Positions 1-64,000 of a stretch of DNA of 64,000 nt are shown piece by piece. Source of the DNA: Chthoniobacterales bacterium (GTDB taxonomy: Bacteria; Verrucomicrobiota; Verrucomicrobiia; Chthoniobacterales; Chthoniobacteraceae); contig JBBQZX010000001.1 of assembly GCA_038207335.1 (NCBI GenBank), positions 32,001 through 96,000 of the forward strand, written 5' to 3'. The notes under the pieces are model-generated. The model was not told where the DNA came from. It worked only from the letters and a program-made list of their open reading frames with translations, and did no database searches. How positions within the stretch are numbered: the stretch's first letter is position 1; each line of letters begins with the position of its first letter. Made by a program: the position numbers and the translations under genes.

Positions 1-3000
1 ATGGAGAAGCGTTCGAGGTTTGGTTAAAAAGCGACGTCGTGAGAAAAAGCGTCGTGATCCGATGCACGGCGAGATGCACGGCAAGGGCGGGTGGAGAGAG
101 CAAAATCTCCTGCGGAGTGACGACGAGTGTTCCGCCATTGAGAAGCGCTCCCCACATCTCGAAAGTGGCCGCGTCGAAGCAAACATTCGACGCAAACGCG
201 ACAACGTCATCGGGCTGAAAGTGGACGAAATCGCTGTTGACGACGAGCCTGCTGATGGCGCGATGCGGCACCACGACGCCTTTAGGGACGCCCGTGGAGC
301 CGGAGGTGAAGAGCACATAAGCAGGGCCGTCCGCAGCCGCCGAATCGGGCAGGTCGTCCGCATCTTCGATCGCATCGGGATCGAGCACCCAAGCGCATCC
401 GGCGCGCATCTGCGCGGCTCGCTCAGCCGGTTCAGCGGGATCGAGCGGGACGTAAGCAGCACCCGCTTTCACGATGCCGAGCACACTTTCGATGAACCGC
501 GCCGTGCGCTCCGCGCGCAGGCCGACGAAATGACCGGCGCGGACACCCCGAGCGCGAAGGTGGCGCGCGACACGGCTCGCGCGCCTGTCGAGTTCCGCGA
601 AGCTGATGTTCGCCGCGCCTTCGATCAGAGCGGTGGCGTCCGGTTTGCGCACGACCCACTTCTCGAATTGCGCGCCAATCGTCTCATTTGCCGGGAAATC
701 GCGCGCAGTGTCATTCCAATCCACGAGCATCCGGTGACGCTCCTCCTCGGAGAGCAGCGGCAGCGCCGAAATAGCGGCGGCGGGATCGACAGCGATCGCT
801 TCCAGCAAGTGCCGGAAATGCCCCAGCCAGCGCTCGATCGTTTTGCCATCGAAAAGGTCTGTGTTGAAATCGCAGCGCAGAAAAAGAGCGCCGTCCTTCT
901 CTGAGACATTGAGGAAAAGCTCGGCCAATGCGGTGTCGCGCAGCCCCGCGAACGGCTGCGAGTCCGTGATGAGTTCGACTTCGAGTTCGTGAAGGCTTTT
1001 GCGATAGGTGCCGATTTCGTAGTTGAAAAGGACCGAGAAAATCGGAGCGCGGCTCGGGTCCGAGCGAAGCCCGAGAAGGGGGATGAGATTTGCGAAAAAA
1101 TACCGTTGATGCTCGTGCGCTTCGAGCACGAGGCGGCGATTGCTCGCGAGCAAATCGGCGAACGTTGTGCCGCTCTCGAGGCGGCTCCTAAGCGCGACAG
1201 TGTTTGTCGTATTCGCGAAAAGCTCGCGTCCGCCGATCCGCTCCCGCACAGGATCGGAGAACGGCACTCCGACCACGACATCATCCTGTCCGGTGAGGCG
1301 GTGGAGCAGCGTTTGGAAAGCCGAAAGCAACGTGGTGAACATGGAGCCCCCGTGTCTCGCTCCCGATTTTCGCAGCGCATCGGCGAGGTCGGCGTCGAGC
1401 GTAAGAGATGCGCGACCTCCTCGATGCGTGAGGAGATTTGGGCGTGGACGATCCAGCGGAAGCTCAAGTGGTGGAACGCGGTCGGAAAACTGTGCACGCC
1501 AGAATCGCTCCGCTTCCCGCTGGCCATGTTGCAAAATCTCGCGAGCAAAGGAACTGAGTTGGATTGCCGGGCGCAACGTCCGGCCCTCGCCGCCGAAGAT
1601 CGAAAGCAGGTCGTCGAACAGTGCGACGTACGACGGGCCGTTGCCGAGGATGTGATGGAACGTGAGCAGTAGAACGTGCCGCTCCGACGCGAGTCGGAGG
1701 AGGCGCACATCCATGATCGGCGAATGCGCGAAGTCGAAGCGTATCGCGCGGACCTCCGCGATGGCCGATTCGAGCGTCGCGTCGGAGTGGCACTCGATCA
1801 CGGGCATTTCGATCGTGACCTGTGGATGGACGGTCTGCGTTTCCGACGCCGCGTCGATCGTCGTTCGCAGGGCTTCATGCCGGGCAACCACGGCTTCGAG
1901 AGCGGCGCGCAGTTTGGCGGCGTCGAGCGCTCCTCGAAACTCCAGCGCGGACGTTTCATTGTAAGCGCGGGAAGAGTCGGGGTGCGTCTCGGCGAGCAGG
2001 CAGAGTCCTCGCTGCGCGTCGGTGAGTGGAAAAGTCTCGGGGCATTCGGATGCTGTGGCTAAGCGCTTTCTCAGGCCATCGAGGGCAGGGAGGCTCGCCA
2101 TCACGGCATCCGGATCGATACCGAAATCGACGAGGCAACCCACCTCATCCACCCCTGCCGCGCGCAGCTTTTCCGCGAGCACCGCGCACGATTCCTCCGT
2201 GCCGATAAACGCTTTCTCGTGCGCATAGTCGGTCACCGCGCGGTCGAGCAAAAACTCCAGATCGTCCGCGTTCACATCCGCTTCGCCTCGCTTACTGGCG
2301 CTCTTCTTTTGCGAAATCTCGACGTGCGAGCGGAGATACTCGCGAAGAGGCATCCGCGCGAGTTCCCGCGCTTGCGCTTGGTCGCCGGTGACGAATGTGT
2401 GGAGCAGCATGGTCACATGTCCGCGGTCGTGCCCGGCCCGCGCCCGGGCGTCGCGGTAAATCGCGATCTTCCCCGCGACGTCCTCGACGCTTTGGTTTTG
2501 AAGTTGAGCGAGGATATTCAGCCCCAGCGTACCAGCCGCCTCATACGATTCGGATCGGACACACGTCAGCCAGACAGGCAGTTCGCGCTGCACTGGCATC
2601 GGGAAAAGTCGGACATCAATGGCATTGCCCGTGCCGCCGCGCGCGCTGATCGAATCGCCGCGCCAAAGCGTGCGAATGGTTTCCAGCGAGCGCGTGCATA
2701 TTTCGCGGCGCTGCTCGTATGCATCGGGCGCGAAAACGAAATCATTTGGATGCCAGCCGGACGCGATCGAAATGCCGACGCGGCCATTCGAGAGATTGTC
2801 CACGAGCGACCATTCCTCCGCGACTCGCACGGGATGATGCAGTGGCAGAACGACGCTGCCGGCACGCAGTTGGATGCGCGAAGTCTCGCGTGCCAGCGCC
2901 GCTGCGAGCACCGCGGGATTTGGAGAAAAGCCACCGATCGAGTGGAAATGCCGCTCTGGCAACCAGACCGCCACGAAACCGTTCGCATCGGCAAAACGAG

Positions 3001-6000
3001 TGCTCTCGATGATGAGGTCGTATTTATCGCCGCGATGCGCCGCTGGGTAGTTTCCAAAGAAATAGAGGCTGAATTGCAACTCCGCAGCCGCCTGCGGGCC
3101 CTGATAAACACAGCGTTCCGGTTCCGCATTCGATGTTCCACCTTCCCGCGCTTCGAGCGCCTCGTCATCGACACGCGCTCCCAAAAATCCCCCCGCCTCC
3201 ATCTCAGCCACACTTTCTGAAAACGCTCGGACCAGCGCTGACAAATCGGCCTCCGAGTGGGCCGTGGAAAGAAACAGCAGGCGATTGTCCCATGCGTGAA
3301 TTCCCTTTTCTCGGAGGTGGAAGAAAAAGAGCCCGCCGAACGCGAACTCTGGGTCGAACTTCACGATGAACATCGACCCAAACGACTCCACGCGGATCGG
3401 GCCGTCCGCGGGCAGCACACCTTTCAAATCCGAGACGAGCGCGCTCGTTCGTGCATTCAGCCGCTCCTGCAATGCGCCGCCTTCGTCTCGCAAATGGGAG
3501 AGCATCGCGTGCGATGCGGCCAGCGCGAGTGGATGCCGCACGTACGTCCCGGCGAAAAATGTGACGCCGACGTCCGGCCGCGAGTCGTCGCCGAAATTCC
3601 ACGCGCCGCCGTCGAGCGCATCCATGAATTGTGCGCGTCCGCAGAGCGCGCCGATCGGCATCCCGCCACCGATGATTTTGCCGTATGCGGCGAGGTCGGC
3701 ATGGACGCCAAACCAAGCCTGCGCGCCGCCCGGATGACAGCGGAAGCCGGTAATGACTTCGTCGAAAACGAGCACCACTCCCGATTCGCTGCAGATGCGG
3801 CGCAACTCGTGCAGGAAGTCGCGCGGCTGCAAATCGGGATGCCGGCTTTGCACCGGTTCTACGAAGATCGCGGCCAGGTTGTGGGCGTTTGCGCGGAGGA
3901 TTTCGAGCGACGCGGGAGCGCCGTATTCGACAGCCAAAACTTCGCGTGCGACGTGATCGGGAATGCCCGGCGCGATAGCCACGGTGCGGCGTTCGCCCCC
4001 GACTTTTTTTGCGCGGACGAGGAACTCGTCGTTGATCCCGTGGTAACCGCTGCATGTTGCCACGCGGTCGCGTCCGGTGACGGTTCGAGCGATGCGCGCG
4101 GCGGCAACGGTTGCCTCGGAACCCGTGTTGCAAAAGGCCGCGCGATCCATGCCACTGAATTCGCAAAGCATCCGGGCAACCTCGCCGGCGATTGGCGATT
4201 GCGGTCCAATCTCGATTCCTCGCGCGAGTTGAGCGCCGATTGCGGCGGTGATGAAATCCGGCGAGTGTCCGAGCAGATTCGTGCCGAAGCCCATCGTGAA
4301 ATCGACGTATTCGCGACCGTCCACATCCCACATTTTCGAGCCGGAGGAGCGCTCAACGACGATCGGATAGACGAGTTCCTTCCACAGAGGTCGAAAACCC
4401 GAAATGGACCGTGGATCGGCGAAATGCGGGCGATGCTCCTGGCTGAGCAGCTTGGATTTCGCAGTGAGTGCGGAGTATCGCGAAATGAGCGAGTCGAGAT
4501 GCTGCCGCTGGCGGGCGTTGAGCGTGTCGGAGGCGTCGCGGAGGATCGGGCGGAACGGGCCGTGATTTGCGGGCTCGCTGACAGGAGATGCTGGTGCAGA
4601 GGGCGTTGACAGTCGATCGGAGGCTTTTGAGCGAGTGCCGCTTTCGACATGCGCGGCGATGCGCTCGATCGTGGAGAGTTCTTCGAAAAGCTGGCGGAAT
4701 GCGACGGCGACTCCGAACGATTTCCGGAGCGCGAGCGCGAATTGCGTGAGGAAAAGTGAGTCGCAGCCGAGCTCCAGAAGTGTCGCGGACGGGTCCATCT
4801 TCTCGACCGGGATGCCGGACATTCCATGTAGCAATGCGCGCACATCCCCGAGCGACGGTGCAGCTTCGGGTGCCGCGATTTTGGGCGATACGGGACGCGG
4901 TGTGAATGCGAGTGCGGATGGAGCAGAAACGTCGCGGATGCCGGGTTCAATCCAGAATCGCTCCCGCTCGAACGGATAGGTCGGAAGCTGGACACGGCGT
5001 CGCTTTTCAGCACCGCGGTGGAGCCTCCAATCAATCGGAACACCCGCAAGCCACAGACGCCCGAGCGCTTGGAGCATCGCCGCTTGATCGTGCTCGCGGG
5101 TCGTGCCCAGCGAGGAGATGACTGTGCCTCCGCGCGACTGGCGAGCAAGCGGTGAGAGTGTGACGCCGGGGCCAACCTCGAGCAGGATGTGGCGCGTATC
5201 GACTTTGGAAACGGCGGCGGAAAAACGGACGGTTTCGCGAAGCTGACGCGACCAGTATTCGGGCTCGGTGAAATTTGCCCCGTTGCCCGTGAGGGTAGAA
5301 AACATCGGGATTCGCGGCGCATTGAGCCGCGTGTCGCGTGCGAGCTCGATGAAGGGCGCGAGCACGGGCTCCATCATGCGCGAGTGAAATGCGTGCGAGG
5401 TCGGAAGGTGGGCTGATGCGACCCCGCGGGCTTCCATTTCGCGGGCAAAGGTGGCGACGTTTTCGGTTGGGCCGGAGACTACGCAGAGGCGCGGGGAATT
5501 TACGGCGGCGAGTTCGATGTCTCTGTTGAGATGCGGCGTGAGCTCGGCTTGCGAGAGGCGTACGGCGAGCATCGAGCCGGCAGGAATTTCGCTCATTAGC
5601 CTGGCGCGCCCGGAGAGCAAGTGGAGGGCGTCCTTCAACGAAAACACGCCGGAGAGGCAGGCGGCAGTAAACTCGCCGACGCTGTGCCCAAGCATGGCGG
5701 CAGGCTGCACGCCCCACGATTGCCAGAGCCGCGCCATTGCATACTCCACGGCGAAAATCGCCGGCTGTGCGACCGCGGTGTCGGTCATTTCGCATGTGGT
5801 CGTCGCGGGCGAGTAGAGCGCAACGGTGAGGTCGAGTTGTGGCTTTAGGAGCGCGTCGCACTCGAGCAGCGCATCGCGGAAGACGGGCTCGCTTTCGAAG
5901 AGTTCGCGAGCCATTCCTGGGAATTGCGCGCCCTGGCCGGGGAACATGAATACGACGTCGCCCACGGATGTCTCGGCGACGGAGCTGAAGACGCGATGCG

Positions 6001-9000
6001 GGTCGCGTTTCCCGAGCGCCTCGGCGGCGTCAGCGAGGTCGTGTGCGACAACGATGCGGCGGTGCTGAAACTCGCGACGACCGATCTGAAGCGTGTGTGC
6101 GACGTCTGCGAGATCGAGACCCGGGTTTTCGCGAAAATGCCTCGCGAGGTTGATGGATGCTTGATCCAGAGCGGGTGCGGTTTTCGCGGAGAGGATGAGA
6201 AGTTGCGACCGGCGCGAGAGCGACGAAGGCTCGGAAAGTGGCGCTTCCTCGAGCACGGCATGGGCGTTCGTTCCGCCGATTCCGAATGAACTGACGCCAG
6301 CGCGACGCGGCTCGTTTCTCCGTGGCCATGCGGTGCGCGCGGCGTTCACGACGAATGGGCCATTCGCAAAATCGATCTGAGGATTTGGCGAGTGAAAATG
6401 GAGGCTCGGCGGGAGCAGTTCGCGGTCGAGTGCGAGTGCGGTTTTGATGAGTCCCGCGACGCCCGCGCCCGCGTCGAGGTGGCCGATGTTGGTCTTCACC
6501 GACCCGATGCGGCAGAACGATGCGGCGCTGAATGCACGCGTGAGTGCGGCGATTTCTATGGGATCACCAAGCGCTGTGCCCGTGCCATGCGCCTCGACGT
6601 AATCGATGGTGTCCGCGGTGATGCCCGCCGCCGCGTGAGCGCGTGAAATGACCTCGGCCTGGCCTTCGACGGAGGGCGCTGTGAAGCCGGCCTTCGTCGC
6701 GCCGTCGTTGTTGATCGCGGTCGCTTTGATGACGCTGAAAATGTGGTCTCCGTCGCGTTGCGCATCGCTCAGGCGCTTGAGCACCACGGCTGCGATGCCG
6801 CTCGCGGCGACGCAGCCGCGGGCATTTTCATCGAAGGCGCGGCAGTGACCATCGGGTGATGCGATACCGCCTTCGACATGCACGTATCCCGAGTGCAGCG
6901 GTGAGCGGATGCGGCCACCGCCGACGAGCGCCATGCCGATTTCGCCGGATCGCAGGCTTTGACAAGCGAGATGCAGTGCCACGAGCGAGGAGGAGCATGC
7001 AGTTTGCACGCCGATTGCCGGGCCGCGGAGGTCGAGCTTGTGGGCGATGCGAGTTGGGGCGAAGTCCTTCTCGTTGCCGAGTGTGAGGGCGTATTCCGCG
7101 AGGTGCGGCGCGATGTCGGGGCGAGTGGCGAGGTTGTTCTGGAGGTAGCTGTTGAGCGCGAGCCCGGTGAAGACGCCGATCGGCTCCGCGCTGCGTGATA
7201 CGTCCTGACCGGCGTGCTCAAAGGCTTCCCAAGCGCATTCGAGGAGGATGCGTTGCTGCGGGTCCATGAGTTCGGCTTCGCGCGGTGTGAAACCGAAGAA
7301 TGAGGCTGCAAACCGATCCGCGTCGTCGAGCGTGGCTCCAGCGTTAACGTATCCAGGCTCGGCGAGAACGGTGGACTCGACGCCGGATGCGCGAAGTTCG
7401 TCGGCGGTAAACGGGCGGATTGATTCGACGCCCGCGCAGAGATTCTCCCAAAATGCAGAGACATCGCGCGCGCCGGGAAGGTTGCCCGCCATACCGATGA
7501 TCGCAATGGGTTCATTGGCCACGCGCGCGGCGGGATCTCCAGTCGGTTTTTCGTACCCCAGGGTCGCCGCCAGGCGCCATGTTTCGCCGCAGAGAAAGTC
7601 GTCGCGGAGCACGCCGCGCCAGCCGCCCGCTGCATCGGGATCGATCATTCGATGCGCGTGAAAATGAGGATCGTCGGAAGCAGGCACGGCCTTGGAAGCC
7701 GTCGCGGAATCCGCGCGATATGGATCGAGCACGGCGGAGTCGAATGGGATGCCGAGCGCGCTGAAAATGGCTTCCATGCTTGATCGCGGGTCGGCAACGA
7801 GGTCGGAGAAACGAAGGAAACTCTGCCGCTCGGGAGGAATGGTCGCGAGAAAATCGGCGATATTTCGGTGAGCGATATTCCAGACGACTTCTCCCGCCTG
7901 TCGCGGCGTGAGATCGCCCGCAGACGGCAGATAGACGCGATCCATGCGCTGCTTCTCGAACGAACGAATCACCTCGTACGGGTGACGAGAGAGGTGGATG
8001 TAAAACGCGTTTTCGAAAAGCGCCTCGGCGTGCCGGAGCGCTCCGGGGTCGAGCGTGCAGGAGGGTGATTTCTCGACCAGTTCGCGTGGCTCGATCCACT
8101 CAAGCAGGCGGGCGTAAAATTCGCCGGAGCCGAGATTTTCAAGCTCGCACTGTTCGAGAATCTCGCTGGCCTGCCGGTCATCGCAGTTCTTGATCTCGGC
8201 AATCGCGCGTAGGATTCCGTCGCGAGAAAATGCCCCGGATTGAGCGAGCGTCTCGGTGCCGAGGAGGCGGAGCTCGGATGCGGTAAAGAGGCCGGGATGC
8301 CGGTGGAGCATCGCGCGGAGCAGGGTGGTGCCGGAGCGCGGAGGCGCGAGGATGAAAATGGCGCGACGATTTCGCGGTTCGCCGGCGTGGGAAGCAGGCT
8401 GGAATGTCGGCAGTGAGGCGCGCACCCGCTCGATCATTGAGGAAGTGACGCGCGACTCATGCGCCGAAGTCGCGGATGTGTCTTCGCCGAAAGCACGGGC
8501 GATGGCCGCCGGATAGTGCTTTTGGAGGTATCCCGCGAGGAGCGCAATGGTGGGCGCCTCAAACATCGCGACGACGAACACCGGCTCGCCGATCCTTTGC
8601 TGGAGCTGCTGGACGAGCGTCGCGGCGCGGAGTGAATCGCCGCCGATTTCAAAAAAGCGGTCGTCGATTCCGATGCGATCGATGTGAAGGGCGTCGCGCC
8701 ATTCGCTCGCGAGATAATGCTCGAGCGCGGTGCGCGGTGGGGTGAACGCGGTGGCGACCTCGGGGCGTTCGCGCGTCAGGGGAGGCAATGCGGCGCGGTC
8801 AATTTTGCCGTTCGGTGTGAGCGGGAATTCATCCATTCCAGCGAATACCGAGGGCATCATGAACGCGGGAAGCTGTGCAGCGACAAGCGCGCGCAGATCA
8901 TTGATCGACGCGCTTTTCGGAGAAAAATAAGCTACAATCTGTGACTCGCCGCGGACGACTACGGCCGCAGTGTGAACGGTCGAATGCGTCTGGAGGACGG

Positions 9001-10333
9001 TTTCAATCGCATCGAGCTCGATGCGGTAGCCGCGGATTTTAACCTGGCGATCGACGCGGCCGAGAAACTCGAAATTGCCGTCCGACAACAGGCGCGCGAG
9101 GTCGCCCGATTTGTAGAGACGCGCGCCGTCTGACTGCAAAATAAAGCGTTCGGCGGTCAAGGCGGGCTGGTTGAGATAGCCCTGAGCGACGCCGTCGCCG
9201 CCGATGTGAATCTCGCCGGGAGTGCCCACTGGAACAGGGTTGCCGGCCTCGTCGAGGAGGCAAAGTTGCGTGCGCGCGATTGGCTTTCCGATAGTGATCG
9301 CAGCGCCGGGAAGGAGCTGGCAGGCGGTGCTCCAAACGGTGGTCTCGGTGGGTCCGTATTCGTTGAAGAGGGCGGCTTGGGGGAGACGCTGCGCGTGCTC
9401 TCCGGGAAGCGACGACGCACAATTTTCGCCCGCGACGATAACTGTCTGTAGAGAGGCGAGAGTCCCCGGAGCGCGGAGCAAAAGAGTGTGTAGCGACGGG
9501 AGGCAAAGGAGGTGCGTGATGGCTCGGGAACCGATCAGCGCGGCGAGCGCAAAGGGGTCGCGCTCTTCCTCGGCGGCGGGGAGAACGAGCGTCCCGCCAG
9601 TGCAGAGCGTCCAGAAAATCCCAGCCACCGAGCTGTCGAAAGCGAACGACGAGACGAGGAGAAATCTCGCGGGCGGATTCGCGTAAAACTCGAGCCGGGC
9701 GCGGGTCGAGTGGGCGAGATTTGCGTGTGAGACGAGGACGCCTTTCGGCCGGCCGGTGGAGCCGGAGGTGTAGATGACGTATGCCGTTCGATCAAGGCTG
9801 GCAGGAGAAAGGACGGTGGCAGGAACGACGGTGGAGTAATCTTCATCGAGAACGATAGACTCGATACCGTCGGAGAATTCCGATTCGAACTCGCGTGACG
9901 TGAGGACGAATCGCGGACCCGAATCGGCGAGCATGAAGCTGCGCAAACCGGCGGGGTATGCGGGATCGACTGGGACGTAAGCGCAGTCCGCCTTCAGGAT
10001 CCCGAGCAAGCCGGCGATCGTCTCGGGCGTGCGATGCGCGAGGATGGCGACGTGCGAACCGGCTTCCGTGCCGCGCGCCCGCAGCAGATGGGCGATCGAA
10101 TCGGAGCGGCGTCCGAGCTGCCGATAGGTGAGGCTTTTCTCCCCGGCGATGATCGCGATGGAGTCGGGGCTCTCCTCCGCACGCGCGCGCACGACTTCAT
10201 GCACCGGAAGACCCGGTGGAAAGGGAAAGCTGGATGTCGATATCTTCGCGGACAAAACGCAGGAGTGGACCGCCTTTAGTTTTCGCGTTTTTTGATGCCA
10301 CGCAACGCCGCGATCGACCCCACTGCCCAGCAT
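1..10333 (-). CDS. Hybrid NRPS-PKS megasynthase, 3'-truncated by the window edge (A-PCP-ST-KS-AT-ACP-AMT-LLM-C-A...)
   Basis: Manual translation of the minus strand gives the same frame at every point checked from ATG 10333 (alternative TTG 10255; in-frame TAG at 10363 upstream) to position 2. Motifs: LTYRQL, NEYGPTE, NGKID (A1, ~10200-8800); GGDSL (PCP ~8640); IFILAPPRSGTTLLRAML (sulfotransferase ~8370-7580); VQTACSSS, HGTGT, KTNIGH (KS ~7520-6250); GHSVG, HAFH (AT ~5960-5050); LGCDSL (ACP ~4770); YGKIIGGGMPIG (aminotransferase ~4510-3230); FSLYFF, WLPERHFH (LLM ~3080-2065); HHILGNG (C ~2040-760); YVLFTSGSTGVPKG, FDAATFEMWGALLNGG (A2 ~690-1). Absence from the ORF track fits an ORF with no stop in the window. 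Confidence 0.93.
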   Translation of the reverse strand, partial: MLGSGVDRGVAWHQKTRKLKAVHSCVLSAKISTSSFPFPPGLPVHEVVRARAEESPDSIAIIAGEKSLTYRQLGRRSDSIAHLLRARGTEAGSHVAILAHRTPETIAGLLGILKADCAYVPVDPAYPAGLRSFMLADSGPRFVLTSREFESEFSDGIESIVLDEDYSTVVPATVLSPASLDRTAYVIYTSGSTGRPKGVLVSHANLAHSTRARLEFYANPPARFLLVSSFAFDSSVAGIFWTLCTGGTLVLPAAEEERDPFALAALIGSRAITHLLCLPSLHTLLLRAPGTLASLQTVIVAGENCASSLPGEHAQRLPQAALFNEYGPTETTVWSTACQLLPGAAITIGKPIARTQLCLLDEAGNPVPVGTPGEIHIGGDGVAQGYLNQPALTAERFILQSDGARLYKSGDLARLLSDGNFEFLGRVDRQVKIRGYRIELDAIETVLQTHSTVHTAAVVVRGESQIVAYFSPKSASINDLRALVAAQLPAFMMPSVFAGMDEFPLTPNGKIDRAALPPLTRERPEVATAFTPPRTALEHYLASEWRDALHIDRIGIDDRFFEIGGDSLRAATLVQQLQQRIGEPVFVVAMFEAPTIALLAGYLQKHYPAAIARAFGEDTSATSAHESRVTSSMIERVRASLPTFQPASHAGEPRNRRAIFILAPPRSGTTLLRAMLHRHPGLFTASELRLLGTETLAQSGAFSRDGILRAIAEIKNCDDRQASEILEQCELENLGSGEFYARLLEWIEPRELVEKSPSCTLDPGALRHAEALFENAFYIHLSRHPYEVIRSFEKQRMDRVYLPSAGDLTPRQAGEVVWNIAHRNIADFLATIPPERQSFLRFSDLVADPRSSMEAIFSALGIPFDSAVLDPYRADSATASKAVPASDDPHFHAHRMIDPDAAGGWRGVLRDDFLCGETWRLAATLGYEKPTGDPAARVANEPIAIIGMAGNLPGARDVSAFWENLCAGVESIRPFTADELRASGVESTVLAEPGYVNAGATLDDADRFAASFFGFTPREAELMDPQQRILLECAWEAFEHAGQDVSRSAEPIGVFTGLALNSYLQNNLATRPDIAPHLAEYALTLGNEKDFAPTRIAHKLDLRGPAIGVQTACSSSLVALHLACQSLRSGEIGMALVGGGRIRSPLHSGYVHVEGGIASPDGHCRAFDENARGCVAASGIAAVVLKRLSDAQRDGDHIFSVIKATAINNDGATKAGFTAPSVEGQAEVISRAHAAAGITADTIDYVEAHGTGTALGDPIEIAALTRAFSAASFCRIGSVKTNIGHLDAGAGVAGLIKTALALDRELLPPSLHFHSPNPQIDFANGPFVVNAARTAWPRRNEPRRAGVSSFGIGGTNAHAVLEEAPLSEPSSLSRRSQLLILSAKTAPALDQASINLARHFRENPGLDLADVAHTLQIGRREFQHRRIVVAHDLADAAEALGKRDPHRVFSSVAETSVGDVVFMFPGQGAQFPGMARELFESEPVFRDALLECDALLKPQLDLTVALYSPATTTCEMTDTAVAQPAIFAVEYAMARLWQSWGVQPAAMLGHSVGEFTAACLSGVFSLKDALHLLSGRARLMSEIPAGSMLAVRLSQAELTPHLNRDIELAAVNSPRLCVVSGPTENVATFAREMEARGVASAHLPTSHAFHSRMMEPVLAPFIELARDTRLNAPRIPMFSTLTGNGANFTEPEYWSRQLRETVRFSAAVSKVDTRHILLEVGPGVTLSPLARQSRGGTVISSLGTTREHDQAAMLQALGRLWLAGVPIDWRLHRGAEKRRRVQLPTYPFERERFWIEPGIRDVSAPSALAFTPRPVSPKIAAPEAAPSLGDVRALLHGMSGIPVEKMDPSATLLELGCDSLFLTQFALALRKSFGVAVAFRQLFEELSTIERIAAHVESGTRSKASDRLSTPSAPASPVSEPANHGPFRPILRDASDTLNARQRQHLDSLISRYSALTAKSKLLSQEHRPHFADPRSISGFRPLWKELVYPIVVERSSGSKMWDVDGREYVDFTMGFGTNLLGHSPDFITAAIGAQLARGIEIGPQSPIAGEVARMLCEFSGMDRAAFCNTGSEATVAAARIARTVTGRDRVATCSGYHGINDEFLVRAKKVGGERRTVAIAPGIPDHVAREVLAVEYGAPASLEILRANAHNLAAIFVEPVQSRHPDLQPRDFLHELRRICSESGVVLVFDEVITGFRCHPGGAQAWFGVHADLAAYGKIIGGGMPIGALCGRAQFMDALDGGAWNFGDDSRPDVGVTFFAGTYVRHPLALAASHAMLSHLRDEGGALQERLNARTSALVSDLKGVLPADGPIRVESFGSMFIVKFDPEFAFGGLFFFHLREKGIHAWDNRLLFLSTAHSEADLSALVRAFSESVAEMEAGGFLGARVDDEALEAREGGTSNAEPERCVYQGPQAAAELQFSLYFFGNYPAAHRGDKYDLIIESTRFADANGFVAVWLPERHFHSIGGFSPNPAVLAAALARETSRIQLRAGSVVLPLHHPVRVAEEWSLVDNLSNGRVGISIASGWHPNDFVFAPDAYEQRREICTRSLETIRTLWRGDSISARGGTGNAIDVRLFPMPVQRELPVWLTCVRSESYEAAGTLGLNILAQLQNQSVEDVAGKIAIYRDARARAGHDRGHVTMLLHTFVTGDQAQARELARMPLREYLRSHVEISQKKSASKRGEADVNADDLEFLLDRAVTDYAHEKAFIGTEESCAVLAEKLRAAGVDEVGCLVDFGIDPDAVMASLPALDGLRKRLATASECPETFPLTDAQRGLCLLAETHPDSSRAYNETSALEFRGALDAAKLRAALEAVVARHEALRTTIDAASETQTVHPQVTIEMPVIECHSDATLESAIAEVRAIRFDFAHSPIMDVRLLRLASERHVLLLTFHHILGNGPSYVALFDDLLSIFGGEGRTLRPAIQLSSFAREILQHGQREAERFWRAQFSDRVPPLELPLDRPRPNLLTHRGGRASLTLDADLADALRKSGARHGGSMFTTLLSAFQTLLHRLTGQDDVVVGVPFSDPVRERIGGRELFANTTNTVALRSRLESGTTFADLLASNRRLVLEAHEHQRYFFANLIPLLGLRSDPSRAPIFSVLFNYEIGTYRKSLHELEVELITDSQPFAGLRDTALAELFLNVSEKDGALFLRCDFNTDLFDGKTIERWLGHFRHLLEAIAVDPAAAISALPLLSEEERHRMLVDWNDTARDFPANETIGAQFEKWVVRKPDATALIEGAANISFAELDRRASRVARHLRARGVRAGHFVGLRAERTARFIESVLGIVKAGAAYVPLDPAEPAERAAQMRAGCAWVLDPDAIEDADDLPDSAAADGPAYVLFTSGSTGVPKGVVVPHRAISRLVVNSDFVHFQPDDVVAFASNVCFDAATFEMWGALLNGGTLVVTPQEILLSPPALAVHLAVHRITTLFLTTSLFNQTSNASP

Positions 10334-10482
10334 GATGTGAATGAAAGAGCAGCGGCGAGGCTAAAAAGGGAAACGCGGGTCATGATTTTTATTGGCGCAA
10401 AATGATGGTGCGCGGATGCTCGCGTGCGCTGCCAGTCGGCGGCGCATTACGATTCATGACGGCATTTTCGCAATCCCGCACT

Positions 10483-10498
10483 AGCAGCGCGTATGCCA
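10483..10498 (-). promoter_or_regulatory. Candidate sigma54 (-24/-12) promoter facing the NRPS-PKS
   Basis: Minus strand TGGCATACGCGCTGCT(A), GG-N10-GC spacing, intergenic, ~150 nt upstream of ATG 10333. Confidence 0.55.
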
Positions 10499-10526
10499 TC
10501 CGCCCGAGCGTGGCGGGTACTGGCGC

Positions 10527-11069
10527 ATGAAGCTGCGCGGCTATTCGAGCGCGGCGTTCGATCGCGGCGCGCCGCTCTGGCAGGAGGCGCTTTGGATCGC
10601 CGTGAAGGTGTTGTTTTTCATGAATCCGTGGCCGTGGCCGTCGGCGCTGCGAGTGGCGATGCTGCGGGCTTTCGGGGCGAGGATCGGCGAGCGCGTGGTG
10701 GTGCGCAGCCTCGTGAATATCAGCTTTCCATGGCGACTGACGGCTGGAGACGATGTGTGGATCGGCGAGGAGGCGATGCTGCTGACGCTCGCGCCGATCG
10801 TACTGGAGTCGGATGTGTGCGTGTCGCAGCGGGCGTTTCTGTGCACGGGGTCGCACCGGTTTCATGCTGAGAATTTCGATCTCGTGGCAAAGCCGATCAC
10901 AGTGCGCTCCGGATCGTGGATCGCGGCGCACGCGTTCATCGCGCCCGGGGTGGAAATCGGTGTGGGAAGCATGGTGTGCGCGGGGAGCGTGGTGATCGGG
11001 GATGTGCCGGCGGGCACGGTCGTGCGGGGGAATCCGGCGGTGGCTGTGCCGCGCCGCGCGGAGGTGTGA
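10527..11069 (+). CDS. wcaF: WcaF-like hexapeptide-repeat acetyltransferase
   Basis: LRAFGARIG, ISFPWRL, CTGSH, GSVV, GNPA left-handed beta-helix motifs. Confidence 0.85.
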   Translation: MKLRGYSSAAFDRGAPLWQEALWIAVKVLFFMNPWPWPSALRVAMLRAFGARIGERVVVRSLVNISFPWRLTAGDDVWIGEEAMLLTLAPIVLESDVCVSQRAFLCTGSHRFHAENFDLVAKPITVRSGSWIAAHAFIAPGVEIGVGSMVCAGSVVIGDVPAGTVVRGNPAVAVPRRAEV

Positions 11070-11086
11070 AGGTCGGCGTTCCGGCG

Positions 11087-12169
11087 ATGCGTGTCCTGTT
11101 TTTGAATCAGTTTTTCCCTCCTGATCCGGCCCCGACGGGCGTGCTTTTCCGCGAACTGGCGGATGATCTGGCGGCAGAGGGGCACGAGATCGAGTTCATC
11201 GCCTCGCGGCAGGAATATCGCGCTGGGCAGGGACAGCGCGGGCGGATGCGGCGAGAGTTGAAGGCGCTCGGCGCGATGCTGCTCGACGGGTTGCGGGCGC
11301 GGCGCGCGGATGTCGTGGTATCGGGAACTTCGCCGCCATGCCTGCTCGTCGTGGCGGCGATGGTCGCGCTGTGGCACCGGGCGCGTTCGGTGCATTGGGT
11401 CATGGACCTTTATCCTGAAATCGCGGTGGCGCTCGGCGAACTGCGCGATGGAATTTTGGCGCAGGCGATCGGGAAAATCATGGGCTGGGCGTATCGCCGA
11501 TGCGCGCATGTGGTGGCGCTAGATGCGGACATGGCGGCGCGGATTTCAAAATATGGCGTGGCCGCGAAGATCGTGCGCCCGTGGGTCTTCGCAAGCGTAA
11601 TGGCTCAGCGCGGGGCGGGGGAGCGAGGCGAACCGTGGACATGGATTTACTCAGGAAATCTCGGGCGTGCGCACGAGTGGGAGACGCTGCTGGCGGCGCA
11701 GGCGTTTCTGGAAAAGAGCGACGCGGGCGTGCGGCTGCTTTTTCAAGGCGGCGGACCTTCGTGGCCAGCGGCGCAGGCGCGGACGCAGGAACTCGGACTG
11801 CGAAATTGCGAGTGGCAGCCGTATGTGGCGGAAAGTGAATTGCGGGGCTCGCTGTTGCGCGCGGGTTGCTGTGCGGTGACACAGTTGCCCGCGACGCAAG
11901 GCATGTTGTGGCCGAGCAAACTGGGATTTTTGTTCACTCTCCCGCGACCGCTTTTGTGGATAGGGCCGGTGGATGGCGCGATCACCCAGGCACTGTGCGA
12001 GGTGCCTCACGCCGGGATTTTCGCGCCGGGACAGTCGGCTGAGGTCGCGCAGTGGCTGCTCGTTCAGCGAGAGCGCCGAGACGAGATTTCCGACGGCCTC
12101 GCCGCCGCGGCAGCACAGCGCGAGGTGGCGATGTCGAAAATGCGGGCGCTGGTGGTGAATGGGCCCTGA
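11087..12169 (+). CDS. Glycosyltransferase family 4 (WcaI-like)
   Basis: NQFFPPD, WVMDLYPEIA, YSGNLGRAH, PSK motifs; start ATG 11087 or GTG 11066 overlapping the wcaF stop. Confidence 0.85.
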   Translation: MRVLFLNQFFPPDPAPTGVLFRELADDLAAEGHEIEFIASRQEYRAGQGQRGRMRRELKALGAMLLDGLRARRADVVVSGTSPPCLLVVAAMVALWHRARSVHWVMDLYPEIAVALGELRDGILAQAIGKIMGWAYRRCAHVVALDADMAARISKYGVAAKIVRPWVFASVMAQRGAGERGEPWTWIYSGNLGRAHEWETLLAAQAFLEKSDAGVRLLFQGGGPSWPAAQARTQELGLRNCEWQPYVAESELRGSLLRAGCCAVTQLPATQGMLWPSKLGFLFTLPRPLLWIGPVDGAITQALCEVPHAGIFAPGQSAEVAQWLLVQRERRDEISDGLAAAAAQREVAMSKMRALVVNGP

Positions 12170-12200
12170 TGCCGAAGCCGGAAAACTGCCCTCTGCGCAG

Positions 12201-12216
12201 TGGCACCTCGGATGCT
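12201..12216 (+). promoter_or_regulatory. Candidate sigma54 promoter upstream of the wecA-like gene
   Basis: TGGCACCTCGGATGCT(A), GG-N10-GC, in the 12170-12306 intergenic gap; the downstream gene has a GGAGGAGG SD. Confidence 0.6.
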
Positions 12217-12306
12217 ATTGTCCGCGACCCGCATGTCCGCTGAACTCGATCAACTCGCATTTTCAACTGACGACCGCCCGGACGAGGCCGGTGGAGGAGG
12301 TGTGCG

Positions 12307-13662
12307 ATGATTTTTTCGGTCGGCTTTTTTCTGCTAGGGTTTCTCGTCGCATTTCTCACGACGCCGTGGGTCATTCGGCTTTCGCACACGGGCATCGGGC
12401 TCGACGATCCAAATCAGTCGCGCAAGTCGCACACGGCGCCGATCCCGCGGCTCGGTGGCGCGCCGATCATGCTCGCGATTTCGCTGGGGCAAATCCTCAT
12501 CCTCACGGTGGAGCCGCAGCACGCGTCGAAGTGGTTCCCGGTCCTGCTCGGCAGCCTGCTGATGTACGGGCTCGGACTGTGGGACGATCTGAAGCCGCTT
12601 GGCGCGCGGAAAAAGCTCGCTGGCCAAATCGCGACCGCGGTGATCGTTTATTGCATGGGGCTGAGCATCGATCGCGTCTCGTATCCCGGAGGCGCGTGGA
12701 GCGTGGAACTCGGCGCATGGAGCGCGCCGGTCACGATTTTCTGGCTCATCGCGGTTCCGAATATCGTGAATCTGATCGACGGCTTCGACGGCCTCGCGGG
12801 CGGGCTCGGACTTTTCATGTCCGTCACACTCGGAATCGTCGGCCTCTACAATGAGCAGCTCGCGGTCGCGTGGTACGCTTTCACGATGGCTGGCGCACTG
12901 CTCGGATTCCTCGTGTTCAATTTCCCGCCGGCGCGCATTTTTCTCGGAGACGGCGGCGCGTATCTCATCGGCTTCACGATTGCGGCGCTATCGCTCACGA
13001 GTTCGAACAAAGGCTCGGTCGCCGTCGTGCTCCTCGTCACGATCGTGGCACTCGGCGTGCCGATCCTCGACACGAGCTTCGCGCTGCTGCGGCGTGCGGT
13101 GCGCGGCTTTCCGCTTTTTCATGCGGATGGTGAGCACCTGCATCATCGACTGGAAAATCTCGGCTTTTCCAAAAGGCGCATCGTGCTGGGTATTTATGGC
13201 GTGGCGGTCGTCCTTTCGCTGCTCGCGCTGAGCATCGTCTGGACGCAGGCGCGCACTTTGCCGCTGGGGATTGCGTTCATTTTCCTGCTTGCGGTTTTGG
13301 TGCTGCGATACTTCCACCGGGTGCGGGATCTCGACGATATGTGGCGGAAGATGGGGCGCGTTTTCGGCCAGAGGCGCAGCGTGCAGTACGCGCTGCTGCA
13401 GGCGCGGCTGCTGGAGATGGAGGTGGAGCGGTGCAAAACGCGAGAGGAGTTTTGGCAGATTTTCGAGCAGACGCTGCGGCGGGTGGGCTTCGCGGAAAAT
13501 GCCAGCGGCGATGAGCACGTCGAACTGCATGTGAAATACAATGGAAGCACGCCGTGGACGCTGCACGCGCCTCGGGAACGCGCGACACGTCGCGAGTGGC
13601 AGCGGATTGCCGAGTGCTTTCGCTCGGCATATATCAAAGGACGCGCACGATGGGACGAGTGA
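12307..13662 (+). CDS. WecA/MraY-family undecaprenyl-phosphate GlcNAc-1-P transferase with C-terminal extension
   Basis: PRLGG, GLWDD, NLIDGFDGL, FNFPPARIFLGDGG, HLHHRL; many TM segments. Confidence 0.9.
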   Translation: MIFSVGFFLLGFLVAFLTTPWVIRLSHTGIGLDDPNQSRKSHTAPIPRLGGAPIMLAISLGQILILTVEPQHASKWFPVLLGSLLMYGLGLWDDLKPLGARKKLAGQIATAVIVYCMGLSIDRVSYPGGAWSVELGAWSAPVTIFWLIAVPNIVNLIDGFDGLAGGLGLFMSVTLGIVGLYNEQLAVAWYAFTMAGALLGFLVFNFPPARIFLGDGGAYLIGFTIAALSLTSSNKGSVAVVLLVTIVALGVPILDTSFALLRRAVRGFPLFHADGEHLHHRLENLGFSKRRIVLGIYGVAVVLSLLALSIVWTQARTLPLGIAFIFLLAVLVLRYFHRVRDLDDMWRKMGRVFGQRRSVQYALLQARLLEMEVERCKTREEFWQIFEQTLRRVGFAENASGDEHVELHVKYNGSTPWTLHAPRERATRREWQRIAECFRSAYIKGRARWDE

Positions 13663-16025
13663 GCCGGAGGAGCCGGGCGAAGGAGCCCGCGGCGCGCACG
13701 GAAACCAACTGGCAGAGAGTCGCTGCGCTCGTGATTTTCGGCGTGCTCGCGACTGGCGCGCCGATGGCATTTGGAGCGGTCGATCGTTTCACGCAGATCG
13801 TCCTCGTGGGCCTTCTCGGCATCGGCGTGCTCCTTCAGCCGCCCCAAGTTGCGCGGGTCGGCAGATGGATGAATTTCGCGCTTCTCGCGCTCCTTGCGCT
13901 GGTGGTGGTGAAGGAGTTCGGACCGGCGAAGTTTTTCGGCCACACGACCTGGCGAACGACGCTGGAGGAAAGTTACGGGCTCGAGCTGCCATGGACGCAT
14001 CACCCGGAGCCTGCGCGCGCGCTCGAGGCGCTGCTCACGGTCGCGGTGGCGGCAATTTGGCTTGTGTGGGTGCGCTCACTGGCGTCCGTGCGGGAGAATC
14101 GCGCGGCGCTCGCGTGGATGCTTTTCGGCGCGGGCACGCTGGTGGCGGCGGTGTCGTTTGCGGCGAAAGGGGGCGATCCGCGCGCAATCTGGGGGCTGCG
14201 CTACACGCCGGGCTGGCGTGGCTTTGGGCCATTCCCGAATCGCAATCACAGCGCCTGTTTTTTTGCGATGAGTGCGATCGTCGGCGCGGGTTGTGTGACT
14301 TGGGCGGGAATGCGGAGGAGATACGATTTGCTCACCGGCGGCATCCTGATGCTGGGTCTCGTGTTGAGCGGGCTTTTCGCCACGGAATCGCGCGGCGGCA
14401 TGGTTGCGCTGGGCTGCGGCGCGCTCGTGTTTGTGGGCTTCGTGCTGGCAAAGCTGCGCAGCCGGCGGGCATTCGGCGTGGCTCTCGCGGCGCTGTTGGT
14501 GGCGCTCGCGGTGGCGTTGGTTTTCGGCTCGAAATCGCTCGCGAGATTTTCCAACGGAGAGGGCGCGCATGTGTCGAATCAACTCCGCCGCGAAATCTGG
14601 CACGACGGATTCGCGATGTGGCGGGACGCTCCGCTTTTCGGTCACGGGCTGAGTTCGTTCGCGGAGATTTTTCCGATGTATGAAACGATGCAGCTCGACG
14701 ACCAAGTGGTGCTGCATCCCGAGAGCAGTTGGCTCCAGTGGCTCGATGAAATGGGCGCGGTTCCGCTGCTACTCGGCGCGGGGATTTGCCTCGCGTTTCT
14801 CCTCCCGCACGCGCGCGAAAATTTCCGCTCGCGAAACACCTTCTATCTCCGCGCCGGAGGCTTCGCAGCGACCGCGGCCCTACTCGCGCACTCCGTCATC
14901 GACGTGCCTGCTCATCGCTGGGGGACGGTGGCATTTGCGATTGCGGCCGTCGGTCTGGCGTGTCCCTGGAGATCGCGCGTTGCCGCATCGCAGCCGACGC
15001 GCCGGCCTGCGCTCCTGGCGCTCGGCATCGCTTTTTTTTGGTCGCTGCCGCTGCTCGCCGACTGGCCGGCGTGGTCGCCGCTTTCACTGAATCGTCTGCT
15101 CTCGAAGAACGAGCCATCGAACATTCTGAGGCTCGCGGAGATCGAGCGCGCGCTGCACTATTTCCCGCTAGATGCCGCGCTGCACGAGGCCGCTGGACTC
15201 GTGCTCCTGCGCTCCGGCGGCGCGCCCGCGAGCGAGTGGCAGCGGGAGTTTCAAATCGCCAGCCGACTCGTGCCGAGTTCATGGCGCACGCCTGCCGAGC
15301 AGGCTCGTGCCACCCGTAAAATCTCGCCGGCGTTTTCCCTCCATGCATGGCAACTCGCGATCGAGCGCGGCGCCCACCAACGCGAGGAATTGCTCGGTCT
15401 GGCGATGCGTGAGACGACGTCGAATCCCGCGTCCTCAGCCGCGTGGAGCAGTTACGTGGAGGCGCATCCCGACTTGCTGCTGGCCTACTCCCGCACCGCG
15501 CCGGAGGACCTTGGGCGTGATGCGTTCCATCGGTGGTGGGAGGGGCGGGCGCTCACTTCCGCAAAGATCGGCGATACGGAGGTGCGCGATTTTTATCCCG
15601 CGCTGCGTCGATGGGGGACGCCGCGGCAGCTTGCGCAGTGGATGGAGCACCGGCCGGATTTGCGGGCGCGGGACGCGCGAGTTTGGGCTTCGATCATCGT
15701 ACAGTGGGGCGATGAAGCTGGCGCTTGGGCGGTGCTCGCGGCGGCATTTCCCGAGCCGGAATTCCCCGCACCGCGCCAGTCGCTCCTCCGCGACGATCTC
15801 GAGCGACGCTGGAAATCCGACGCGCGAGATCTCGTGAACGCGCGCGTTTTGGCGCAATACCTCCTGACGAACGATGAGATTGCCGCTGGGAAAAAAATCA
15901 TCCTCGATGTCGCTCATCGGCGTGACGCGCCCGATTGGTTCGTCACGAAAGCGGCCCACATTCTCGCGGCAGACGGCCAACTCGCCGAGGCGATCGCGCT
16001 GCTGCTCCACGATCAGGCGAAGTGA
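13650..16025 (+). CDS. O-antigen ligase (Wzy_C)-family membrane protein with long helical C-terminal region
   Basis: GPFPNRNH, TESRGG, RxEIW...PLFGHGL, HPESSWLQ; start ATG 13650 overlaps the end of the upstream gene. Confidence 0.8.
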   Translation: MGRVSRRSRAKEPAARTETNWQRVAALVIFGVLATGAPMAFGAVDRFTQIVLVGLLGIGVLLQPPQVARVGRWMNFALLALLALVVVKEFGPAKFFGHTTWRTTLEESYGLELPWTHHPEPARALEALLTVAVAAIWLVWVRSLASVRENRAALAWMLFGAGTLVAAVSFAAKGGDPRAIWGLRYTPGWRGFGPFPNRNHSACFFAMSAIVGAGCVTWAGMRRRYDLLTGGILMLGLVLSGLFATESRGGMVALGCGALVFVGFVLAKLRSRRAFGVALAALLVALAVALVFGSKSLARFSNGEGAHVSNQLRREIWHDGFAMWRDAPLFGHGLSSFAEIFPMYETMQLDDQVVLHPESSWLQWLDEMGAVPLLLGAGICLAFLLPHARENFRSRNTFYLRAGGFAATAALLAHSVIDVPAHRWGTVAFAIAAVGLACPWRSRVAASQPTRRPALLALGIAFFWSLPLLADWPAWSPLSLNRLLSKNEPSNILRLAEIERALHYFPLDAALHEAAGLVLLRSGGAPASEWQREFQIASRLVPSSWRTPAEQARATRKISPAFSLHAWQLAIERGAHQREELLGLAMRETTSNPASSAAWSSYVEAHPDLLLAYSRTAPEDLGRDAFHRWWEGRALTSAKIGDTEVRDFYPALRRWGTPRQLAQWMEHRPDLRARDARVWASIIVQWGDEAGAWAVLAAAFPEPEFPAPRQSLLRDDLERRWKSDARDLVNARVLAQYLLTNDEIAAGKKIILDVAHRRDAPDWFVTKAAHILAADGQLAEAIALLLHDQAK

Positions 16026-16068
16026 ATTTCGGGATTTCCGAACGCCGGAATCGGGGTAAATAAGCCCC

Positions 16069-16578
16069 GTGGCGCGATCACTCATCCCAAAATCCCAGCC
16101 GCCCGGCACCCGCGCGGTCGATGCCGGCGTGCGTGAGCGCATTCACGCGTTCATCGCCGAGCGCGGGTTGAGGAAGACCACACAGCGCGACGCGATCATC
16201 GAGGCGGCATTCAGTACGACCGAGCACTACACGGCCGAGGATTTGCTCGCGAGGGCGAAAAAAATCGACCCGTCCGTGTCACGCGCGACCGTGTATCGCA
16301 CCCTGCCGCTGTTCGTGGAATGCGGCGTTCTGATGGAGATGGACTTCGGCGGTGACCACAAGTTCTACGATCCGAATTTCATAGAGCACCCAAATCACAA
16401 CCACCTGATTTGCACCGACTGTCACAAAATCGTGGAGTTCGACGACGTCCACATCGACACGCTGGAAACGTGCATCAGCAAACGTCTCGGCTTTTCTCCC
16501 GAGAAAAAAAGCGTCCGCATCGAGGCAAGTTGCGACGAGCTGAAGATGAAGGGTGCGTGCGGGAAGATGAAGGCTTGA
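16069..16578 (+). CDS. Fur-family transcriptional regulator
   Basis: HYTAEDL, VSRATVYRTL, HNHLICTDC. Confidence 0.92.
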   Translation: MARSLIPKSQPPGTRAVDAGVRERIHAFIAERGLRKTTQRDAIIEAAFSTTEHYTAEDLLARAKKIDPSVSRATVYRTLPLFVECGVLMEMDFGGDHKFYDPNFIEHPNHNHLICTDCHKIVEFDDVHIDTLETCISKRLGFSPEKKSVRIEASCDELKMKGACGKMKA

Positions 16579-16634
16579 GGGCGGCTTGGCTCTGCGTGGC
16601 GAGTGCCCGTGCGACCGGCCGGCCGGTTTGACTT

Positions 16635-17015
16635 TTGGCTGCGGTAAATTCTAGTTCCGCCCGCTTGTCGAAATTCCGCTCCCATCCAATTTTCGTTTCG
16701 CTCGTGGTTTTCCTTTTGACGGCGGGCTACGGCGAACAACTTTTTGGGCAGTTCACGCGGCATCACCATGAGCGGGCCGTTCAATCCTGCGCGGTGGAAA
16801 ATGGGGAAGTGGGCGTGCATCAGGATCACGATGAGGACAGCCGTGAGAGCGGGGAGAGCGGCTGCTTGGAGCACATGAATGTGATTGGCATGCTGCAACA
16901 GCCGACGGCGGCGCTGATCGTGAATCGGCGGCAGGTGGGCATCGTGGCGGCGGGCGCGGCGAGCCGGGTGGAGGCGCCGGTGCGGGGGATCGATTATCCG
17001 CCTCAGTTGAGTTAA
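16635..17015 (+). CDS. Small His/acidic-rich hypothetical protein upstream of the metal efflux genes (CzcI-like position)
   Basis: N-terminal hydrophobic stretch, HHHE...HQDHDED...CLEH, C-terminal IDYPPQLS; start uncertain. Confidence 0.6.
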   Translation: MAAVNSSSARLSKFRSHPIFVSLVVFLLTAGYGEQLFGQFTRHHHERAVQSCAVENGEVGVHQDHDEDSRESGESGCLEHMNVIGMLQQPTAALIVNRRQVGIVAAGAASRVEAPVRGIDYPPQLS

Positions 17016-17169
17016 CCGGACGGCGGTGTGCCCTCGTGCTTTTGCGGCACGGCAGGGCGCGGGTCGTTTCTAAAAATCACGCGCGCATCTTCGCGCCGCG
17101 TGCCACTTCGCCGAGCGCCGTCGCGCTTCGCGTTCATCCACACGTCCCCGCTATTCGCATCTCACTTCC

Positions 17170-18483
17170 ATGAATTTTACCTTCCATTTCCGCGCACTCT
17201 CAAGCCGCATTTCCGGCCTCGCCGCGATACTCTTTTTCTCCGTCGCTGCCCTCGCTTTCTCCGAGGCCGTCACACTCGACGCGCTCGTTTCCGAGACCGT
17301 CGCGCGCAACCCCGAGCTGAAGTTTTACGAAGCTGAAATCGCAGCGGCACGCGGTGGGCGCACGACCGCTGGCGAGTGGGCGAACCCGGAATTAAGCGCG
17401 GAACTCGGGAGTAAAAAAGTGCGCGATCTCGGCGGAAACAAAGTCGGCGACGGACCGGCTTGGTCGGTGTCGCTCGCGCAGACCTTTGAGTTTCCCGGGC
17501 GCGTCAGCTTGAGAAAGGCGCTGGCGAATCGGCAGATCGAATTGGCGCAGTTCGGGCTCGAGCAATTCCGCGCGGCGCTGGCCGTGCGAGCCCGCTCGCT
17601 CGGCTACCGGTTGCTTGCCGCGCAGCAGCGTGCGGACGCGGCGCGCGGAGTCTCGCAGCGGTTTCAGGATTTGCTCTCGGTGCTCGTCCAGCGCGATGTG
17701 GCGGGGGTCGCGCCGCTGCTGGAGAGGCGCATCATCGAGGCGAGCGCATTCACGCTGGACCGGCGCGCGAGCGAGGCGTCGATCGAGGCGCGCAACGCGC
17801 AATTCGAGTTGAATCAGCTCCGCGGGCTGCCCGTTTCGACTCCTGTGGAAGTGGTGCGGGCGATTTTGCCGCTGAAAAATCCACCCGCGCTCGAACTCCT
17901 GATGGCCACCGCGCGCGAGCGAAATTTCGACATCCGCACGCGCATCGCGGAGCTTGAACAGCAAGGCCTGCGCGTGCAACTCAATCGGAATGAACGCTGG
18001 CCATCGGTGACGGTCAGGCCATTCGCCTCCTTTGAAAAAGGGGCGGACCGCGAGCGCACGATCGGACTCGGAGTGACCGTGCCGCTGCCGCTGCTCAGCC
18101 GAAACGCGGGCAACATCGCGACGGCAAAAGCACGGGAGGCGCAGGCCGAGGTTTCGCTGAATGTAGCGCTCCGCGAAGTCGAGCGGAAGATCGCCGCCGC
18201 GCTGCACGCGTACGAAACTTTTCTGGCGGAGATGGCGAAATGGCCGGCGGATGTTGCCGAGAAATTCGGCGACGCGGCGCGGATGGGGGACGAAAATTAC
18301 CGGCTCGGTGCGCTTCCGATCACAACCTACACCGAACTGCAAACGCAGTATCTGGACACCGTGGATGCGCTGCTTTCCACGCAAGCCGACGCGCTCGAAG
18401 CCCGGCAGCAACTCGAGCTCCTGACCGGACTGAACCTCGGCAACGCACCGGCTCCGGCGGCACAGAAAGCCTCCGGCAAATGA
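17170..18483 (+). CDS. TolC/CzcC-family outer membrane efflux protein
   Basis: Signal peptide, NPEL repeats, QTFEFPG, PLPLLSRNAG; ATGA-coupled to the RND gene. Confidence 0.88.
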   Translation: MNFTFHFRALSSRISGLAAILFFSVAALAFSEAVTLDALVSETVARNPELKFYEAEIAAARGGRTTAGEWANPELSAELGSKKVRDLGGNKVGDGPAWSVSLAQTFEFPGRVSLRKALANRQIELAQFGLEQFRAALAVRARSLGYRLLAAQQRADAARGVSQRFQDLLSVLVQRDVAGVAPLLERRIIEASAFTLDRRASEASIEARNAQFELNQLRGLPVSTPVEVVRAILPLKNPPALELLMATARERNFDIRTRIAELEQQGLRVQLNRNERWPSVTVRPFASFEKGADRERTIGLGVTVPLPLLSRNAGNIATAKAREAQAEVSLNVALREVERKIAAALHAYETFLAEMAKWPADVAEKFGDAARMGDENYRLGALPITTYTELQTQYLDTVDALLSTQADALEARQQLELLTGLNLGNAPAPAAQKASGK

Positions 18484-21400
18484 TCGACAAAATTCTCGAG
18501 TTCTCGATGCGGCAGCGGGCGCTCGTCCTGCTGGCCGCGCTCGGCCTCCTCGGCGGCGGGCTGTGGTCCGCGTGGCATCTGCCGATCGATGCTGTGCCGG
18601 ACATCACCGGCGTGCAGGTGCAGGTGAATACCGAGGTCTCGGCGCTCGCCGCGGAGGAGTCTGAAAAGCTCATCACGAGGCCGATCGAGGTGGAACTCGC
18701 GGGTCTGCCCGGCGTGGAGGAAATGCGTTCGTTGACGAAGTTCGGCCTCTCGCAAGTCACGCTCCAATTCGCCGACGGCACCGATATTTTCGGCGCACGG
18801 CAGCTCGTTGCCGAGCGCCTGCAAAATGCCGCCGAGCAACTGCCGCCGGGCACCGCACCGAAGCTCGCGCCGATCAGCACCGGACTCGGAGAAATCTTCT
18901 ACTACACCGTCCAATACAAGCCCGGCGCGAAGCGGCCCGACACCGAGCTGGAGCAGCTTATGGAGCTGACGGAAATCCAGGAATACACGATCAAGCCGCT
19001 CCTGCGCACCGTGCCCGGCATCGCTGAAATCAACGGCACCGGAGGCTACGAAAAGCAATACGAGATCCAGCCGAAACCAGCCGCGCTGGAGGCGGCGGGC
19101 ATGACTTTCAGCGAGCTCGCGGAGATCATCGAGCAGAACGTGGAGAACGCGGGCGGCGGCATAATCAGCCGCGGCGGACAGCAGCTCACGATCCGCGCGG
19201 TCAGCCGCGTCACGACGCCGGAGGAGATCGGCAACCTGCCGATCAAATTCGGCGCGGCGGTGCAACCGCTCATGGTGAAGGACGTCGCCGAGGTCACTTT
19301 CGGCACGAAATTTCGCACCGGCGCGGCGACGCTGAACGGACGCGAGGCGGTGATCGGCACGACGCTCATGCTCTCCGGCGAGAACAGCCGCGAGATCGGC
19401 GAGCGGGTGAAAAAGCGCATCGCCGAGATACAGACGAAACTCCCGGAAGGCGTAGAAATGGCGGTGCAATACGACCGCTCCGAGCTGATCGACCGCACCA
19501 TCGGCACGGTGAAAAAAAACCTGTTCGAGGGCGCGATCCTCGTGGTGGTCGTGCTGCTCGCGCTGCTCGGAAACTGGCGCGCGGCGCTCATCGTCGCTTG
19601 CGCCATCCCGCTGTCGTTTCTGTTCGCGCTGGCCGGCATGTTGAAAGGCGGCGTCTCGGGAAATCTGATGAGTCTCGGCGCGGTCGATTTCGGCCTCATC
19701 ATCGACGGTGCGGTGGTCATCGTGGAGAACATCGTGCGCCAGCTCGGAGCCCGTCAGCACAAGCTCGGACGGGCGCTCACGGCTGAGGAGCGCGCGCACG
19801 TCGTGCTCACCGCGAGCAAGGAAGTCGGGTCCCCGATGTTTTTCGGCGTCGTCATCATCACGATCGTCTATATCCCGATTTTGGCGCTCACCGGCATCGA
19901 GGGGAAAATGTTTCACCCGATGGCGATCACCGTGATGCTCGCGCTCGCCGGCGCGCTGCTCCTCGCGCTCACGCTCATGCCGGTGCTCTGCTCGTTTTTG
20001 CTGCGCGGGAAAATCCACGAGGGCGACAATTTCCTCATGCGTGTGGCTCGGCGCATCTACGAACCGACGCTGCGCGCGGCGCTGAAGCTGCGCTGGATCG
20101 TGTTGCTCGCCGCGGCGCTGCTCTTCGCGGGGACGATCGTTTTGTTCAATCGTCTCGGCGCGGAATTCGTCCCGACGCTCGATGAAGGATCGATCGCTGC
20201 GATGCTCTACAAGCCTGTGGGAATGAGCCTCGAGGAATCGCTGCGCACCGACATCGAGGTGGAAAATGCAGTGCTCGCGCAGTTCCCGGAGGTGACGCGA
20301 ATTTTCTCGCGCATCGGCTCGAGCGAGATCGCGACCGACCCGATGCCGGTGAATGAAAGCGACGTGTATATTTTCTACAAACCGCTCGAGGAATGGGCGC
20401 GGACGCCGGGGCGTCCGACGACGAAAGCCGAGCTGAGCGAGCAGCTCGACGCGGCGCTCAAAAAGATCAATTCCGAGTACGACATTCTCTTCGCGCAGCC
20501 GATCGAAATGCGGTTCAACGAAATGCTCGAAGGGACCAAGGCCGAACTTGCGGTGAAGATTTTCGGCACCGACTACGAAGTGCTCGAAAAGCTCGCGACG
20601 GAGGTCAAAGAAATCCTCGAATCCACGCCGGGCGTGGCGCAGGTGGAATACGAAACGGAGGGCCGCACGCCGCAGCTCCAGATCGAGGTGAAACGGGACG
20701 CGCTCCAGCGCTACGGGATGCAGGCGGGCGAGGTGAACAAGGCGGTCAGCGCGGCGCTCGGCGGGCAAATCGCGGGCAGCGTGCTCGATGGGAATCGCCG
20801 CCGCAGCATCGTCGTGCGGATGCCCGAGGCATTGCGCGCCGACGATGAGCAGATCAAAAAGCTGCCGCTGCGCGTGGGGCAAAATGGACTCGTCCCGCTC
20901 GGCAGCGTGGTCGATTTCAAGACCGGGGAAACGGTCGAGCCGATCCTGCGCGACAATGGACAACGCCGGGCCGCGCTGATGGTGAATGTCGGCGCGCGTG
21001 ACCTCGAGGGATTCGTGCGCGACGCCGAGCAGCGGATCAAGGAACAGGTGCGACTTCCCGAGAACTACATCGTCGAATTCGGCGGGCAGTTTGAGAATTT
21101 GCAGGAAGCGCGCACGCGTCTTGCGGTCGTCGTGCCCTCGGCGCTCGTGCTCATTTTCATCCTCATTTTCCTGGCATTCGGCAGCGTGCGGCAGGCGCTC
21201 ATCGTCTATTCCGGCATCCCTCTCGCAGTGACCGGCGGAGTCGCGGCACTCGCGATTCGCGATATGCCATTTTCGATCACCGCGGCGGTCGGCCTCATCG
21301 CGCTGAGTGGCGTCGCGGTGCTGAACGGCCTCGTGCTCGTGACCTATTTCAATCAGCTCCGCGAGCAGGGCCGGGCGATCCGCGATGCCGTGCTGGAGGG

Positions 21401-21644
21401 CTCGTTCACGCGCCTGCGTCCGGTACTGATGACCGCGCTCGTCGCGTCGCTCGGATTCGTCCCGATGGCGCTCGCGACCGGCGCGGGAGCCGAGGTGCAG
21501 CGCCCGCTCGCGACGGTGGTGATCGGCGGCATCCTCAGCTCGACGGTCCTCACGCTCATCCTGCTGCCCCTGCTTTACGCGATGTTCGAGCGCGAGCCGG
21601 CTGGGAAAAATTTAGGAAGTGAGATTTCGGATTCAGGGAGTTAA
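18480..21644 (+). CDS. czcA: CusA/CzcA-family heavy-metal RND efflux permease
   Basis: IDAVPDIT, SLGAVDFGLIIDGAVVIVEN, RLRPVLMTALVASLGF, EVQRPLATVVIGG; true start ATG 18480. Confidence 0.93.
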   Translation: MIDKILEFSMRQRALVLLAALGLLGGGLWSAWHLPIDAVPDITGVQVQVNTEVSALAAEESEKLITRPIEVELAGLPGVEEMRSLTKFGLSQVTLQFADGTDIFGARQLVAERLQNAAEQLPPGTAPKLAPISTGLGEIFYYTVQYKPGAKRPDTELEQLMELTEIQEYTIKPLLRTVPGIAEINGTGGYEKQYEIQPKPAALEAAGMTFSELAEIIEQNVENAGGGIISRGGQQLTIRAVSRVTTPEEIGNLPIKFGAAVQPLMVKDVAEVTFGTKFRTGAATLNGREAVIGTTLMLSGENSREIGERVKKRIAEIQTKLPEGVEMAVQYDRSELIDRTIGTVKKNLFEGAILVVVVLLALLGNWRAALIVACAIPLSFLFALAGMLKGGVSGNLMSLGAVDFGLIIDGAVVIVENIVRQLGARQHKLGRALTAEERAHVVLTASKEVGSPMFFGVVIITIVYIPILALTGIEGKMFHPMAITVMLALAGALLLALTLMPVLCSFLLRGKIHEGDNFLMRVARRIYEPTLRAALKLRWIVLLAAALLFAGTIVLFNRLGAEFVPTLDEGSIAAMLYKPVGMSLEESLRTDIEVENAVLAQFPEVTRIFSRIGSSEIATDPMPVNESDVYIFYKPLEEWARTPGRPTTKAELSEQLDAALKKINSEYDILFAQPIEMRFNEMLEGTKAELAVKIFGTDYEVLEKLATEVKEILESTPGVAQVEYETEGRTPQLQIEVKRDALQRYGMQAGEVNKAVSAALGGQIAGSVLDGNRRRSIVVRMPEALRADDEQIKKLPLRVGQNGLVPLGSVVDFKTGETVEPILRDNGQRRAALMVNVGARDLEGFVRDAEQRIKEQVRLPENYIVEFGGQFENLQEARTRLAVVVPSALVLIFILIFLAFGSVRQALIVYSGIPLAVTGGVAALAIRDMPFSITAAVGLIALSGVAVLNGLVLVTYFNQLREQGRAIRDAVLEGSFTRLRPVLMTALVASLGFVPMALATGAGAEVQRPLATVVIGGILSSTVLTLILLPLLYAMFEREPAGKNLGSEISDSGS

Positions 21645-21694
21645 GAGCGCGTCCGTTTCACTTCCTAAATCTCCCTTCTTCCTTCCTAAATTTT
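21607..21694. repeat. Heptamer-periodic inverted repeat element between czcA and argH
   Basis: AAAATTTAGGAAG (21607-21619) pairs with CTTCCTAAATTTT (21682-21694); ATTTAGGAAGTGA also pairs with TCACTTCCTAAAT (21658-21670). Confidence 0.65.
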
Positions 21695-21698
21695 CTCC

Positions 21699-23066
21699 AT
21701 GTGGCACGGCCGATTCAAAGAACAGACAGCGGAACTTTTGCAGCGATTCAGCGAGTCGATCAGCTTCGATTGGCGGCTGTGGGCGCATGACATCGAGGGG
21801 TCGATCGCGCATTCCGCGGCGCTGGAAAAGGCGGGGCTGATAACGGCGGAGGAACGCGAGAGAATCGTCGCGGGGCTGCTCGAGATCGGCGGGGAGATCG
21901 AGCGCGGGGAGTTTCAGTTCAAGATCGAACTGGAAGACATCCACATGAACATCGAGGCCGAGCTCACGCGCCGCATCGGCGCGCCGGGGGCGAAGCTGCA
22001 CACCGCGCGCAGCCGCAACGACCAAGTCGCGCTCGACCTGCGGCTTTACCTCCGCGCGGAATCGGATGCGCTCGTGCTTTCGCTCCGCGAAATGCAGCGC
22101 GCGCTGGTGGATCTCGGCGCTCGGCACAGCGACGTGATCATCCCCGGCTACACACATCTGCAGCGTGCGCAGCCCGTTTTTTTCGCGCACCATTTGCTCG
22201 CGTATGTCGAGATGTTCGACCGCGATATCGGGCGCATTCGCGACTGCCGAGCGCGGCTGAATGTCATGCCACTCGGCTCGGGCGCGATCGCCGGATCGAC
22301 CATCCTGCTCGATCGCGAGTTGATCGCGCGGCTGCTCGACTTTCCCGCGGTGACGCAAAACTCGATGGATGCGGTGAGCGACCGCGACTTCGCGGTGGAG
22401 TTGCTCGCCGCGCTGGCGCTCGTCGCCACGCATCTTTCGCGGTTGAGTGAGGACGTGATTTTGTGGGCGTCGAGCGAGTTCAAATTCATCACGATCAGCG
22501 ATGCGTTCACGACCGGCAGCTCGCTGATGCCGCAGAAGAAAAATCCCGATGTGGCAGAGTTGACGCGCGGAAAAGCGGGCCGCGTATTTGGCAATCTGCT
22601 GTCTCTGCTGACGACGCTGAAAGGGCTCCCGATGACCTACAATCGGGACATGCAAGAGGACAAGGAACCGGTCTTCGACTCGATCGAGACGGTCAAAAAC
22701 GCGCTCGCGATTTTCACCGCGATGCTGGCCGGAATCCGTGCAAATCCCGAGCCGTGCGCTGCTGCCGTGGCCGACCCGATGCTGCTCGCGACCGACCTCG
22801 CAGATTACCTCGTGAATCGTGGCGTGCCGTTTCGGCAAGCACACGAAGTCATCGGGAAAGCGGTCGCGCTCTGCGGCACGCGCCGCTGCGATTTGCCGCA
22901 GCTCACGCTCGAGGATTTCCGCGCGCTCTCGCCCGCGTTCGAGCTCGATGTTTTTGCGATGTTGGATCTGAAAAATGCGATGGCCGCACGGCAGGGAATT
23001 GGTGCGCCATCGCCGCAAAATATCGCCGCGCAGCTCGCTCGATGGACCGCAGCGCTGGCGGTCTAA
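21699..23066 (+). CDS. argH: Argininosuccinate lyase
   Basis: MWHGRF, EDIH, HTARSRNDQ, PGYTHLQRAQP, GSSLMPQKKNPD. Confidence 0.97.
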   Translation: MWHGRFKEQTAELLQRFSESISFDWRLWAHDIEGSIAHSAALEKAGLITAEERERIVAGLLEIGGEIERGEFQFKIELEDIHMNIEAELTRRIGAPGAKLHTARSRNDQVALDLRLYLRAESDALVLSLREMQRALVDLGARHSDVIIPGYTHLQRAQPVFFAHHLLAYVEMFDRDIGRIRDCRARLNVMPLGSGAIAGSTILLDRELIARLLDFPAVTQNSMDAVSDRDFAVELLAALALVATHLSRLSEDVILWASSEFKFITISDAFTTGSSLMPQKKNPDVAELTRGKAGRVFGNLLSLLTTLKGLPMTYNRDMQEDKEPVFDSIETVKNALAIFTAMLAGIRANPEPCAAAVADPMLLATDLADYLVNRGVPFRQAHEVIGKAVALCGTRRCDLPQLTLEDFRALSPAFELDVFAMLDLKNAMAARQGIGAPSPQNIAAQLARWTAALAV

Positions 23067-23071
23067 AATTC

Positions 23072-23776
23072 TTACAAGTCCGGACCGACGTTGCCGTACG
23101 CGTGGACTTTTTCACAAATGAGGCGGAGCTGGCTTTCCAGGTCTCCGCTGGCGGTTTTGAACGCGTCCGCGTCGATCGTCAGCGGCGCTCCTAGGACGAC
23201 GAGCGGCGCGCCGTATTCGGGCGTACGCATCGCTTGCTCAATGCTGAGGCCACCGACTGCTTGGACTGGAATTTCGACCGCGGCGACGACTTCGCGGAGC
23301 TGGTCGAGCGGGCTCGGGCAGCGGCCTCCGGCGGCGACGATTCCACGCCGCTCGTCGTAGCCGATGTGATGGATCACGTAATCGCAACCCAAGTTCTGAA
23401 GCCGTCTCGCGGACGCTACCATGTCGGGGGCGCCGAGATTGTCGCCCATGATTTTGATCCCAAAATCACGCCCGGCTTGCACAACGACTTTGATCGTCTC
23501 GGCGTGTGCGCGCTCCATCACGACGACGTGAGTTGCGCCCGCTTTCGCCATCAATTTCGCCTCCAGCCAGCCGCCATCCATGGTCTTCAAATCGGCCACG
23601 ATCGGCACGTCTGGAAACTCGCGGCGTAGGGCTCGCACACCGTGCATCCCTTCTGAAATGATGAGCGGCGTGCCAGCCTCCAGCCAATCGACGCCGGCGC
23701 GCAGCGCCATGTGCGCGGTGTCGAGCGCCTCGGGAATTTCGGTCAGGTCGAGCGAGATTTGGACGATGGTTTGCAT
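23072..23776 (-). CDS. 3-hexulose-6-phosphate synthase / KGPDC (OMP decarboxylase-like) family protein
   Basis: VQISLD, WLEAGTPLI, IVADLKTMDGG, HIGYD. Confidence 0.85.
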   Translation of the reverse strand: MQTIVQISLDLTEIPEALDTAHMALRAGVDWLEAGTPLIISEGMHGVRALRREFPDVPIVADLKTMDGGWLEAKLMAKAGATHVVVMERAHAETIKVVVQAGRDFGIKIMGDNLGAPDMVASARRLQNLGCDYVIHHIGYDERRGIVAAGGRCPSPLDQLREVVAAVEIPVQAVGGLSIEQAMRTPEYGAPLVVLGAPLTIDADAFKTASGDLESQLRLICEKVHAYGNVGPDL

Positions 23777-23826
23777 GTTTGGCTGCGGTTTACATCGGCG
23801 TGCGCGCGTGGTCGAGTGACGGTGTT

Positions 23827-24486
23827 TTGAAAGCCATCGCGCAGTGTCATTTTTACGGAATCGTCGATCTCGGATACGTCGCCGCAGGCGATGCGCTGAC
23901 GGCTGCTGAGCAAATGATTGAGGGAGGCGTGGACATCATTCAGCTCCGTGCCAAAGGCGCATCGGAGGCTGAAATTGAGACGCTCGGGCAGTGCCTGCTG
24001 ACGGTCACGGAACCCGCTGGAATCCCGCTGATCGTGAACGATTTTCCTCAACTTGTGCCCGCGATCGGCGCGGCGGGAGCGCATGTCGGGCAGGACGATT
24101 TTTCGGTTGAAGATGCGCGCTGGCGGGCAGGCCGCGCGCTGTCCGATGAGGTGCCGCTTCCGCTGATCGGAAAATCGACGCACAGCATCGAACAGGCAGT
24201 CGCCTCGGAGCGTGAGGGCGCGGACTACATCGGCTTTGGCCCGCTCTTTTCCACGTCGACAAAACCGGGCCGCCCCGCGATCGGCCTCGACGACATCCGG
24301 CGCGTCCATGAGCTCGTGACCATCCCGATTTTCTGCATCGGCGGCATCAAGCTCGAGAACCTCGAAACCGTCCTCTCCGCCGGCGCGCGCCGCGTGGTCA
24401 TCGTCTCGGGAATCCTGCAGGCGCCGGACATCGCGGCTTACTGCCGCGAGGCGCGTCGGCGACTGGACTCCGCATTTAGCGTTTGA
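23827..24486 (+). CDS. thiE: Thiamine-phosphate synthase
   Basis: IQLRAK, IVND, HVGQDD, GKSTHS, GPLFSTSTK, IGGI; probable TTG start 23827 (ORF track 23779). Confidence 0.93.
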   Translation: MKAIAQCHFYGIVDLGYVAAGDALTAAEQMIEGGVDIIQLRAKGASEAEIETLGQCLLTVTEPAGIPLIVNDFPQLVPAIGAAGAHVGQDDFSVEDARWRAGRALSDEVPLPLIGKSTHSIEQAVASEREGADYIGFGPLFSTSTKPGRPAIGLDDIRRVHELVTIPIFCIGGIKLENLETVLSAGARRVVIVSGILQAPDIAAYCREARRRLDSAFSV

Positions 24487-24511
24487 GCCGTCGAAACCGC
24501 GCCGCTACAGC

Positions 24512-24560
24512 ATCCGCACTCCGCACTTCCTCAATCCCAAATCTTACTTCCTAAATTCTC
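24512..24560 (+). repeat. Degenerate 7-nt tandem array (7 units)
   Basis: atccgca ctccgca cttcctc aatccca aatctta cttccta aattctc, directly before ATG 24562; shares CTTCCTAAAT with the 21607-21694 element. Confidence 0.6.
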
Positions 24561-24561
24561 C

Positions 24562-25476
24562 ATGCCCGTTCTCGTCGTTGGTTCCGTCGCACTCGATACC
24601 GTTAAAACACCCGTCGAGGAGCATGCCGATTTGCTCGGCGGCTCGGCGTCGTATGCCTCGGTGGGCGCGAGTTTTTTCACGGATGTGAATCTCGTCGGAG
24701 TGGTCGGGAGCGATTTTCCAAAAGCGCATGTGGACTACTTTCGCACGCGGAAAATCGACCTCGCGGGCTTGCAAACCGTTGAGGGGAAAACGTTCCGCTG
24801 GTCGGGCGAATACATGTGGGATTTGAACACCCGCGAAACCCGCAGTGTAGAGCTGAACGTCTTCGAGCATTTCACGCCGACGCTGCCCCCCGGGTATGCT
24901 GAGACGCCGTTCGTTTTGCTCGCGAATATCGCGCCGTCTTTGCAAAGCCATGTGCTCGATCAGATGCAGAAACCGCGGTTCGTGATTGCCGACACGATGG
25001 ACCTGTGGATCAACATCGCGAACGATGATTTATGCGCGCTGCTGCCGCGCGTGGACATGCTGATTTTAAACGACGGCGAGGCGCGGCAATTCACGGGCGA
25101 GACGAGCCTGATCAAGGCTGGGGCAAAGATCCGGGCGCTCGGACCGAAATATGTGGCGATCAAAAAAGGGGAGCATGGGTGCCTGCTTTTCGGTGAAAAC
25201 GAGTTCTTCAGTGCGGGCGCGTATCCGCTCGAGGACATCCACGATCCGACGGGTGCGGGAGACACTTTTGCCGGCGGTCTCGCCGGTTATCTCGCGGCGC
25301 AAAATCAAGGTGCGGTGACTTTCGCGCAGCTCCGAAAAGCGGTGGTCGCGGGGAGCGTGCTGGCGAGTTTCAACGTCGAGGCATTCAGTCTCGAACGGCT
25401 CCGCACTTTGACCCAAAACGACATCGACGAGCGGTATGAAATGTTCCGGCTGATGAGCCAGTTCGAGGTGCTCTAA
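24562..25476 (+). CDS. PfkB-family carbohydrate kinase
   Basis: [28 protein letters not shown]. Confidence 0.92.
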
Positions 25477-25496
25477 CCTTTTTAAAAATACTCCAA

Positions 25497-26453
25497 ATGT
25501 TCACTCGCTCCGATTCTCATCCCATCTCGGTCGTCACTGGCGGTGCCGGTTTTCTCGGCTCTCATCTCACAGACCGGCTGCTGGCCGAGGGGCATCGCGT
25601 GATCGGGCTCGACAACTTCATCACCGGCAAGACCGCGAACATCGAGCACCTTGCTGGTAACGAGAATTACAAGTTCATCAAGCAGGACGTTTCCAATTAC
25701 ATTTTCCTGCCGGACGACGTGGATTTCGTGTTCCATTTCGCCTCTCCGGCGAGCCCGATCGACTACCTCGAATTTCCGATCCCGACGCTGAAGGTCGGTG
25801 CGCTCGGCACGCATAACACGCTCGGCCTCGCGAAAGCGAAGGGCGCGACTTTTCTCCTCGCCTCGACGAGCGAATGCTACGGCGATCCGCTCGTGCATCC
25901 GCAGCGCGAGGATTACTGGGGGAACGTGAATCCCATTGGCCCGCGCGGCGTTTACGACGAGGCGAAGCGGTTCGCGGAAGCGATCACGATGGCCTACCAC
26001 CGCTACCATCATGTCGATTCGAAAATCGTACGTATCTTCAATACGTACGGCCCGCGGATGCGGCTGCGCGACGGGCGCGTAGTGCCGGCATTCATCGGCC
26101 AGGCGCTGCGCGGCGAACCGCTCACGATTTTTGGCGATGGCTCACAGACACGTTCGTTCTGCTTCGTGAGCGATCTTGTGGATGGGATTTTCAAGCTCGC
26201 CATGTCCGATTTTCACGAGCCTGTGAACATCGGAAATCCGCGCGAAATGACGATCAAGCAGTTCGCCGAGGAGATTAAAAATCTCACTGGCGCGGCGTCT
26301 GAAATTGAGTTCCACCCACTGCCGGTGGATGACCCGAAAGTGCGGCAACCGGACATCACTCGGGCAAGGAGCGTATTGAATTGGGAGCCGCGCGTTGCCT
26401 TTGAAGACGGCATTCGCGCGACGATCGATTTTTTCAAAACGCGACTGGATTGA
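25497..26453 (+). CDS. UDP-glucuronate decarboxylase-family NAD-dependent epimerase/dehydratase
   Basis: [39 protein letters not shown]. Confidence 0.92.
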
Positions 26454-26546
26454 GTTTTTCGGCACTTTTTTCTAGCCAAGGAAAAGCATTTGTTTCAGAT
26501 AACTCCCCTCCCTCCCGTTCCCGCAGCCTCCCACCAACTCCCTGCC

Positions 26547-27107
26547 ATGAAATATCTCTTTCTCTCCATCGTCGCAGTTTTCGGGCTCAGCCTCACTGCT
26601 TCTGCTCAGGTGCCAGTTGGTCCAGGTTCGGTGAAGCTGGGCAAGGTGCAGCCGGCGATCATCAAGACACCGGAGTTTCAGATCACCGGCGGGCAGAACA
26701 AACGCTACAAGCTCGGCGACTGGCTCGAGGTCGAGGTCGAGTTCGAGACTAAGCCGGAGGATGTCGACGAACTAACTTTCAAATACACGATCCTTTTCGA
26801 GAAGAAGCTCCTCGATGGCGAGGTGACGCACGTCAGCATCCCGAAAGGTCGCGACCATTATTCCGTGATGTATGTGGCGCCGCGGACGCTTGATCGGCTG
26901 ACTGGCGGAAAGGCAATTACGCCCGGGAGCATCGAGAATATTTGGATCGAAGTCTCGCGCCAGGGGCAGGTGCTCGACAAAGCGAGCTTTCGTCCGGGCG
27001 CGGTGCCGAACGTGCCGCATCTGACCGGCTATGTTATGAACAAGAGCGAGACGCCTTTCGCGGCGCTCTACTTCGATCGCTACGAGGCGATCAAACACAA
27101 ACCGTAG
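26547..27107 (+). CDS. Amuc_1102-like secreted pilus-associated protein
   Basis: Signal peptide, WLEVEVEF, KSETPFAALYFDRY; first gene of the five-gene pilus operon. Confidence 0.72.
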   Translation: MKYLFLSIVAVFGLSLTASAQVPVGPGSVKLGKVQPAIIKTPEFQITGGQNKRYKLGDWLEVEVEFETKPEDVDELTFKYTILFEKKLLDGEVTHVSIPKGRDHYSVMYVAPRTLDRLTGGKAITPGSIENIWIEVSRQGQVLDKASFRPGAVPNVPHLTGYVMNKSETPFAALYFDRYEAIKHKP

Positions 27108-27133
27108 CAGTCCTCAGGCGGAACTTTTAATTC

Positions 27134-28834
27134 ATGGCTGCACCGAACCGCATCCTTAGTCTCGATCTCGGGACTCAGACAGTGAGCATCGCTGAGTTTC
27201 AGATGGCGAAAGACGGGGGGCTCGTGCTCATCGGACGCCAGAGCACCGAGCTTCTCGCTGATCCGGGCGCGGACAGCTCACGACTTTCGCAGGCAAAAAT
27301 CGCGGCGAGCGAAATGGTCGCGACGATGAATTGCAAGGGGGCCAGCGTGGATTTCACGGTGTCGGCGCAGGCGGTGTTCACGCGCTTCGTGAAACTGCCG
27401 TCGGTCGGCGAGGATCAGGTCGATCAGATCGTCACTTTCGAGGCCCAGCAGAATGTTCCTTTCCCGATCGACGAGGTCGTCTGGGATTATCAGTTAGTGG
27501 ATAGTGGCTCGGCGGAATTCGAGGTCGTGCTCGTCGCGATCAAGTCCGATCTTCTGGATGAGATTAACGGTGCGGTCGAGGACGCGGGGCTCAAGACGAA
27601 CATCGTCGATGTGTCGCCGATGGCGATCTACAACGCCTATCGATACAACTACAGCGAACTCGAAGGATGCTCCCTCATCATCGATATCGGTGCGCGGACG
27701 ACGAATCTCATTTTCATCGAGCCGAAGAAAGTTTTCAGCCGGAGTATTCCGATTGGCGGGACGAAGATCACCGAGGCCATCGCAAAGGATTTTAACGAGC
27801 CATTCGGAGCCGCTGAGGAGCGCAAAAAGCGCGACGGATTTGTGAGTCTCGGCGGTTCTTACGCGGACCCGGATGACCCCGAGATTTCACGCGTATCGAA
27901 GATGATTCGAAACTCGATGACGCGTCTGCACGCGGAGATTTCCCGTTCGATCAGCTTTTACCGGTCGCAGCAGCAGGGCACGGCGCCGGCGAGGGTTTTC
28001 CTCTGTGGCGGGAGTGCGAGCCTGCCTTACATGCGCGAATTTTTTAACGAAAAACTCCAGATGCCCGTCGAGTTTTTCAATCCGCTGCGCAACGTCGCGG
28101 TCGGCGAAGCCTTGGACGTGGACGAAATCGGGAAAAACGCACACACTCTTGGCGAAGTGGTGGGCTTGGCATTGCGCAATATCAGCAGTTGCCCAATGGA
28201 GTTGAACCTCCGCCCTGTGAGTGTTGTGAATCGGCAGCGACTGGCAAAGCAGCGGCCTTACATCATTCTCGCGGGTGTGTGCGCCATCCTCATTGTCGCC
28301 GCTTGGTGGCTTTATTATTATAAGGCCGCGGAAGCGACGAGCAATGTAGTGAGTTCGCTCCAGGTGCGGGTCGCACCGCTCAAGGACATGGAGAATCGCA
28401 TGGGCACCGTACGTTCTGAGGTCAAGCGCGAGGAGGAGCTTTCTCAGCCGCTCATTCAGGCGATCAGCGACCGGGATTACTGGCCCAGCATCATCGAAGA
28501 CATCAATTCGCGACTGCCAGCCGAGTTCGTGTGGGTGACTTCGTTTGAGGCATTGGAAGTAAAGTCAACGCCCGGTGCACCGCCTGCCGGTCCGAAACCG
28601 GGAGCGAAGGGCGGCGCATCAAAAGCGGGAGGGCGGCCGCTGCTACTGCAAGGACTTTATCTCGATAACCCTCGCGGTGCCGCCGTGGTGGATGATTTCG
28701 TCGCGAAGCTCAGTGAATCGTCGCTGTATGAAGTGAACAAGAACGAACTGAAGCGCTCAGTCCCGAACGAGTCGGAATGGGCTTACGACTACTCCGTGCA
28801 ATTGATCCTGAACCCTCCCAGCCCTCGCAAATGA
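27134..28834 (+). CDS. pilM: PilM-PilN-like fusion (Amuc_1101-like)
   Basis: Actin-like PilM domain (EAQQNVPFPIDEV, IDIGARTT, LCGGSA), then ELNLRP, a TM segment and a periplasmic PilN-like part. Confidence 0.85.
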   Translation: MAAPNRILSLDLGTQTVSIAEFQMAKDGGLVLIGRQSTELLADPGADSSRLSQAKIAASEMVATMNCKGASVDFTVSAQAVFTRFVKLPSVGEDQVDQIVTFEAQQNVPFPIDEVVWDYQLVDSGSAEFEVVLVAIKSDLLDEINGAVEDAGLKTNIVDVSPMAIYNAYRYNYSELEGCSLIIDIGARTTNLIFIEPKKVFSRSIPIGGTKITEAIAKDFNEPFGAAEERKKRDGFVSLGGSYADPDDPEISRVSKMIRNSMTRLHAEISRSISFYRSQQQGTAPARVFLCGGSASLPYMREFFNEKLQMPVEFFNPLRNVAVGEALDVDEIGKNAHTLGEVVGLALRNISSCPMELNLRPVSVVNRQRLAKQRPYIILAGVCAILIVAAWWLYYYKAAEATSNVVSSLQVRVAPLKDMENRMGTVRSEVKREEELSQPLIQAISDRDYWPSIIEDINSRLPAEFVWVTSFEALEVKSTPGAPPAGPKPGAKGGASKAGGRPLLLQGLYLDNPRGAAVVDDFVAKLSESSLYEVNKNELKRSVPNESEWAYDYSVQLILNPPSPRK

Positions 28835-29850
28835 ACTGGTTCAAAGAGAACAAATTCCTCGCAGGATTTCTGGGTGCCGTCGTCGTCATGTGCGGCATCC
28901 TCGGTTTCTTGATGCTCTCCGCGAAGGGGCAATATGCGGACGCTTCCTCTGCGTTCGACGAGCAGTCTCGGGAACTGGAGCAACTGGAGAAGCTCGCACC
29001 TTATCCCGACGCAAAAAACCTCGCGGCACTGAAGGCGCAGGAGAAAGAAGTGCAGGATGCGGTCGGCGCATTGCAGGCGAAACTTCACGCTCTGGAAATC
29101 CCGGTGGAGCCTTTGAAGCCCGAGGATTTTCAGGATCAACTCAAGAAAACGGTCCTCACGATCAGGGGCAAGGCGGCGGAAAAGGGAATGGCTCTGCCGG
29201 AAAAGTTTTACATGGATTTCGGCACCTACGAAAACGAGCCACCGCGGGCCGAAGCGGCGCCGCTTTTGGGCCGGCAACTCAAAGCGATGGAATTCGTCGT
29301 ATCGCAATTGATCGAAAATCGTGCGGAGGCGCTAACGAAGATCGAGCGTGAGACTTTTCCCGAAGAAAGCGGAAAGGGCGGGGGAGCGAAAGCCGGTGGG
29401 TCGGGCGTCAAAGAGCCCAAAGGGGAAAAGGGTGCCGTGAAACGCCAATACTTCGACATCGGATTCACGGCGGAACAGCGGACATTCCGCGCAGTTCTCA
29501 ATCAAATCGTCAACTCGAAGACGCAGTTCTACATTCCTCGCCAGATCGAGGTGAAGAATCAGCACGACAAAGGCCCTGCTCGATTCGACCCCGCGGAAGC
29601 TGCGGCTGCGGCGGCAGCGGCCGCGGCAGCGGCTGCTACGCCGGCACCAGCGCCGGAGGCGGCTCAGCCAGCACCGATGGCGGCTCCAGCAGCGGGCGCG
29701 CCTCCCGCTCCGGTGCCTGTCGTCCCGCTAACTGTGCTTGATTCCAAAGGCGAGAAGGCCGAGCCGCGGAAATATCTCGTGGGTGAGGAAAAGCTCGAAG
29801 TTTCCATGCGCATCGACGTCGTGGATTTCCCGTCACCAGCGAAGAAGTAG
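28831..29850 (+). CDS. Amuc_1100-like (PilO-like) pilus protein
   Basis: MNWFKENKFLAG N-terminal TM, coiled coil, FYMDFGTY, GEEKLEV; ATGA-coupled to pilM; 13-Ala run. Confidence 0.75.
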   Translation: MNWFKENKFLAGFLGAVVVMCGILGFLMLSAKGQYADASSAFDEQSRELEQLEKLAPYPDAKNLAALKAQEKEVQDAVGALQAKLHALEIPVEPLKPEDFQDQLKKTVLTIRGKAAEKGMALPEKFYMDFGTYENEPPRAEAAPLLGRQLKAMEFVVSQLIENRAEALTKIERETFPEESGKGGGAKAGGSGVKEPKGEKGAVKRQYFDIGFTAEQRTFRAVLNQIVNSKTQFYIPRQIEVKNQHDKGPARFDPAEAAAAAAAAAAAAATPAPAPEAAQPAPMAAPAAGAPPAPVPVVPLTVLDSKGEKAEPRKYLVGEEKLEVSMRIDVVDFPSPAKK

Positions 29851-29853
29851 CTT

Positions 29854-30858
29854 ATGGACTGGATCAAGAAACATTCCGACCAATTCGCCTTGGCGCTGCT
29901 CGCGCTTGGACTCCTCGTCGCGGCCATCCTGGTTCTTTTAAAGTCGTCCGGATTTGCTGAGAATTTCAGCGCCGTCCAAACCTCCCCCGCGCACAACGAT
30001 CGCATCGCACCGCTCGACAAGACTGCGCTGGAAGAAGCGACTGCGAATGTCTCAAAACCCAGCGGGTGGGATGTTAAGAAAGACGCCGGCTCGTTGTTCG
30101 TCTCTCACAAATACCTGCTCGATCCTACGACTCATCGCCCGGTGCGCCCCGGCGGCGGTGGCATGTTGAACCCTCCGGTCCCGGATGACTGGCTGTTGAA
30201 ATACGAACTCAATCTTCTCTCCAGCACCGTGCTCCAAGACGATCCGGACGGCGATGGATTCAGTAATCTCGATGAATATCTCGGTGCTGATCGAAGCGAG
30301 AAAAATGAAGACGCCGACTCGACCAACCCCAAAGACAAGGAATCGCACCCGCCCTACTACACGAAGCTGTTCCTGAAGCAGTATATCGCGGTGCCGTTCC
30401 GATTGAAGTTCCAGAGCTACGACGGGGATCCCAAAAAGCCGGATTCCATGAGTTTCCAGATCAACACGCTCGATTTGCGACAACCGACTGTGTTCCTGAA
30501 ATTTGGCGATAACGTGCCGGGAACGAAGTTCAAACTCGAAAAATTCGAGCTCAAATCCAAACTGAATGAAAGTACTGGCTCACAGGATGACGTGTCTGAA
30601 CTGACGGTGCTGAACACTGAGACGGCAGAGCGCATCGTCCTCGTTCTCGAAAAAGTCATCAACTCCCCAGATTCCTACGCGCTCTTCTCCTATCTCTGGC
30701 CTAGTCCGCCTCGGGATATTCGAGTCAAGAAGCTTCAGGAATTCGTCCTCGTGCCAAATACGCAGGAAAAATACAAACTCATTGACATCAGCGAGACGGG
30801 AGCCCAAATAGCGCTTCCGTCCGGCGAGAAATATACCGTCCCTTTGCTGCCGAAGTAA
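29854..30858 (+). CDS. Amuc_1099-like pilus system protein
   Basis: N-terminal TM, DPDGDGFSNLDEY Ca-binding-like motif, FQINT; sits between the Amuc_1100-like gene and the secretin. Confidence 0.72.
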   Translation: MDWIKKHSDQFALALLALGLLVAAILVLLKSSGFAENFSAVQTSPAHNDRIAPLDKTALEEATANVSKPSGWDVKKDAGSLFVSHKYLLDPTTHRPVRPGGGGMLNPPVPDDWLLKYELNLLSSTVLQDDPDGDGFSNLDEYLGADRSEKNEDADSTNPKDKESHPPYYTKLFLKQYIAVPFRLKFQSYDGDPKKPDSMSFQINTLDLRQPTVFLKFGDNVPGTKFKLEKFELKSKLNESTGSQDDVSELTVLNTETAERIVLVLEKVINSPDSYALFSYLWPSPPRDIRVKKLQEFVLVPNTQEKYKLIDISETGAQIALPSGEKYTVPLLPK

Positions 30859-30949
30859 CGATTTCCCGTTCCGCGCGATCCACGTCAGACATGGCTTTGC
30901 GCATCGAACTCACCTTTTAAACCTCCTTCATTTTCCCAATCCTACCTCC

Positions 30950-33610
30950 ATGACCAAGTCCACATTCATCCGATCCTTTGCCATCCTCACCGGCATTCTC
31001 GCATCCAGCGCCGCCTTTGCCGGTTCGTCGGATGACGCGACAGTCGTCACCACTAGCGTGACCACCAGCGTGCAAAGCGCTGCGGAACGTGAAGCGCAGC
31101 GTCGCTACGATCGGGCTGAGCGGATTGGGCGCGATGCGATAGACGCCGGTGACAAGGCGCTCGATGAAAAGGATTACGCGACCGCTTTCGCGCAGTTTAA
31201 ACTCGCCTGCGACAATATTCCAAATGCTCCCCGCACCAAGCGACTTTACGCGAGCGCCCTTGATGGACTCTGCGAGTCTGGAGTGAAGCTCGCCGAACAG
31301 CGAATCGCGGAAGGGCGTTACGCAGATGCTAAAGCGACCCTGACGACTGTGTTGGATGATCGGTACGACCCTCGTTGCAAGGAAGCTGTGGTGCTCCTCT
31401 CAAGACTTGAAACGCCCGGGTATTACAACACGACAATCACCCCGACCTTTCGTGGAAAGGTCGAAGAGGTGAAGCAACTCCTGCTTGAGGCGGACGGATT
31501 TTACCAAACCGGACGGAATGACCAGGCGTTTAAACGCTGCGAGCAGGCGCTGAACATCGACCGTTACAACATCGCGGCCCGGAAGATGCAGGAAAAAATC
31601 AACCTCGCCCGTGATAACTACGCGTTGAGCGCCTACAACGAAGCGCGGTCCCGGGCTATTTGGAAACTCGACGACGCGTGGGGAAATCCGGTGCGCAAAT
31701 TCGGCACCGACAAAGGAGGGATCGTAGTCCAAACTTCCAACAACGATGCAGGTACTGCAGTCATCCAGCGCAAGCTGAGCAAGATCATCATCCCGAAGCT
31801 GGAATTCCGCGACGCCACGATCCGTGAGGCGGTTGAATTTCTGAAAAAGAAGAGCGCAGACCTCGATGTTACGGAATCCGATCCGACTCGGCGCGGTGTG
31901 AATATTGTCTTGAAGCTGGAATCCAGTCCGTCCATTGGCGTGCCGGCGGCGCAATTTCCAGCGGGCAACGCGGCGCCCGCCATTCCGGGATTGGAGCCGA
32001 TTCCCGGTGCCCTTCCTGGTGCCGATGCCGGTGCCGGCATTCTGCCTTCCGTGAGTCCCACAGATGCGCGCATTACCGTTTCGCTGACGAATATTCCTCT
32101 CGTCGAGGCGCTTCGATACGTCACACAGCTCGCTGGCTTGAAATTCAAGGTCGAGCCATACGCCGTTTCAATCGTTCCGATTAACACGCCGACCGACGTC
32201 TTGGTCACGAAGGAGTATAAAGTGCGTCCTGGATTCATCGGAACGAAGCCCGCAGGCGGCGGCGGAGACGCCCTCAATCCCGCGGGTCCACCGGCGGATG
32301 CCACCCGCAACGGCACGGGAATCGCCGGTCGTCTCGATGCAAAGGAGTTTCTCATCGCTCAAGGTGTTCCGTTCCCAATCGGAGCGTCGGCCACCTATCT
32401 CGCCGGGAGCAGTCGCCTCGTAGTTCGCAATACTCAGGAAAATCTCGAACTCGTCGATACACTGATCGACGCGAGCACGGGGGACTCGATTCCCGCGCAG
32501 GTGGAAATCGAATCCAAATTCGTCGAGATCACGCAGCAGAATCTTAAAGAACTGAGCTTCGATTGGCTGCTCGGCCAATTCAACGTCGGCCAAGGTGGTG
32601 TCTTCGCTGGCGGAGGCACGTCCGGCAATCAGCCCGCGACCGATCCGGCTGACTTTCCGTTTGTCGGGCCCGGCGGTGTGCCGGTTGGCAGGTCTCCTGT
32701 CACTGGCGGCAATCGCAGCGGTTCAACCGCGATCTCCGCCAGTGCGATCGATGCGTTGCTTTTCGGAACTACCGGCGCGTCCAGGCTGGCTCCAGCTCTT
32801 GTCGGACTGTCCGGCGTCTTCACCGATCCGCAGTTCCAACTCGTGATCCGCGCACTGAACCAGAAAAAAGGCGTTGATCTCCTATCCGCACCCCGCGTGA
32901 CAACCAAGAGCGGCCAGCGTGCTGTCATCGAGATCATTCGCGAATTCCGCTATCCGACCGAGTTCGACCCACCGCAAATCCCGCAGAACTTCGGGAACAA
33001 TGGAAACAACGGCGGTGGTGGTGGCACAGCGCTCATCAGCGTTGCTCCGAGCAGCTTTCCGGTTACGCCGACGACTCCCACCGCCTTCGAGACCCGCAAC
33101 ACGGGTGTCACGCTCGAGGTCGAGCCAGTCATCGGCCCGGACGGTTACACGATCGACCTGAATTTGGTGCCGCAGGTCGTCGAATTTGAAGGCTTCATCA
33201 ATTACGGGAGCCCGATTCAGACGACGGCCACGAATCCAATCACCGGCATCAGTTCGACAAACGTCATCACGCCGAACGTCATCAACCAGCCGATCTTCAG
33301 CACGCGCAAAGTCACGACTAGCGTGAGCATTTTCGACGGCCAGACCGTCGTTCTCGGTGGCCTCATGCGTGAGGACGTCCAGAAAGTGGAGGACAAGACG
33401 CCGCTGCTCGGCGACATCCCTCTCATCGGGCGGTTGTTCCGCTCGAGTGTTGATCAGCATCTGAAGCGCAATCTCGTCATCTTCGTCTCGGCCCGTTTAA
33501 TCAATCCGGCGGGAGAGCCAGTGCATCTTGAGGAGGAAAAGGAAGAGGAAGTCGAAGTAATTCCCGTTCCTGAAATTCCCGCTCCCGAACTTCCGCTGAT
33601 GCCGAAGTAA
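30950..33610 (+). CDS. Secretin (PilQ/GspD superfamily; Amuc_1098-like)
   Basis: Signal peptide, TPR-like N-terminus, QVEIESKFVE, LLSAPRVTT, GVTLEVEP, VEDKTPLLGDIPLIGRLFRS. Confidence 0.9.
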   Translation: MTKSTFIRSFAILTGILASSAAFAGSSDDATVVTTSVTTSVQSAAEREAQRRYDRAERIGRDAIDAGDKALDEKDYATAFAQFKLACDNIPNAPRTKRLYASALDGLCESGVKLAEQRIAEGRYADAKATLTTVLDDRYDPRCKEAVVLLSRLETPGYYNTTITPTFRGKVEEVKQLLLEADGFYQTGRNDQAFKRCEQALNIDRYNIAARKMQEKINLARDNYALSAYNEARSRAIWKLDDAWGNPVRKFGTDKGGIVVQTSNNDAGTAVIQRKLSKIIIPKLEFRDATIREAVEFLKKKSADLDVTESDPTRRGVNIVLKLESSPSIGVPAAQFPAGNAAPAIPGLEPIPGALPGADAGAGILPSVSPTDARITVSLTNIPLVEALRYVTQLAGLKFKVEPYAVSIVPINTPTDVLVTKEYKVRPGFIGTKPAGGGGDALNPAGPPADATRNGTGIAGRLDAKEFLIAQGVPFPIGASATYLAGSSRLVVRNTQENLELVDTLIDASTGDSIPAQVEIESKFVEITQQNLKELSFDWLLGQFNVGQGGVFAGGGTSGNQPATDPADFPFVGPGGVPVGRSPVTGGNRSGSTAISASAIDALLFGTTGASRLAPALVGLSGVFTDPQFQLVIRALNQKKGVDLLSAPRVTTKSGQRAVIEIIREFRYPTEFDPPQIPQNFGNNGNNGGGGGTALISVAPSSFPVTPTTPTAFETRNTGVTLEVEPVIGPDGYTIDLNLVPQVVEFEGFINYGSPIQTTATNPITGISSTNVITPNVINQPIFSTRKVTTSVSIFDGQTVVLGGLMREDVQKVEDKTPLLGDIPLIGRLFRSSVDQHLKRNLVIFVSARLINPAGEPVHLEEEKEEEVEVIPVPEIPAPELPLMPK

Positions 33611-33616
33611 GGGCGA

Positions 33617-34213
33617 ATGCCCGTCCTCGGTGTTACTGGCGGAATCGCAACCGGCAAATCCACGTTCGCACGGGACCTTGTCCAGCGGTTATCGGCCGAG
33701 TTTTTCGACGCCGACGCTTGCGCCCGTTTGTTGCTCAAGACAAATCTTCAGATTCAAGCGGAGGTGCGGCAGCAGTTTGACGCAGTGGCCAAAGATGGAA
33801 CACTGGATCGCGCTACGTTGCGGGATCTGATTTTTTCAGACCCTGAGAAGCGCATGCGTCTCGAGGCGATTCTTCATCCCGCGATCCGCGAAAATTGGAT
33901 CGGGCAAGCTCGAAAGACTGCTGATTCCGGGCACTGGTTTATCGCCGAGATTCCGTTACTGTTCGAGACAGCCGCTGAGTCGCACTGCGATCGCGTGATC
34001 GTCGTCGCCTGCACATCCGCGACACAACGCGCTAGGTTAAAAGCCAACCGCTTGATCGATGATGCGCTTGCTGGAAACATTATCGCCGCACAGCTCGACC
34101 TCCGTTCGAAAATCACGAAAGCCGATCATCTTATTTGGAACGACTCCACTGCCGCCGCATTGACCGGTCAAACCGACCTACTCGCTGCTTGGCTGCGCCA
34201 CCGTTATGGCTGA
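33617..34213 (+). CDS. coaE: Dephospho-CoA kinase
   Basis: GVTGGIATGKST, DAD, LEAILHP, EIPLLFE. Confidence 0.95.
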   Translation: MPVLGVTGGIATGKSTFARDLVQRLSAEFFDADACARLLLKTNLQIQAEVRQQFDAVAKDGTLDRATLRDLIFSDPEKRMRLEAILHPAIRENWIGQARKTADSGHWFIAEIPLLFETAAESHCDRVIVVACTSATQRARLKANRLIDDALAGNIIAAQLDLRSKITKADHLIWNDSTAAALTGQTDLLAAWLRHRYG

Positions 34214-35552
34214 ATCTACCACCGACATCCCACTGGACAGCACCGATCCCGCCGAAGAACCGAGGATTGGTGATGAGCCGCATGTACCCGCAGAGTTGTG
34301 GGTGGAAGAGCTCAATTCCGAGCCCCTCCATTTGCTCATCGAGCGAGCCGAGACGCTCGGGCTGCGGATGAATGCAGACAAGACCCGCCACCATATCGTT
34401 TTCGATTTGCTCCGGACTTACGCGTCGCGCGGGACCGCACTTTTTGCCGACGGCGTCATCGAATTTAGCGGGCAAGGTGGCGCGTTTTTGCGCTGGCCGC
34501 GCTTTAATTTTCGCTCGCTCCCGCAGGACATCTACGTGTCTCCGCATCACGAGCGCCAGTACGGCCTGCGCAACGGGAACCGCCTCGCCGGCAGGATTCG
34601 TGCGCCGCGCGATCGCGAAAAATTCATGGCGCTGGAGGAGGTCATCTCGATCGAGGGGATACCTGTCGATCAGTGGAAAGAGACGACGGAATTTGAAAAG
34701 TTGACCGCGCTTCATCCGACAGAACGGATCGTCCTTGAAACCGCTTCGTTCCCCTCCGTGACCGCCCGCGCGCTCGATCTCATCGTCCCACTGGGCCGTG
34801 GTCAACGTGGGCTCATCGTCGCGCCGCCTCGCACCGGCAAAACGATTTTAATGAAAGATATTGCGCGCTCAATCTTGGCGAATTCGCCAGAGACCGCGCT
34901 CATTCTCCTGCTCGTCGATGAGCGCCCGGAAGAGGTCACGGACTTCAAGACCTCGCTGAAAGGCTGCGAAATCTACAGCTCCACTTTCGACGAGAGTCCT
35001 CAGCGGCATACGCAGGTTGCGGAGATCGTCAGCGATCGCGCGAAACGGCTCGTGGAGCTGAACCGGCATGTCGTGATCCTGCTCGACTCGATCACGCGTC
35101 TATCCCGCGGCTACAATAATCTGATGGGCGGAAAGGGGCGCACCATGTCCGGCGGTGTGGATGCGAAGGCGCTGGTGAAGCCGAAAAAATTCTTCAGCGC
35201 TGCCCGCAATACCGAAGAGGGCGGCAGTCTTACGATCCTAGCGACCGCGCTCATCGAGACCAACAGTCGGATGGACGACCTCATTTTCGAGGAATACAAG
35301 GGTACCGGAAACATGGAGATTCGCCTCGATCGAAACCTCGCGGACAAGCGCGTCTTTCCCGCGATCAATATCCTCGGATCCGCCACGCGGCGCGACGAAT
35401 TGCTCTACCACCCGCAGGAGTTCGACAAGATCAACGTTCTCCGAAAGCAGTTGGCCGCGCTCCCGCCGATTGAAGCGACAGAGGTGCTCATTCACGCGCT
35501 GAAAGCGACGAATTCCAACGCCGAGTTGCTGCTCGTGGGGCTCCGCAGCTGA
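34206..35552 (+). CDS. rho: Transcription termination factor Rho
   Basis: [46 protein letters not shown]. Confidence 0.95.
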
Positions 35553-35556
35553 TCCG

Positions 35557-36651
35557 ATGGAAGGAGCCGTGCAAAACGCCATTCCCACGCTCATCGGCGA
35601 ACCGGATGGGCTCGCTGCGATCCTCCCGATCATCGGTGAGCACGCTCGTATCGCGATCGATACGGAGGCGGACAGCCTTCACTGCTATTTTGAAAAACTT
35701 TGCCTCATTCAGGTCACCGTTGGTGGACGCGACCTCCTGATCGATCCGCTTGCGGGGTACTCACTCGATCCGCTTTTTGCTGCGCTCGAGGGCAAAGAAC
35801 TCATTTTCCACGGAGCCGATTACGATCTTCGGCTTTTGCGCCGTGTCGGTTACGGTGGCCCGGCTCGCATTTTCGACACGATGATTGCCGCAAGATTGTG
35901 CGGCGTGACGGAATTCAGCCTCGCGGCGCTGATCGGAAAACATTTCGGACTCAAGCTTGCGAAAGCCTCGCAAAAAGCGAATTGGGCGCTGCGCCCGTTG
36001 CCGCCGGTGATGGTGGAATACGCAGTAAAAGACACACATTACCTGCACGAACTCGCGGAAATCTTCACTGCCGAACTGATGCAACTCGGTCGCTGGGAGT
36101 GGTTTCGGCAATCGTGCGAGCGCGCGATCCGGCTCACGGAGACATCGAAGGAGCGCGATGCGGAAGAGATCTGGCGGATCGCCGGAAGCGGGCTGCTACG
36201 CGGGCGGACTGCGGCGATTCTTCGCGAGCTGTGGCGCTGGCGCGATGAAGAGGCGCGAGCGATCGACAAGCCCGCGTTTCACATTCTGCACAACGAGCAA
36301 CTCATTGCGGCTGCGAATCGCATCGATCAAGGCGGGCTCGCAGAAGTCCGCCACCTGCGAGGTTCTAGGCTGCGCCGTTTTGAAGATGCGGCGGCGCGCG
36401 CGCTGGCGATGTCGCCCGATGATTGGCCCGTTTTCACCCGCACTCATACACCGCGACCGACGCGTGAAGAGGAGGCACGGTTCCGGGAATTGAGAGGAAA
36501 GCGCGACGCCTCCGCATCGTCCCTCAATCTTGATCCGTCCTTGATCGCACCGAAAGCGGCGCTCGAACTGATCGCCTCCGACCCTGTAGTGGGAGTAGCG
36601 AAATTGATGCCTTGGCAGCGCGAGTTGCTAGGTGTTCAAGAATCGCTGTAG
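35557..36651 (+). CDS. rnd: Ribonuclease D (3'-5' exonuclease + HRDC)
   Basis: IAIDTEADS, HGADYD, FDTMIAA, YAVKDT, WRDEEAR. Confidence 0.88.
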   Translation: MEGAVQNAIPTLIGEPDGLAAILPIIGEHARIAIDTEADSLHCYFEKLCLIQVTVGGRDLLIDPLAGYSLDPLFAALEGKELIFHGADYDLRLLRRVGYGGPARIFDTMIAARLCGVTEFSLAALIGKHFGLKLAKASQKANWALRPLPPVMVEYAVKDTHYLHELAEIFTAELMQLGRWEWFRQSCERAIRLTETSKERDAEEIWRIAGSGLLRGRTAAILRELWRWRDEEARAIDKPAFHILHNEQLIAAANRIDQGGLAEVRHLRGSRLRRFEDAAARALAMSPDDWPVFTRTHTPRPTREEEARFRELRGKRDASASSLNLDPSLIAPKAALELIASDPVVGVAKLMPWQRELLGVQESL

Positions 36652-36701
36652 TCGATCCCGGCCTTCGTGCCGAAACCCGACTACCGCTGAAGCCACCCGG
36701 C

Positions 36702-36914
36702 TCACGCAGCGGGCACTTCGGGCACAACCTCCGCAGGCTTCGGAGTCGGCGTTGCTTTGATTTTCACGCCGTCTTTCCACGTTCCTTCGCGCAATGCTTC
36801 GGAGTAGGGCCCGTTGCCTTTTCCACGGCTGTAAACGTCACGTTTGGTGACGAGCGTGTTGCAGGCGGCGAGCGAAAGTACGGCGAGGAGGAGGAGGGAG
36901 ACGGCAAATTTCAC
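36702..36914 (-). CDS. Small lipoprotein, hypothetical
   Basis: [18 protein letters not shown] lipobox; Pro-rich tail. Confidence 0.7.
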
Positions 36915-36920
36915 GCTCGG

Positions 36921-36949
36921 ATCGGAGCAGATCGGAAATGGAGTGTCAA
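36921..36949 (-). promoter_or_regulatory. Candidate sigma70 promoter, possibly giving a leaderless mRNA
   Basis: TTGACA-N17-TCCGAT-N6-GTG start; the -10 element is weak. Confidence 0.35.
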
Positions 36950-37035
36950 CCCACGCGCATCAACGCGCCTCACGCGACTGCGAGATTTCCGATTGCCCTC
37001 GTTTTTTGTCCCGCTACTTTCCTCGCCCCTTTTCC

Positions 37036-38052
37036 ATGATTATCGTCACAAAACCAAACGCCACGGACGAGCAGGTGCAGCACATCGTCGATCGAATCGT
37101 CGAGTGGGGGCTAAAGGCGGAAGTCAGTCGTGGAGCCATGCGGACGGTGATCGGCGTCATCGGCGCGGAGGATTCCGTGCGGGAAAAACCCATCGCCGCG
37201 ATCCCGGGAGTCGAGTCGGTGACGCCGGTGCTCAAGCCCTACAAATTAGTCGCGCGAGAATTCCGCGGCGGCAACGACTCGAAGGTCAAGATCGGCGGAG
37301 TCACCGTGGGGAACGGCGAGGTGGTCATCATGTCCGGGCCGTGTTCCGTCGAGACGCGCGAGCAAATCATCTCGATCGCTGGTGCCATCAAGGACGCGGG
37401 CGCGAAAATTCTCCGTGGGGGCGCTTACAAGCCGCGTACGTCGCCCTATTCATTTCAAGGACTCGGAGTCGAGGGGTTGCGTCTGCTGGCGGAGGCGCGG
37501 GAGGCGACCGGCCTGCCAGTCATCACCGAGATCATGGATACGAAAGATCTCGATGTGGTCGAGCGATACGCCGATTGCCTCCAAGTCGGAGCTCGCAATA
37601 TGCAGAATTTTTCGCTGCTCAAGGAAGTCGGGCGCAGCCGCCTGCCGGTCATGCTGAAACGCGGGATGAGCGCGACTATCAAAGACCTTTTGATGAGTGC
37701 AGAATACATCCTGAGCGAGGGAAATTTCAACGTCATGCTTTGCGAGCGTGGCATCCGCACGTTTGAAAACTACACGCGTAACACGCTCGACCTGAACGCC
37801 GTGCCGGTGCTCAAAGCTGAGACGCACCTGCCGGTCGTCGTCGATCCAACGCATGGCATCGGCCTGCGCGAACACGTCTTACCGATGGCGCTCGCTGCCG
37901 TCGCCGCCGGGGCGGATGCGCTCATGGTGGAAGTTCACAACTCGCCGGAGCTCGCGAAAAGCGACGGCGAGCAGGCGCTACTGCCGGCAGAGTTTGCGGA
38001 CCTCGTCGCGCGGGTGCGCAAAGTCGCCGAAGCCGTTGGGCGTTCCGCCTAG
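37036..38052 (+). CDS. aroF: DAHP synthase (class I-beta with N-terminal regulatory domain)
   Basis: [45 protein letters not shown]. Confidence 0.95.
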
Positions 38053-38254
38053 CAGCCCTTTCGAGATAGCGCAGGGGACGCGGAAACGCAGGGAAGGTGA
38101 CGCGCGCGTCCGGATGTTCTCCTGTCTTCCTGCGTCGACCAAAGGTCTGCCAATTCCCACACAGCGGACTGTCATTCAACAGGCAACCAATCTTCCTGTG
38201 TTTACGCGGCGCGGCGAGGTTGGCGAGAGGCAAGGGCTGCGTTGAATTCGCGAC

Positions 38255-38851
38255 ATGATCTCCTTTCCACTCGATTTTCGATTTCGACATTTCACGCTCT
38301 CGCCGCAGGTCGCGGTGACAGACTCTCACGGAGCGGAGGTTTGTTTCATCAAACAAAAAGCGTTTCGACTGCGCGAATCTGTCACGGTTTTTCGCGATTC
38401 GAGCAAGGCGACGATCGTCGGCAAAATCGAAGCGAACCGCATCATCGACTGGTCGGCACGCTACACGTTCTCGGACGCCGAAGGTCTTCCATTCGGAGCC
38501 GTCGGTCGGCGCGGTGCGCGGTCGCTGTGGCGGGCGCATTACGATATTTTTGCTCATGCGGAATCGAAGACGCCGGCGATGTCGATTAGCGAGGATAGCG
38601 TGCTGACCCGCTTTCTGGACGGTCTTTTTTCGGAGATTCCGATCCTCGGAATTTTCAGCGGTTACGTCTTCCATCCGAGCTATGCGGTGATCGGAAACGA
38701 CGGCACGGTTGTGGCGCGTCTGCGGAAGCGCGCGGCATTTCTTGAGAGGTGTTTTACTTTGGAAAAGCTTACCGACCTCGAGCCCGAGCAGGAACTCGAA
38801 ATCCTGCTGAGTTGCCTGATGATGATTCTCCTGGAGCGCCGCCGCGGGTGA
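38255..38851 (+). CDS. Hypothetical protein, LURP-one/scramblase-like
   Basis: FIKQKAFRLRE, RxGARSLWRAHY, YVFHPSY, C-terminal LLERRRG. Confidence 0.6.
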   Translation: MISFPLDFRFRHFTLSPQVAVTDSHGAEVCFIKQKAFRLRESVTVFRDSSKATIVGKIEANRIIDWSARYTFSDAEGLPFGAVGRRGARSLWRAHYDIFAHAESKTPAMSISEDSVLTRFLDGLFSEIPILGIFSGYVFHPSYAVIGNDGTVVARLRKRAAFLERCFTLEKLTDLEPEQELEILLSCLMMILLERRRG

Positions 38852-38896
38852 GCGAACCTCGAACTTTCTCTCCGTCGCGCTTGCCCCGGTTAAAAA

Positions 38897-40468
38897 TCAA
38901 ACCGGTAAATCTGCCAGGGCGATTCCGGGATTGAGTTCTCCGAAATAGCGCTGGGTCCAGCCGCTGGGGAAAAGCACGCCGGGCTTTCCATCGGTATCGT
39001 AGGCGACCCGGCAACCAGTCGGCAGTTTCAGGCCCGACGCCTCGACTCCCGCTTGGATCCATCTGAATGCCTCCCATGAAGCGGTTTCGAGACGCGATTC
39101 CGCCCCGTATTCGCTCTCGAGTCGGTATTGCACGACCTCGAATTGCAGCGGACCGACCGCTGCGAGCAGCGGCACTTTTTGCAGAGAGTCGCGCAGTTCG
39201 AAAACTTGCATGACGCCCTCCTGCAAGAGCTGTTCGAGCCCCTGCCTGAACTGTTTGAACTTTGACGGATTCGGATTTTGGAGAAACGCAAAGCACTCCG
39301 GAGCGAAGCGCGGAATCTCATCGTAGGCGATCGAAGCGTCCTCCGTGAGCGTGTCGCCGATGCCGAACTCGGAGTGGCCCACTAGCCCGATCACGTCGCC
39401 TGCGTAAGCCTCATCGACCGTCTCGCGATCCTGCGCGAACAGCTTGTGCGCGCTCGAGAGCCGAACGCGTTTGCCCGTGCGACTGTGCGTGACAGTCATG
39501 TCGCGCGTGAATTTCCCTGAGCAAATCCGCAGGAACGCAATGCGGTCGCGATGCCGTGGATCCATGTTTGCCTGGATCTTGAATACGAATCCTGAAAACG
39601 CTGGAGCCGAGGGCTCGATCGTCCGCCCTCCAGCGACGTGCGGCTGCGGAGGAGCGGAGCGCTCAAGAAAGGAATCGAGCAGAAGCTGGACGCCGAAATT
39701 ATTCATCGCGCTGCCGAAATAGACGGGCGTGAGTTCGCCACGCAGCACGGCGTCGCTGGAGTAGTCCACGCCCGCGCCGTCGAGCATTTCCAGCTCCTCG
39801 GTGGCTTGTTGAAAATCACCCTCGTCCAGCCGCTCGCGCACGAATGGTTCGTCGATGCCGCCGACCTCCACGGGGGCGCGATATGCGCCATGCGAAGTCT
39901 TTTCAAAAAGATGCACCTGCCGCTTTTGACGGTCGTAAACTCCGCGAAAACTGACGCCCGCGCCGAGCGGCCAGTTCACCGGAAAGGCGCCGATGCCGAG
40001 CACGCTTTCGAGTTCATCCAGCAGCGCAAGCGGCGAGCGGGTGGGCCGGTCGCACTTGTTCATGAATGTGAAAATGGGTACTCCGCGCCGCTTGCAGACC
40101 TCGAAAAGTTTGCGCGTCTGCGCCTCGATTCCCTTGCCCGCGTCGATCACCATCACGACCGCATCCACGGCAGTCAGGACGCGGTAGGTGTCCTCGGAAA
40201 AGTCTTTGTGGCCGGGCGTGTCGAGGAGATTGATCCGATACCCGCGATAGTCGAACTGCAGCACCGTCGAACTCACGGAGATACCCCGCTTTCGCTCCAG
40301 CTCCATCCAGTCCGAAGTGGCCGCGCGCGCGTTTTTCCGAGCCGTCACAGAGCCCGCGAGCTGCACGGCTCCGCCGTAGAGCAGCAGCTTTTCTGTGAGC
40401 GTCGTCTTGCCCGCGTCTGGGTGCGAAATGATGGCGAAAGTCCGCCTGCGACCGATCTCATCGAGCAT
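38897..40468 (-). CDS. prfC: Peptide chain release factor 3
   Basis: RRTFAIISHPDAGKTT, LLDTPGH, NKCD, FKIQANMDPRHRDR. Confidence 0.97.
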   Translation of the reverse strand: MLDEIGRRRTFAIISHPDAGKTTLTEKLLLYGGAVQLAGSVTARKNARAATSDWMELERKRGISVSSTVLQFDYRGYRINLLDTPGHKDFSEDTYRVLTAVDAVVMVIDAGKGIEAQTRKLFEVCKRRGVPIFTFMNKCDRPTRSPLALLDELESVLGIGAFPVNWPLGAGVSFRGVYDRQKRQVHLFEKTSHGAYRAPVEVGGIDEPFVRERLDEGDFQQATEELEMLDGAGVDYSSDAVLRGELTPVYFGSAMNNFGVQLLLDSFLERSAPPQPHVAGGRTIEPSAPAFSGFVFKIQANMDPRHRDRIAFLRICSGKFTRDMTVTHSRTGKRVRLSSAHKLFAQDRETVDEAYAGDVIGLVGHSEFGIGDTLTEDASIAYDEIPRFAPECFAFLQNPNPSKFKQFRQGLEQLLQEGVMQVFELRDSLQKVPLLAAVGPLQFEVVQYRLESEYGAESRLETASWEAFRWIQAGVEASGLKLPTGCRVAYDTDGKPGVLFPSGWTQRYFGELNPGIALADLPV

Positions 40469-40535
40469 AAAAATGGGCGCGACTTTCGGCCAAACACGGC
40501 GGTGGCGCAAGCGGCGCGAAAAGCCATTTCAAGTG

Positions 40536-40551
40536 GGGCACCACATCTGCT
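40536..40551 (+). promoter_or_regulatory. Candidate sigma54 promoter upstream of the FHA-receiver gene
   Basis: GGGCACCACATCTGCT(A), GG-N10-GC, 30 nt before ATG 40582. Confidence 0.5.
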
Positions 40552-40581
40552 AGTCTCACTTTCCGTTTTCTCTCCCCGACC

Positions 40582-42006
40582 ATGCCTTCCCTCAGCATCA
40601 AGCTCCCCGAGAACAAAGGCGAGATCACGCATATGCTGGCGGGTGAGCGGATTACGATCGGCCGCCGCCCCGACAATACGATCCAGATCGTCGATCGCAC
40701 AGTCTCCGGTCACCACGCGGAACTCATTGCGACGAACGGCCACTATCGCCTGCACGATTTAGGATCCACGAATCTCACCTGCGTCAACGGGCAGCAGGTC
40801 ACCGATTACCACCTGCATCTCGGGTGCAAGGTTTCCTTCGGAACCGTCGAGTGCGAATACAGCCCTGATGCGCCTGCGAGGTCGGAGGAAAAGGCCGTGG
40901 AAATGGTGCCGACGCGTGCGGAACTCGAGTTTTTGCGCCGTGAAAATCTCGATCTTCAGTCGAAAATCGCGACCCAGCAGAAGCAGATCGACATCCTCAG
41001 CAGCGCGCGGCTGATGACCAAAGAAACCCAGCAACTCGGCATAGCACCGGAGGCGCACCGGCGGGTTTCGATGGAACGCGACTCGCTGAAGGCCGAGAAC
41101 GAACAACTCAGACGCGACGTCGAGAATCTCAAGGCCGATCTTGCCGCCAGCAAGCGCGACCGAGATGCCACGCGGCAGGCGTGGGAGACAGTGAAGGCGG
41201 AACTCGCGACTTCAAAAGCACCGTCCCCTTTTCCCGAAAAATCGGAGCCGCCCTCTGCCGATCGCGCCGCCGGCTCACCGAATTCGCCGGAATCCAATCG
41301 CGCGCTCGCCACCGTGCTTGCGAGGACGCCGGCCGTGCTGGAGTCGCTCCGGGAAGCGCTGCAAAAACTGAGCGACGATCCTGCAGATGCAGATGCGCGC
41401 GAAGCGATGGTCGCCGCCTCCGCATCTCTGAATGAAGGCACAGCTGCGATCAAACGGCATCCCGTGCAACAACTCGCCGCGTCGCTCGATTCACTCGTCC
41501 GCGAAATCTCTCCCATCGAAGCCCCTCTAGAGCCGAGCGCGATTCGTACGTTGAGCCAGGCTGCGGAACTCACCCGCACGCTGCTCGAACCAAAGCATCT
41601 CAAACGCGCCAAAGAAGTCAGCGCGCCTCGCGCCATTGTCATCGACGATGACGAAGAGTTGCGCGAGACCGTCGCCGCGGCGCTCGAGTTTGGCGACATC
41701 TCGGCCACCGGGATATCCGAACCGGGCGAAGCGCTCGCGAATCTTCGCGAACATCCGGCCGATCTCGTCTTTCTCGATATCGGACTGCCGGGTCAGAACG
41801 GTGTGGACGTGTGTGCTCGCATCCGCGAGATCGAACGCTGCCAGAAAACGCCCATCGTTTTCCTGACGATTTCCGACGATGTGGAGCATCGCGCTCAGTC
41901 GAGCCTGAATGGCGGGAACGACTTTCTCGTGAAGCCTTTCAACATCGTCGAGCTGACGTTGAAGGCCCACACGTGGATTTACCGCGGGCAATTCGGGCTG
42001 CTCTAA
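40582..42006 (+). CDS. FHA domain + coiled coil + helical bundle + response regulator receiver
   Basis: GRRPDN...VSGHHA...DLGSTN (FHA); IDDD, FLDIGLPG, FLT, KPF (receiver). Confidence 0.85.
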   Translation: MPSLSIKLPENKGEITHMLAGERITIGRRPDNTIQIVDRTVSGHHAELIATNGHYRLHDLGSTNLTCVNGQQVTDYHLHLGCKVSFGTVECEYSPDAPARSEEKAVEMVPTRAELEFLRRENLDLQSKIATQQKQIDILSSARLMTKETQQLGIAPEAHRRVSMERDSLKAENEQLRRDVENLKADLAASKRDRDATRQAWETVKAELATSKAPSPFPEKSEPPSADRAAGSPNSPESNRALATVLARTPAVLESLREALQKLSDDPADADAREAMVAASASLNEGTAAIKRHPVQQLAASLDSLVREISPIEAPLEPSAIRTLSQAAELTRTLLEPKHLKRAKEVSAPRAIVIDDDEELRETVAAALEFGDISATGISEPGEALANLREHPADLVFLDIGLPGQNGVDVCARIREIERCQKTPIVFLTISDDVEHRAQSSLNGGNDFLVKPFNIVELTLKAHTWIYRGQFGLL

Positions 42007-42016
42007 GCTGCGCGTC

Positions 42017-43408
42017 TCAACGCGCGCCGAAGCCGAAAATCACGACGGGGATCGTGCGCAAAAGGATCGCGAAATCGAGCCAGAGCGACCAGCCGTCGAT
42101 GTATTGCAGATCAAGCTGCACCCATTCGTTGAAGCTTTTCACCTTGTTCCGCCCCGCCACCTGCCACAGGCACGTCAGCCCCGGCTTCATGCTGAGACGG
42201 CGTCGCTGCGCAGTCGTCTCGAATTTCTCCACTTCGTAGATCGGCAGCGGACGCGGCCCCACGAGGCTCATCTCGCCTTTCAAGACGTTCAGTAGCTGCG
42301 GCAATTCATCGAGGCTCGTCTTTCGCAAAAAGCGCCCGAGCTTCGTGATCCGCGGATCGTTTTCGATTTTGAAAACCGGCCCGGACATTTGGTTGAAAGC
42401 CGCAAGTTCTGCCTGCTGCATCGCGGCATCGGTGCGCATCGAGCGAAATTTATACATCGTGAAAGGTCGCCCGTTTTTGCCTCCACGCAGTTGGCTGAAA
42501 AAGATCGGCCCCGGCGACGTGATGCGAATCGCAATCGCGACCGCGATGAGAATCGGAGCTGCGAGCACGAGCCCGACGAAAGCTCCCGTGCGGTCGATGA
42601 CGCTCTTCACCATGAGCGCCCACGACAAATCCGGTGTGGTGCGAAAGACGAGCATCGGCCGTGTTCCGAAGACATCGAAGGCCGGACGCGCGATCGACGT
42701 GCGGATGAAATCTGCGATCAGCCACGCCTCCACGCCCTCGGTTTCGCACGCCGCGATTGCGTCCTGCAAATTGTTCAGATGGCTGTGTCCGCCGGCAAAA
42801 ATAACGCGACTCACCGAGTGCCGATGCAGCGCTTCCACGAATTCCGCAAGCGGCTGATTTTCAATATCGAACTCCTCGACGACCTCGAGCTCCATGATCT
42901 GCTCCGCCGTGAAGGTGTGCCGGAGTTGATGCGTGTCGGCCTTTGTGCCGGCGAGGATGATCGATTCGCGGAGGGACTCAGTTTTTGCACGATGGCGCAG
43001 CCGCTGGATGCCGATTCGTTCACGCAGGAGCAGGAGCACCGGCGCGATGAGGAGAAATAGCGGCATCACGGCGCGGCTCGGCACTTGGAGTCGCAGGAAA
43101 TAGGAGCACGCGGCAATGATGAGCCCGAGCCAGAACGCGGCACGCGCGAGTTGCCCGAGAGACTTCGCGAGCGTCTTCTGGAGCGGATGGGTGTAAAAGC
43201 CCTGCAACTCCAGAATGATCGGGCCGAATGGCATAATCACGAAAAGTAGCCACTGAAATTCCGAGAACGGACCGATCGGTTTGTCGAAAATAGTCCAGTC
43301 GCTGCCGAGGTAGCGCAGCGTGTGCGCGAACCAGAACGCGATGACCAGAAGGATGCCATCGACGATCTGCTGGAATTGGAGATTCAGTTCTTGTTTTCGG
43401 CCGAGCAT
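42017..43408 (-). CDS. Polyprenyl glycosylphosphotransferase (WcaJ-like priming sugar transferase)
   Basis: YKFRSM, DPRITKLGRFLRKTSLDELPQL, GEMSLVGPRP, KPGLTCLWQ. Confidence 0.93.
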   Translation of the reverse strand: MLGRKQELNLQFQQIVDGILLVIAFWFAHTLRYLGSDWTIFDKPIGPFSEFQWLLFVIMPFGPIILELQGFYTHPLQKTLAKSLGQLARAAFWLGLIIAACSYFLRLQVPSRAVMPLFLLIAPVLLLLRERIGIQRLRHRAKTESLRESIILAGTKADTHQLRHTFTAEQIMELEVVEEFDIENQPLAEFVEALHRHSVSRVIFAGGHSHLNNLQDAIAACETEGVEAWLIADFIRTSIARPAFDVFGTRPMLVFRTTPDLSWALMVKSVIDRTGAFVGLVLAAPILIAVAIAIRITSPGPIFFSQLRGGKNGRPFTMYKFRSMRTDAAMQQAELAAFNQMSGPVFKIENDPRITKLGRFLRKTSLDELPQLLNVLKGEMSLVGPRPLPIYEVEKFETTAQRRRLSMKPGLTCLWQVAGRNKVKSFNEWVQLDLQYIDGWSLWLDFAILLRTIPVVIFGFGAR

Positions 43409-43459
43409 CGGTGTTTTTGCCGTGGGAGAAGCGCGGCAAAGTTACGCGCGTAAAATCAA

Positions 43460-44158
43460 ATGGCTGCGAGCAAATTAACCACAGAACCGCGAATCGCACA
43501 GGTCGTAGGCACGGTCCACTCCCCTGGATCTCTGCGCCGGGCACTGCGTTTGCGCGCGGGCGATGTCGATTTTCTCGAGCTGCGGGTGGATCATTTTGTG
43601 AAAGATCGCCAAGCGCTTTTGGCTGCGATTCCGCGGCTGAAATTCCCGCTGATCGTGACCGCTCGACATCCTGCAGAGGGCGGCGCAAACGGACTTTCGC
43701 TCGCGCAGCGGCGTGCGCTTTTAGCGGAGTTTTTGCCGTTCGCATCGGCGATCGATGTGGAATTACGCACGGTTTTCGGCGTGGAGACGATCCTCGCGAT
43801 GGCGCGTGGACATCGGGTGAAAGTCATCGTTTCGAGCCACCACTTTACCTCAACACCGAGTGCAAAAGCTCTCGCAGCCTTGATCCGAGGGGCGCGTGAT
43901 GCCGGCGCGGACATCGTGAAAATCGCCGCCCTCTCATCAACGATCGTGAGCCTCCAGCGTTTGATCTCCATCTTCGAGCGCCCGCCCGCACTTCCACTCA
44001 GCGTGATGGGCATGGGCGAGTTCGGGAAAATCTCGCGTCTCGTGCTCGCCGATGCGGGCTCGGTCCTGAATTACGGATACCTCGACGAGCCCAACGCGAG
44101 CGGGCAATGGGAGGCAAGAGAACTCAAGAAGCGCCTCGTGGATATCGCAGCGCGATGA
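43460..44158 (+). CDS. aroD: Type I 3-dehydroquinate dehydratase
   Basis: ELRVD, EGG, IDVEL, SHHF, DIVKIA, MGMG..GKISR. Confidence 0.88.
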   Translation: MAASKLTTEPRIAQVVGTVHSPGSLRRALRLRAGDVDFLELRVDHFVKDRQALLAAIPRLKFPLIVTARHPAEGGANGLSLAQRRALLAEFLPFASAIDVELRTVFGVETILAMARGHRVKVIVSSHHFTSTPSAKALAALIRGARDAGADIVKIAALSSTIVSLQRLISIFERPPALPLSVMGMGEFGKISRLVLADAGSVLNYGYLDEPNASGQWEARELKKRLVDIAAR

Positions 44159-44161
44159 GAT

Positions 44162-44542
44162 CTACGCCGTCTTTGCAAGCGCGGTTTGCGAAAGCACGCG
44201 CATAAGCGCGGTGTAAATCTCGCTTGGACCCATGCCTTTGCTCACATATCCGTTTGCGCCGGCTTTGCGTGCGGTCTGCATCGCCTCTTCGTCGTAGCCG
44301 AGCCCGGTGAACATCACGATGGGCAGGTCCGGGTAGCTGGCGCGGATGATTTTCACGAGTTCGAGGCCGTTGATTTTCGGCATCCCGATGTCGAGGATTA
44401 CTGCCTCGCACGGGTTGAGATCGAGCCACGACTCGACCTTCGTGCTGTCCGTCAGCGACGAAGCGATGTGCCCTTTGTCGCGGAGGAACGTGGTGAGAAA
44501 GCGATTCAGGAGCCGGTTATCGTCAACAACGAGGAAGTTCAT
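44162..44542 (-). CDS. Single-domain response regulator (CheY-like)
   Basis: LVVDD, ILDIGMPKINGL, MFTG, YVSKG. Confidence 0.9.
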   Translation of the reverse strand: MNFLVVDDNRLLNRFLTTFLRDKGHIASSLTDSTKVESWLDLNPCEAVILDIGMPKINGLELVKIIRASYPDLPIVMFTGLGYDEEAMQTARKAGANGYVSKGMGPSEIYTALMRVLSQTALAKTA

Positions 44543-44579
44543 GGAATAGGAGCGGTGCGGCGGTTTCGGATGAAAGTTT

Positions 44580-44595
44580 AGCAGCAGCCATGCCA
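44580..44595 (-). promoter_or_regulatory. Candidate sigma54 promoter upstream of the response regulator
   Basis: TGGCATGGCTGCTGCT(A), GG-N10-GC, ~37 nt before ATG 44542. Confidence 0.6.
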
Positions 44596-44645
44596 TCCGT
44601 TACCGCTGAGCTTCGGGACTTCGACCGCGGCTGCGTCACCCGCGA

Positions 44646-44846
44646 TTAAAAGAGCGTGTAGATGAACGGCGCAGCGGAGGTGGCTCCGAGGATGAGCAGC
44701 GCTGCGAAAAGGCCGAGGATGACGACAATCGGGATCATCCAGTACTTCTTGTTGTGCTTCAGCATTTCGACGATTTCGCGTCCGAGGCTCGGCGGTTTTT
44801 CGTCGCCGGCTTGCTTGAAGGTTTTCGGTTCGTCGGGCTGGCTCAT
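44646..44846 (-). CDS. DUF5989 (SxtK-like) small single-TM protein
   Basis: 66 aa, KKYWMIPI-TM-AAPFIYTLF; downstream of the carbamoyltransferase and SxtJ-like genes. Confidence 0.85.
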   Translation of the reverse strand: MSQPDEPKTFKQAGDEKPPSLGREIVEMLKHNKKYWMIPIVVILGLFAALLILGATSAAPFIYTLF

Positions 44847-44854
44847 GTGGAGAT

Positions 44855-45292
44855 TTAAAATTGGCGGAAATAGCGGGCCGGATCGACCGACTTTTCGGCA
44901 TCGCGCCAATACGTCGGACGCGTGGGATCCCATTTTTTCTGCAGAGGATCGCGGCCGAAGGCGCGCATGAGGACGCCGATGGGCGTGATGACGAGGAAGA
45001 AGAACGCGGCGACGAGAACATTGCTCATCACGATGCCGATGCAACACGCCACGAAAAACCAGAGCAGATAAAACGGCTTCGCCACCGCAGGGAAAATCCA
45101 AAGGGCGACGCCGACGAGGATGCCATACGTGAGGAATTCCGAGAGGTGCGGCTTCGGGGCGATGATGTGCAACCATGCAGCGAGGCGAAGTGCGATTTTG
45201 ATCACCGCAAAGCCGATCGCCATCGTGCGGGCAAAGCTGCGCCGCTCGTTGAGGTTCGGATGCCAGTTGGTGTCGGTGAAGGGGTTGATCAT
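44855..45292 (-). CDS. SxtJ-family membrane protein
   Basis: RSFA...TM segments, FFLVITPIGVLMR, DPL, TYW, C-terminal YFRQF. Confidence 0.82.
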   Translation of the reverse strand: MINPFTDTNWHPNLNERRSFARTMAIGFAVIKIALRLAAWLHIIAPKPHLSEFLTYGILVGVALWIFPAVAKPFYLLWFFVACCIGIVMSNVLVAAFFFLVITPIGVLMRAFGRDPLQKKWDPTRPTYWRDAEKSVDPARYFRQF

Positions 45293-45304
45293 TCGTGCGG
45301 CGAT

Positions 45305-47152
45305 TCAGTCCAGCCCGAAGCTCTTCACGTATTTTGATTTCTCGGTGTCGGAGAGTTGCGGCTGCTCGGGCTTGAAGAGGATGCAGTTTTCCAACACGAG
45401 CACGTCCATTTCGCTCGCCATGAAGCAGCGGTAGGCATCCTGCGGGGTGCCGACGATCGGTTCGCCGCGAATGTTGAAGCTCGTGTTGACGATGAGCCCG
45501 CAGCCGGTCTGGCGTTTGAACTCGCGGATGAGGCGGTAGTAGCGGCCGTTGCGACGCTCATCGACGGTCTGGATGCGCGCGGAAAAATCGACGTGCGTGA
45601 TCGCGGGGACGGTGGAGCGGGGGATATTTACGCGTGTGCGGAGATCGGGGTCGCACATGGCTGTGAGCTGGTCGGACGAGAGCGGGAGGCGCTTCGATTC
45701 GCGTACGGACGCGACGAGCAGCATGTAGGGCGACTCGCAGTCGAGATCGAAAAAATCGGGTGCGTCCTCAATGAGGCAACTCGGAGCGAAGGGGCGGAAC
45801 GACTCGCGGTATTTGATCCGCAGATTCATCTGCGACTGCATCGCGGGGCTGCGCGCGTCGCCGATGATGCTGCGGGCACCGAGCGCGCGCGGGCCAAATT
45901 CCATGCGGTCTTGAAACCAGCCGACGACCTTTTCCTCGCGCATCGCATCGACGGTTTTGGTGAGGAGTTCCGCTTCGTCGGCGATGAAGTGGTGTGGGAT
46001 TTTCTCTGCATCGAGGAATGCGCGGATTTCGTCGTTGGAAAATCGCGGGCCGAGCAATGCTCCTTTCAGCGAGTCGTGCGGGTCTGCCTTTCGATCGAGC
46101 CCGAGGAGATGGAATTGCGCAAAGAGCGCGGCTCCGAGCGCGCCGCCTGCGTCTCCCGCGGCTGAGGGAATCCAGATGCGATCGAAGATTTTCTCGCGGA
46201 GCAGGACGCCGTTCGCGACGCAATTCAGTGCGACTCCGCCGGCGAGCACGAGATTGCGTGAGCCGGTGAGCGCGCTGGCGTGTCGCGCCATGCGGAGGAC
46301 GATTTCCTCGGTCACTTTTTGGATCGAAGCGGCGAGGTCCATCTCGCGCTGCGTGATCGCCGATTCGCTGAGGCGAGGTGGGCCGTCGAAGAGCGTGTCC
46401 AACTTCGGACCGGTCATCGTGAGGCCCTGCGCATAGTTGAAAAAGCTCATGTCCATCGCGAACGATCCGTCGTTCTTGAGGTCGATGAGTTTCTCCAAAA
46501 TCACATCGGCGAAGCGCGGTTCGCCATACGGCGCAAGGCCCATAAGTTTGTATTCGCCGCTGTTGACTTTGAACCCGCAGAAATACGTGACCGCGCTGTA
46601 GAGCAGGCCGAGTGAGTGGGGAAATTCGAGCGTTTTGAGCAGCTCAATTTTGCTGCCGCGCCCGTGGCCGATGCTCGCGGTGTCCCACTCGCCGACGCCG
46701 TCCATCGTGAGGATCGCGGCGTCGTCGAAAGGCGACGGATAGAACGCGCTCGCGGCGTGGGATTCGTGATGGAGCGTGAATGCGATGCGTTTTTTGAAGT
46801 CGCCGCCGAGCGATTTTTGGATTTCGCGCGCGAGATGCAGCTTCGTCTTCAGCCACAGCGGGAGGGCCATCATGAACGAGCGCAGGCCCGATGGGGCGTA
46901 GGCGAGATAGGTCTCGAGGAGGCGGTCGAATTTGAGGAGCGGCTTGTCGTAGAAGACGACGTAGTCGAGTTGGTCGGAAGTGATGCCTGCCTCGCGAAGG
47001 CAGTATTTTACAGCGTTCGAGGGGAATGCGTGGTCGTGCTTGATGCGCGTGAAACGCTCCTCCTGTGCGGCGGCGACGATGTCTCCATCGACGATGAGCG
47101 CGGCTGCGCTGTCATGGTAAAAGGCTGAGATGCCGAGGATGCGCGTGCTCAA
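45305..47152 (-). CDS. O-carbamoyltransferase (NodU/CmcH/SxtI family)
   Basis: ILGISAFYHDSAAA, QEERFTR, HHESHA, DGVGE, GEYKLMGLAPYG, GGVALN, RESFRPFAP, NTSFN; TTG start overlaps the MBOAT stop (TTGA). Confidence 0.93.
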   Translation of the reverse strand: MSTRILGISAFYHDSAAALIVDGDIVAAAQEERFTRIKHDHAFPSNAVKYCLREAGITSDQLDYVVFYDKPLLKFDRLLETYLAYAPSGLRSFMMALPLWLKTKLHLAREIQKSLGGDFKKRIAFTLHHESHAASAFYPSPFDDAAILTMDGVGEWDTASIGHGRGSKIELLKTLEFPHSLGLLYSAVTYFCGFKVNSGEYKLMGLAPYGEPRFADVILEKLIDLKNDGSFAMDMSFFNYAQGLTMTGPKLDTLFDGPPRLSESAITQREMDLAASIQKVTEEIVLRMARHASALTGSRNLVLAGGVALNCVANGVLLREKIFDRIWIPSAAGDAGGALGAALFAQFHLLGLDRKADPHDSLKGALLGPRFSNDEIRAFLDAEKIPHHFIADEAELLTKTVDAMREEKVVGWFQDRMEFGPRALGARSIIGDARSPAMQSQMNLRIKYRESFRPFAPSCLIEDAPDFFDLDCESPYMLLVASVRESKRLPLSSDQLTAMCDPDLRTRVNIPRSTVPAITHVDFSARIQTVDERRNGRYYRLIREFKRQTGCGLIVNTSFNIRGEPIVGTPQDAYRCFMASEMDVLVLENCILFKPEQPQLSDTEKSKYVKSFGLD

Positions 47153-48591
47153 AACTGGAAATAGACGAAGGGCCGAGCCTGCTGCTGCGGGCCGGTGAGC
47201 GCGAGCGCGAGGAATGCGACGGCGAAGGCGTAGTAGGCGCTCCAGCGGAGCCAGCGCGGCTTGGTGGCGAGGATGTCCCAAACGGGTCGCGCGCGGCCGA
47301 TGGACTCGGCGGCGAAGAGCGCGCAGACGAGGGCGAGGGCGATGAGGAATTCGGCGGAGCTGAGGCCGGGATGGAGGGTGGCGATGGGCGCAGTGAAGTC
47401 GGTGAAGATACGCCGCATGATGAGAGATGCGTCGGCGAGATTCGAGGCGCGGAAGAAAACCCAGGTGAGGGCGATGAGATTGAAGACGAGCGCGATTTTC
47501 AGTGCAGCGGCGAGGGTGGACGGGTGCGGATTTGTGGGACGGATTTTGCGTAAGAGGAGTTGCGCGCTGACGAAGATTCCGTGGAGGAGGCCCCAGACGA
47601 CGAAGGTCCAATTTGCGCCGTGCCAGATACCGCTGAGGAAGAAAACGATGAGGAGATTCACGCAACGGCGGGCGAGCGGGACGCGGCTGCCGCCGAGCGG
47701 GATGAAGACGTAATCGCGGAACCAAGTGGAGAGTGAGATGTGCCAGCGACGCCAGAATTCGCCGACGGACTGCGCTAGATAGGGCCGCCAGAAATTCCGC
47801 ATGAGGTCGATGCCGAGGATGCGCGCGGTGCCGCGGGCGATGTCGGAGTAGCCGGAGAAGTCGCAATAGATCTGGACTGAAAATGCGTAGGTCGCGATGA
47901 GAAGCTGCGCGCCGGAATGCTGTGCTGGAGCGGCATAGACGGCATCGACGAGGATCGCGAGGCGGTCGGCGATGACGACTTTTTTGAAGAGACCGGAGGC
48001 GATGAGTTTCAGGCCGTCGAGGCAGCGGGCGAGGTCGAAGCGGATGAGCCGGATGTTGTGAAATTGCGCGAGAAGATTTTGCGGACGTTCGATGGGGCCG
48101 GCGACGAGCTGGGGGAAAAAGAGGACATAGACGGCGAAGTTGAGGAGCGAGCGCTCGGGCGGAACGCGTCGCCAATAGACCTCGAGCGTGTAGCTCATTG
48201 ACTGAAACGTGTGGAAGGAGAGGCCGATGGGCAGGAGGATCGCGAGGTGCGATAGCGGCGCGGGCTGGCCGAAATGTGCGAAGAGTCCTGAGATATTGTC
48301 CTGAAAGAAATTGAAGTATTTGAAGAAGCCGAGGAGGGAGAGATTTGCAGTCAGACTCGCGGCGAGGATCACGCGACGCCGCGTGCCATTGGCCTTTTCC
48401 AAGAGGAGCCCGGAGGTGAAATCGATGAGGATGACGCCGAATAGGATAAGGATGTAGGCAGGGACGAACGCCATGTAGAAGACACAACTGGCGACGAGCA
48501 GCAGCGGCATCCGGGCGCGGACGGGTAGGAGGAAGAAGAGAAGCGCGACCAGCGGGAAAAAGACCGCGAACTCAAGAGAGTTGAAGAGCAT
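47149..48591 (-). CDS. MBOAT O-acyltransferase (AlgI/DltB-like)
   Basis: LPIGLSFHTFQ, FPQLVAGPIER, DFSGYSDIA, FWRRWHISLS, GIWHGA, C-terminal PFVYFQF. Confidence 0.95.
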   Translation of the reverse strand: MLFNSLEFAVFFPLVALLFFLLPVRARMPLLLVASCVFYMAFVPAYILILFGVILIDFTSGLLLEKANGTRRRVILAASLTANLSLLGFFKYFNFFQDNISGLFAHFGQPAPLSHLAILLPIGLSFHTFQSMSYTLEVYWRRVPPERSLLNFAVYVLFFPQLVAGPIERPQNLLAQFHNIRLIRFDLARCLDGLKLIASGLFKKVVIADRLAILVDAVYAAPAQHSGAQLLIATYAFSVQIYCDFSGYSDIARGTARILGIDLMRNFWRPYLAQSVGEFWRRWHISLSTWFRDYVFIPLGGSRVPLARRCVNLLIVFFLSGIWHGANWTFVVWGLLHGIFVSAQLLLRKIRPTNPHPSTLAAALKIALVFNLIALTWVFFRASNLADASLIMRRIFTDFTAPIATLHPGLSSAEFLIALALVCALFAAESIGRARPVWDILATKPRWLRWSAYYAFAVAFLALALTGPQQQARPFVYFQF

Positions 48592-48665
48592 TCAGCGGAG
48601 AAATTAAACCGCGGAGGAACGGCGCCGCCGAGAATACCAGAGGCGTTCAATGCGCACTTTGCTGT

Positions 48666-49700
48666 TCAATGTTTTGTCGTTGCGATTGGAAGGTGGAGGG
48701 GATTTTCGCGGATGAGTTGATTCACGAAAATGTCCGCCATGAGGACGTGTCCGGCGGCGTTTGGGTGTGGGTCGTCGGCTTGGATCCAAAGCGAGGTGAC
48801 GTCGGCTCCGAACTGCTTTTGGAAGGTGGGAAAGGTGTTGGTCGTCGGGATGCCGAGTGCGGTGAAAGCGGTTTCCATTTTCGCGTAGAGGGCGGCGAAT
48901 GGTGAGCCGGGGGCGAGGTCGTGAATGTCGGGGATGATCTGAATTTCAAAGGACACCCCGGCGGCTCGGCAGCTGTCGCGCAACGCAGCGATGTGCTCTC
49001 GCGTGATTTTCCATGCGTCGGAATCGTCGGCGTAGAGCTGGTTGTAGAAGGTGAAGAGGTCGGTTTTTTGCTGCCGGAATTTGAACTGCCCGAAGCGGTC
49101 GTAGCAGAAGGCGGCGAGCAGCGAATGCTTTAGCAGAGGGCTGTCGTGGCCCATCGAGCGCGGCTGCACGTCGCTGATGAAGTAGTGGAGCAGCACCATG
49201 TCCGGTCGGACACGCGGGAATTGATCAAGGAAAAGCTGGTGCTGGAAGACGGTGTTGTAGTTGCCGATCCCGGCGTTCTGGATTTCAAAAGTGACGTCGG
49301 GGCCGAATAGCTTTTCGGTGTTGAGGCGATGCTCGGCGACGGCGGTGAAGACGGAGTCGGCGGAGACGCCCCAGCCCATGGTGATTGAGCTGCCGAGGAC
49401 GAGGATGCGCTCGGTGCCGGGGGGCTTTGGCTCGAGGAGTTCGGGGGCGCGGTTACCGAGGGAGTTGAGCGAAATTTCCACGCCCATGAGCCGCGCGCTG
49501 CTGCCCGGACGATGGACATGGCTGACGATGCCGCGAGGGTCGCGCATTTTCAGCGCCTTCGCGTATTTCACCATCTCGATATTGTAGATGAGCTTGCGCG
49601 CGGTAATGAGGCGGAGCGCGAGTTCGCCGAGCGCGAGGGTGAGGACGGTCGCGGTGAGGATGAAGATGCAGCCGAAGATCAGCTCGCGTTTGCGGGTCAT
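48666..49700 (-). CDS. Membrane-anchored SGNH/GDSL-family protein
   Basis: N-terminal TM (LGELALR), LGSSITMG, NAGIGNY, DPHPNAAGH. Confidence 0.85.
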   Translation of the reverse strand: MTRKRELIFGCIFILTATVLTLALGELALRLITARKLIYNIEMVKYAKALKMRDPRGIVSHVHRPGSSARLMGVEISLNSLGNRAPELLEPKPPGTERILVLGSSITMGWGVSADSVFTAVAEHRLNTEKLFGPDVTFEIQNAGIGNYNTVFQHQLFLDQFPRVRPDMVLLHYFISDVQPRSMGHDSPLLKHSLLAAFCYDRFGQFKFRQQKTDLFTFYNQLYADDSDAWKITREHIAALRDSCRAAGVSFEIQIIPDIHDLAPGSPFAALYAKMETAFTALGIPTTNTFPTFQKQFGADVTSLWIQADDPHPNAAGHVLMADIFVNQLIRENPLHLPIATTKH

Positions 49701-49827
49701 GCGAAAAAGGCGGAAATGGTCGAACTCCCGGGCACTAGGGAGGCGGGAGCGATGTGCGCCGCGCGCCGGGGTGGCGAGGCCCGGAGTTTGCACTTACGAT
49801 TTGCCCGCGAAAGTGAATTCTGCGCGC

Positions 49828-51009
49828 GTGAATTTTTCTCTGAAGGCAAAGCTGGTCGTGGCGCTTTTCGCGACGCTGTTTTGCATCCTCTTTCTAGAAG
49901 CCGCCGTGCGGATGATGTGCCGCCGGGATGTGGATGGGAATGTGTGGGTCCGATCGACGCACCTGAAGCCGTATTGTGTGCCGGTGAGATCGGTGGAGGC
50001 GGTGCTCGAGCAGTATGCGGCGAGACCCGATTCGGCGCTCGAATACGATGCGCAGCTCGGCTGGACACAGCGCCCCGGCGTCGATGTCCACAACGCGCAG
50101 GGGTTCATTTCATCGCAGCCGGAGGTGCCGCTTGTGGCAGCCTCCGGGCGGCTGCGCGTCGCGGTGTTTGGCGGCTCTTTTACGCAGGGGAATTTCCAGA
50201 CGGGCTGGTGGCGGGTGCTGGAGGAAAAATTGCGTGCCGCCGGGGTGGACGCGGAGGTGCTGAACTTCGGCGTGGCCGGTTACGGGATGGATCAGACACT
50301 GCTTCGATGGAGGCTGGACGGGGCGAAGTACTGCCCGGAAATCGTGGTCTTTGGTTTCTGTGCCGCGAATGCACGGGACAATGTGAACCTCGTCCGCGCG
50401 CTGCAGCACGCGGATAGCAGCATTCCTTTTTTAAAGCCACGCTTTTTGCTGGATGGTGAAAATCTGAAGCTGATCGATTCACCGACGCCGCCGCCGGATG
50501 CTGTGGCCGGGCTGCTAGCTCGGCTTTCGGAGTGGCCGTTGATCGGGGACGATTTCTTTTACGACCCGGATGATTTTCGGATGACATTACGGCGGAGAAG
50601 CCGCCTTTACGCCATGGTGGAGGCGAAAGTGGAGGCACTCACGGAGGGACGAGGGAATGCAGAGATTTACGCGCCGGAGGGTGAGCCGATGCGGCTTTCG
50701 GAGGGGATCGTGGATGAGTTTGCGCACCAGGTGGAGGTGGCGGGGAGCCGGTTCGTCGTCCTGAATCTGCCGACGGCGCCTGACCTTTTCGAGTTTCAAA
50801 CGCGGGGGGCATTTTCGTTTGAAAGCCTGTATCGTGCGTTGGAGAAAAAGCACGAAATGGTGCCGACGGAGGGCGCGCTTCTGGACGCTGCCGGGACTCG
50901 GCCACTCCGCGGTTTTTATCATGACGGTCACTACTCGAAGGAGTTCAACGCGGTGATTGGGAGGGTGCTGGCGGATGCGATACGAAGGGGGCGGGAGACT
51001 GGGAAGTGA
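49828..51009 (+). CDS. Membrane-anchored SGNH/GDSL-family protein
   Basis: N-terminal TM (LEAAVR), YDAQLGW, FGGSFTQG, NFGVAGYG, DGHY; start approximate. Confidence 0.82.
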   Translation: MNFSLKAKLVVALFATLFCILFLEAAVRMMCRRDVDGNVWVRSTHLKPYCVPVRSVEAVLEQYAARPDSALEYDAQLGWTQRPGVDVHNAQGFISSQPEVPLVAASGRLRVAVFGGSFTQGNFQTGWWRVLEEKLRAAGVDAEVLNFGVAGYGMDQTLLRWRLDGAKYCPEIVVFGFCAANARDNVNLVRALQHADSSIPFLKPRFLLDGENLKLIDSPTPPPDAVAGLLARLSEWPLIGDDFFYDPDDFRMTLRRRSRLYAMVEAKVEALTEGRGNAEIYAPEGEPMRLSEGIVDEFAHQVEVAGSRFVVLNLPTAPDLFEFQTRGAFSFESLYRALEKKHEMVPTEGALLDAAGTRPLRGFYHDGHYSKEFNAVIGRVLADAIRRGRETGK

Positions 51010-51042
51010 GAAAGGCACTGTCCACAGCGCGCACGCCTTCGG

Positions 51043-52185
51043 CTATTTTGTCCAGCGGTGGGCGTCGGGGCTTCGAAGGAAATGGATGAAGCCGCGGACG
51101 ATTGTGATGTTCAAAAAAAGAAATCCGGCGGGGAGCGAGAGGATGCGGGAGCGTGCGGACGGGAGCGCGATGCCGACGATGGCGAGAGCGTAGAAACAGC
51201 TCTGGCAGATGAATGGGAGGCGATACAGCCGATGAGCGAGGAGCGCGAGGTTGCTGGCGAAAAGCGCCGCGAGGAGGAACGGGGCGAGGAGGCGCAGGTA
51301 TTTGTGGGAGATTAGTTGCCACCAGAGGCGGTGCTTCCATGGGAGGAGCCACGCGGGATGCGCGATGAGCATTTGGAAATTACCGGCGAGTGTGCGGCGT
51401 TTGCGGTGGCGCTCGGCGGCGGGGCTCAGTGGCTGCGGGTCGAACGCAAGCGCGTCCGGGTCATGCAGCACCCGAAAGCCGCGAGCGGCGATCTGCATCG
51501 GAATGACGACATCATCGAGGATCGTGCCGGGTGCGAGCGGTGTGAATGCGGAGCGACGGATCGCGTAAACGGCGCCGGTGCAGCCGATGCAGGAATCCCA
51601 GTCGGATTCCGCGGCGCGGATGGATTTCTCCATTCGCCAGTACGCGTCCACGCCTTTGGCGAGGCCACTCTCCGAGGGTGCGATCTCGAGCGAGCCACTG
51701 ACGGCTCCGATTTTAGGATCGGAAAAATGCGCGGTGAGACGCGCGATGGTGTCGGATGAAAAACGCTGGCGCGCATCGGTGAAAACGAGGATATCCGCGG
51801 AGGCGCGCCGAACGGCGGCGTTGAGCCCGGCGGCTTTTCCGCGACGCTCGGCGAGGGAAAGCATGTCGATGCGCGAGCTTTCCAATGCGTGAGCCGCGGT
51901 GGTGGTGGCGTCAGTGGAACCGTCCGATATGAGGAGGACGCGCAACTTTTCGGGCGGATAGTCAGAGGCGAGCAGGTTTTCGATTCGCGTGGAAATGAGA
52001 GCGGCTTCGTTGTGCGCGACGACGATGGCGCAGACCTCGGGTTGTGGATGATCCTGCGCCATGGCGATGCCGCGAGCGCGGCGGTGCGCGAGGAAGCCGA
52101 TGAGGAGCTGGTATCCGAGAAATGTGTAGGCGAGCGCGAGCCCGCTTCCCCAAAAGATCGCGGTGAAAATGGGTGCGCCAGTCAT
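51043..52185 (-). CDS. Glycosyltransferase family 2 (membrane-anchored)
   Basis: AHNE, SDGSTD, GKAAGLN, FTDA, GAVYAIRR, LDD, SHKYLRL. Confidence 0.9.
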   Translation of the reverse strand: MTGAPIFTAIFWGSGLALAYTFLGYQLLIGFLAHRRARGIAMAQDHPQPEVCAIVVAHNEAALISTRIENLLASDYPPEKLRVLLISDGSTDATTTAAHALESSRIDMLSLAERRGKAAGLNAAVRRASADILVFTDARQRFSSDTIARLTAHFSDPKIGAVSGSLEIAPSESGLAKGVDAYWRMEKSIRAAESDWDSCIGCTGAVYAIRRSAFTPLAPGTILDDVVIPMQIAARGFRVLHDPDALAFDPQPLSPAAERHRKRRTLAGNFQMLIAHPAWLLPWKHRLWWQLISHKYLRLLAPFLLAALFASNLALLAHRLYRLPFICQSCFYALAIVGIALPSARSRILSLPAGFLFLNITIVRGFIHFLRSPDAHRWTK

Positions 52186-52222
52186 GTCTTCGCGAGCCCG
52201 CATGGCCGCACAGCCGAGGCGC

Positions 52223-53674
52223 TCACATGCGCTTCAAAACGGCGGCCCAGAAATGAATGGTGGCCCAGACGATAGTCCCAATGGCCAGCAGGTCGAACCA
52301 GCCGATGCGATTCCACGGCATCGCCGTGTTTGGCGCGGTTTCGGGCTCCATATTGTCGCGCTGCAAAGTGGCGATGGCCGCCACCGGTTCGAGCGCGAGC
52401 ACTGCGGTGTCGATGGCAGGCGCGAGTTCGCCGGCAAGTTCGGGCGTTGGCAAAAAACGACCGCGCCAGGACGGGATGGCGGGCGTGAGCGGCGCGGCTT
52501 CCGGATCGGGAACGTATTGCGAGATGCCGCGGAGATGCCGGTGAAATGCGGCGATCGCGGCGGTGAACATGAAGAAAGTCGGGCGATATCCGAAATCCAC
52601 CATCCATGAGGAAACGAGGTAGGAGACGACGAGGACGAAGAGACATCGCCGGATGCGCTCGTCGTCGTCCGTGGAGGTTTTCGCGGTGATGAGTGTGCGC
52701 AAATTGCAGAAGAGGACGCCGAGAAAGCAGAAGAGGCCGACTTTTCCCAGCTCCGCACCGATCTGCACGTAAGAAGAGTGTGCAGCTTTGTTGTAGTGGT
52801 GGACGGCCTTGAAGTCTTTTAGCCACTGGCCGTATCCGATCCCGGTTGTGCGTGTCTGTAGGCGGTTCAGGCCGTGGGTGAATGCGACGACGCGGCCCAT
52901 GATCGCGCCATCTGATTTCGCGCGGTCGAGTTCTGTCATGCGCGGAAGTTTCCAGAGGACGGCTCCGCCAAAACTGATCGCGGCGACGATGATGATTATC
53001 TGCACAGCCTTTGGCCGGCCAAACGTCTGCGTCGCGAGCACGGTGGCTGCGGTGCACAGAAACGCGCCTTTCGAGAGTGTGAGGTAGATGCACAAGAGCG
53101 GCAGGAGGATGAGGGTGATGCCAAGGCATTTCACTACGACTGGGCGCTTCCAGACGAAGAGGAAGTAGATCATTGGGATCGCCGGGACGACGTTGTGACC
53201 GAGCGCGTTTGGGTTTTTGAAGATGGAAAGATTGATCGTGAGGCGTCCTTGCATCCGGCCATTCGTAATCTCATAGCTGCCGAGCGGGTCGAATCCGTAC
53301 TCGCTCGCGACGGCGAGTGCGGCGAGGGCGACGACAAGGAGCGCCCACCAGCCGACGAATTGCCGAATGCGGGGCGTGGTGGTGAGCGTCTGGACGATGA
53401 CAACGTAGAAAACGGCGAGCGGGAAAACCGCCTTGCAGGTCTCCCAATGCGCGTCGGATGCGCTGATGATCCATGCGAAAAATGCGAGCATCATCCAGTC
53501 GTGCGGCGTCCTGAGCAGGTCGCCAAGGCGCAGGCTGCGCTCGCGAAAAAAGAGGGTGACCAGCGCCATGATCATGACGAGCTGGACGAAGTGGAGCTTT
53601 GAAAAAATAGCCCCCCACTCCTGCGGACGGATGTAATACATCACGAGGAAAAGGATGACGGAGACGAAGTCCAA
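52223..53674 (-). CDS. Wzy polymerase / O-antigen ligase-family protein
   Basis: YIRPQEW, NPNALG, TLSKGA, GIGYG, AHSSYVQIGAELG; multiple TM segments. Confidence 0.8.
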   Translation of the reverse strand: MDFVSVILFLVMYYIRPQEWGAIFSKLHFVQLVMIMALVTLFFRERSLRLGDLLRTPHDWMMLAFFAWIISASDAHWETCKAVFPLAVFYVVIVQTLTTTPRIRQFVGWWALLVVALAALAVASEYGFDPLGSYEITNGRMQGRLTINLSIFKNPNALGHNVVPAIPMIYFLFVWKRPVVVKCLGITLILLPLLCIYLTLSKGAFLCTAATVLATQTFGRPKAVQIIIIVAAISFGGAVLWKLPRMTELDRAKSDGAIMGRVVAFTHGLNRLQTRTTGIGYGQWLKDFKAVHHYNKAAHSSYVQIGAELGKVGLFCFLGVLFCNLRTLITAKTSTDDDERIRRCLFVLVVSYLVSSWMVDFGYRPTFFMFTAAIAAFHRHLRGISQYVPDPEAAPLTPAIPSWRGRFLPTPELAGELAPAIDTAVLALEPVAAIATLQRDNMEPETAPNTAMPWNRIGWFDLLAIGTIVWATIHFWAAVLKRM

Positions 53675-53761
53675 TTCGGTGAAAGTTGAGGGTTGTTGAG
53701 GTGAGCGTTGAGACGGATCTTTCGCTATTCTCCTTCCGGCAGGGCAGGGAAGAGTGAAGGA

Positions 53762-54892
53762 CTAACCGGCTCGGCGTGGTGCGGCGGTGGCGCGGTAGAG
53801 GCGCTCGTAAGCGTCAAGCATCGCGGCGATCGAGAAGCGGTCTACCGCTTTCCGGCGCGCGGCGCGGGCAAATGTAGCGAGCTGTGCGGGGTCGGCAAGC
53901 AGCCCGGTGAACGCGGCGGCGAGAGCGGTGGAGGTGGAGAGGTCGGTGATGATTCCGTCACGGCCGCTGTCGATGAATTGCTCGTGGCCGCATCCGGTAT
54001 TCGCGAGAACAGGGACTCCGCAGGACATGGCTTCTAGCGCGGCGTTCGAAAGACCTTCATTCGAGGAGGGGACTGCGAGGAGATCGAGCGCTTGGTAAAA
54101 TGGAACCGGGTCGAGTTTGAAGCCTGTCAGATGGATGCGATCGCAGTGCGGACTCGCTGCGGCGCGGTCGTGGATCGCACGTTCCTTTGGTCCGCCGCCA
54201 CCGATCACGAGGAGGTGTGCCGCTGGAAAATGGGGTGCGATTTTCTCGAATGAATCGAGGAGAACATCGTGGCGTTTGAACTCACCGAATCGCCCGGAGA
54301 TGCCAATGAATACAGCATCCGCAGGTAATCCGATCGCGTCGCGGGCGACGGAACGCTGCGCGGGTGTGAAGCGTGTGGTGTCCACGCCGTTTGGAATCGG
54401 CGTGATTCTTTCGAGTGGAAAATGGAGTGCGGCGAGTTGCGCGCGGATGCCGTCGGAGACGGTGTGAACGTGGCGGCAAGTGCGGTAGAGCCAGCGGCGT
54501 TGGCGCAGGCGTTTCGTGGTTAGGTCGGCGTCGGTTAGCTGGCTGTGCTCGCCGTGGAGGAGTGGCGTTCGGTAGCCGGCGAGCGTGGCGAGTGCGGAGT
54601 AAATGAGCGGGCCGAGATTGTGACTGTGGACGACATGAGGACGGACGCGGGAAATCTGCCGGGCGAGGCCGCGCACGGCTTTCCACGAAAAAGCGGTTTT
54701 TTTTCCCAGCACTTCGACGTCGCTGGGCGCTGGCAAACGTGCTGCGAACGCGCCGCGGCGCTCGAGGCAGGCGATGTGCATTTCGATGCCGCGTGGGAGC
54801 AATCCGCTGGCGAGATTGACGACGCCATTTTCCATCCCACCGGGTTCGAGCGAGTGGACAACGTGGAGGATTTTCAGCGGTGCGCTGCTCAC
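53762..54892 (-). CDS. Glycosyltransferase family 4
   Basis: ILHVVHSLEPGGME, NGVD, GRFGEFKRH, EGLSNAALEAM; GTG start overlaps the upstream stop. Confidence 0.9.
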   Translation of the reverse strand: MSSAPLKILHVVHSLEPGGMENGVVNLASGLLPRGIEMHIACLERRGAFAARLPAPSDVEVLGKKTAFSWKAVRGLARQISRVRPHVVHSHNLGPLIYSALATLAGYRTPLLHGEHSQLTDADLTTKRLRQRRWLYRTCRHVHTVSDGIRAQLAALHFPLERITPIPNGVDTTRFTPAQRSVARDAIGLPADAVFIGISGRFGEFKRHDVLLDSFEKIAPHFPAAHLLVIGGGGPKERAIHDRAAASPHCDRIHLTGFKLDPVPFYQALDLLAVPSSNEGLSNAALEAMSCGVPVLANTGCGHEQFIDSGRDGIITDLSTSTALAAAFTGLLADPAQLATFARAARRKAVDRFSIAAMLDAYERLYRATAAPRRAG

Positions 54893-55923
54893 CGGGTGCG
54901 TGGAAATGCGCCTTCCACAGCGGGCGGTGCGGTGACCTTTGCCGGTGCAGTGAGGAGGAATCGTGCGAGTGTGCGAAGCCTGAAAAGTGGACGCTCGGTG
55001 ATGCGGCCCGGGCGGAGAAAAATCGGATACAAAAGGACGGATGTCGTGAGGTAGGCGAGCGGGCGTAGGCGGAGCCCTTCGTCGAAATGTGTCCACGCGA
55101 TCTGGAAATAATGAACAGACCATGCGCGGAGCCAGAAGGGGATGTCGGCGTGTGAAACCGCCGCAGAAGACCAGGCTTTTCGCAGCACGGCGCGCGAGTT
55201 GTGCATCATGCGGGCGGCATTTTTGCTCATGTTGCCGGAGTGTCGGCGGATGAGCGCGAGTGGTTGGCCGATGAACCAAACGCGGTACCGCTTGGCGGCG
55301 CGAATCCACATGTCGCGATCCTCGGAACTGCGCAGCGAGGTATCAAAGTCCCCGCATTTTGCGAAGACGTCGCGGCGGATGACGATGGAGGAGGAGAGGG
55401 GGCGGTTGCGGAGGACGAAGTCGCGCGCGGTCAGCTCGCGGTCGGGCTCTGGGGCGGAATAGCGGGATTCGACGTGTGCGCCAGCGGAGTCCATTCTGAA
55501 ACTGTTCGTGGCAACGAGGGCGAAGGAATCGGAGAGTTGCGCGAACTGGCGCATGACATCCGCGAGGAGCGAGGGAAGCCAGAGATCATCGGCATCAAGG
55601 AATGCAACGAAGGGAAATCGCGCCTCGTGGATGCCGGTGTTCCGAGCGGCGGAAAGCCCGGCATTTTCCTGCCAAATATAGCGGACGCGAGGATCGGGTT
55701 GCTGTGCGACGATTGCGCGAGTGTCATCCGTGGAGCCATCGTCGATCACGATGACTTCCAGTTCGCGGTGCGTCTGGGCCAAACCGGACGCGATCGCGCC
55801 GAGGAGATAGTGCGCGTAATTGTGCGCGGGGATGACTACGGAAACACCGACAGCGCGACTCTCCGCATTGCCGACGCGCTGTGGCTGCGAAGAAAACTCC
55901 GGCTCAAGGCCACGACTCATCAC
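54889..55923 (-). CDS. Glycosyltransferase family 2
   Basis: VSVVIPAHN, IDDGSTD, SAARNTG, FLDADD, SED. Confidence 0.92.
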   Translation of the reverse strand: MMSRGLEPEFSSQPQRVGNAESRAVGVSVVIPAHNYAHYLLGAIASGLAQTHRELEVIVIDDGSTDDTRAIVAQQPDPRVRYIWQENAGLSAARNTGIHEARFPFVAFLDADDLWLPSLLADVMRQFAQLSDSFALVATNSFRMDSAGAHVESRYSAPEPDRELTARDFVLRNRPLSSSIVIRRDVFAKCGDFDTSLRSSEDRDMWIRAAKRYRVWFIGQPLALIRRHSGNMSKNAARMMHNSRAVLRKAWSSAAVSHADIPFWLRAWSVHYFQIAWTHFDEGLRLRPLAYLTTSVLLYPIFLRPGRITERPLFRLRTLARFLLTAPAKVTAPPAVEGAFPRTR

Positions 55924-58103
55924 GCATTCTCGAGGGTGTGCGTGTTGTAGTAGTAGTCGTGGGAGTAGTAGTAGTACTGGTAGTAGTTCTGCGTGGCGTT
56001 GAGATCGAGGCGATTGAGGATGAAGCCATAAAAGTTAGCCCCGTTCCCATTGAGCATCTCGATGGCCGCCTTCATGTTGCGGATCGGTGTGTGTCCGCTC
56101 CAGATGACGAAGAGCACGCCGTCCACGTAGCGCTGAAGAATCGACGTTTCGGACAGACCGAGGACCGGGGGAGTGTCGATGACGATGCGATCGAAAGTGC
56201 CGCGCAGAAGCGTCATGAGGTCTGCGAACTTCTGCGAGCCTAGCAGTTCGGTGCCGGTTTCGAGATGGCGTCCGGCACTGAGGACGGTGAGGTTTTCGTG
56301 CGTCGTGGGGCGCAGCGCTTCATCGAGGGTGGCCTCGCCGAGAAGGACGTTGCTGAGGCCGGGGCTCTTCCGATATCCAAAGAGCCGATGGAGACGACCA
56401 CGGCGGAGGTCGGTATCGACGAGAAGCGTCTTGGAGCCGGTCTGTGCGAACGAAATAGCAAGATTGGACGAGACGACTGTCTTGCCCTCTTTAGGCATCG
56501 CGCTCGTGATCATCATGACGTGCGGCGGCTTGGAGAGCGCGCCCATCGAGAGGAGATTCGTGCGAATGACGCGGAAGTTTTCGACGAGACTGGACTTGGT
56601 GGAGTCCTCGGTGTCGATCAATGCAGGTGCGGTGGTGGTTTCGACTTTTGGGACGATACCGAGTCCGCGAAGCTGGAAGGCGGATTCTACCTGGTCGAGA
56701 TTCGAGAGCGTGTGGTCGAGATATTCGATGAGGAAAGGAATGCCGAGGGCAAGGACGGCGCCGAGGGCGAGCGTAAAGATGAGCAGCTTCATCCGATTCG
56801 GTGAAACTGGGCGATCGTGAACCTCGGTCAGGCCGGCGAACGTGAGGTCGATGCGCTCTTTGTCGTAGGCGTAGTCGAGAGCCTGTAGGCGTTGCATCAT
56901 TTGTTTGTAGATGCTATTCCAGCGGAGCTGGCCGTTATCGAAAAGCGTGCTGTCGAGCTTGATCAGATCGGCCTTTTTATTGACATCGGCGTACTGCGGC
57001 AGCTTGTGCTCGAAGTCCTGCTTTTTGTTGAGCAGATGCTGATACTCGACCTCAAGGCGGTTCTGAGCGACTTGGAATTCAGCGTCGAGCTGCTTACGGA
57101 CGTCCTCCATTTGCTTGGTGAGGGCGATCATTTTATGATGGCCTGGGAGATAAATTTTCGAGGCTTCGGCCCTCTCGTTCTTGAGTTGCTGCTGCTGCTT
57201 TTCCAATCCCTCCCAAGGCCTTGCTGAAGAAACCATGGAAGGCACGACGACCATGGAATTCCCGGACGTCTGACCGGAATTTTTGCCATCGTCAGCAGCG
57301 GTGTCGCCTGACGAATTCGAGTCCTGAGATAACGGTCCCAGAAAATTGATGTCCGGTGTTTTCTCCATCGCGACGGTCGCGATCAGGGAGAGCTTGGTGA
57401 CGCTGTCGAGCGCCGGGTCTTGAATCTGGATGCGGACCCGGCCGAGTTCGTCAAGGCGTTTTCGGATGCGGACGAGTTCGACGGGAATGCTCCGCATTTC
57501 GTTGAGTTCGATGAGGGTTTTCTGCGAGTCGCGTTCGTCCTTGAAATCGAAGCGTTTACCAATGTTCGCGATGAGCTTGTTCCTGACTTCCTCGGTCTCG
57601 CGGGTGTATGCCTCGAAGATTTCGTCGCGGTCGTGGACGCGTTTTTCTTTACGATAGGACAGGAACTCGTTGACGAGCGTTTCAGCCCAGACATTCGCGA
57701 GCGGGGCGGTCGTGGGCCAGACTTCGATCTCGAGGTTCTTTTCGGAGTTTTGCCGGATGCTGACCTTGAGGACGTATTTTGAGGCGATTTCACGCGCACT
57801 GCCCTTGAGCCCGAGTTTTCGTGCGGTCCGTTCGACGATGTGCGGAGCCATCATTTCGCGGATGATCGCCCGGATGCGCCCGTCGTGGTAAATTTTGTCG
57901 GTGTCCACCGGCAGGGCGAGGTAGTCCATCTGGACCAGAGCGCGGGCGTAATAAACGGGTCGGGCGTAAACGTAGTAGGCTAGTCCCGCGCTCAGACTCG
58001 CCGCCATCAGAAGCAGCATCAGCCGCAGATGTTTGCGGGCGATCGCGACGTACATGATGACGTCGTGAAGATTGAGAACACGTTTTTTAAGACCGGGGAT
58101 CAT
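55920..58103 (-). CDS. wzc: Polysaccharide co-polymerase / BY-kinase (Wzc-like)
   Basis: Two TM segments, coiled coil, SAMPKEGKT, VDTDLRR, IDTPP, Tyr-cluster tail. Confidence 0.92.
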   Translation of the reverse strand: MIPGLKKRVLNLHDVIMYVAIARKHLRLMLLLMAASLSAGLAYYVYARPVYYARALVQMDYLALPVDTDKIYHDGRIRAIIREMMAPHIVERTARKLGLKGSAREIASKYVLKVSIRQNSEKNLEIEVWPTTAPLANVWAETLVNEFLSYRKEKRVHDRDEIFEAYTRETEEVRNKLIANIGKRFDFKDERDSQKTLIELNEMRSIPVELVRIRKRLDELGRVRIQIQDPALDSVTKLSLIATVAMEKTPDINFLGPLSQDSNSSGDTAADDGKNSGQTSGNSMVVVPSMVSSARPWEGLEKQQQQLKNERAEASKIYLPGHHKMIALTKQMEDVRKQLDAEFQVAQNRLEVEYQHLLNKKQDFEHKLPQYADVNKKADLIKLDSTLFDNGQLRWNSIYKQMMQRLQALDYAYDKERIDLTFAGLTEVHDRPVSPNRMKLLIFTLALGAVLALGIPFLIEYLDHTLSNLDQVESAFQLRGLGIVPKVETTTAPALIDTEDSTKSSLVENFRVIRTNLLSMGALSKPPHVMMITSAMPKEGKTVVSSNLAISFAQTGSKTLLVDTDLRRGRLHRLFGYRKSPGLSNVLLGEATLDEALRPTTHENLTVLSAGRHLETGTELLGSQKFADLMTLLRGTFDRIVIDTPPVLGLSETSILQRYVDGVLFVIWSGHTPIRNMKAAIEMLNGNGANFYGFILNRLDLNATQNYYQYYYYSHDYYYNTHTLENA

Positions 58104-58239
58104 TTAGGGAGTGCCGCCGGGGTGGGCGAGAAGTTCAAAAAAATTGCAACCAACAAACGCCAAGGTGACGCGAAAACGGAGATACGCAATCTTTTGACGA
58201 GAACCCCTTCACGAGAGCGCGCTTGGCGCTCGGGTGCCG

Positions 58240-59448
58240 TCAGAAGCTGAACCACTTTTCCGGCACGACGACGATGTCGCTGCTCTGGAGTACGACATCA
58301 GGCGACTGTCCCTTTTGAATTCCGACGACGTTGACGTCGAGTTTCGCCTTGGTGCCATCCGGCAGTGCGCGCAGGACGTGGACATGCCTGAGATCGGCAA
58401 ATTTCGCAAAGCCGCCGCTCTGCAGGATGGCGCCGTATGCCGTGAGTCGCTCGCCTTGGACGAGGTGGTAACTGCCTTGGCGCTTCACGTTCCCAGTGAC
58501 GTAAACGAGGTTTGCGGTGCCGATCGGAATGGTAATGACGTCGCCTTCGCTCAACGAGATATCGGAGGTGAGTCCGCCACCATCGAGGATCTTCTGCACG
58601 TTGACTTCTTCTACGATCCCTTTGTGTGCGGCGACGCGCATGACTTTGACGCGCGTGAGGTCGGCTTTTTCAGAAATGCCCCCACAGCTCAAAATGACGC
58701 CGACGAGTGTGGGTGCAGTGCCGGCGGGGATGCGGTAGGGGCGGGGATTTTTGAACGCGCCAGCGAGGTAGATGAGCGGGCCGGACTCGAGATCAACGCC
58801 GGAGACACGCTCGACGATGACAGAGGCGTGCTGCAGTTGCGAACTCTGGAGAGCATGGCGGACCGAGGCCTCTGCCGCGTCCAGCGATTTGCCGGCGACG
58901 GCGATGCGGCCGACTTGCGGCAGGATGATGTATCCCCCTCGGCGGACTTGGTAGCGGCCGTTAAAGGAAGGGTCTTCGACGACAAAGATTTCGAGGTTTT
59001 CGCCGGGAGCAACGACATCGCTGCCGGTGAGGACGGGCGCTTGGACCGGGTTGACTTTCTGGAGTTCGGCCTCGACTTGAGCGAGCTGCGCCCGGGTCGC
59101 CTGAAGGCGTGTCTCCCAGTCCTTGACGTCTTGGTTTGAGCGGTCTGCCTGATCGACGTTCCCCGCCGCACTCTGGATTGCGAGCCGTTTCTGTGCGGCA
59201 TCGAGCTTGGCTTTACCGTAGCGGACTTCACCTTCCAGCGTCTGCTTTTGCTCGGCGAGGCTTTCGGATTCGGCTGCGGCGACCCCTGGTGAAACGACTT
59301 CGACTTGAGAAGCGGTGTTAAGGGGGATCTCGGATTTTCGAAAAGTCACCTCTTTTTGTTCAGCCACTTGGCCATACACCGAAGTGCATGAAAGCAGCGC
59401 GATCCCACAGATTGCAGCGAGTGAAAAGGAGGATTTTTTGTGATTCAT
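58240..59448 (-). CDS. Polysaccharide export protein (Wza-like, Poly_export + SLBB)
   Basis: PGENLEIFV, GYIILPQVGRI, VYVTGNVKRQG, SGGF, SDIVVVPE. Confidence 0.85.
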   Translation of the reverse strand: MNHKKSSFSLAAICGIALLSCTSVYGQVAEQKEVTFRKSEIPLNTASQVEVVSPGVAAAESESLAEQKQTLEGEVRYGKAKLDAAQKRLAIQSAAGNVDQADRSNQDVKDWETRLQATRAQLAQVEAELQKVNPVQAPVLTGSDVVAPGENLEIFVVEDPSFNGRYQVRRGGYIILPQVGRIAVAGKSLDAAEASVRHALQSSQLQHASVIVERVSGVDLESGPLIYLAGAFKNPRPYRIPAGTAPTLVGVILSCGGISEKADLTRVKVMRVAAHKGIVEEVNVQKILDGGGLTSDISLSEGDVITIPIGTANLVYVTGNVKRQGSYHLVQGERLTAYGAILQSGGFAKFADLRHVHVLRALPDGTKAKLDVNVVGIQKGQSPDVVLQSSDIVVVPEKWFSF

Positions 59449-59476
59449 CTAGGGTGGAGTTTGGAAAACGGGCGTG

Positions 59477-59504
59477 AGAGTAGGGACCTGAGATTTTGCG
59501 TCAA
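59477..59504 (-). promoter_or_regulatory. Candidate sigma70 promoter upstream of the wza-like gene
   Basis: Minus strand TTGACG-N16-TACTCT, 28 nt before ATG 59448. Confidence 0.45.
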
Positions 59505-59533
59505 TGCGTAACGCGTCGAATGACGAATTTAGG

Positions 59534-61237
59534 TCAATCGAAATACTTCGTGACGGTGAGGAAGACGAGATTTTCGTCGAAATTGTCCCGCTCTCGGCTG
59601 GAGTCGCGAGTCTGGTATTGATAGAGAAGCCTGGCGACGAGCGTATCGGTGAAGCGATAGGTGAGATGGAGGCGTGCTGTGTAGGTCTCGTGGTGCCCGA
59701 GATCGTCGGAGTTGTAGCGGCGGTCAGTGTAAAGGCCGCTCAACTGGATCGTGGTGCGAGGGCCGGGATCGAGCGTGAAGCGGACGCCGGTGCGCCATTC
59801 GGTGCGGTCATATCCATCATCGGAGAGGTCAGCGACTTCCGAGTAGGAGACGAACGCTGCGGCGCGGATTTTCGGCCCGAGCACCTGCTCGATATGGTAG
59901 ATGGCGTCATCGCGCAATTCATTGCTCAAGTCGTTGTAGTGGCGGCGGAGCGTGAGCGTCTCGGTGGTATAGGGTCCCGCGATGTGCCGGAGTTGCAGGC
60001 CGTAGAGAAAGCGGTTGGTGCCGTTGTCGTCCTGGTGGAAAAGGCCGACATCTGCGTGCAAGAATAGCTGGTCGGTGATGGGGCCGTTGATCCCGAGGCG
60101 GATTTCGTGGCGGAATCCATCGATTTGGTCTGTGTGGACGCCTCGGTAGGCAGCAAATGGCTTGAAGCGCTGGTTTTCGCGCTCGGAGTAAATGCTCGCG
60201 TTTACGACATCCCGCAGCCGTGGCAGGCCGCGGTTGCCTTGATTATACCAAAGATTTTCATGGTAGGCGCCAACCCGCAGACGCACCGGCCCGGGAAGCA
60301 ACCGCTCTGCTTCGACGCCGATTTTATTGCTGTAGTAGAGAATCTCCGCCTCAGTGTTGTCATCGATGTTTCGATGGTGGCTGTCGCTGTTTCGCCCTGG
60401 AGCGCGAAAGGCGTAACGTCCCGCACGATCGACTTCGTTGAACTGGCCACCTTCGAAAATGTCGAGCGTATCGCGGTCGCCGGCGGTGATGCGGGCCGCA
60501 TCGATCGTGAAGTCATCGGAAAATACGACGTCCCACGCTCCGATTTTCGTCTCCCATGTTACCTGCGAGTGCAGAAGCGGCGAGCCATCGAGCGCGATGT
60601 CGTACGGCGCGAAAAGGCCAAACCCGGCAATGCCAAATTTATTCTCGAACGGCAGCCACACGAGATTGCCAGTCACCGCAACATGAAGGCCTTCGGTGAG
60701 CTGGACGATCGCTGTGATCCCCAGCCGAACGATCCCGATCACATCCGACTCCCGGTTTTCGTTGCTGTGGTGGATATTGTCGCTGAAAAGGATGCCGGCG
60801 GTGAGGGCGCGCAGCTTCAGGAAAAGCGGGCCGAGCTTCAGGTCCGCGTCTTTTGGCTCGAAGCCGCGCTCGAGGAGAGGGAAGCGCAGGCGGGGCCCGG
60901 GAAAGGTCAGTCGTGTGTCACTCTGCACGGAGCCGAGATGCAGCGACGGATCGGGATTCAGCGGCCGCAGTACGTGGGTGTAGGGCGCTCCGGTGTCGCG
61001 AAAAACTGAGTGATATGGTATTCCCACGGCTGGCTCATCCACGAACGCGCCCTCCGGTGGTCGTCGGAGGCCCTCAGCAGCAGAAGGCGCTTCTGTGGGG
61101 CTGCCGACTGTGATCTGCGCGTGCCCGTGCGGTGTCGCGAATACCCCGGTCATCAAGGCGAGACACAGTCCTGTAGCCCTGCCTCCGCGGGAAACGAGCC
61201 CGGCTATTAGCCGACAGGACTGTCGTGCGAAAATCAA
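59534..61237 (-). CDS. Outer-membrane beta-barrel protein of the polysaccharide export locus
   Basis: Alternating aromatic/hydrophobic strands, LKLGP...FSDNI, C-terminal YQYQTRDS...FDENLVFLTVTKYF; TTG 61237 overlaps the upstream stop. Confidence 0.75.
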   Translation of the reverse strand: MIFARQSCRLIAGLVSRGGRATGLCLALMTGVFATPHGHAQITVGSPTEAPSAAEGLRRPPEGAFVDEPAVGIPYHSVFRDTGAPYTHVLRPLNPDPSLHLGSVQSDTRLTFPGPRLRFPLLERGFEPKDADLKLGPLFLKLRALTAGILFSDNIHHSNENRESDVIGIVRLGITAIVQLTEGLHVAVTGNLVWLPFENKFGIAGFGLFAPYDIALDGSPLLHSQVTWETKIGAWDVVFSDDFTIDAARITAGDRDTLDIFEGGQFNEVDRAGRYAFRAPGRNSDSHHRNIDDNTEAEILYYSNKIGVEAERLLPGPVRLRVGAYHENLWYNQGNRGLPRLRDVVNASIYSERENQRFKPFAAYRGVHTDQIDGFRHEIRLGINGPITDQLFLHADVGLFHQDDNGTNRFLYGLQLRHIAGPYTTETLTLRRHYNDLSNELRDDAIYHIEQVLGPKIRAAAFVSYSEVADLSDDGYDRTEWRTGVRFTLDPGPRTTIQLSGLYTDRRYNSDDLGHHETYTARLHLTYRFTDTLVARLLYQYQTRDSSRERDNFDENLVFLTVTKYFD

Positions 61238-61533
61238 ACCGTACGGCCTCTTTTGAGATTTTGATGCCGTTTCTGCCGACTTTGCTTTCCGAGAAAAAGC
61301 TGCGGCAAATCCTCCCGGCGAAAGGAAAAAGGCAAATACGCCAGCAGACCCAACACTGGGAAAACCACGACGATCCCGAGCCAGAAATTGCGCTGAGACC
61401 GCGTGAAAGGCTGCGCTAAAACGCTGGATACGGTGCAAACCAGCACGACAAGCCAGACGAAGAGCAGGCAGACCGCGACCTCGGGGCTGAGCTTGGCTTG
61501 TTGAAAACTAAAACGGGTGAGGAGATCGCGCAT
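61234..61533 (-). CDS. PLDc_N-like small two-TM protein
   Basis: WLGIVVVFPVLGLLAYLP motif; first gene of the EPS operon. Confidence 0.7.
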   Translation of the reverse strand: MRDLLTRFSFQQAKLSPEVAVCLLFVWLVVLVCTVSSVLAQPFTRSQRNFWLGIVVVFPVLGLLAYLPFSFRREDLPQLFLGKQSRQKRHQNLKRGRTV

Positions 61534-61719
61534 GAAAATTGGGGAGGCGGTGCGAGAAAAAGCGCGCTCGTTGAAGCAGGCGCGCGCCACTCGTGCAACG
61601 TGTTTTGCGCTCCGCCATGAATTTGGCATCGGGCATTCCCTCACTCGCACGCGAATCGCGAAACTTCCCGGCCCGTGCTGGACGCTCCGCAAGCCGCGCT
61701 CTAAGCTCTTCCCTCCAAA

Positions 61720-62514
61720 ATGAAACGGCTGCCACTCCTGCTGCTCGCCAGCGTCCTACTTTCCTCCACATTGCTGAATGCTGCGGATCCCGCCCTGCAA
61801 AACGGCTCATTCGAGCTGCCGAAAGTCGAAAAGCGTATGACCGAAATGGAGGGCGGCAATCCCTGCCTCACCGATCAGCCTACCGATTGGGCGCACTTCA
61901 TCCTCCGGGCCGGGAAAAAAGAAGGCAGTCTCGCGATGGGCATGACCGACGAAATCGCGCGCACCGGCAAGCAGTCGATCTACTTCGACTTTGATAAACT
62001 GAAAGCCCGTGGCTGGACGGCGATGCTCATGACGAGCCTCATCCCCGCGAAGGCACTCCAGCCGTATAAAATCTCGCTGTGGGGGCGGCTGGATCGCAAG
62101 CGCCCAATCACGCTCGACCAGCGCCGCCCGTATCTGCGATTCAACGTCGAATTCTACAAAGCCGACGAAGAGACGCAGGTCGGCGAAACCGAATATCGCA
62201 CCGTTCGGATTCCTGGGAGTCTCGGCAAGCTGCTCTTCACCAGCGCGAAATGGTCGCAGGCATACGGAATCGTTCGCGCTCCGGAAGGCGCCGAACTCAT
62301 GAAAATCACAATTGCGTGTGAAGCCCCTTCCGGTGAGAGCGACACCGACGGCACGATTTTTTTCGACGACGCGACCATCGAGGAGCTGCCGGACGATTTC
62401 CCTATCGCGCCCTCGAATGAAATCATCATCGAGGACGAGACCAGCGAGGCGCCGGAACCGCTGGAGCCCACTGAGGTGGAGCCCGCGCCCGTGCCGACTC
62501 CAGAGAAAAAGTAG
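61720..62514 (+). CDS. Secreted hypothetical protein, possibly a carbohydrate-binding jelly-roll
   Basis: Signal peptide, LQNGSFE start, ARTGKQS, IFFDDA end, acidic Pro-rich tail. Confidence 0.6.
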   Translation: MKRLPLLLLASVLLSSTLLNAADPALQNGSFELPKVEKRMTEMEGGNPCLTDQPTDWAHFILRAGKKEGSLAMGMTDEIARTGKQSIYFDFDKLKARGWTAMLMTSLIPAKALQPYKISLWGRLDRKRPITLDQRRPYLRFNVEFYKADEETQVGETEYRTVRIPGSLGKLLFTSAKWSQAYGIVRAPEGAELMKITIACEAPSGESDTDGTIFFDDATIEELPDDFPIAPSNEIIIEDETSEAPEPLEPTEVEPAPVPTPEKK

Positions 62515-62529
62515 CGCTGCGCAGTGATC

Positions 62530-63765
62530 ATGAATCGACGGGCATTCCTCGCCTCCATAGTTGCCGCGGCTCTCGCTCCTGCGCTCCGTGCATCGCAGTC
62601 GCCGCGCCGCATCCTGCTGCGCTCCTCGTGGCAGACGGTGAATATCGGCGACATCGGCCACACGCCCGGCGTCTTGGCGCTGCTCCGGGAATATCTCCCG
62701 GACGCCGAAATCACGCTTTGGCCGGGCAGCGTCGGAGATGGAGTCGAGGAGATGCTTCGGCGAAATTTTCCCGCGCTGCGTTTTGCGCTCACCGCTGGAG
62801 ATGTGGCGCGGGCATTCGTCGAGTGCGACTTTTTTCTCCACGGCTCCGGTCCGTCGCTGGTCGCGCAAAAGCATCTCGCAAAATGGGTGGCCGAAACCGG
62901 TAAGCCGTACGGGATTTACGGCATCACGTTCAGCGCGGTGGATCCCGAAGCGGTGCGTCTGCTGAGCGGCGCGCGTTTCGTGTTCTTTCGCGACAGCGTC
63001 TCGCTCGACTTTGCAAAAACGAACGGCGTCGCGTGCCCAGTTATGGAATTTGGCCCCGACGGTGCATTTGCGGCGGATGTGCGCGACGAAGAGTCAGCGA
63101 CCGCATTTCTCCACGCGCACGGGTTGGAGGATGGCAAATTCCTCTGCGTCATCCCTCGTTTTCGCAACACGCCGTACTGGAAAATCCGCGGGCACGCGAT
63201 GACAGCCGCGGACGATGCAAAACACGCGCGCAACGAAGCGATGAAGGAGCACGACCACGCTTCGCTGCGAGCCGCGATGGTCGCAGTCGTTCGCGAGACG
63301 GAAATGAAAATCTTGCTCTGTCCCGAGGACCAGAGCCAGATGGCGATCGGCAAGGAAATGTTGCTCGATCCGCTGCCGGGGGACGTCCGCGAGCGCGTCG
63401 TCTGGCGCGAAAAATACTGGCTCACAGACGAGGCGATCAGCACGTATGTCCGCTCCGCCGGCTTGTTTGGAAATGAGATGCACTCGCCGATCATGTGCAT
63501 CGGCCACGGCATCCCCGCGATCGTCTGCCGGTGGAAAGAGCAGACATCGAAAGGCTTCATGTGGCGCGACATCGGGCTCGGCGACTGGCTCTTCGATCTC
63601 GATGACGAGCGCGACCTCCCGCGCATCGCGCCCGCCGTGCTCGCGCTCGCGAAAGCTCCCGCCGCCGCCCGCGAGAAAGCGCTCGCTGCGCGCGAAATCG
63701 TCCATCGTCGGCAGCGCGAGACGATGGGCATCCTGGCCGCGAGCCTGCCCGTCCGCGCGGAATAA
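62530..63765 (+). CDS. Polysaccharide pyruvyl transferase-family protein with Tat signal
   Basis: MNRRAFL, NIGDIGH, FFRDSVS, GPDGAF, EMHSPI. Confidence 0.75.
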
Positions 63766-63791
63766 ACGCCCATTTACGCGCTCCCAAGGCC

Positions 63792-64000
63792 ATGAGCGCG
63801 CGCACACTTCTACTCTCCGCCAGCCTCGCAGTCCTGTCTTTATCAGCCTTCGCGCGCGACATGACATTCAAGAGCACTGCCGCCCGCACCCATCTTCTGG
63901 AGCTTTACACTTCAGAGGGATGCAGCAGTTGCCCGCCTGCCGAGCGTTGGCTTACGCAGCTCCAACAAAGCCCGCGGCTCTGGAAAGATTTCGTCCCGGT
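63792..64000 (+). CDS. DUF1223 thioredoxin-like secreted protein, truncated by the window edge
   Basis: Signal peptide then LLELYTSEGCSSCPPAERW; not in the ORF track. Confidence 0.85.
   Translation, partial: MSARTLLLSASLAVLSLSAFARDMTFKSTAARTHLLELYTSEGCSSCPPAERWLTQLQQSPRLWKDFVP

Follow-up and report, generated by a model that had tools for sequence, protein, structure and literature searches.

The window, a 64,000-nucleotide stretch of a Verrucomicrobiota contig (G000:C1:32001-96000), carries an intact hybrid NRPS-PKS megasynthase gene at the head of an operon for glycan assembly and export. The reading that we prefer, with a probability of about 0.6, is that this assembly line builds a His-derived amino-hydroxy acyl-Val that bears, or formerly bore, a sulfo group, and that the product is exported together with a surface glycan or is joined to one. 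It is probably not simply a free protease inhibitor; travel with or on the glycan is the most likely fate because the pairing of megasynthase and exporter is kept across the family.

The megasynthase gene and its domains

A sequence-only reading of the window had described ten domains in one minus-strand frame, and both the domains and their order were confirmed by the ORF listing and by Pfam. With open ends permitted, positions 2..10333 (-) form a single stop-free ORF of 3444 aa. The gene was 'hidden' only in the sense that default ORF lists leave out a frame which, like this one, runs off the edge of the window. On the contig, the frame extends 1912 bases to the left of window position 1, reaching C1:30088, and the full protein has 4081 aa. 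This additional 1.9 kb completes A2 and encodes a third PP-binding domain followed by Thioesterase (residues 3817-4069), so that the gene closes with A-PCP-TE. The complete order in the single 4081-residue polypeptide is A1-PCP1-ST-KS-AT-ACP-AMT-LLM-C-A2-PCP2-TE, where ST is a sulfotransferase, AMT an aminotransferase and LLM a luciferase-like monooxygenase. In-frame stops and frameshifts between the domains were looked for and none was found, the frame being intact across the contig extension as well. The megasynthase is a real, intact assembly line.

Pfam E-values across the domains lie between 1e-126 and 1e-24, well outside what chance would give (Table 1). The catalytic motifs are complete, including three carrier-protein Ser motifs, the KS Cys/His/His, the AT motifs GHSVGE and HAFH, which we take to be of the malonyl type, the aminotransferase Lys motif, the C-domain HHILGNG and the TE motif GYCNG. 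Pfam detected no KR, DH or ER in the megasynthase, and no unassigned stretch is long enough for a reductive domain. The nearest named relatives are Chthoniobacteraceae (phylum Verrucomicrobiota).

Table 1. Features of the megasynthase and of the adjoining plus-strand genes (window positions unless marked C1; residues are those of the 4081-residue protein).
Feature	Position	Strand	Remarks
Hybrid NRPS-PKS megasynthase gene	1..10333	-	residues 1-3444 of 4081
A1 adenylation domain	8804..10189	-	residues 49-510; Pfam AMP-binding 49-387 + AMP-binding_C; code DSALIAEVWK
PCP1	8525..8716	-	residues 540-603; Pfam PP-binding + motif, GGDSL at 564
CurM/Ols-type ST	7541..8377	-	residues 653-931; Pfam Sulfotransfer_3 659-865 (87.7 bits); PPRSGTT loop at 664; E687 within SELRLL
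Ketosynthase (KS)	6392..7513	-	residues 941-1314; Pfam + motif, Cys/His/His
Acyltransferase (AT)	5153..5953	-	residues 1461-1727; Pfam + motif, GHSVGE + HAFH
ACP	4574..4816	-	about residues 1840-1920; Pfam PP-binding + motif, GCDSL at 1856
Class-III aminotransferase (AMT)	3299..4369	-	residues 1989-2345; Pfam Aminotran_3 + motif
Luciferase-like flavin monooxygenase (LLM)	2147..3046	-	residues 2430-2729; Pfam Bac_luciferase
Condensation domain (C)	728..2035	-	residues 2767-3202; Pfam Condensation; HHILGNG replaces HHxxxDG
A2, N-terminal part	1..676	-	second Pfam AMP-binding begins; code DAFFVGGTFK, Val-like
Remaining A2, PCP2, Cys-type TE (GYCNG)	C1:30091-32000	-	outside window
Divergent intergenic (promoter) region, megasynthase / plus-strand glycan genes	10334..10526		no Rfam match
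Probable hexapeptide-repeat acyltransferase	10527..11069	+	weak, E 1.2e-4, below Pfam cut-off
GT4 / WcaI-like glycosyltransferase	10916..12169	+	true start probably near 11078
823-aa membrane protein, Wzy_C (O-antigen ligase/polymerase)	13554..16025	+	syntenic
Fur-family regulator	16069..16578	+	syntenic

Predicted building blocks and the sulfotransferase

The loader had been read as an amino-acid A domain and not a FAAL, which is borne out by the Asp at the first code position of A1. Its 10-residue specificity code, DSALIAEVWK, exactly matches a code listed as His-activating in the excerpted text of PMC12283262, and from this match A1 is predicted to activate L-histidine. The A2 code, DAFFVGGTFK, has 8 of its 10 positions in common with a Val code printed in the same excerpts (PMC12283262), and is also the final A-domain code in the related genomes G091, G092, G010 and G128; A2 is predicted to be Val-like. 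The choice of code columns is validated because the same alignment columns return, for other domains, the Ser and Thr codes published there (PMC12283262). A literature search for the loader codes of the sister ST clade, DVL[LM]NSLVNK and DGLLSAQVGK, gave no match for DVLLNSLVNK, DGLLSAQVGK or related strings.

Downstream of the ST, the KS-AT-ACP-AMT-monooxygenase-C-A block had been assigned to the synthesis of 3-amino-2-hydroxy acyl units. It is the same block as in the puwainaphycin enzyme PuwE (Cylindrospermum alatosporum), for which such a unit is a bioinformatic proposal in the excerpts of PMC4219810. PuwE, as described there, likewise carries a non-reducing PKS module, an aminotransferase, a flavin monooxygenase and a Val-predicted NRPS module on one polypeptide (PMC4219810), a likeness of domain order and not of compared sequences. 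According to the same excerpts, PuwE takes a FAAL-activated, PKS-extended fatty acyl and hands its product to further NRPSs (PMC4219810), whereas the megasynthase has a cis-loaded amino acid starter (His code), an inserted ST and a terminal TE. The atoms targeted by the aminotransferase and the monooxygenase are predicted by analogy with a pathway that is itself only predicted, a point against our preferred reading.

Among PDB sequences, the ST matches the STs of CurM (4gbm, E 9.4e-54) and Ols (4gox, E 2.1e-49); it has the same PAPS-binding loops and, like them, is set directly after a carrier domain. In an alignment of 110 related ST domains it keeps all nine invariant columns (110/110), among them R666, G668, K755, R783, S791 and the conserved Glu, E687. 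In CurM and Ols, the ST comes after KR-ACP and sulfonates a beta-hydroxyacyl group, and the next domain, a TE, decarboxylates and eliminates sulfate (PMC11730487). The megasynthase ST, in contrast, comes after A(His)-PCP and before KS, in a protein without KR.

That the ST survives only as a relic or a structural element, leaving the product unsulfonated, is very improbable. The domain does depart from the consensus at six well-conserved columns (90% or more), one of them position 759, where Cys replaces the Tyr found in 107 of the 110 domains. Three of the six departures (D754E, Y759C and C857F) are not shared by its own clade, and no other end branch in its subclade is as long (0.49). Loss of function is nevertheless argued against by the retention of Glu687, Lys755, the Arg783/Ser791 pair and the residues of the PAPS loop, by an APS kinase encoded in the genome for PAPS supply, and by a dN/dS of 0.23 against the G005 orthologue, which, with dS near saturation, is similar to and no higher than that of A1, C and A2. 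The six departures also count against our preferred reading.

Phylogenetically, the ST falls in a 'loader-ST-KS' clade of 62 domains, 11 of which carry the His code, all 11 apparently from Chthoniobacteraceae. Two positions past the conserved Glu, this clade has Arg, the PKS type His and the Ser/Thr NRPS type Glu. Of 38 A-T-ST modules internal to NRPSs, 28 have an A code of the Ser or Thr type, so the ST seems to work on whatever residue the carrier directly upstream holds. The sequence-only reading had found the architecture unfamiliar. Indeed, no characterised pathway with it was found in the literature, nor any paper combining a sulfotransferase domain, NRPS adenylation and an aminotransferase, and the group of at least 103 ST-bearing large proteins yielded no characterised member; the architecture is not unique, however, since 61 of the 103 found start A-T-ST-KS. 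The AMT-monooxygenase pair is present in at least 2050 large proteins. A Prochloron match (L009) was rejected as an assembly line, being a stand-alone 431-aa ST beside a hydrolase.

The end product had been suggested to be sulfonated, which needs qualifying: the ST belongs to the 'activating' kind known from CurM, so its sulfate may serve to depart instead of staying on the finished product. On this account, a hydroxyl activated by the ST would lead to ring closure (an aziridine or another ring) or to elimination. Candidates for that hydroxyl are a beta-OH placed on His by a hydroxylase that escaped recognition, and the OH that the monooxygenase puts on C-2, beside the C-3 amine. The closeness of the ST to CurM/Ols, where the Ols ST creates a leaving group (PMC11730487), speaks for such chemistry, as do the NRPS-internal ST relatives, which come after Ser/Thr modules and in some cases directly before a TE, and the His code itself, which is reported in excerpts of PMC12283262 in modules whose residue finishes beta-hydroxylated. 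We still regard it as unlikely, given that KS and not TE comes after the megasynthase ST and that 2 of the 11 His-loader relatives retain the ST without an LLM domain. The cluster encodes no oxygenase other than the LLM domain, and no His beta-hydroxylase of the TauD or P450 type was found in the genome, whose 94.7% completeness means that absence is not proven.

Two further systems place an ST beside an NRPS. In sulfazecin biosynthesis, SulN N-sulfonates a PCP-bound amine to give a sulfamate, and the SulM TE has a Cys followed by Asn (PMC11298585). The megasynthase resembles this system in having an in-line ST in the cluster and a TE with a Cys nucleophile and Asn. SulN, however, works in trans, the last residue of SulM is Dap and its TE forms a beta-lactam (PMC11298585), whereas the TE motif here is Tyr-Cys-Asn (G-Y-C-N-G) and not Gln-Cys-Asn, and the last A domain is Val-like and not specific for 2,3-diaminopropionate. 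A SulM-like monobactam product was rejected because of this Val-like A domain and because no sequence similarity of the megasynthase TE to the SulM TE was detected, the latter being absent from the 30 PDB sequence matches of the former at E up to 0.01. The Planktothrix cyanopeptolin synthetase Oci has a GA domain, which loads glyceric acid, and an ST which, as here, lies within the NRPS initiation part and modifies the N-terminal unit (excerpts of PMC2533009). Its starter is instead the hydroxyl-bearing glyceric acid, and the excerpts describe no PKS/aminotransferase/monooxygenase block (PMC2533009).

In the course of synthesis that we propose, A1 would load L-histidine onto PCP1, and the CurM-family ST, with both domain and PAPS supply present, would sulfonate the PCP1-bound starter; we lean to the alpha-amine as acceptor, giving a sulfamate. 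KS and AT, also present, would add malonate, and the 3-oxo group would remain because there is no reductive domain. By analogy with PuwE, the aminotransferase would turn the 3-oxo into a 3-amino group and the monooxygenase would hydroxylate C-2. C and A2 would append the Val-like residue, and the Cys-nucleophile TE would release or transfer the product. By this route the backbone is predicted to be 3,4-diamino-2-hydroxy-5-(imidazol-4-yl)pentanoyl-Val, with a sulfo group present or formerly present; we infer this structure, as we would any inhibitor activity. Histidine itself has no hydroxyl, while the CurM-type STs and their NRPS-internal relatives point to beta-hydroxyl acceptors, an observation that runs against our preferred reading.

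The glycan-export operon and the fate of the product

The megasynthase is the first gene of a tight operon, with successive overlaps or gaps of at most 31 bases, and the genes after it encode a PPTase, Wzm, a GT8-like glycosyltransferase, Wzt with Wzt_C, and further glycosyltransferases. Pfam identified the PPTase and GT2, GT1 and GT4 domains in the locus, ABC2_membrane in Wzm (81.4 bits), and ABC_tran together with the glycan-binding Wzt_C in Wzt (37.2 bits vs a cut-off of 30.4); the fold of the 311-aa operon protein is GT8-like GT-A. The parts that mark a Wzm/Wzt pathway, namely glycosyltransferases, a permease and an ATPase whose C-terminal domain is of the glycan-binding kind, stand together in this locus. 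With a Wzy_C-family protein also nearby, the surroundings of the gene resemble ABC-transporter-dependent O-polysaccharide loci. To our knowledge, no O-polysaccharide system uses an NRPS-PKS product, and none was found in literature searches. In the Roseobacter group, a conserved orphan cluster of NRPS, PKS, glycosyltransferase and PPTase genes occurs in 28 of 57 genomes, with no ST, aminotransferase-monooxygenase pair or Wzm/Wzt reported in the excerpts of that study (PMC4337385).

Synteny is kept in G005, G091 and G092 and partially in G090, and the same neighbours stand beside ST-less megasynthases in G010, G128 and G041. In at least 33 of the 151 genomes of the family, by hand comparison of the match lists, the KS and the 311-aa gene share a contig and lie no more than 21 kb apart. 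Such within-family conservation of neighbourhood can reflect common descent and not function. On the plus strand, the GT4/WcaI-like gene is kept beside the megasynthase in G005, G090, G091 and G092. An Rfam scan of 9800-18500 gave nothing at E up to 0.1. A 180-aa ORF at 10389-10931 (-), first read as a conserved upstream gene, was rejected because its translation is Arg/His/Pro-rich and a weak hexapeptide-transferase match lies on the opposite strand.

The operon, which the sequence-only reading had missed, is kept across the family and changes the standing of the bestatin-like free inhibitor proposed there: in the context of glycan export, a free secreted inhibitor is just one of several readings. 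A soluble sulfated bestatin/amastatin-like dipeptide would be released by TE hydrolysis and exported by an ABC-2 pump, the glycan genes being mere neighbours, and would act as an aminopeptidase inhibitor or as a metal chelator (imidazole, two amines, a Fur gene nearby). A 3-amino-2-hydroxy acyl unit followed by Val fits the pharmacophore of bestatin-type inhibitors, and ordinary natural-product clusters often include an ABC-2 exporter; both points count for this reading. The TE, the conserved Fur-family gene and an acyl-Val logic as in PuwE (excerpts of PMC4219810) are also in its favour. We consider it possible but doubtful, since the Wzt ATPase bears the glycan-binding Wzt_C, the megasynthase is co-operonic with Wzm, the GT8-like enzyme, Wzt and GT2, and differently loaded megasynthases retain the same neighbours in at least 33 genomes.

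The preferred reading, export with or on a surface glycan, has observations against it as well. The TE could simply hydrolyse the product, and among the genes scanned (C1:13101-60834) no initiating phosphoglycosyltransferase and no enzyme joining peptide to glycan was recognised. A chain-terminating (capping) enzyme was not recognised among these genes either. In its most specific and rather improbable form, the Cys TE would transfer the sulfonated His-derived acyl-Val onto a lipid-linked glycan, as a non-reducing-end cap recognised by Wzt_C for export. If true, an NRPS-PKS product would end an O-antigen-type polymer, and the loaders that vary across Chthoniobacteraceae would act as a 'serotype' switch.

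Implications for Chthoniobacteraceae

Every part of the megasynthase and its operon is already known, but not the combination or the product. The product would add a His-derived vicinal diamino-hydroxy acid to the few 3-amino-2-hydroxy acids (bestatin, amastatin, microginins and puwainaphycins), from Verrucomicrobiota, a phylum in which hardly any natural products have been characterised. The gene also offers a concrete test case for the role of CurM-type STs inside NRPS modules. The fixed position of the megasynthase at the head of a Wzm/Wzt operon throughout the family makes it possible to test whether assembly lines decorate surface glycans.

Completion of the megasynthase and its predicted backbone

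The sequence-only reading had placed ten domains in one minus-strand frame, and this was borne out. In an ORF listing that allows open ends, the frame runs for 3444 codons without a stop up to the window edge, and Pfam gives the order AMP-binding, PP-binding, Sulfotransfer_3, ketoacyl-synt N and C, Acyl_transf_1, PP-binding, Aminotran_3, Bac_luciferase, Condensation and the start of a second AMP-binding (421 bits for AMP-binding summed across both adenylation (A) domains; 87.7 bits for Sulfotransfer_3). The window covers C1:32001-96000 of this genome (G000; 5.17 Mb, 53 contigs). Followed leftward along contig C1, the frame stays unbroken and encodes a 4081-residue protein. The extension completes the second A domain (A2) and adds two more, a third carrier domain followed by a thioesterase (TE). 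The complete order is A-PCP-ST-KS-AT-ACP-AMT-LLM-C-A-PCP-TE, where ST is a sulfotransferase, AMT an aminotransferase and LLM a luciferase-like flavin monooxygenase, and all catalytic motifs expected of megasynthase domains were found. For the ST region, the nearest named relatives at DNA level are MAGs of Chthoniobacteraceae (53-54% identity), and most of the named AMT-LLM homologues likewise come from Chthoniobacteraceae or Chthoniobacter, so that G000 most likely belongs to this verrucomicrobial family.

A-domain specificity was read at what we take to be the anchor positions of the ten-residue code, using a HMMER alignment to the LgrA structure and a MAFFT alignment of 102 A domains. As a control, other domains yield DVWHLSLVDK and DFWNIGMVHK at the same columns, which are printed as Ser and Thr codes in PMC12283262. 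The loader (A1) reads DSALIAEVWK, a code printed there among the His-activating ones and found where the residue ends beta-hydroxylated. The earlier assignment of the loader as an amino-acid A domain thus holds, with histidine as its predicted substrate. A2 reads DAFFVGGTFK, sharing 8 of 10 positions with a Val code printed in the same source.

The puwainaphycin enzyme PuwE is reported to comprise a single PKS module that lacks tailoring, followed by aminotransferase, monooxygenase and one Val NRPS module (PMC4219810). By analogy, the backbone would be 3,4-diamino-2-hydroxy-5-imidazolyl-pentanoyl-Val. The AMT-LLM pair is very common, as 2050 of 2303 large proteins scored match at E <= 1e-50. 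The C domain after LLM carries HHxxxNG in place of HHxxxDG, as in 10 of the 11 proteins with a His-coded loader; among 111 further AMT-LLM proteins, the sole HHxxx?G match ends NG in at least 62. Where the C domain directly follows the aminotransferase (family genomes G010, G128 and G041), the usual HHxxxDG is found. The TE nucleophile is a Cys (G-Y-C-N-G); the AB3403 TE, which gives the best match in the PDB, has a Cys aligned at this position as well.

The sulfotransferase domain and its candidate substrate

ST residues 653-931 match the ST of CurM (4gbm, 9.4e-54) and of olefin synthase (4gox, 2.1e-49), and protein-tyrosine sulfotransferases at ~1e-7 only. A search limited to proteins of 2244-7142 residues identified 103 proteins with a CurM-type ST. 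When these were parsed with the window's own domains as queries, an A-T-ST-KS start was present in 61, most commonly as A-T-ST-KS-AT-T-AMT-C-A-T-TE. Most of the remainder are NRPSs whose ST sits in a C-A-T-ST-C or C-A-T-ST-TE module, and a few are PKSs ending in ACP-ST(-TE). The 61 loaders read DVL[LM]NSLVNK (27), DGLLSAQVGK-like (19), the His code (11, one as DSALVAEVWK), Thr (2) and others (2). In a FastTree phylogeny of 110 ST domains, all loader-ST-KS domains form a single group of 62 (local support 95), within which the 11 His-loader domains are one clade (support 100). Two positions after the conserved Glu, the residue varies with context: PKS-type domains have His, those behind Ser/Thr modules Glu, loaders of the Bacteroidota type Gln or Lys, and members of the His clade Arg.

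Of the 38 NRPS-internal ST modules, 15 have a Thr-type and 13 a Ser-type A code, the other ten being mixed. This preponderance (28/38) suggests on-line O-sulfonation of Ser/Thr for dehydration or, in C-A-T-ST-TE modules, for decarboxylative elimination before the TE; no description of either module type was found in the literature search. Pure NRPSs with an in-built CurM-type ST include P0007, P0006 and P0051, and the sources named for NRPS-type proteins include Thermoanaerobaculia, an Ectothiorhodospiraceae bacterium and Alteromonas. On an uncultured Verrucomicrobiae contig (L010), a separate A-PCP protein precedes a KS-AMT-LLM-C-A-PCP-ST-TE protein, which ends in a CurM-like ST-TE on an NRPS module, with three methyltransferase genes next.

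Because of this A-code pattern, the sequences say that the ST target should be the residue on the carrier directly upstream, normally its beta-hydroxyl. Histidine has no beta-hydroxyl. TauD-type and P450 enzymes are known to hydroxylate carrier-bound His. Neither was found in the G000 genome (94.7% complete), and no oxygenase other than the LLM domain was found in the cluster. Of the 11 His-loader relatives, P0013 and P0019 retain the ST without the LLM; the ST therefore seems independent of the C-2 hydroxyl. A rival reading has the ST turn a hydroxyl into a leaving group, the role of the CurM and olefin-synthase domains. A free alpha-amine is common to all loader modules, SulN of the sulfazecin pathway offers a precedent for N-sulfonation of a carrier-bound amine (PMC11298585), and a 3-oxoacyl thioester with a free gamma-amine would tend to self-cyclise. 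On these grounds we lean towards a sulfamate on the starter amine, at a probability of roughly one in three.

An inactive ST domain remains as another rival. The window's ST is off consensus at six columns conserved in at least 90% of the 110-domain alignment, and three of these departures (D754E, Y759C, C857F) are absent from its own clade. It keeps all nine columns invariant in 110/110 domains; the residues printed for invariant columns are R666, G668, L671, L676, E687, K755, L766, F773, R783, P785, S791, E815, Y872 and D888. Against the orthologue of the same-genus genome G005, it shows 63% identity and a dN/dS of 0.23, similar to A1 (0.29), C (0.20) and A2 (0.23), ratios that are rough at a dS near 1. 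G000 can make PAPS, since it encodes an APS kinase.

The glycan operon, its conservation and the fate of the product

Downstream same-strand genes follow with successive overlaps or gaps of at most 31 bases, encoding in order an Sfp/HetI-like PPTase, an ABC-2 (Wzm) permease, a 311-aa protein (P0105), an ABC ATPase with Wzt_C and a GT2, then GT1, GT2 and GT4 enzymes farther on. Neither a Pfam nor an NCBIfam model matches P0105. Structure prediction for it and six orthologues (mean pLDDT 76.7) gave a fold that resembles LARGE1, glycogenin, XXYLT1 and WbbM, by which it is a predicted GT8-like GT-A enzyme. Divergent genes lie upstream, across a 193 bp promoter region: a weak hexapeptide-transferase ORF, a WcaI-like GT4, two ORFs without assignment, an 823-aa Wzy_C protein and a Fur-family regulator. 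The annotated GT4 start is probably too early, because relatives align from about residue 54 only. A long ORF immediately upstream of the megasynthase is judged a probable opposite-strand artefact.

Coordinates of the megasynthase, its neighbours and related loci
Feature	Location	Strand	Remark
Megasynthase ORF in window	window 2..10333	-	continues to C1:30088
HHxxxNG motif of C domain	window 1637-1657	-	
311-aa protein P0105	C1:27621-28556	-	outside window
Farthest downstream GT genes	as far as C1:13101		
Long ORF upstream of megasynthase	window 10389-10931	-	rejected
Hexapeptide-transferase-like protein	window 10527-11069	+	weak match
GT4 gene	annotated start, window 10916		
Fur-family regulator	window 16069-16578	+	flanks glycan genes; synteny with cluster kept in four relatives
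AcrB-family RND pump	window 18240-21644	+	972 bits; flanks glycan genes
Second assembly line of G000	C25:13826-22812		2620-aa ORF
Verrucomicrobiae ST-TE locus	L010:1607-11803	+	

By tblastn, the same neighbours surround the orthologous megasynthase in G005 and in two genomes of another genus (G091, G092); in G090 the upstream genes are present and the contig ends short of the downstream ones. Among 151 Chthoniobacteraceae genomes, 16 including G000 have a strong ST match (E < 1e-50), nine of them at E < 1e-100. The 311-aa gene occurs in 94 and a KS match (E <= 1e-60) in 89. The gene lies near Wzm/Wzt in every inspected case, with two to four tandem copies in G052, G055 and G071. By hand comparison of position tables, at least 33 genomes have KS and 311-aa gene on one contig, at most 21 kb apart; in other genomes the two fall on separate, often short, contigs. 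In the inspected ST-less genomes G010, G128 and G041, the same PPTase-Wzm-Wzt-GT genes are immediately preceded by a related megasynthase whose front end differs. G084 and G085 instead have an ST that follows a Ser-coded second module. Four of these other clusters also have DAFFVGGTFK as the last A code before the TE, and a Cys serves as TE nucleophile throughout. These shared neighbours, code and Cys-TE across differing front ends define the conserved unit, a predicted beta-amino-acid PKS-NRPS ending in Val and a Cys-TE, with PPTase, Wzm/Wzt and glycosyltransferases and a loader that varies. G000 also has a second assembly line, whose KS is 44% identical to that of the megasynthase, with a 470-aa condensation-domain ORF ~7 kb off; similar ORFs of 2500-2600 aa recur in many family genomes.

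Every megasynthase domain belongs to a known family; the novelty lies in the His starter, in the CurM-type ST placed in line ahead of KS and in the glycan-operon setting. The sequence-only reading did not recognise the architecture from a characterised pathway, and the open-access literature searched likewise yielded no description of an A-PCP-ST loader, this architecture or its product.

Judged by how the operon is built and how widely it persists, the product would travel with the glycan machinery, and it may be a glycosylated small molecule, a glycan substituent or an end cap read by Wzt. A serious rival is a free hydrolysed dipeptide exported by the ABC-2 pump; no enzyme joining the peptide product to a glycan was found among the genes scanned. 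A parallel to the glycan-operon setting is described in Roseobacter, where an orphan NRPS, PKS, glycosyltransferase and PPTase cluster is reported in 28 of 57 genomes (PMC4337385). A product that caps a glycan would be a high-value possibility.

Follow-up and report, generated by a model that had tools for sequence, protein, structure and literature searches.

TobZ-type enzymes form carbamoyl-AMP from carbamoyl phosphate and ATP, and carbamoylate their final acceptors directly. Acyl-tyrosine shuttles have been described only recently, in D-alanylation and peptidoglycan acetylation, with FxYxxF as the shuttle motif of both DltX and PatA, and the same authors describe other pathways that do without a DltX-like microprotein (PMC12148441). 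In saxitoxin gene clusters, sxtI, sxtJ, sxtK and sxtL were assigned to one common phyletic class (PMC2684587), and sizes of 405 bp (sxtJ), 165 bp (sxtK) and 1281 bp (sxtL, a GDSL lipase homologue) have been published (PMC2679770). The crocagin protein CgnD has been reported to be soluble and to act as a slow leader peptidase rather than as a transferase (PMC10070186). The term DUF5989 was absent from all papers in the literature library that we searched. Here we analyse a window, i.e. a whole stretch of 64,000 nt from a Chthoniobacterales bacterium (GCA_038207335.1, contig JBBQZX010000001.1, positions 32,001 to 96,000), in which a DUF5989 microprotein is encoded together with an SxtJ-like protein, an O-carbamoyltransferase, an MBOAT and two SGNH proteins (Table 1). 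The set of carbamoyltransferase, SxtJ, DUF5989 and SGNH is widespread, and we see an even chance that two distinct systems for decorating polymers lie in the window, in one of which a carbamoyl-tyrosine shuttle would feed periplasmic SGNH transferases.

All six genes listed in the preliminary description were recovered by Pfam and family-level evidence, with SGNH-B diverging on the plus strand from the other five on the minus strand. The coupling of carbamoyltransferase and MBOAT is borne out by codon coordinates, the TTG start (47152-47150) and the TGA stop (47151-47149) sharing the overlap TTGA, while SGNH-A lies 74 nt upstream of the MBOAT and 8 nt separate the end of the SxtJ-like gene from the start of DUF5989. 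For SGNH-B, the open reading frame spans 49588-51009 and the likely start is a GTG at 49813 or 49828. A scan of the flanking genes also upheld the placement between Wzy-pathway genes and a priming transferase, the latter being separated from the carbamoyl module by a dehydroquinase and a response regulator. Three Pfam identities below cut-off (SxtJ-like, SGNH-A, SGNH-B) are supported by family-level evidence, and despite the low scores we accept the two SGNH calls, on catalytic residues and the SGNH-A model, and regard the SxtJ-like call as probable on its relatives.

Table 1. Features of the carbamoyl module, its MBOAT and SGNH neighbours, and the flanking glycan genes in the window.
Feature	Position	Strand	Evidence or remark
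Priming sugar transferase (Bac_transf), context	42017-43408	-	229.4 bits
DUF5989 microprotein, 66 aa	44646-44846	-	PF19451, 65.4 bits
Codons of DUF5989 terminal hexapeptide FIYTLF	44649-44666	-	Candidate carbamoyl-carrying tyrosine motif; sequence reading
SxtJ-like small membrane protein, 145 aa	44855-45292	-	PF19588, 22.3 bits (cut-off 24.4)
NodU/TobZ-type O-carbamoyltransferase, 615 aa	45305-47152	-	Carbam_trans_N (PF02543), 322.7 bits
MBOAT, 480 aa	47149-48591	-	PF03062, 111.5 bits (cut-off 27)
Codons of MBOAT FVYFQF tail	47152-47169	-	Sequence reading
SGNH-A, membrane-anchored	48666-49700	-	Lipase_GDSL_2, 31.9 bits (cut-off 32.9)
SGNH-B, divergent paralogue of SGNH-A	49813-51009	+	Lipase_GDSL_2, 26.5 bits
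GT2, context	51043-52203	-	
Wzy_C-type polymerase/ligase, context	52223-53674	-	
GT4, context	53762-55309	-	
GT2, context	54889-55923	-	
Wzc-like P-loop protein, context	55920-58103	-	

The conserved unit consists of the carbamoyltransferase, the SxtJ-like membrane protein and DUF5989. Among 99 other DUF5989 loci flanked by 4.5 kb or more on each side, 82 carry the carbamoyltransferase, 85 carry SxtJ (as detected by an iterated profile) and 81 carry both. Where DUF5989 stood alone, an adjacent carbamoyltransferase-SxtJ pair was found elsewhere in all five genomes tested, and one locus (L155) encodes a natural fusion of carbamoyltransferase and SxtJ. The MBOAT does not belong to this unit: it lies beside only one of the 99 other loci, and Pfam detected none among 92 neighbour proteins of 12 sampled DUF5989 loci. 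We therefore regard it as a separate acetylation partner of the PatA/PatB type, outside the carbamoyl module. In a second locus with an MBOAT (L031), the order is SxtJ-DUF5989-carbamoyltransferase-SGNH-MBOAT, the same set as in the window, and the MBOAT ends in a fused FIYFQF tail like the FVYFQF of the window MBOAT. A general association of the module with glycan genes was not supported, just 3 or 4 of the 12 loci sampled having such genes beside it.

The DUF5989 family is very large, with 5793 representatives at the 50% identity level, and is present in 68 of the 301 sampled genomes of Verrucomicrobiota. Its layout comprises a basic juxtamembrane KHNKKYW, a single hydrophobic helix and a C-terminal AAPFIYTLF directly followed by the stop, with W36, P39, P60 and Y63 invariant in 59 sequences. 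In a Pfam-found sample from the same phylum plus the window, the tail reads FIYTLF in 40 of 61 cases and FIYSLF in 10, and 58 of the 61 tails fit F-x-Y-x-x-F. The match extends to the last residue in 149 of the best 150 of the 5793 library representatives, as read from the table. A broader set of 80 loci was retrieved by matching APFIYTLF or NKK[YW]WMI, and its tails are biased because the search pattern included the tail. Judged by its letters, the FIYTLF tail conforms to the FxYxxF motif of acyl shuttles, and it is predicted to lie outside because all basic residues precede the helix and none follow it. A kinship with DltX found no backing: the Pfam DltX model (PF12459) matched none of 59 DUF5989 members even at E <= 10, hhalign returned a probability of 0.24%, and in the scan of the window's genome the model matched another gene, on a different contig (C18); this true DltX ends in FVYQGF, a tail of the same motif form, and has DltD, a DltA-like ligase and a carrier protein in its company. 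Since homology is undetectable, the likeness between DUF5989 and DltX is one of a six-residue motif and architecture. Weighing against a carbamoyl relay, the carbamoyltransferase depends on ATP and carbamoyl phosphate from the cytoplasm whereas a periplasmic position is predicted for the tail, and no counterpart of the MBOAT tunnel and its histidine is visible in the module.

One SGNH family, membrane-anchored and CgnD-like, accompanies the module. A gene of this family lies within 4.5 kb in 47 of 81 triads (none nearby in the other 34), and the density of matches per flank is 0.155 within 1 kb of DUF5989 vs about 0.01 beyond 5 kb. The nearest module gene of 74 SGNH reading frames within 1.5 kb is most often DUF5989 itself (43, 38 of them on the same strand), followed by the carbamoyltransferase (21), SxtJ (9) and the MBOAT (1). 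Across 301 genomes of the phylum, 61 hold both DUF5989 and SGNH, 7 only DUF5989, 5 only SGNH and 228 neither, in a table that was cross-tabulated by hand, with SGNH presence set by threshold, includes related, non-independent genomes and uses a profile trained on the same loci and seeded with the two copies of the window. Counts of DUF5989 and SGNH are identical in families f9 (3/21), f10 (11/26), f14 (1/5), f20 (3/48), f21 (4/5), f25 (3/9), f28 (2/5) and f30 (3/3), f31 being the single exception among nine polymorphic or positive families (5/6 vs 6/6). The SGNH matches in five DUF5989-negative genomes are partial only, at no more than 51.6 bits; those in five DUF5989-positive genomes are one to many, near-full-length and score 90-212 bits. 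The preliminary description had proposed to check whether the triad is enriched beside SGNH genes; such an enrichment is present both at the loci and in this covariation.

The family also appears equipped for catalysis outside the cytoplasm. Among 85 sequences, G-x-S is conserved in 98%, His in 97%, Asn in 85% and Asp in 77%, and both window copies keep G-x-S and D-x-x-H (SGNH-A: G134, S136, N173, D341, H343; SGNH-B, in ORF numbering: S197, N226, D446, H448). An N-terminal hydrophobic anchor is present in 81 of the 85, and the SGNH domain is predicted to face outward because Lys/Arg are denser before the anchor than after it (67 of 81). The AF2 model of SGNH-A (pLDDT 92.3) has an N-terminal helix and finds its best structural matches among SGNH enzymes, with CgnD at the top of the Foldseek results (E 1.7e-8, TM 0.51/0.58). 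CgnD (8a2n) is also the only solved structure matched near-full-length by the SGNH profile (E 3e-18, HMM positions 35-334). SGNH-A and SGNH-B are the only two family members of their genome at E <= 1e-25; many genomes encode several to about 15 SGNH paralogues per single DUF5989.

At the cytoplasmic end of the module, the carbamoyltransferase combines its N-terminal domain with Carbam_trans_C (PF16861, 230.7 bits in Pfam). It matches decarbamoylnovobiocin carbamoyltransferase (9s2t), GdmN and TobZ as its closest solved enzymes over the full length (E 1e-105 to 3e-124), and the HHxxH and GPRALGxRS residues of the metal and nucleotide sites are invariant in 59 sequences. PF19588 is matched by 42 of 59 aligned relatives of the SxtJ-like protein at E <= 0.01 (best E 2.3e-16). 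The AF2 model of this protein (pLDDT 90.6; helices 14-40, 50-66 and 68-111) has no matching solved fold, and its alignment contains no invariant column and no invariant polar or catalytic residue, only W129 reaching at least 90%. A complex of the module proteins with the carbamoyltransferase was predicted from self-made alignments, with no interface given, at ipSAE 0.58 vs 0.01 for the best of three controls, the one in which the carbamoyltransferase was replaced; contacts agreed between runs to at least 94% and partner pLDDT was at least 71. Of 157 solved complexes, 116 pass the mark applied, as do 2 of 215 mismatched pairs; at scores up to 0.60 it is passed by only 18 of the 157 solved complexes and by both passing mismatches, so that this pass weakly suggests that the module proteins go together.

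How might these parts work side by side? The first system would be an ordinary MBOAT-SGNH O-acyl relay of the PatA/PatB kind, probably for acetyl, in which the MBOAT with its own FVYFQF tail passes its acyl group on to a membrane-anchored SGNH protein. The second would be self-contained, comprising carbamoyltransferase, SxtJ-like protein, DUF5989 and a CgnD-like anchored SGNH. By analogy with TobZ-type enzymes, the cytoplasmic carbamoyltransferase would form carbamoyl-AMP, while SxtJ and DUF5989 may seat it on the membrane, to which the predicted complex lends weak support. Going by the motif, carbamoyl could then be loaded on the tyrosine that is invariant in the FIYTLF tail. From this aryl carbamate, the catalytic serine of the SGNH enzyme would take the group and pass it to an envelope-glycan hydroxyl beyond the cytoplasmic membrane, a step to which the linkage of the genes, the conservation of catalytic residues and the predicted topology point. 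A single donor set may supply several SGNH paralogues with differing acceptors; for the window, the likeliest acceptor is the polysaccharide that the flanking Wzy-pathway genes make. The earlier proposal of two parallel relays, one for acetyl and one for carbamoyl, fits the parts list, given FVYFQF on the MBOAT, FIYTLF on DUF5989 and exactly two SGNH proteins; a place for the MBOAT in the carbamoyl module is not supported.

It is rather unlikely, in our view, that the carbamoyltransferase instead modifies a nucleotide- or undecaprenyl-linked sugar directly on the cytoplasmic side of the membrane, with SxtJ and DUF5989 merely tethering or regulating it and the SGNH proteins serving as esterases for the trimming or editing of carbamoyl or acyl groups. 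A simple tether would need no invariant P-F-I-Y-T-L-F exactly at the stop across many phyla, and the tail is predicted on the membrane side opposite the enzyme. Direct action is what the nearest solved enzymes (decarbamoylnovobiocin carbamoyltransferase, GdmN, TobZ) perform on their final acceptors, SxtJ offers no conserved catalytic residues, no trans-membrane route is visible, and a decarbamoylase role has been suggested for SxtL (PMC2679770, PMC2885083). Yet editing alone leaves unexplained both the covariation of SGNH and its preference for adjacency to DUF5989.

Quite improbable is a peptide product, for which DUF5989 would be a tethered precursor whose tail is carbamoylated and then cut in crocagin style by the CgnD-like SGNH, freeing a modified peptide. 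The core of CgnA is Ile-Tyr-Trp, and CgnD is both the only near-full-length solved match of the SGNH profile and the top Foldseek match; however, the putative core is near-invariant across phyla and the whole of DUF5989 is conserved, unlike typical precursors, no CgnB/CgnE-type or CgnC-type protein occurs among the window genes scanned or the 92 neighbours from 12 loci, the SGNH paralogues per DUF5989 number from several to about 15 in many genomes, and a nearby dedicated exporter is not conserved. A single Dlt-like machine, with DUF5989 as a DltX-like partner of the MBOAT and with MBOAT, DUF5989 and SGNH also moving carbamoyl, would agree with the co-oriented array, the TTGA overlap and the same gene set at L031, but is very improbable given that both MBOATs have fused tails like those reported to need no microprotein (PMC12148441), that an MBOAT occurs in only 1/99 other loci and that the genome holds its true DltX and DltD, with carrier protein and DltA-like ligase, on another contig.

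Returning to the carbamoyl-tyrosine shuttle, what stands out is a very large family with a shuttle-type tail and layout that is tied to a carbamoyltransferase and one SGNH family, not to an MBOAT. More tentatively, and with doubt outweighing confidence, SxtI/J/K/L-type quartets may represent a third class of acyl relay across the envelope, next to MBOAT-SGNH and AT3-SGNH. A TobZ-type enzyme would load the terminal tyrosine of SxtK/DUF5989 as an aryl carbamate, SxtJ would enable loading at or across the membrane, and the actual carbamoyl transfer to specific acceptors would fall to SxtL-like SGNH proteins. If true, O-carbamoylation of envelope glycans outside the cytoplasm is carried out by many bacteria from more than ten phyla, the functions ascribed since 2008 to SxtJ, SxtK and SxtL need revision, and CgnD-like "peptidases" may be carbamoyl handlers. 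This would explain how O-carbamoyl groups arrive on surface polysaccharides and which genes to seek, and the relay hypothesis would assign a role to two small, functionally uncharacterised proteins that were first noted in the saxitoxin cluster.

Compared with described systems, the window shares individual features with each of them. Like TobZ, GdmN and decarbamoylnovobiocin carbamoyltransferase, its carbamoyltransferase is a two-domain enzyme with a full-length match and invariant metal and nucleotide sites, whereas those enzymes act solo on soluble small molecules and the branch seen in the window goes with a pair of small membrane proteins. Among solved structures, CgnD comes nearest to the SGNH family, and the crocagin gene cluster likewise includes a carbamoyltransferase, CgnI (PMC10070186), but the remaining crocagin enzymes are absent from the window genes scanned and the window SGNH is membrane-anchored where CgnD is soluble. 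The OatA type also uses an acyl-tyrosine intermediate feeding an external SGNH domain (PMC12148441), albeit through a large AT3 membrane domain that uses acetyl-CoA and is unrelated to SxtJ or DUF5989.

The window MBOAT, with its fused FVYFQF and adjoining anchored SGNH, resembles PatA/PatB (PMC12148441), from which it differs in that the partner SGNH-A comes from a family otherwise travelling with the carbamoyl module and that the acceptor, to judge from the flanking genes, is probably exopolysaccharide and not peptidoglycan. As in the DltB/DltX/DltD system of Gram-positive D-alanylation, there is a one-helix microprotein with a terminal FxYxxF, an anchored SGNH as the proposed taker and a donor activated in the cytoplasm with ATP. 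Unlike Dlt, the conserved module has no MBOAT or carrier protein (neither a Dlt carrier protein nor an adenylating ligase was found in the scanned region of the window), it has a TobZ-type carbamoyltransferase and the small SxtJ, and its SGNH is CgnD-like and outside the Pfam DltD family. A parallel in gene content is the cyanobacterial sxtI-sxtJ-sxtK-sxtL set, which would comprise the same four kinds of genes, to judge by published sizes, order and annotations; the sizes published for sxtJ, sxtK and sxtL fit the module genes (PMC2679770), and the order I-J-K-L recurs in 17 of 140 other loci, with I-J-K without L in a further 27. There, the acceptor is a small alkaloid of secondary metabolism, whereas the module in the window lies in an envelope glycan locus.

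The carbamoyltransferase (NodU/TobZ type), the SxtJ-like membrane protein and the DUF5989 microprotein form a real and widespread module, well supported by comparative genomics, which may be a new form of the acyl-tyrosine/SGNH principle with a proposed chemistry. In the window, the closely spaced gene array of the preliminary description, including a second, divergent SGNH gene, is present where it had been placed (see table), and both flanks bear out its position between Wzy-pathway genes and a priming transferase; the surroundings are a Wzy-type polysaccharide locus. The TTGA coupling of the carbamoyltransferase to the MBOAT was also found in the window sequence, where the TTG start of the former overlaps the TGA stop of the latter, while the remaining intergenic gaps in the minus-strand array measure 74, 12 and 8 nt. 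NCBIfam had no model match for the SxtJ-like protein, DUF5989 or SGNH-B of the window, and only far sub-threshold matches for the remaining array proteins. Several unrelated genes surround the priming transferase (36844-44596). On the other flank, the listed GT4 ORF (53762-55309) shares 421 nt with a GT2 ORF (54889-55923), and its true start is therefore probably internal.

Coordinates of the gene array and its surroundings in the window
Feature	Coordinates	Strand	Position or remark
DAHP synthase (shikimate pathway)	36844-38052		near priming transferase
FHA-receiver protein	40582-42006		near priming transferase
Priming transferase	42017-43408		one flank of array
Type I dehydroquinase (shikimate pathway)	43460-44158		near priming transferase
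Lone receiver protein	44162-44596	same as DUF5989	near priming transferase, directly after DUF5989
DUF5989 microprotein	44646-44846	minus	
SxtJ-like protein	44855-45292	minus	
Carbamoyltransferase	45305-47152	minus	
MBOAT	47149-48591	minus	
SGNH-A	48666-49700	minus	
SGNH-B	49588-51009 (ORF)	divergent from the other five	likely GTG start 49813 or 49828
GT2, Wzy_C, GT4, GT2, Wzc-like protein	51043-58103		other flank of array

DUF5989 loci came from two sources. A Pfam search detected DUF5989 in 68 of 301 genomes of the window's phylum (Verrucomicrobiota, to judge from where close homologues come), and up to 20 kb were fetched around 60 matches; a pattern scan with one genome per species yielded at least 602 stretches, 468 of them confirmed, and the 80 best loci entered the set (Planctomycetota, Myxococcota, Acidobacteriota, Proteobacteria, Actinomycetota, Elusimicrobiota, Bacteroidota and others). 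Profiles built from the window proteins were iterated over all stop-to-stop ORFs of the collected loci. Among the 99 well-flanked loci (at least 4.5 kb on each side of DUF5989), 82 carried the carbamoyltransferase, 85 SxtJ and 81 the complete triad. With I, J, K and L standing for carbamoyltransferase, SxtJ-like protein, DUF5989 and SGNH, the commonest gene orders were I-J-K (27 loci), I-J-K-L (17), J-I-K (12), L-I-J-K (9) and J-I-K-L (9). DUF5989 occurred without carbamoyltransferase and SxtJ at 13 loci; all five such genomes tested encoded an adjacent carbamoyltransferase-SxtJ pair elsewhere, in one of them with the carbamoyltransferase split into three ORFs. Genome G070 has a carbamoyltransferase in three ORFs beside an intact SxtJ (contig C1, ~1743700-1745500; loci L181-L183 and L176), with DUF5989 ~336 kb away and a strong SGNH family member not found, and its module is possibly decaying.

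Clustering of neighbours at 141 loci revealed no further family common beside the module. The two largest clusters were alternative reading frames over the carbamoyltransferase and hence not real neighbours; the largest real ones after the module genes were an ABC-transporter ATPase (17/141 loci) and GT1/GT4 glycosyltransferases (11/141). A Pfam scan of 92 neighbouring proteins from 12 randomly sampled triad loci placed Wzy or glycosyltransferase genes no more than 7 kb away at only three loci and a phosphomannomutase at one more, which does not support the link to glycan genes envisaged for the triad. Given so few glycan genes nearby and no common neighbour family, the module is a self-contained island that does not routinely belong to glycan clusters. 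The plasmid search returned a single record, PALBO1 of Paludisphaera borealis PX4 (locus L186), annotated in the order carbamoyltransferase, SxtJ family, DUF5989 family, sugar O-acetyltransferase and adjoining exosortase and EPS genes. Cultured bacteria with the module include this strain, Singulisphaera sp. GP187, Ensifer adhaerens L18, Hoeflea alexandrii and Leisingera sp. SS27. PEP-CTERM proteins or exosortase/EpsI genes adjoin the module at three loci (L033 8035-9060, L096 10450-12174 and L186), hinting at a link to exosortase-type exopolysaccharide systems. In phages, the search found a carbamoyltransferase in four records (28-30% identity); in one of these, Pelagibacter phage Mosig, no micropeptide is among the annotated genes.

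The DUF5989 family comprises 5793 representatives at E <= 0.001 (2376 at E <= 1e-10), and among the best 150 of the 5793 the match reaches the last residue in 149. W36, P39, P60 and Y63 are invariant across 59 sequences, and 58 of 61 tails have the form F-x-Y-x-x-F in a sample free of search-pattern bias. In the portion of PMC12148441 consulted, FxYxxF is the ‘acyl shuttle’ motif, whose tyrosine bears the acyl group in DltX; MBOATs such as PatA have it fused at the C-terminus, again with an acyl-bearing tyrosine, and an SGNH enzyme picks up the acyl group from the shuttle tyrosine. The window MBOAT ends in FVYFQF and the window DUF5989 in FIYTLF, each directly before the stop codon; as both are of the shuttle form, the window holds two tails alongside two SGNH genes. 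All basic residues of DUF5989 precede its single helix and none follow it, so that the tail should face the periplasm, like DltX and like the SGNH domains. A protein atlas search returned DUF5989 clusters only, and among 213 candidate fusions scored in proteins of 117-2000 aa none reached E <= 0.001 (weak evidence). The long representative P0258 (232 aa) was set aside, as its Arg/Pro/Ser-rich front resembles a wrong-frame gene call. No homology of DUF5989 to DltX was detected: the Pfam DltX model matches 0/59 members, and hhalign gives a probability of 0.24%. In the window's own genome the DltX model matches another gene, on contig C18 (51 residues, 26.1 bits, FVYQGF end), which is flanked by genes for a carrier protein and a DltA-like ligase, with DltD adjoining. 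The Dlt-like set there (L185 1-3108) consists of DltD (163 bits), a phosphopantetheine carrier, this true DltX and a DltA-like adenylating enzyme; contig C18 has no MBOAT.

The two SGNH genes of the window belong to one family, since profiles seeded with SGNH-A and with SGNH-B converge on the same 94 ORFs, and they are its sole members in their genome (E <= 1e-25). Catalytic residues are largely kept across 85 sequences (G-x-S 98%, His 97%, Asn 85%, Asp 77%) and are retained in both window copies. An N-terminal hydrophobic anchor is present in 81/85, and in 67 of these 81 Lys/Arg are denser before than after it, a bias that speaks for a catalytic domain on the outer side of the cytoplasmic membrane. 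Up to 1 kb from DUF5989 the density of SGNH hits is 0.155 per flank; it is 0.088 at 2-3 kb, past the carbamoyltransferase gene, and ~0.01 farther out than 5 kb. DUF5989 is the nearest module gene for 43 of 74 SGNH ORFs. The anticipated enrichment of the triad near SGNH genes held both locally, where 47 of the 99 well-flanked loci combine the triad with an SGNH of this family within 4.5 kb, and between genomes. A strong SGNH match was found in 66 of the same 301 genomes; cross-tabulated by hand, 61 have both DUF5989 and SGNH, 7 only DUF5989, 5 only SGNH and 228 neither, a strong pattern even though the genomes are related, hence not independent, and the SGNH profile was trained on these same loci. 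Within almost every polymorphic taxonomic family the two counts are equal; several of the seven DUF5989-only genomes are cases on short contigs, and one, G290, has an SGNH score of 3.2e-25, right at the threshold. The module is linked to, and covaries with, one catalytically intact and probably periplasmic SGNH family. Many genomes have several SGNH paralogues, G149 about 15 above 100 bits, and an uncultured alphaproteobacterial contig (L135 5600-18600) has two DUF5989 and ~10 SGNH paralogues around one carbamoyltransferase and one SxtJ.

SxtJ is poorly conserved, with zero invariant columns and one tryptophan at >= 90%; its better-kept part is a basic C-terminal stretch (GRDPL...SYW...RY-x-x-QF). 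Its predicted structure consists of three long helices (pLDDT 90.6) with no PDB match (best Foldseek E 1.5), and nothing in it resembles the catalytic histidine or tunnel of MBOATs. A gammaproteobacterial contig (L155 243-2483) encodes a natural one-frame fusion of carbamoyltransferase (residues 8-602) and SxtJ (627-744), which places the SxtJ N-terminus in the cytoplasm; charge distribution favours a topology with both ends inside. In a joint structure prediction of the carbamoyltransferase, SxtJ and DUF5989, where the score was taken for DUF5989 as partner, the complex scored 0.58 versus 0.01 for the best of three controls, in which the carbamoyltransferase was swapped out. The score mark is attained by 116/157 solved complexes and 2/215 mismatched pairs, and at 0.60 or under by 18/157 solved complexes and both passing mismatches, counts that are only approximate here because our own alignments were used. 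Contact agreement was at least 94% and partner pLDDT at least 71, the interface not being among the output, and the prediction weakly suggests a carbamoyltransferase-SxtJ-DUF5989 complex.

We propose that the tail tyrosine of DUF5989 would carry a carbamoyl group and that the SGNH enzymes would hand it on. In general chemical terms, it is reasonable for an aryl carbamate to donate its carbamoyl group to a serine enzyme. In this scheme a cytoplasmic, ATP-dependent carbamoyltransferase would have to load a tail that is predicted on the opposite side of the membrane. The main rival has the carbamoyl group added directly in the cytoplasm; the small proteins would then be tethers, and the SGNH enzymes would act as editors. 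A pathway to a peptide product is less likely. It is suggested by CgnD of the crocagin pathway (PDB 8a2n), the closest solved relative of the SGNH family by profile and by fold (SGNH-A is predicted confidently, pLDDT 92.3). In the sections of PMC10070186 covered, the crocagin cluster also encodes a carbamoyltransferase, and CgnD is a very slow ‘leader peptidase’ whose serine could not be labelled; its true role may be connected with the carbamoyl step.

A single Dlt-like machine that includes the MBOAT is conceivable but less likely: an MBOAT adjoins the module in 1/99 well-flanked loci. This sole other locus (L031 5500-10700, genome G299, contig C6) has the order SxtJ-DUF5989-carbamoyltransferase-SGNH-MBOAT, with an MBOAT tail FIYFQF and the carbamoyltransferase spread over three ORFs. 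The window's own genome has three further MBOATs. By this distribution the window MBOAT is a neighbour of the carbamoyl module, not a member. The two side-by-side relays of the preliminary description survive in this modified form, with the MBOAT removed from the carbamoyl relay. Gene set, tail motif, module conservation and independence from MBOATs are evident at the sequence level.

The term ‘DUF5989’ was absent from the literature searched, and none of the papers listed as pairing ‘carbamoyl’ with ‘acyl shuttle’ or ‘DltX’ dealt with such a module. For SxtJ and SxtK, the passages covered from the literature of 2009-2010 and from two recent texts (one review, one preprint; 2025-2026) give no mechanism. 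Possible counterparts are in saxitoxin clusters, where sxtI, sxtJ, sxtK and sxtL share one phyletic class common to all four (PMC2684587, in part). According to the part of PMC2679770 consulted, these four genes have consecutive accession numbers and sizes fitting the module genes, and sxtL is a GDSL-lipase homologue.
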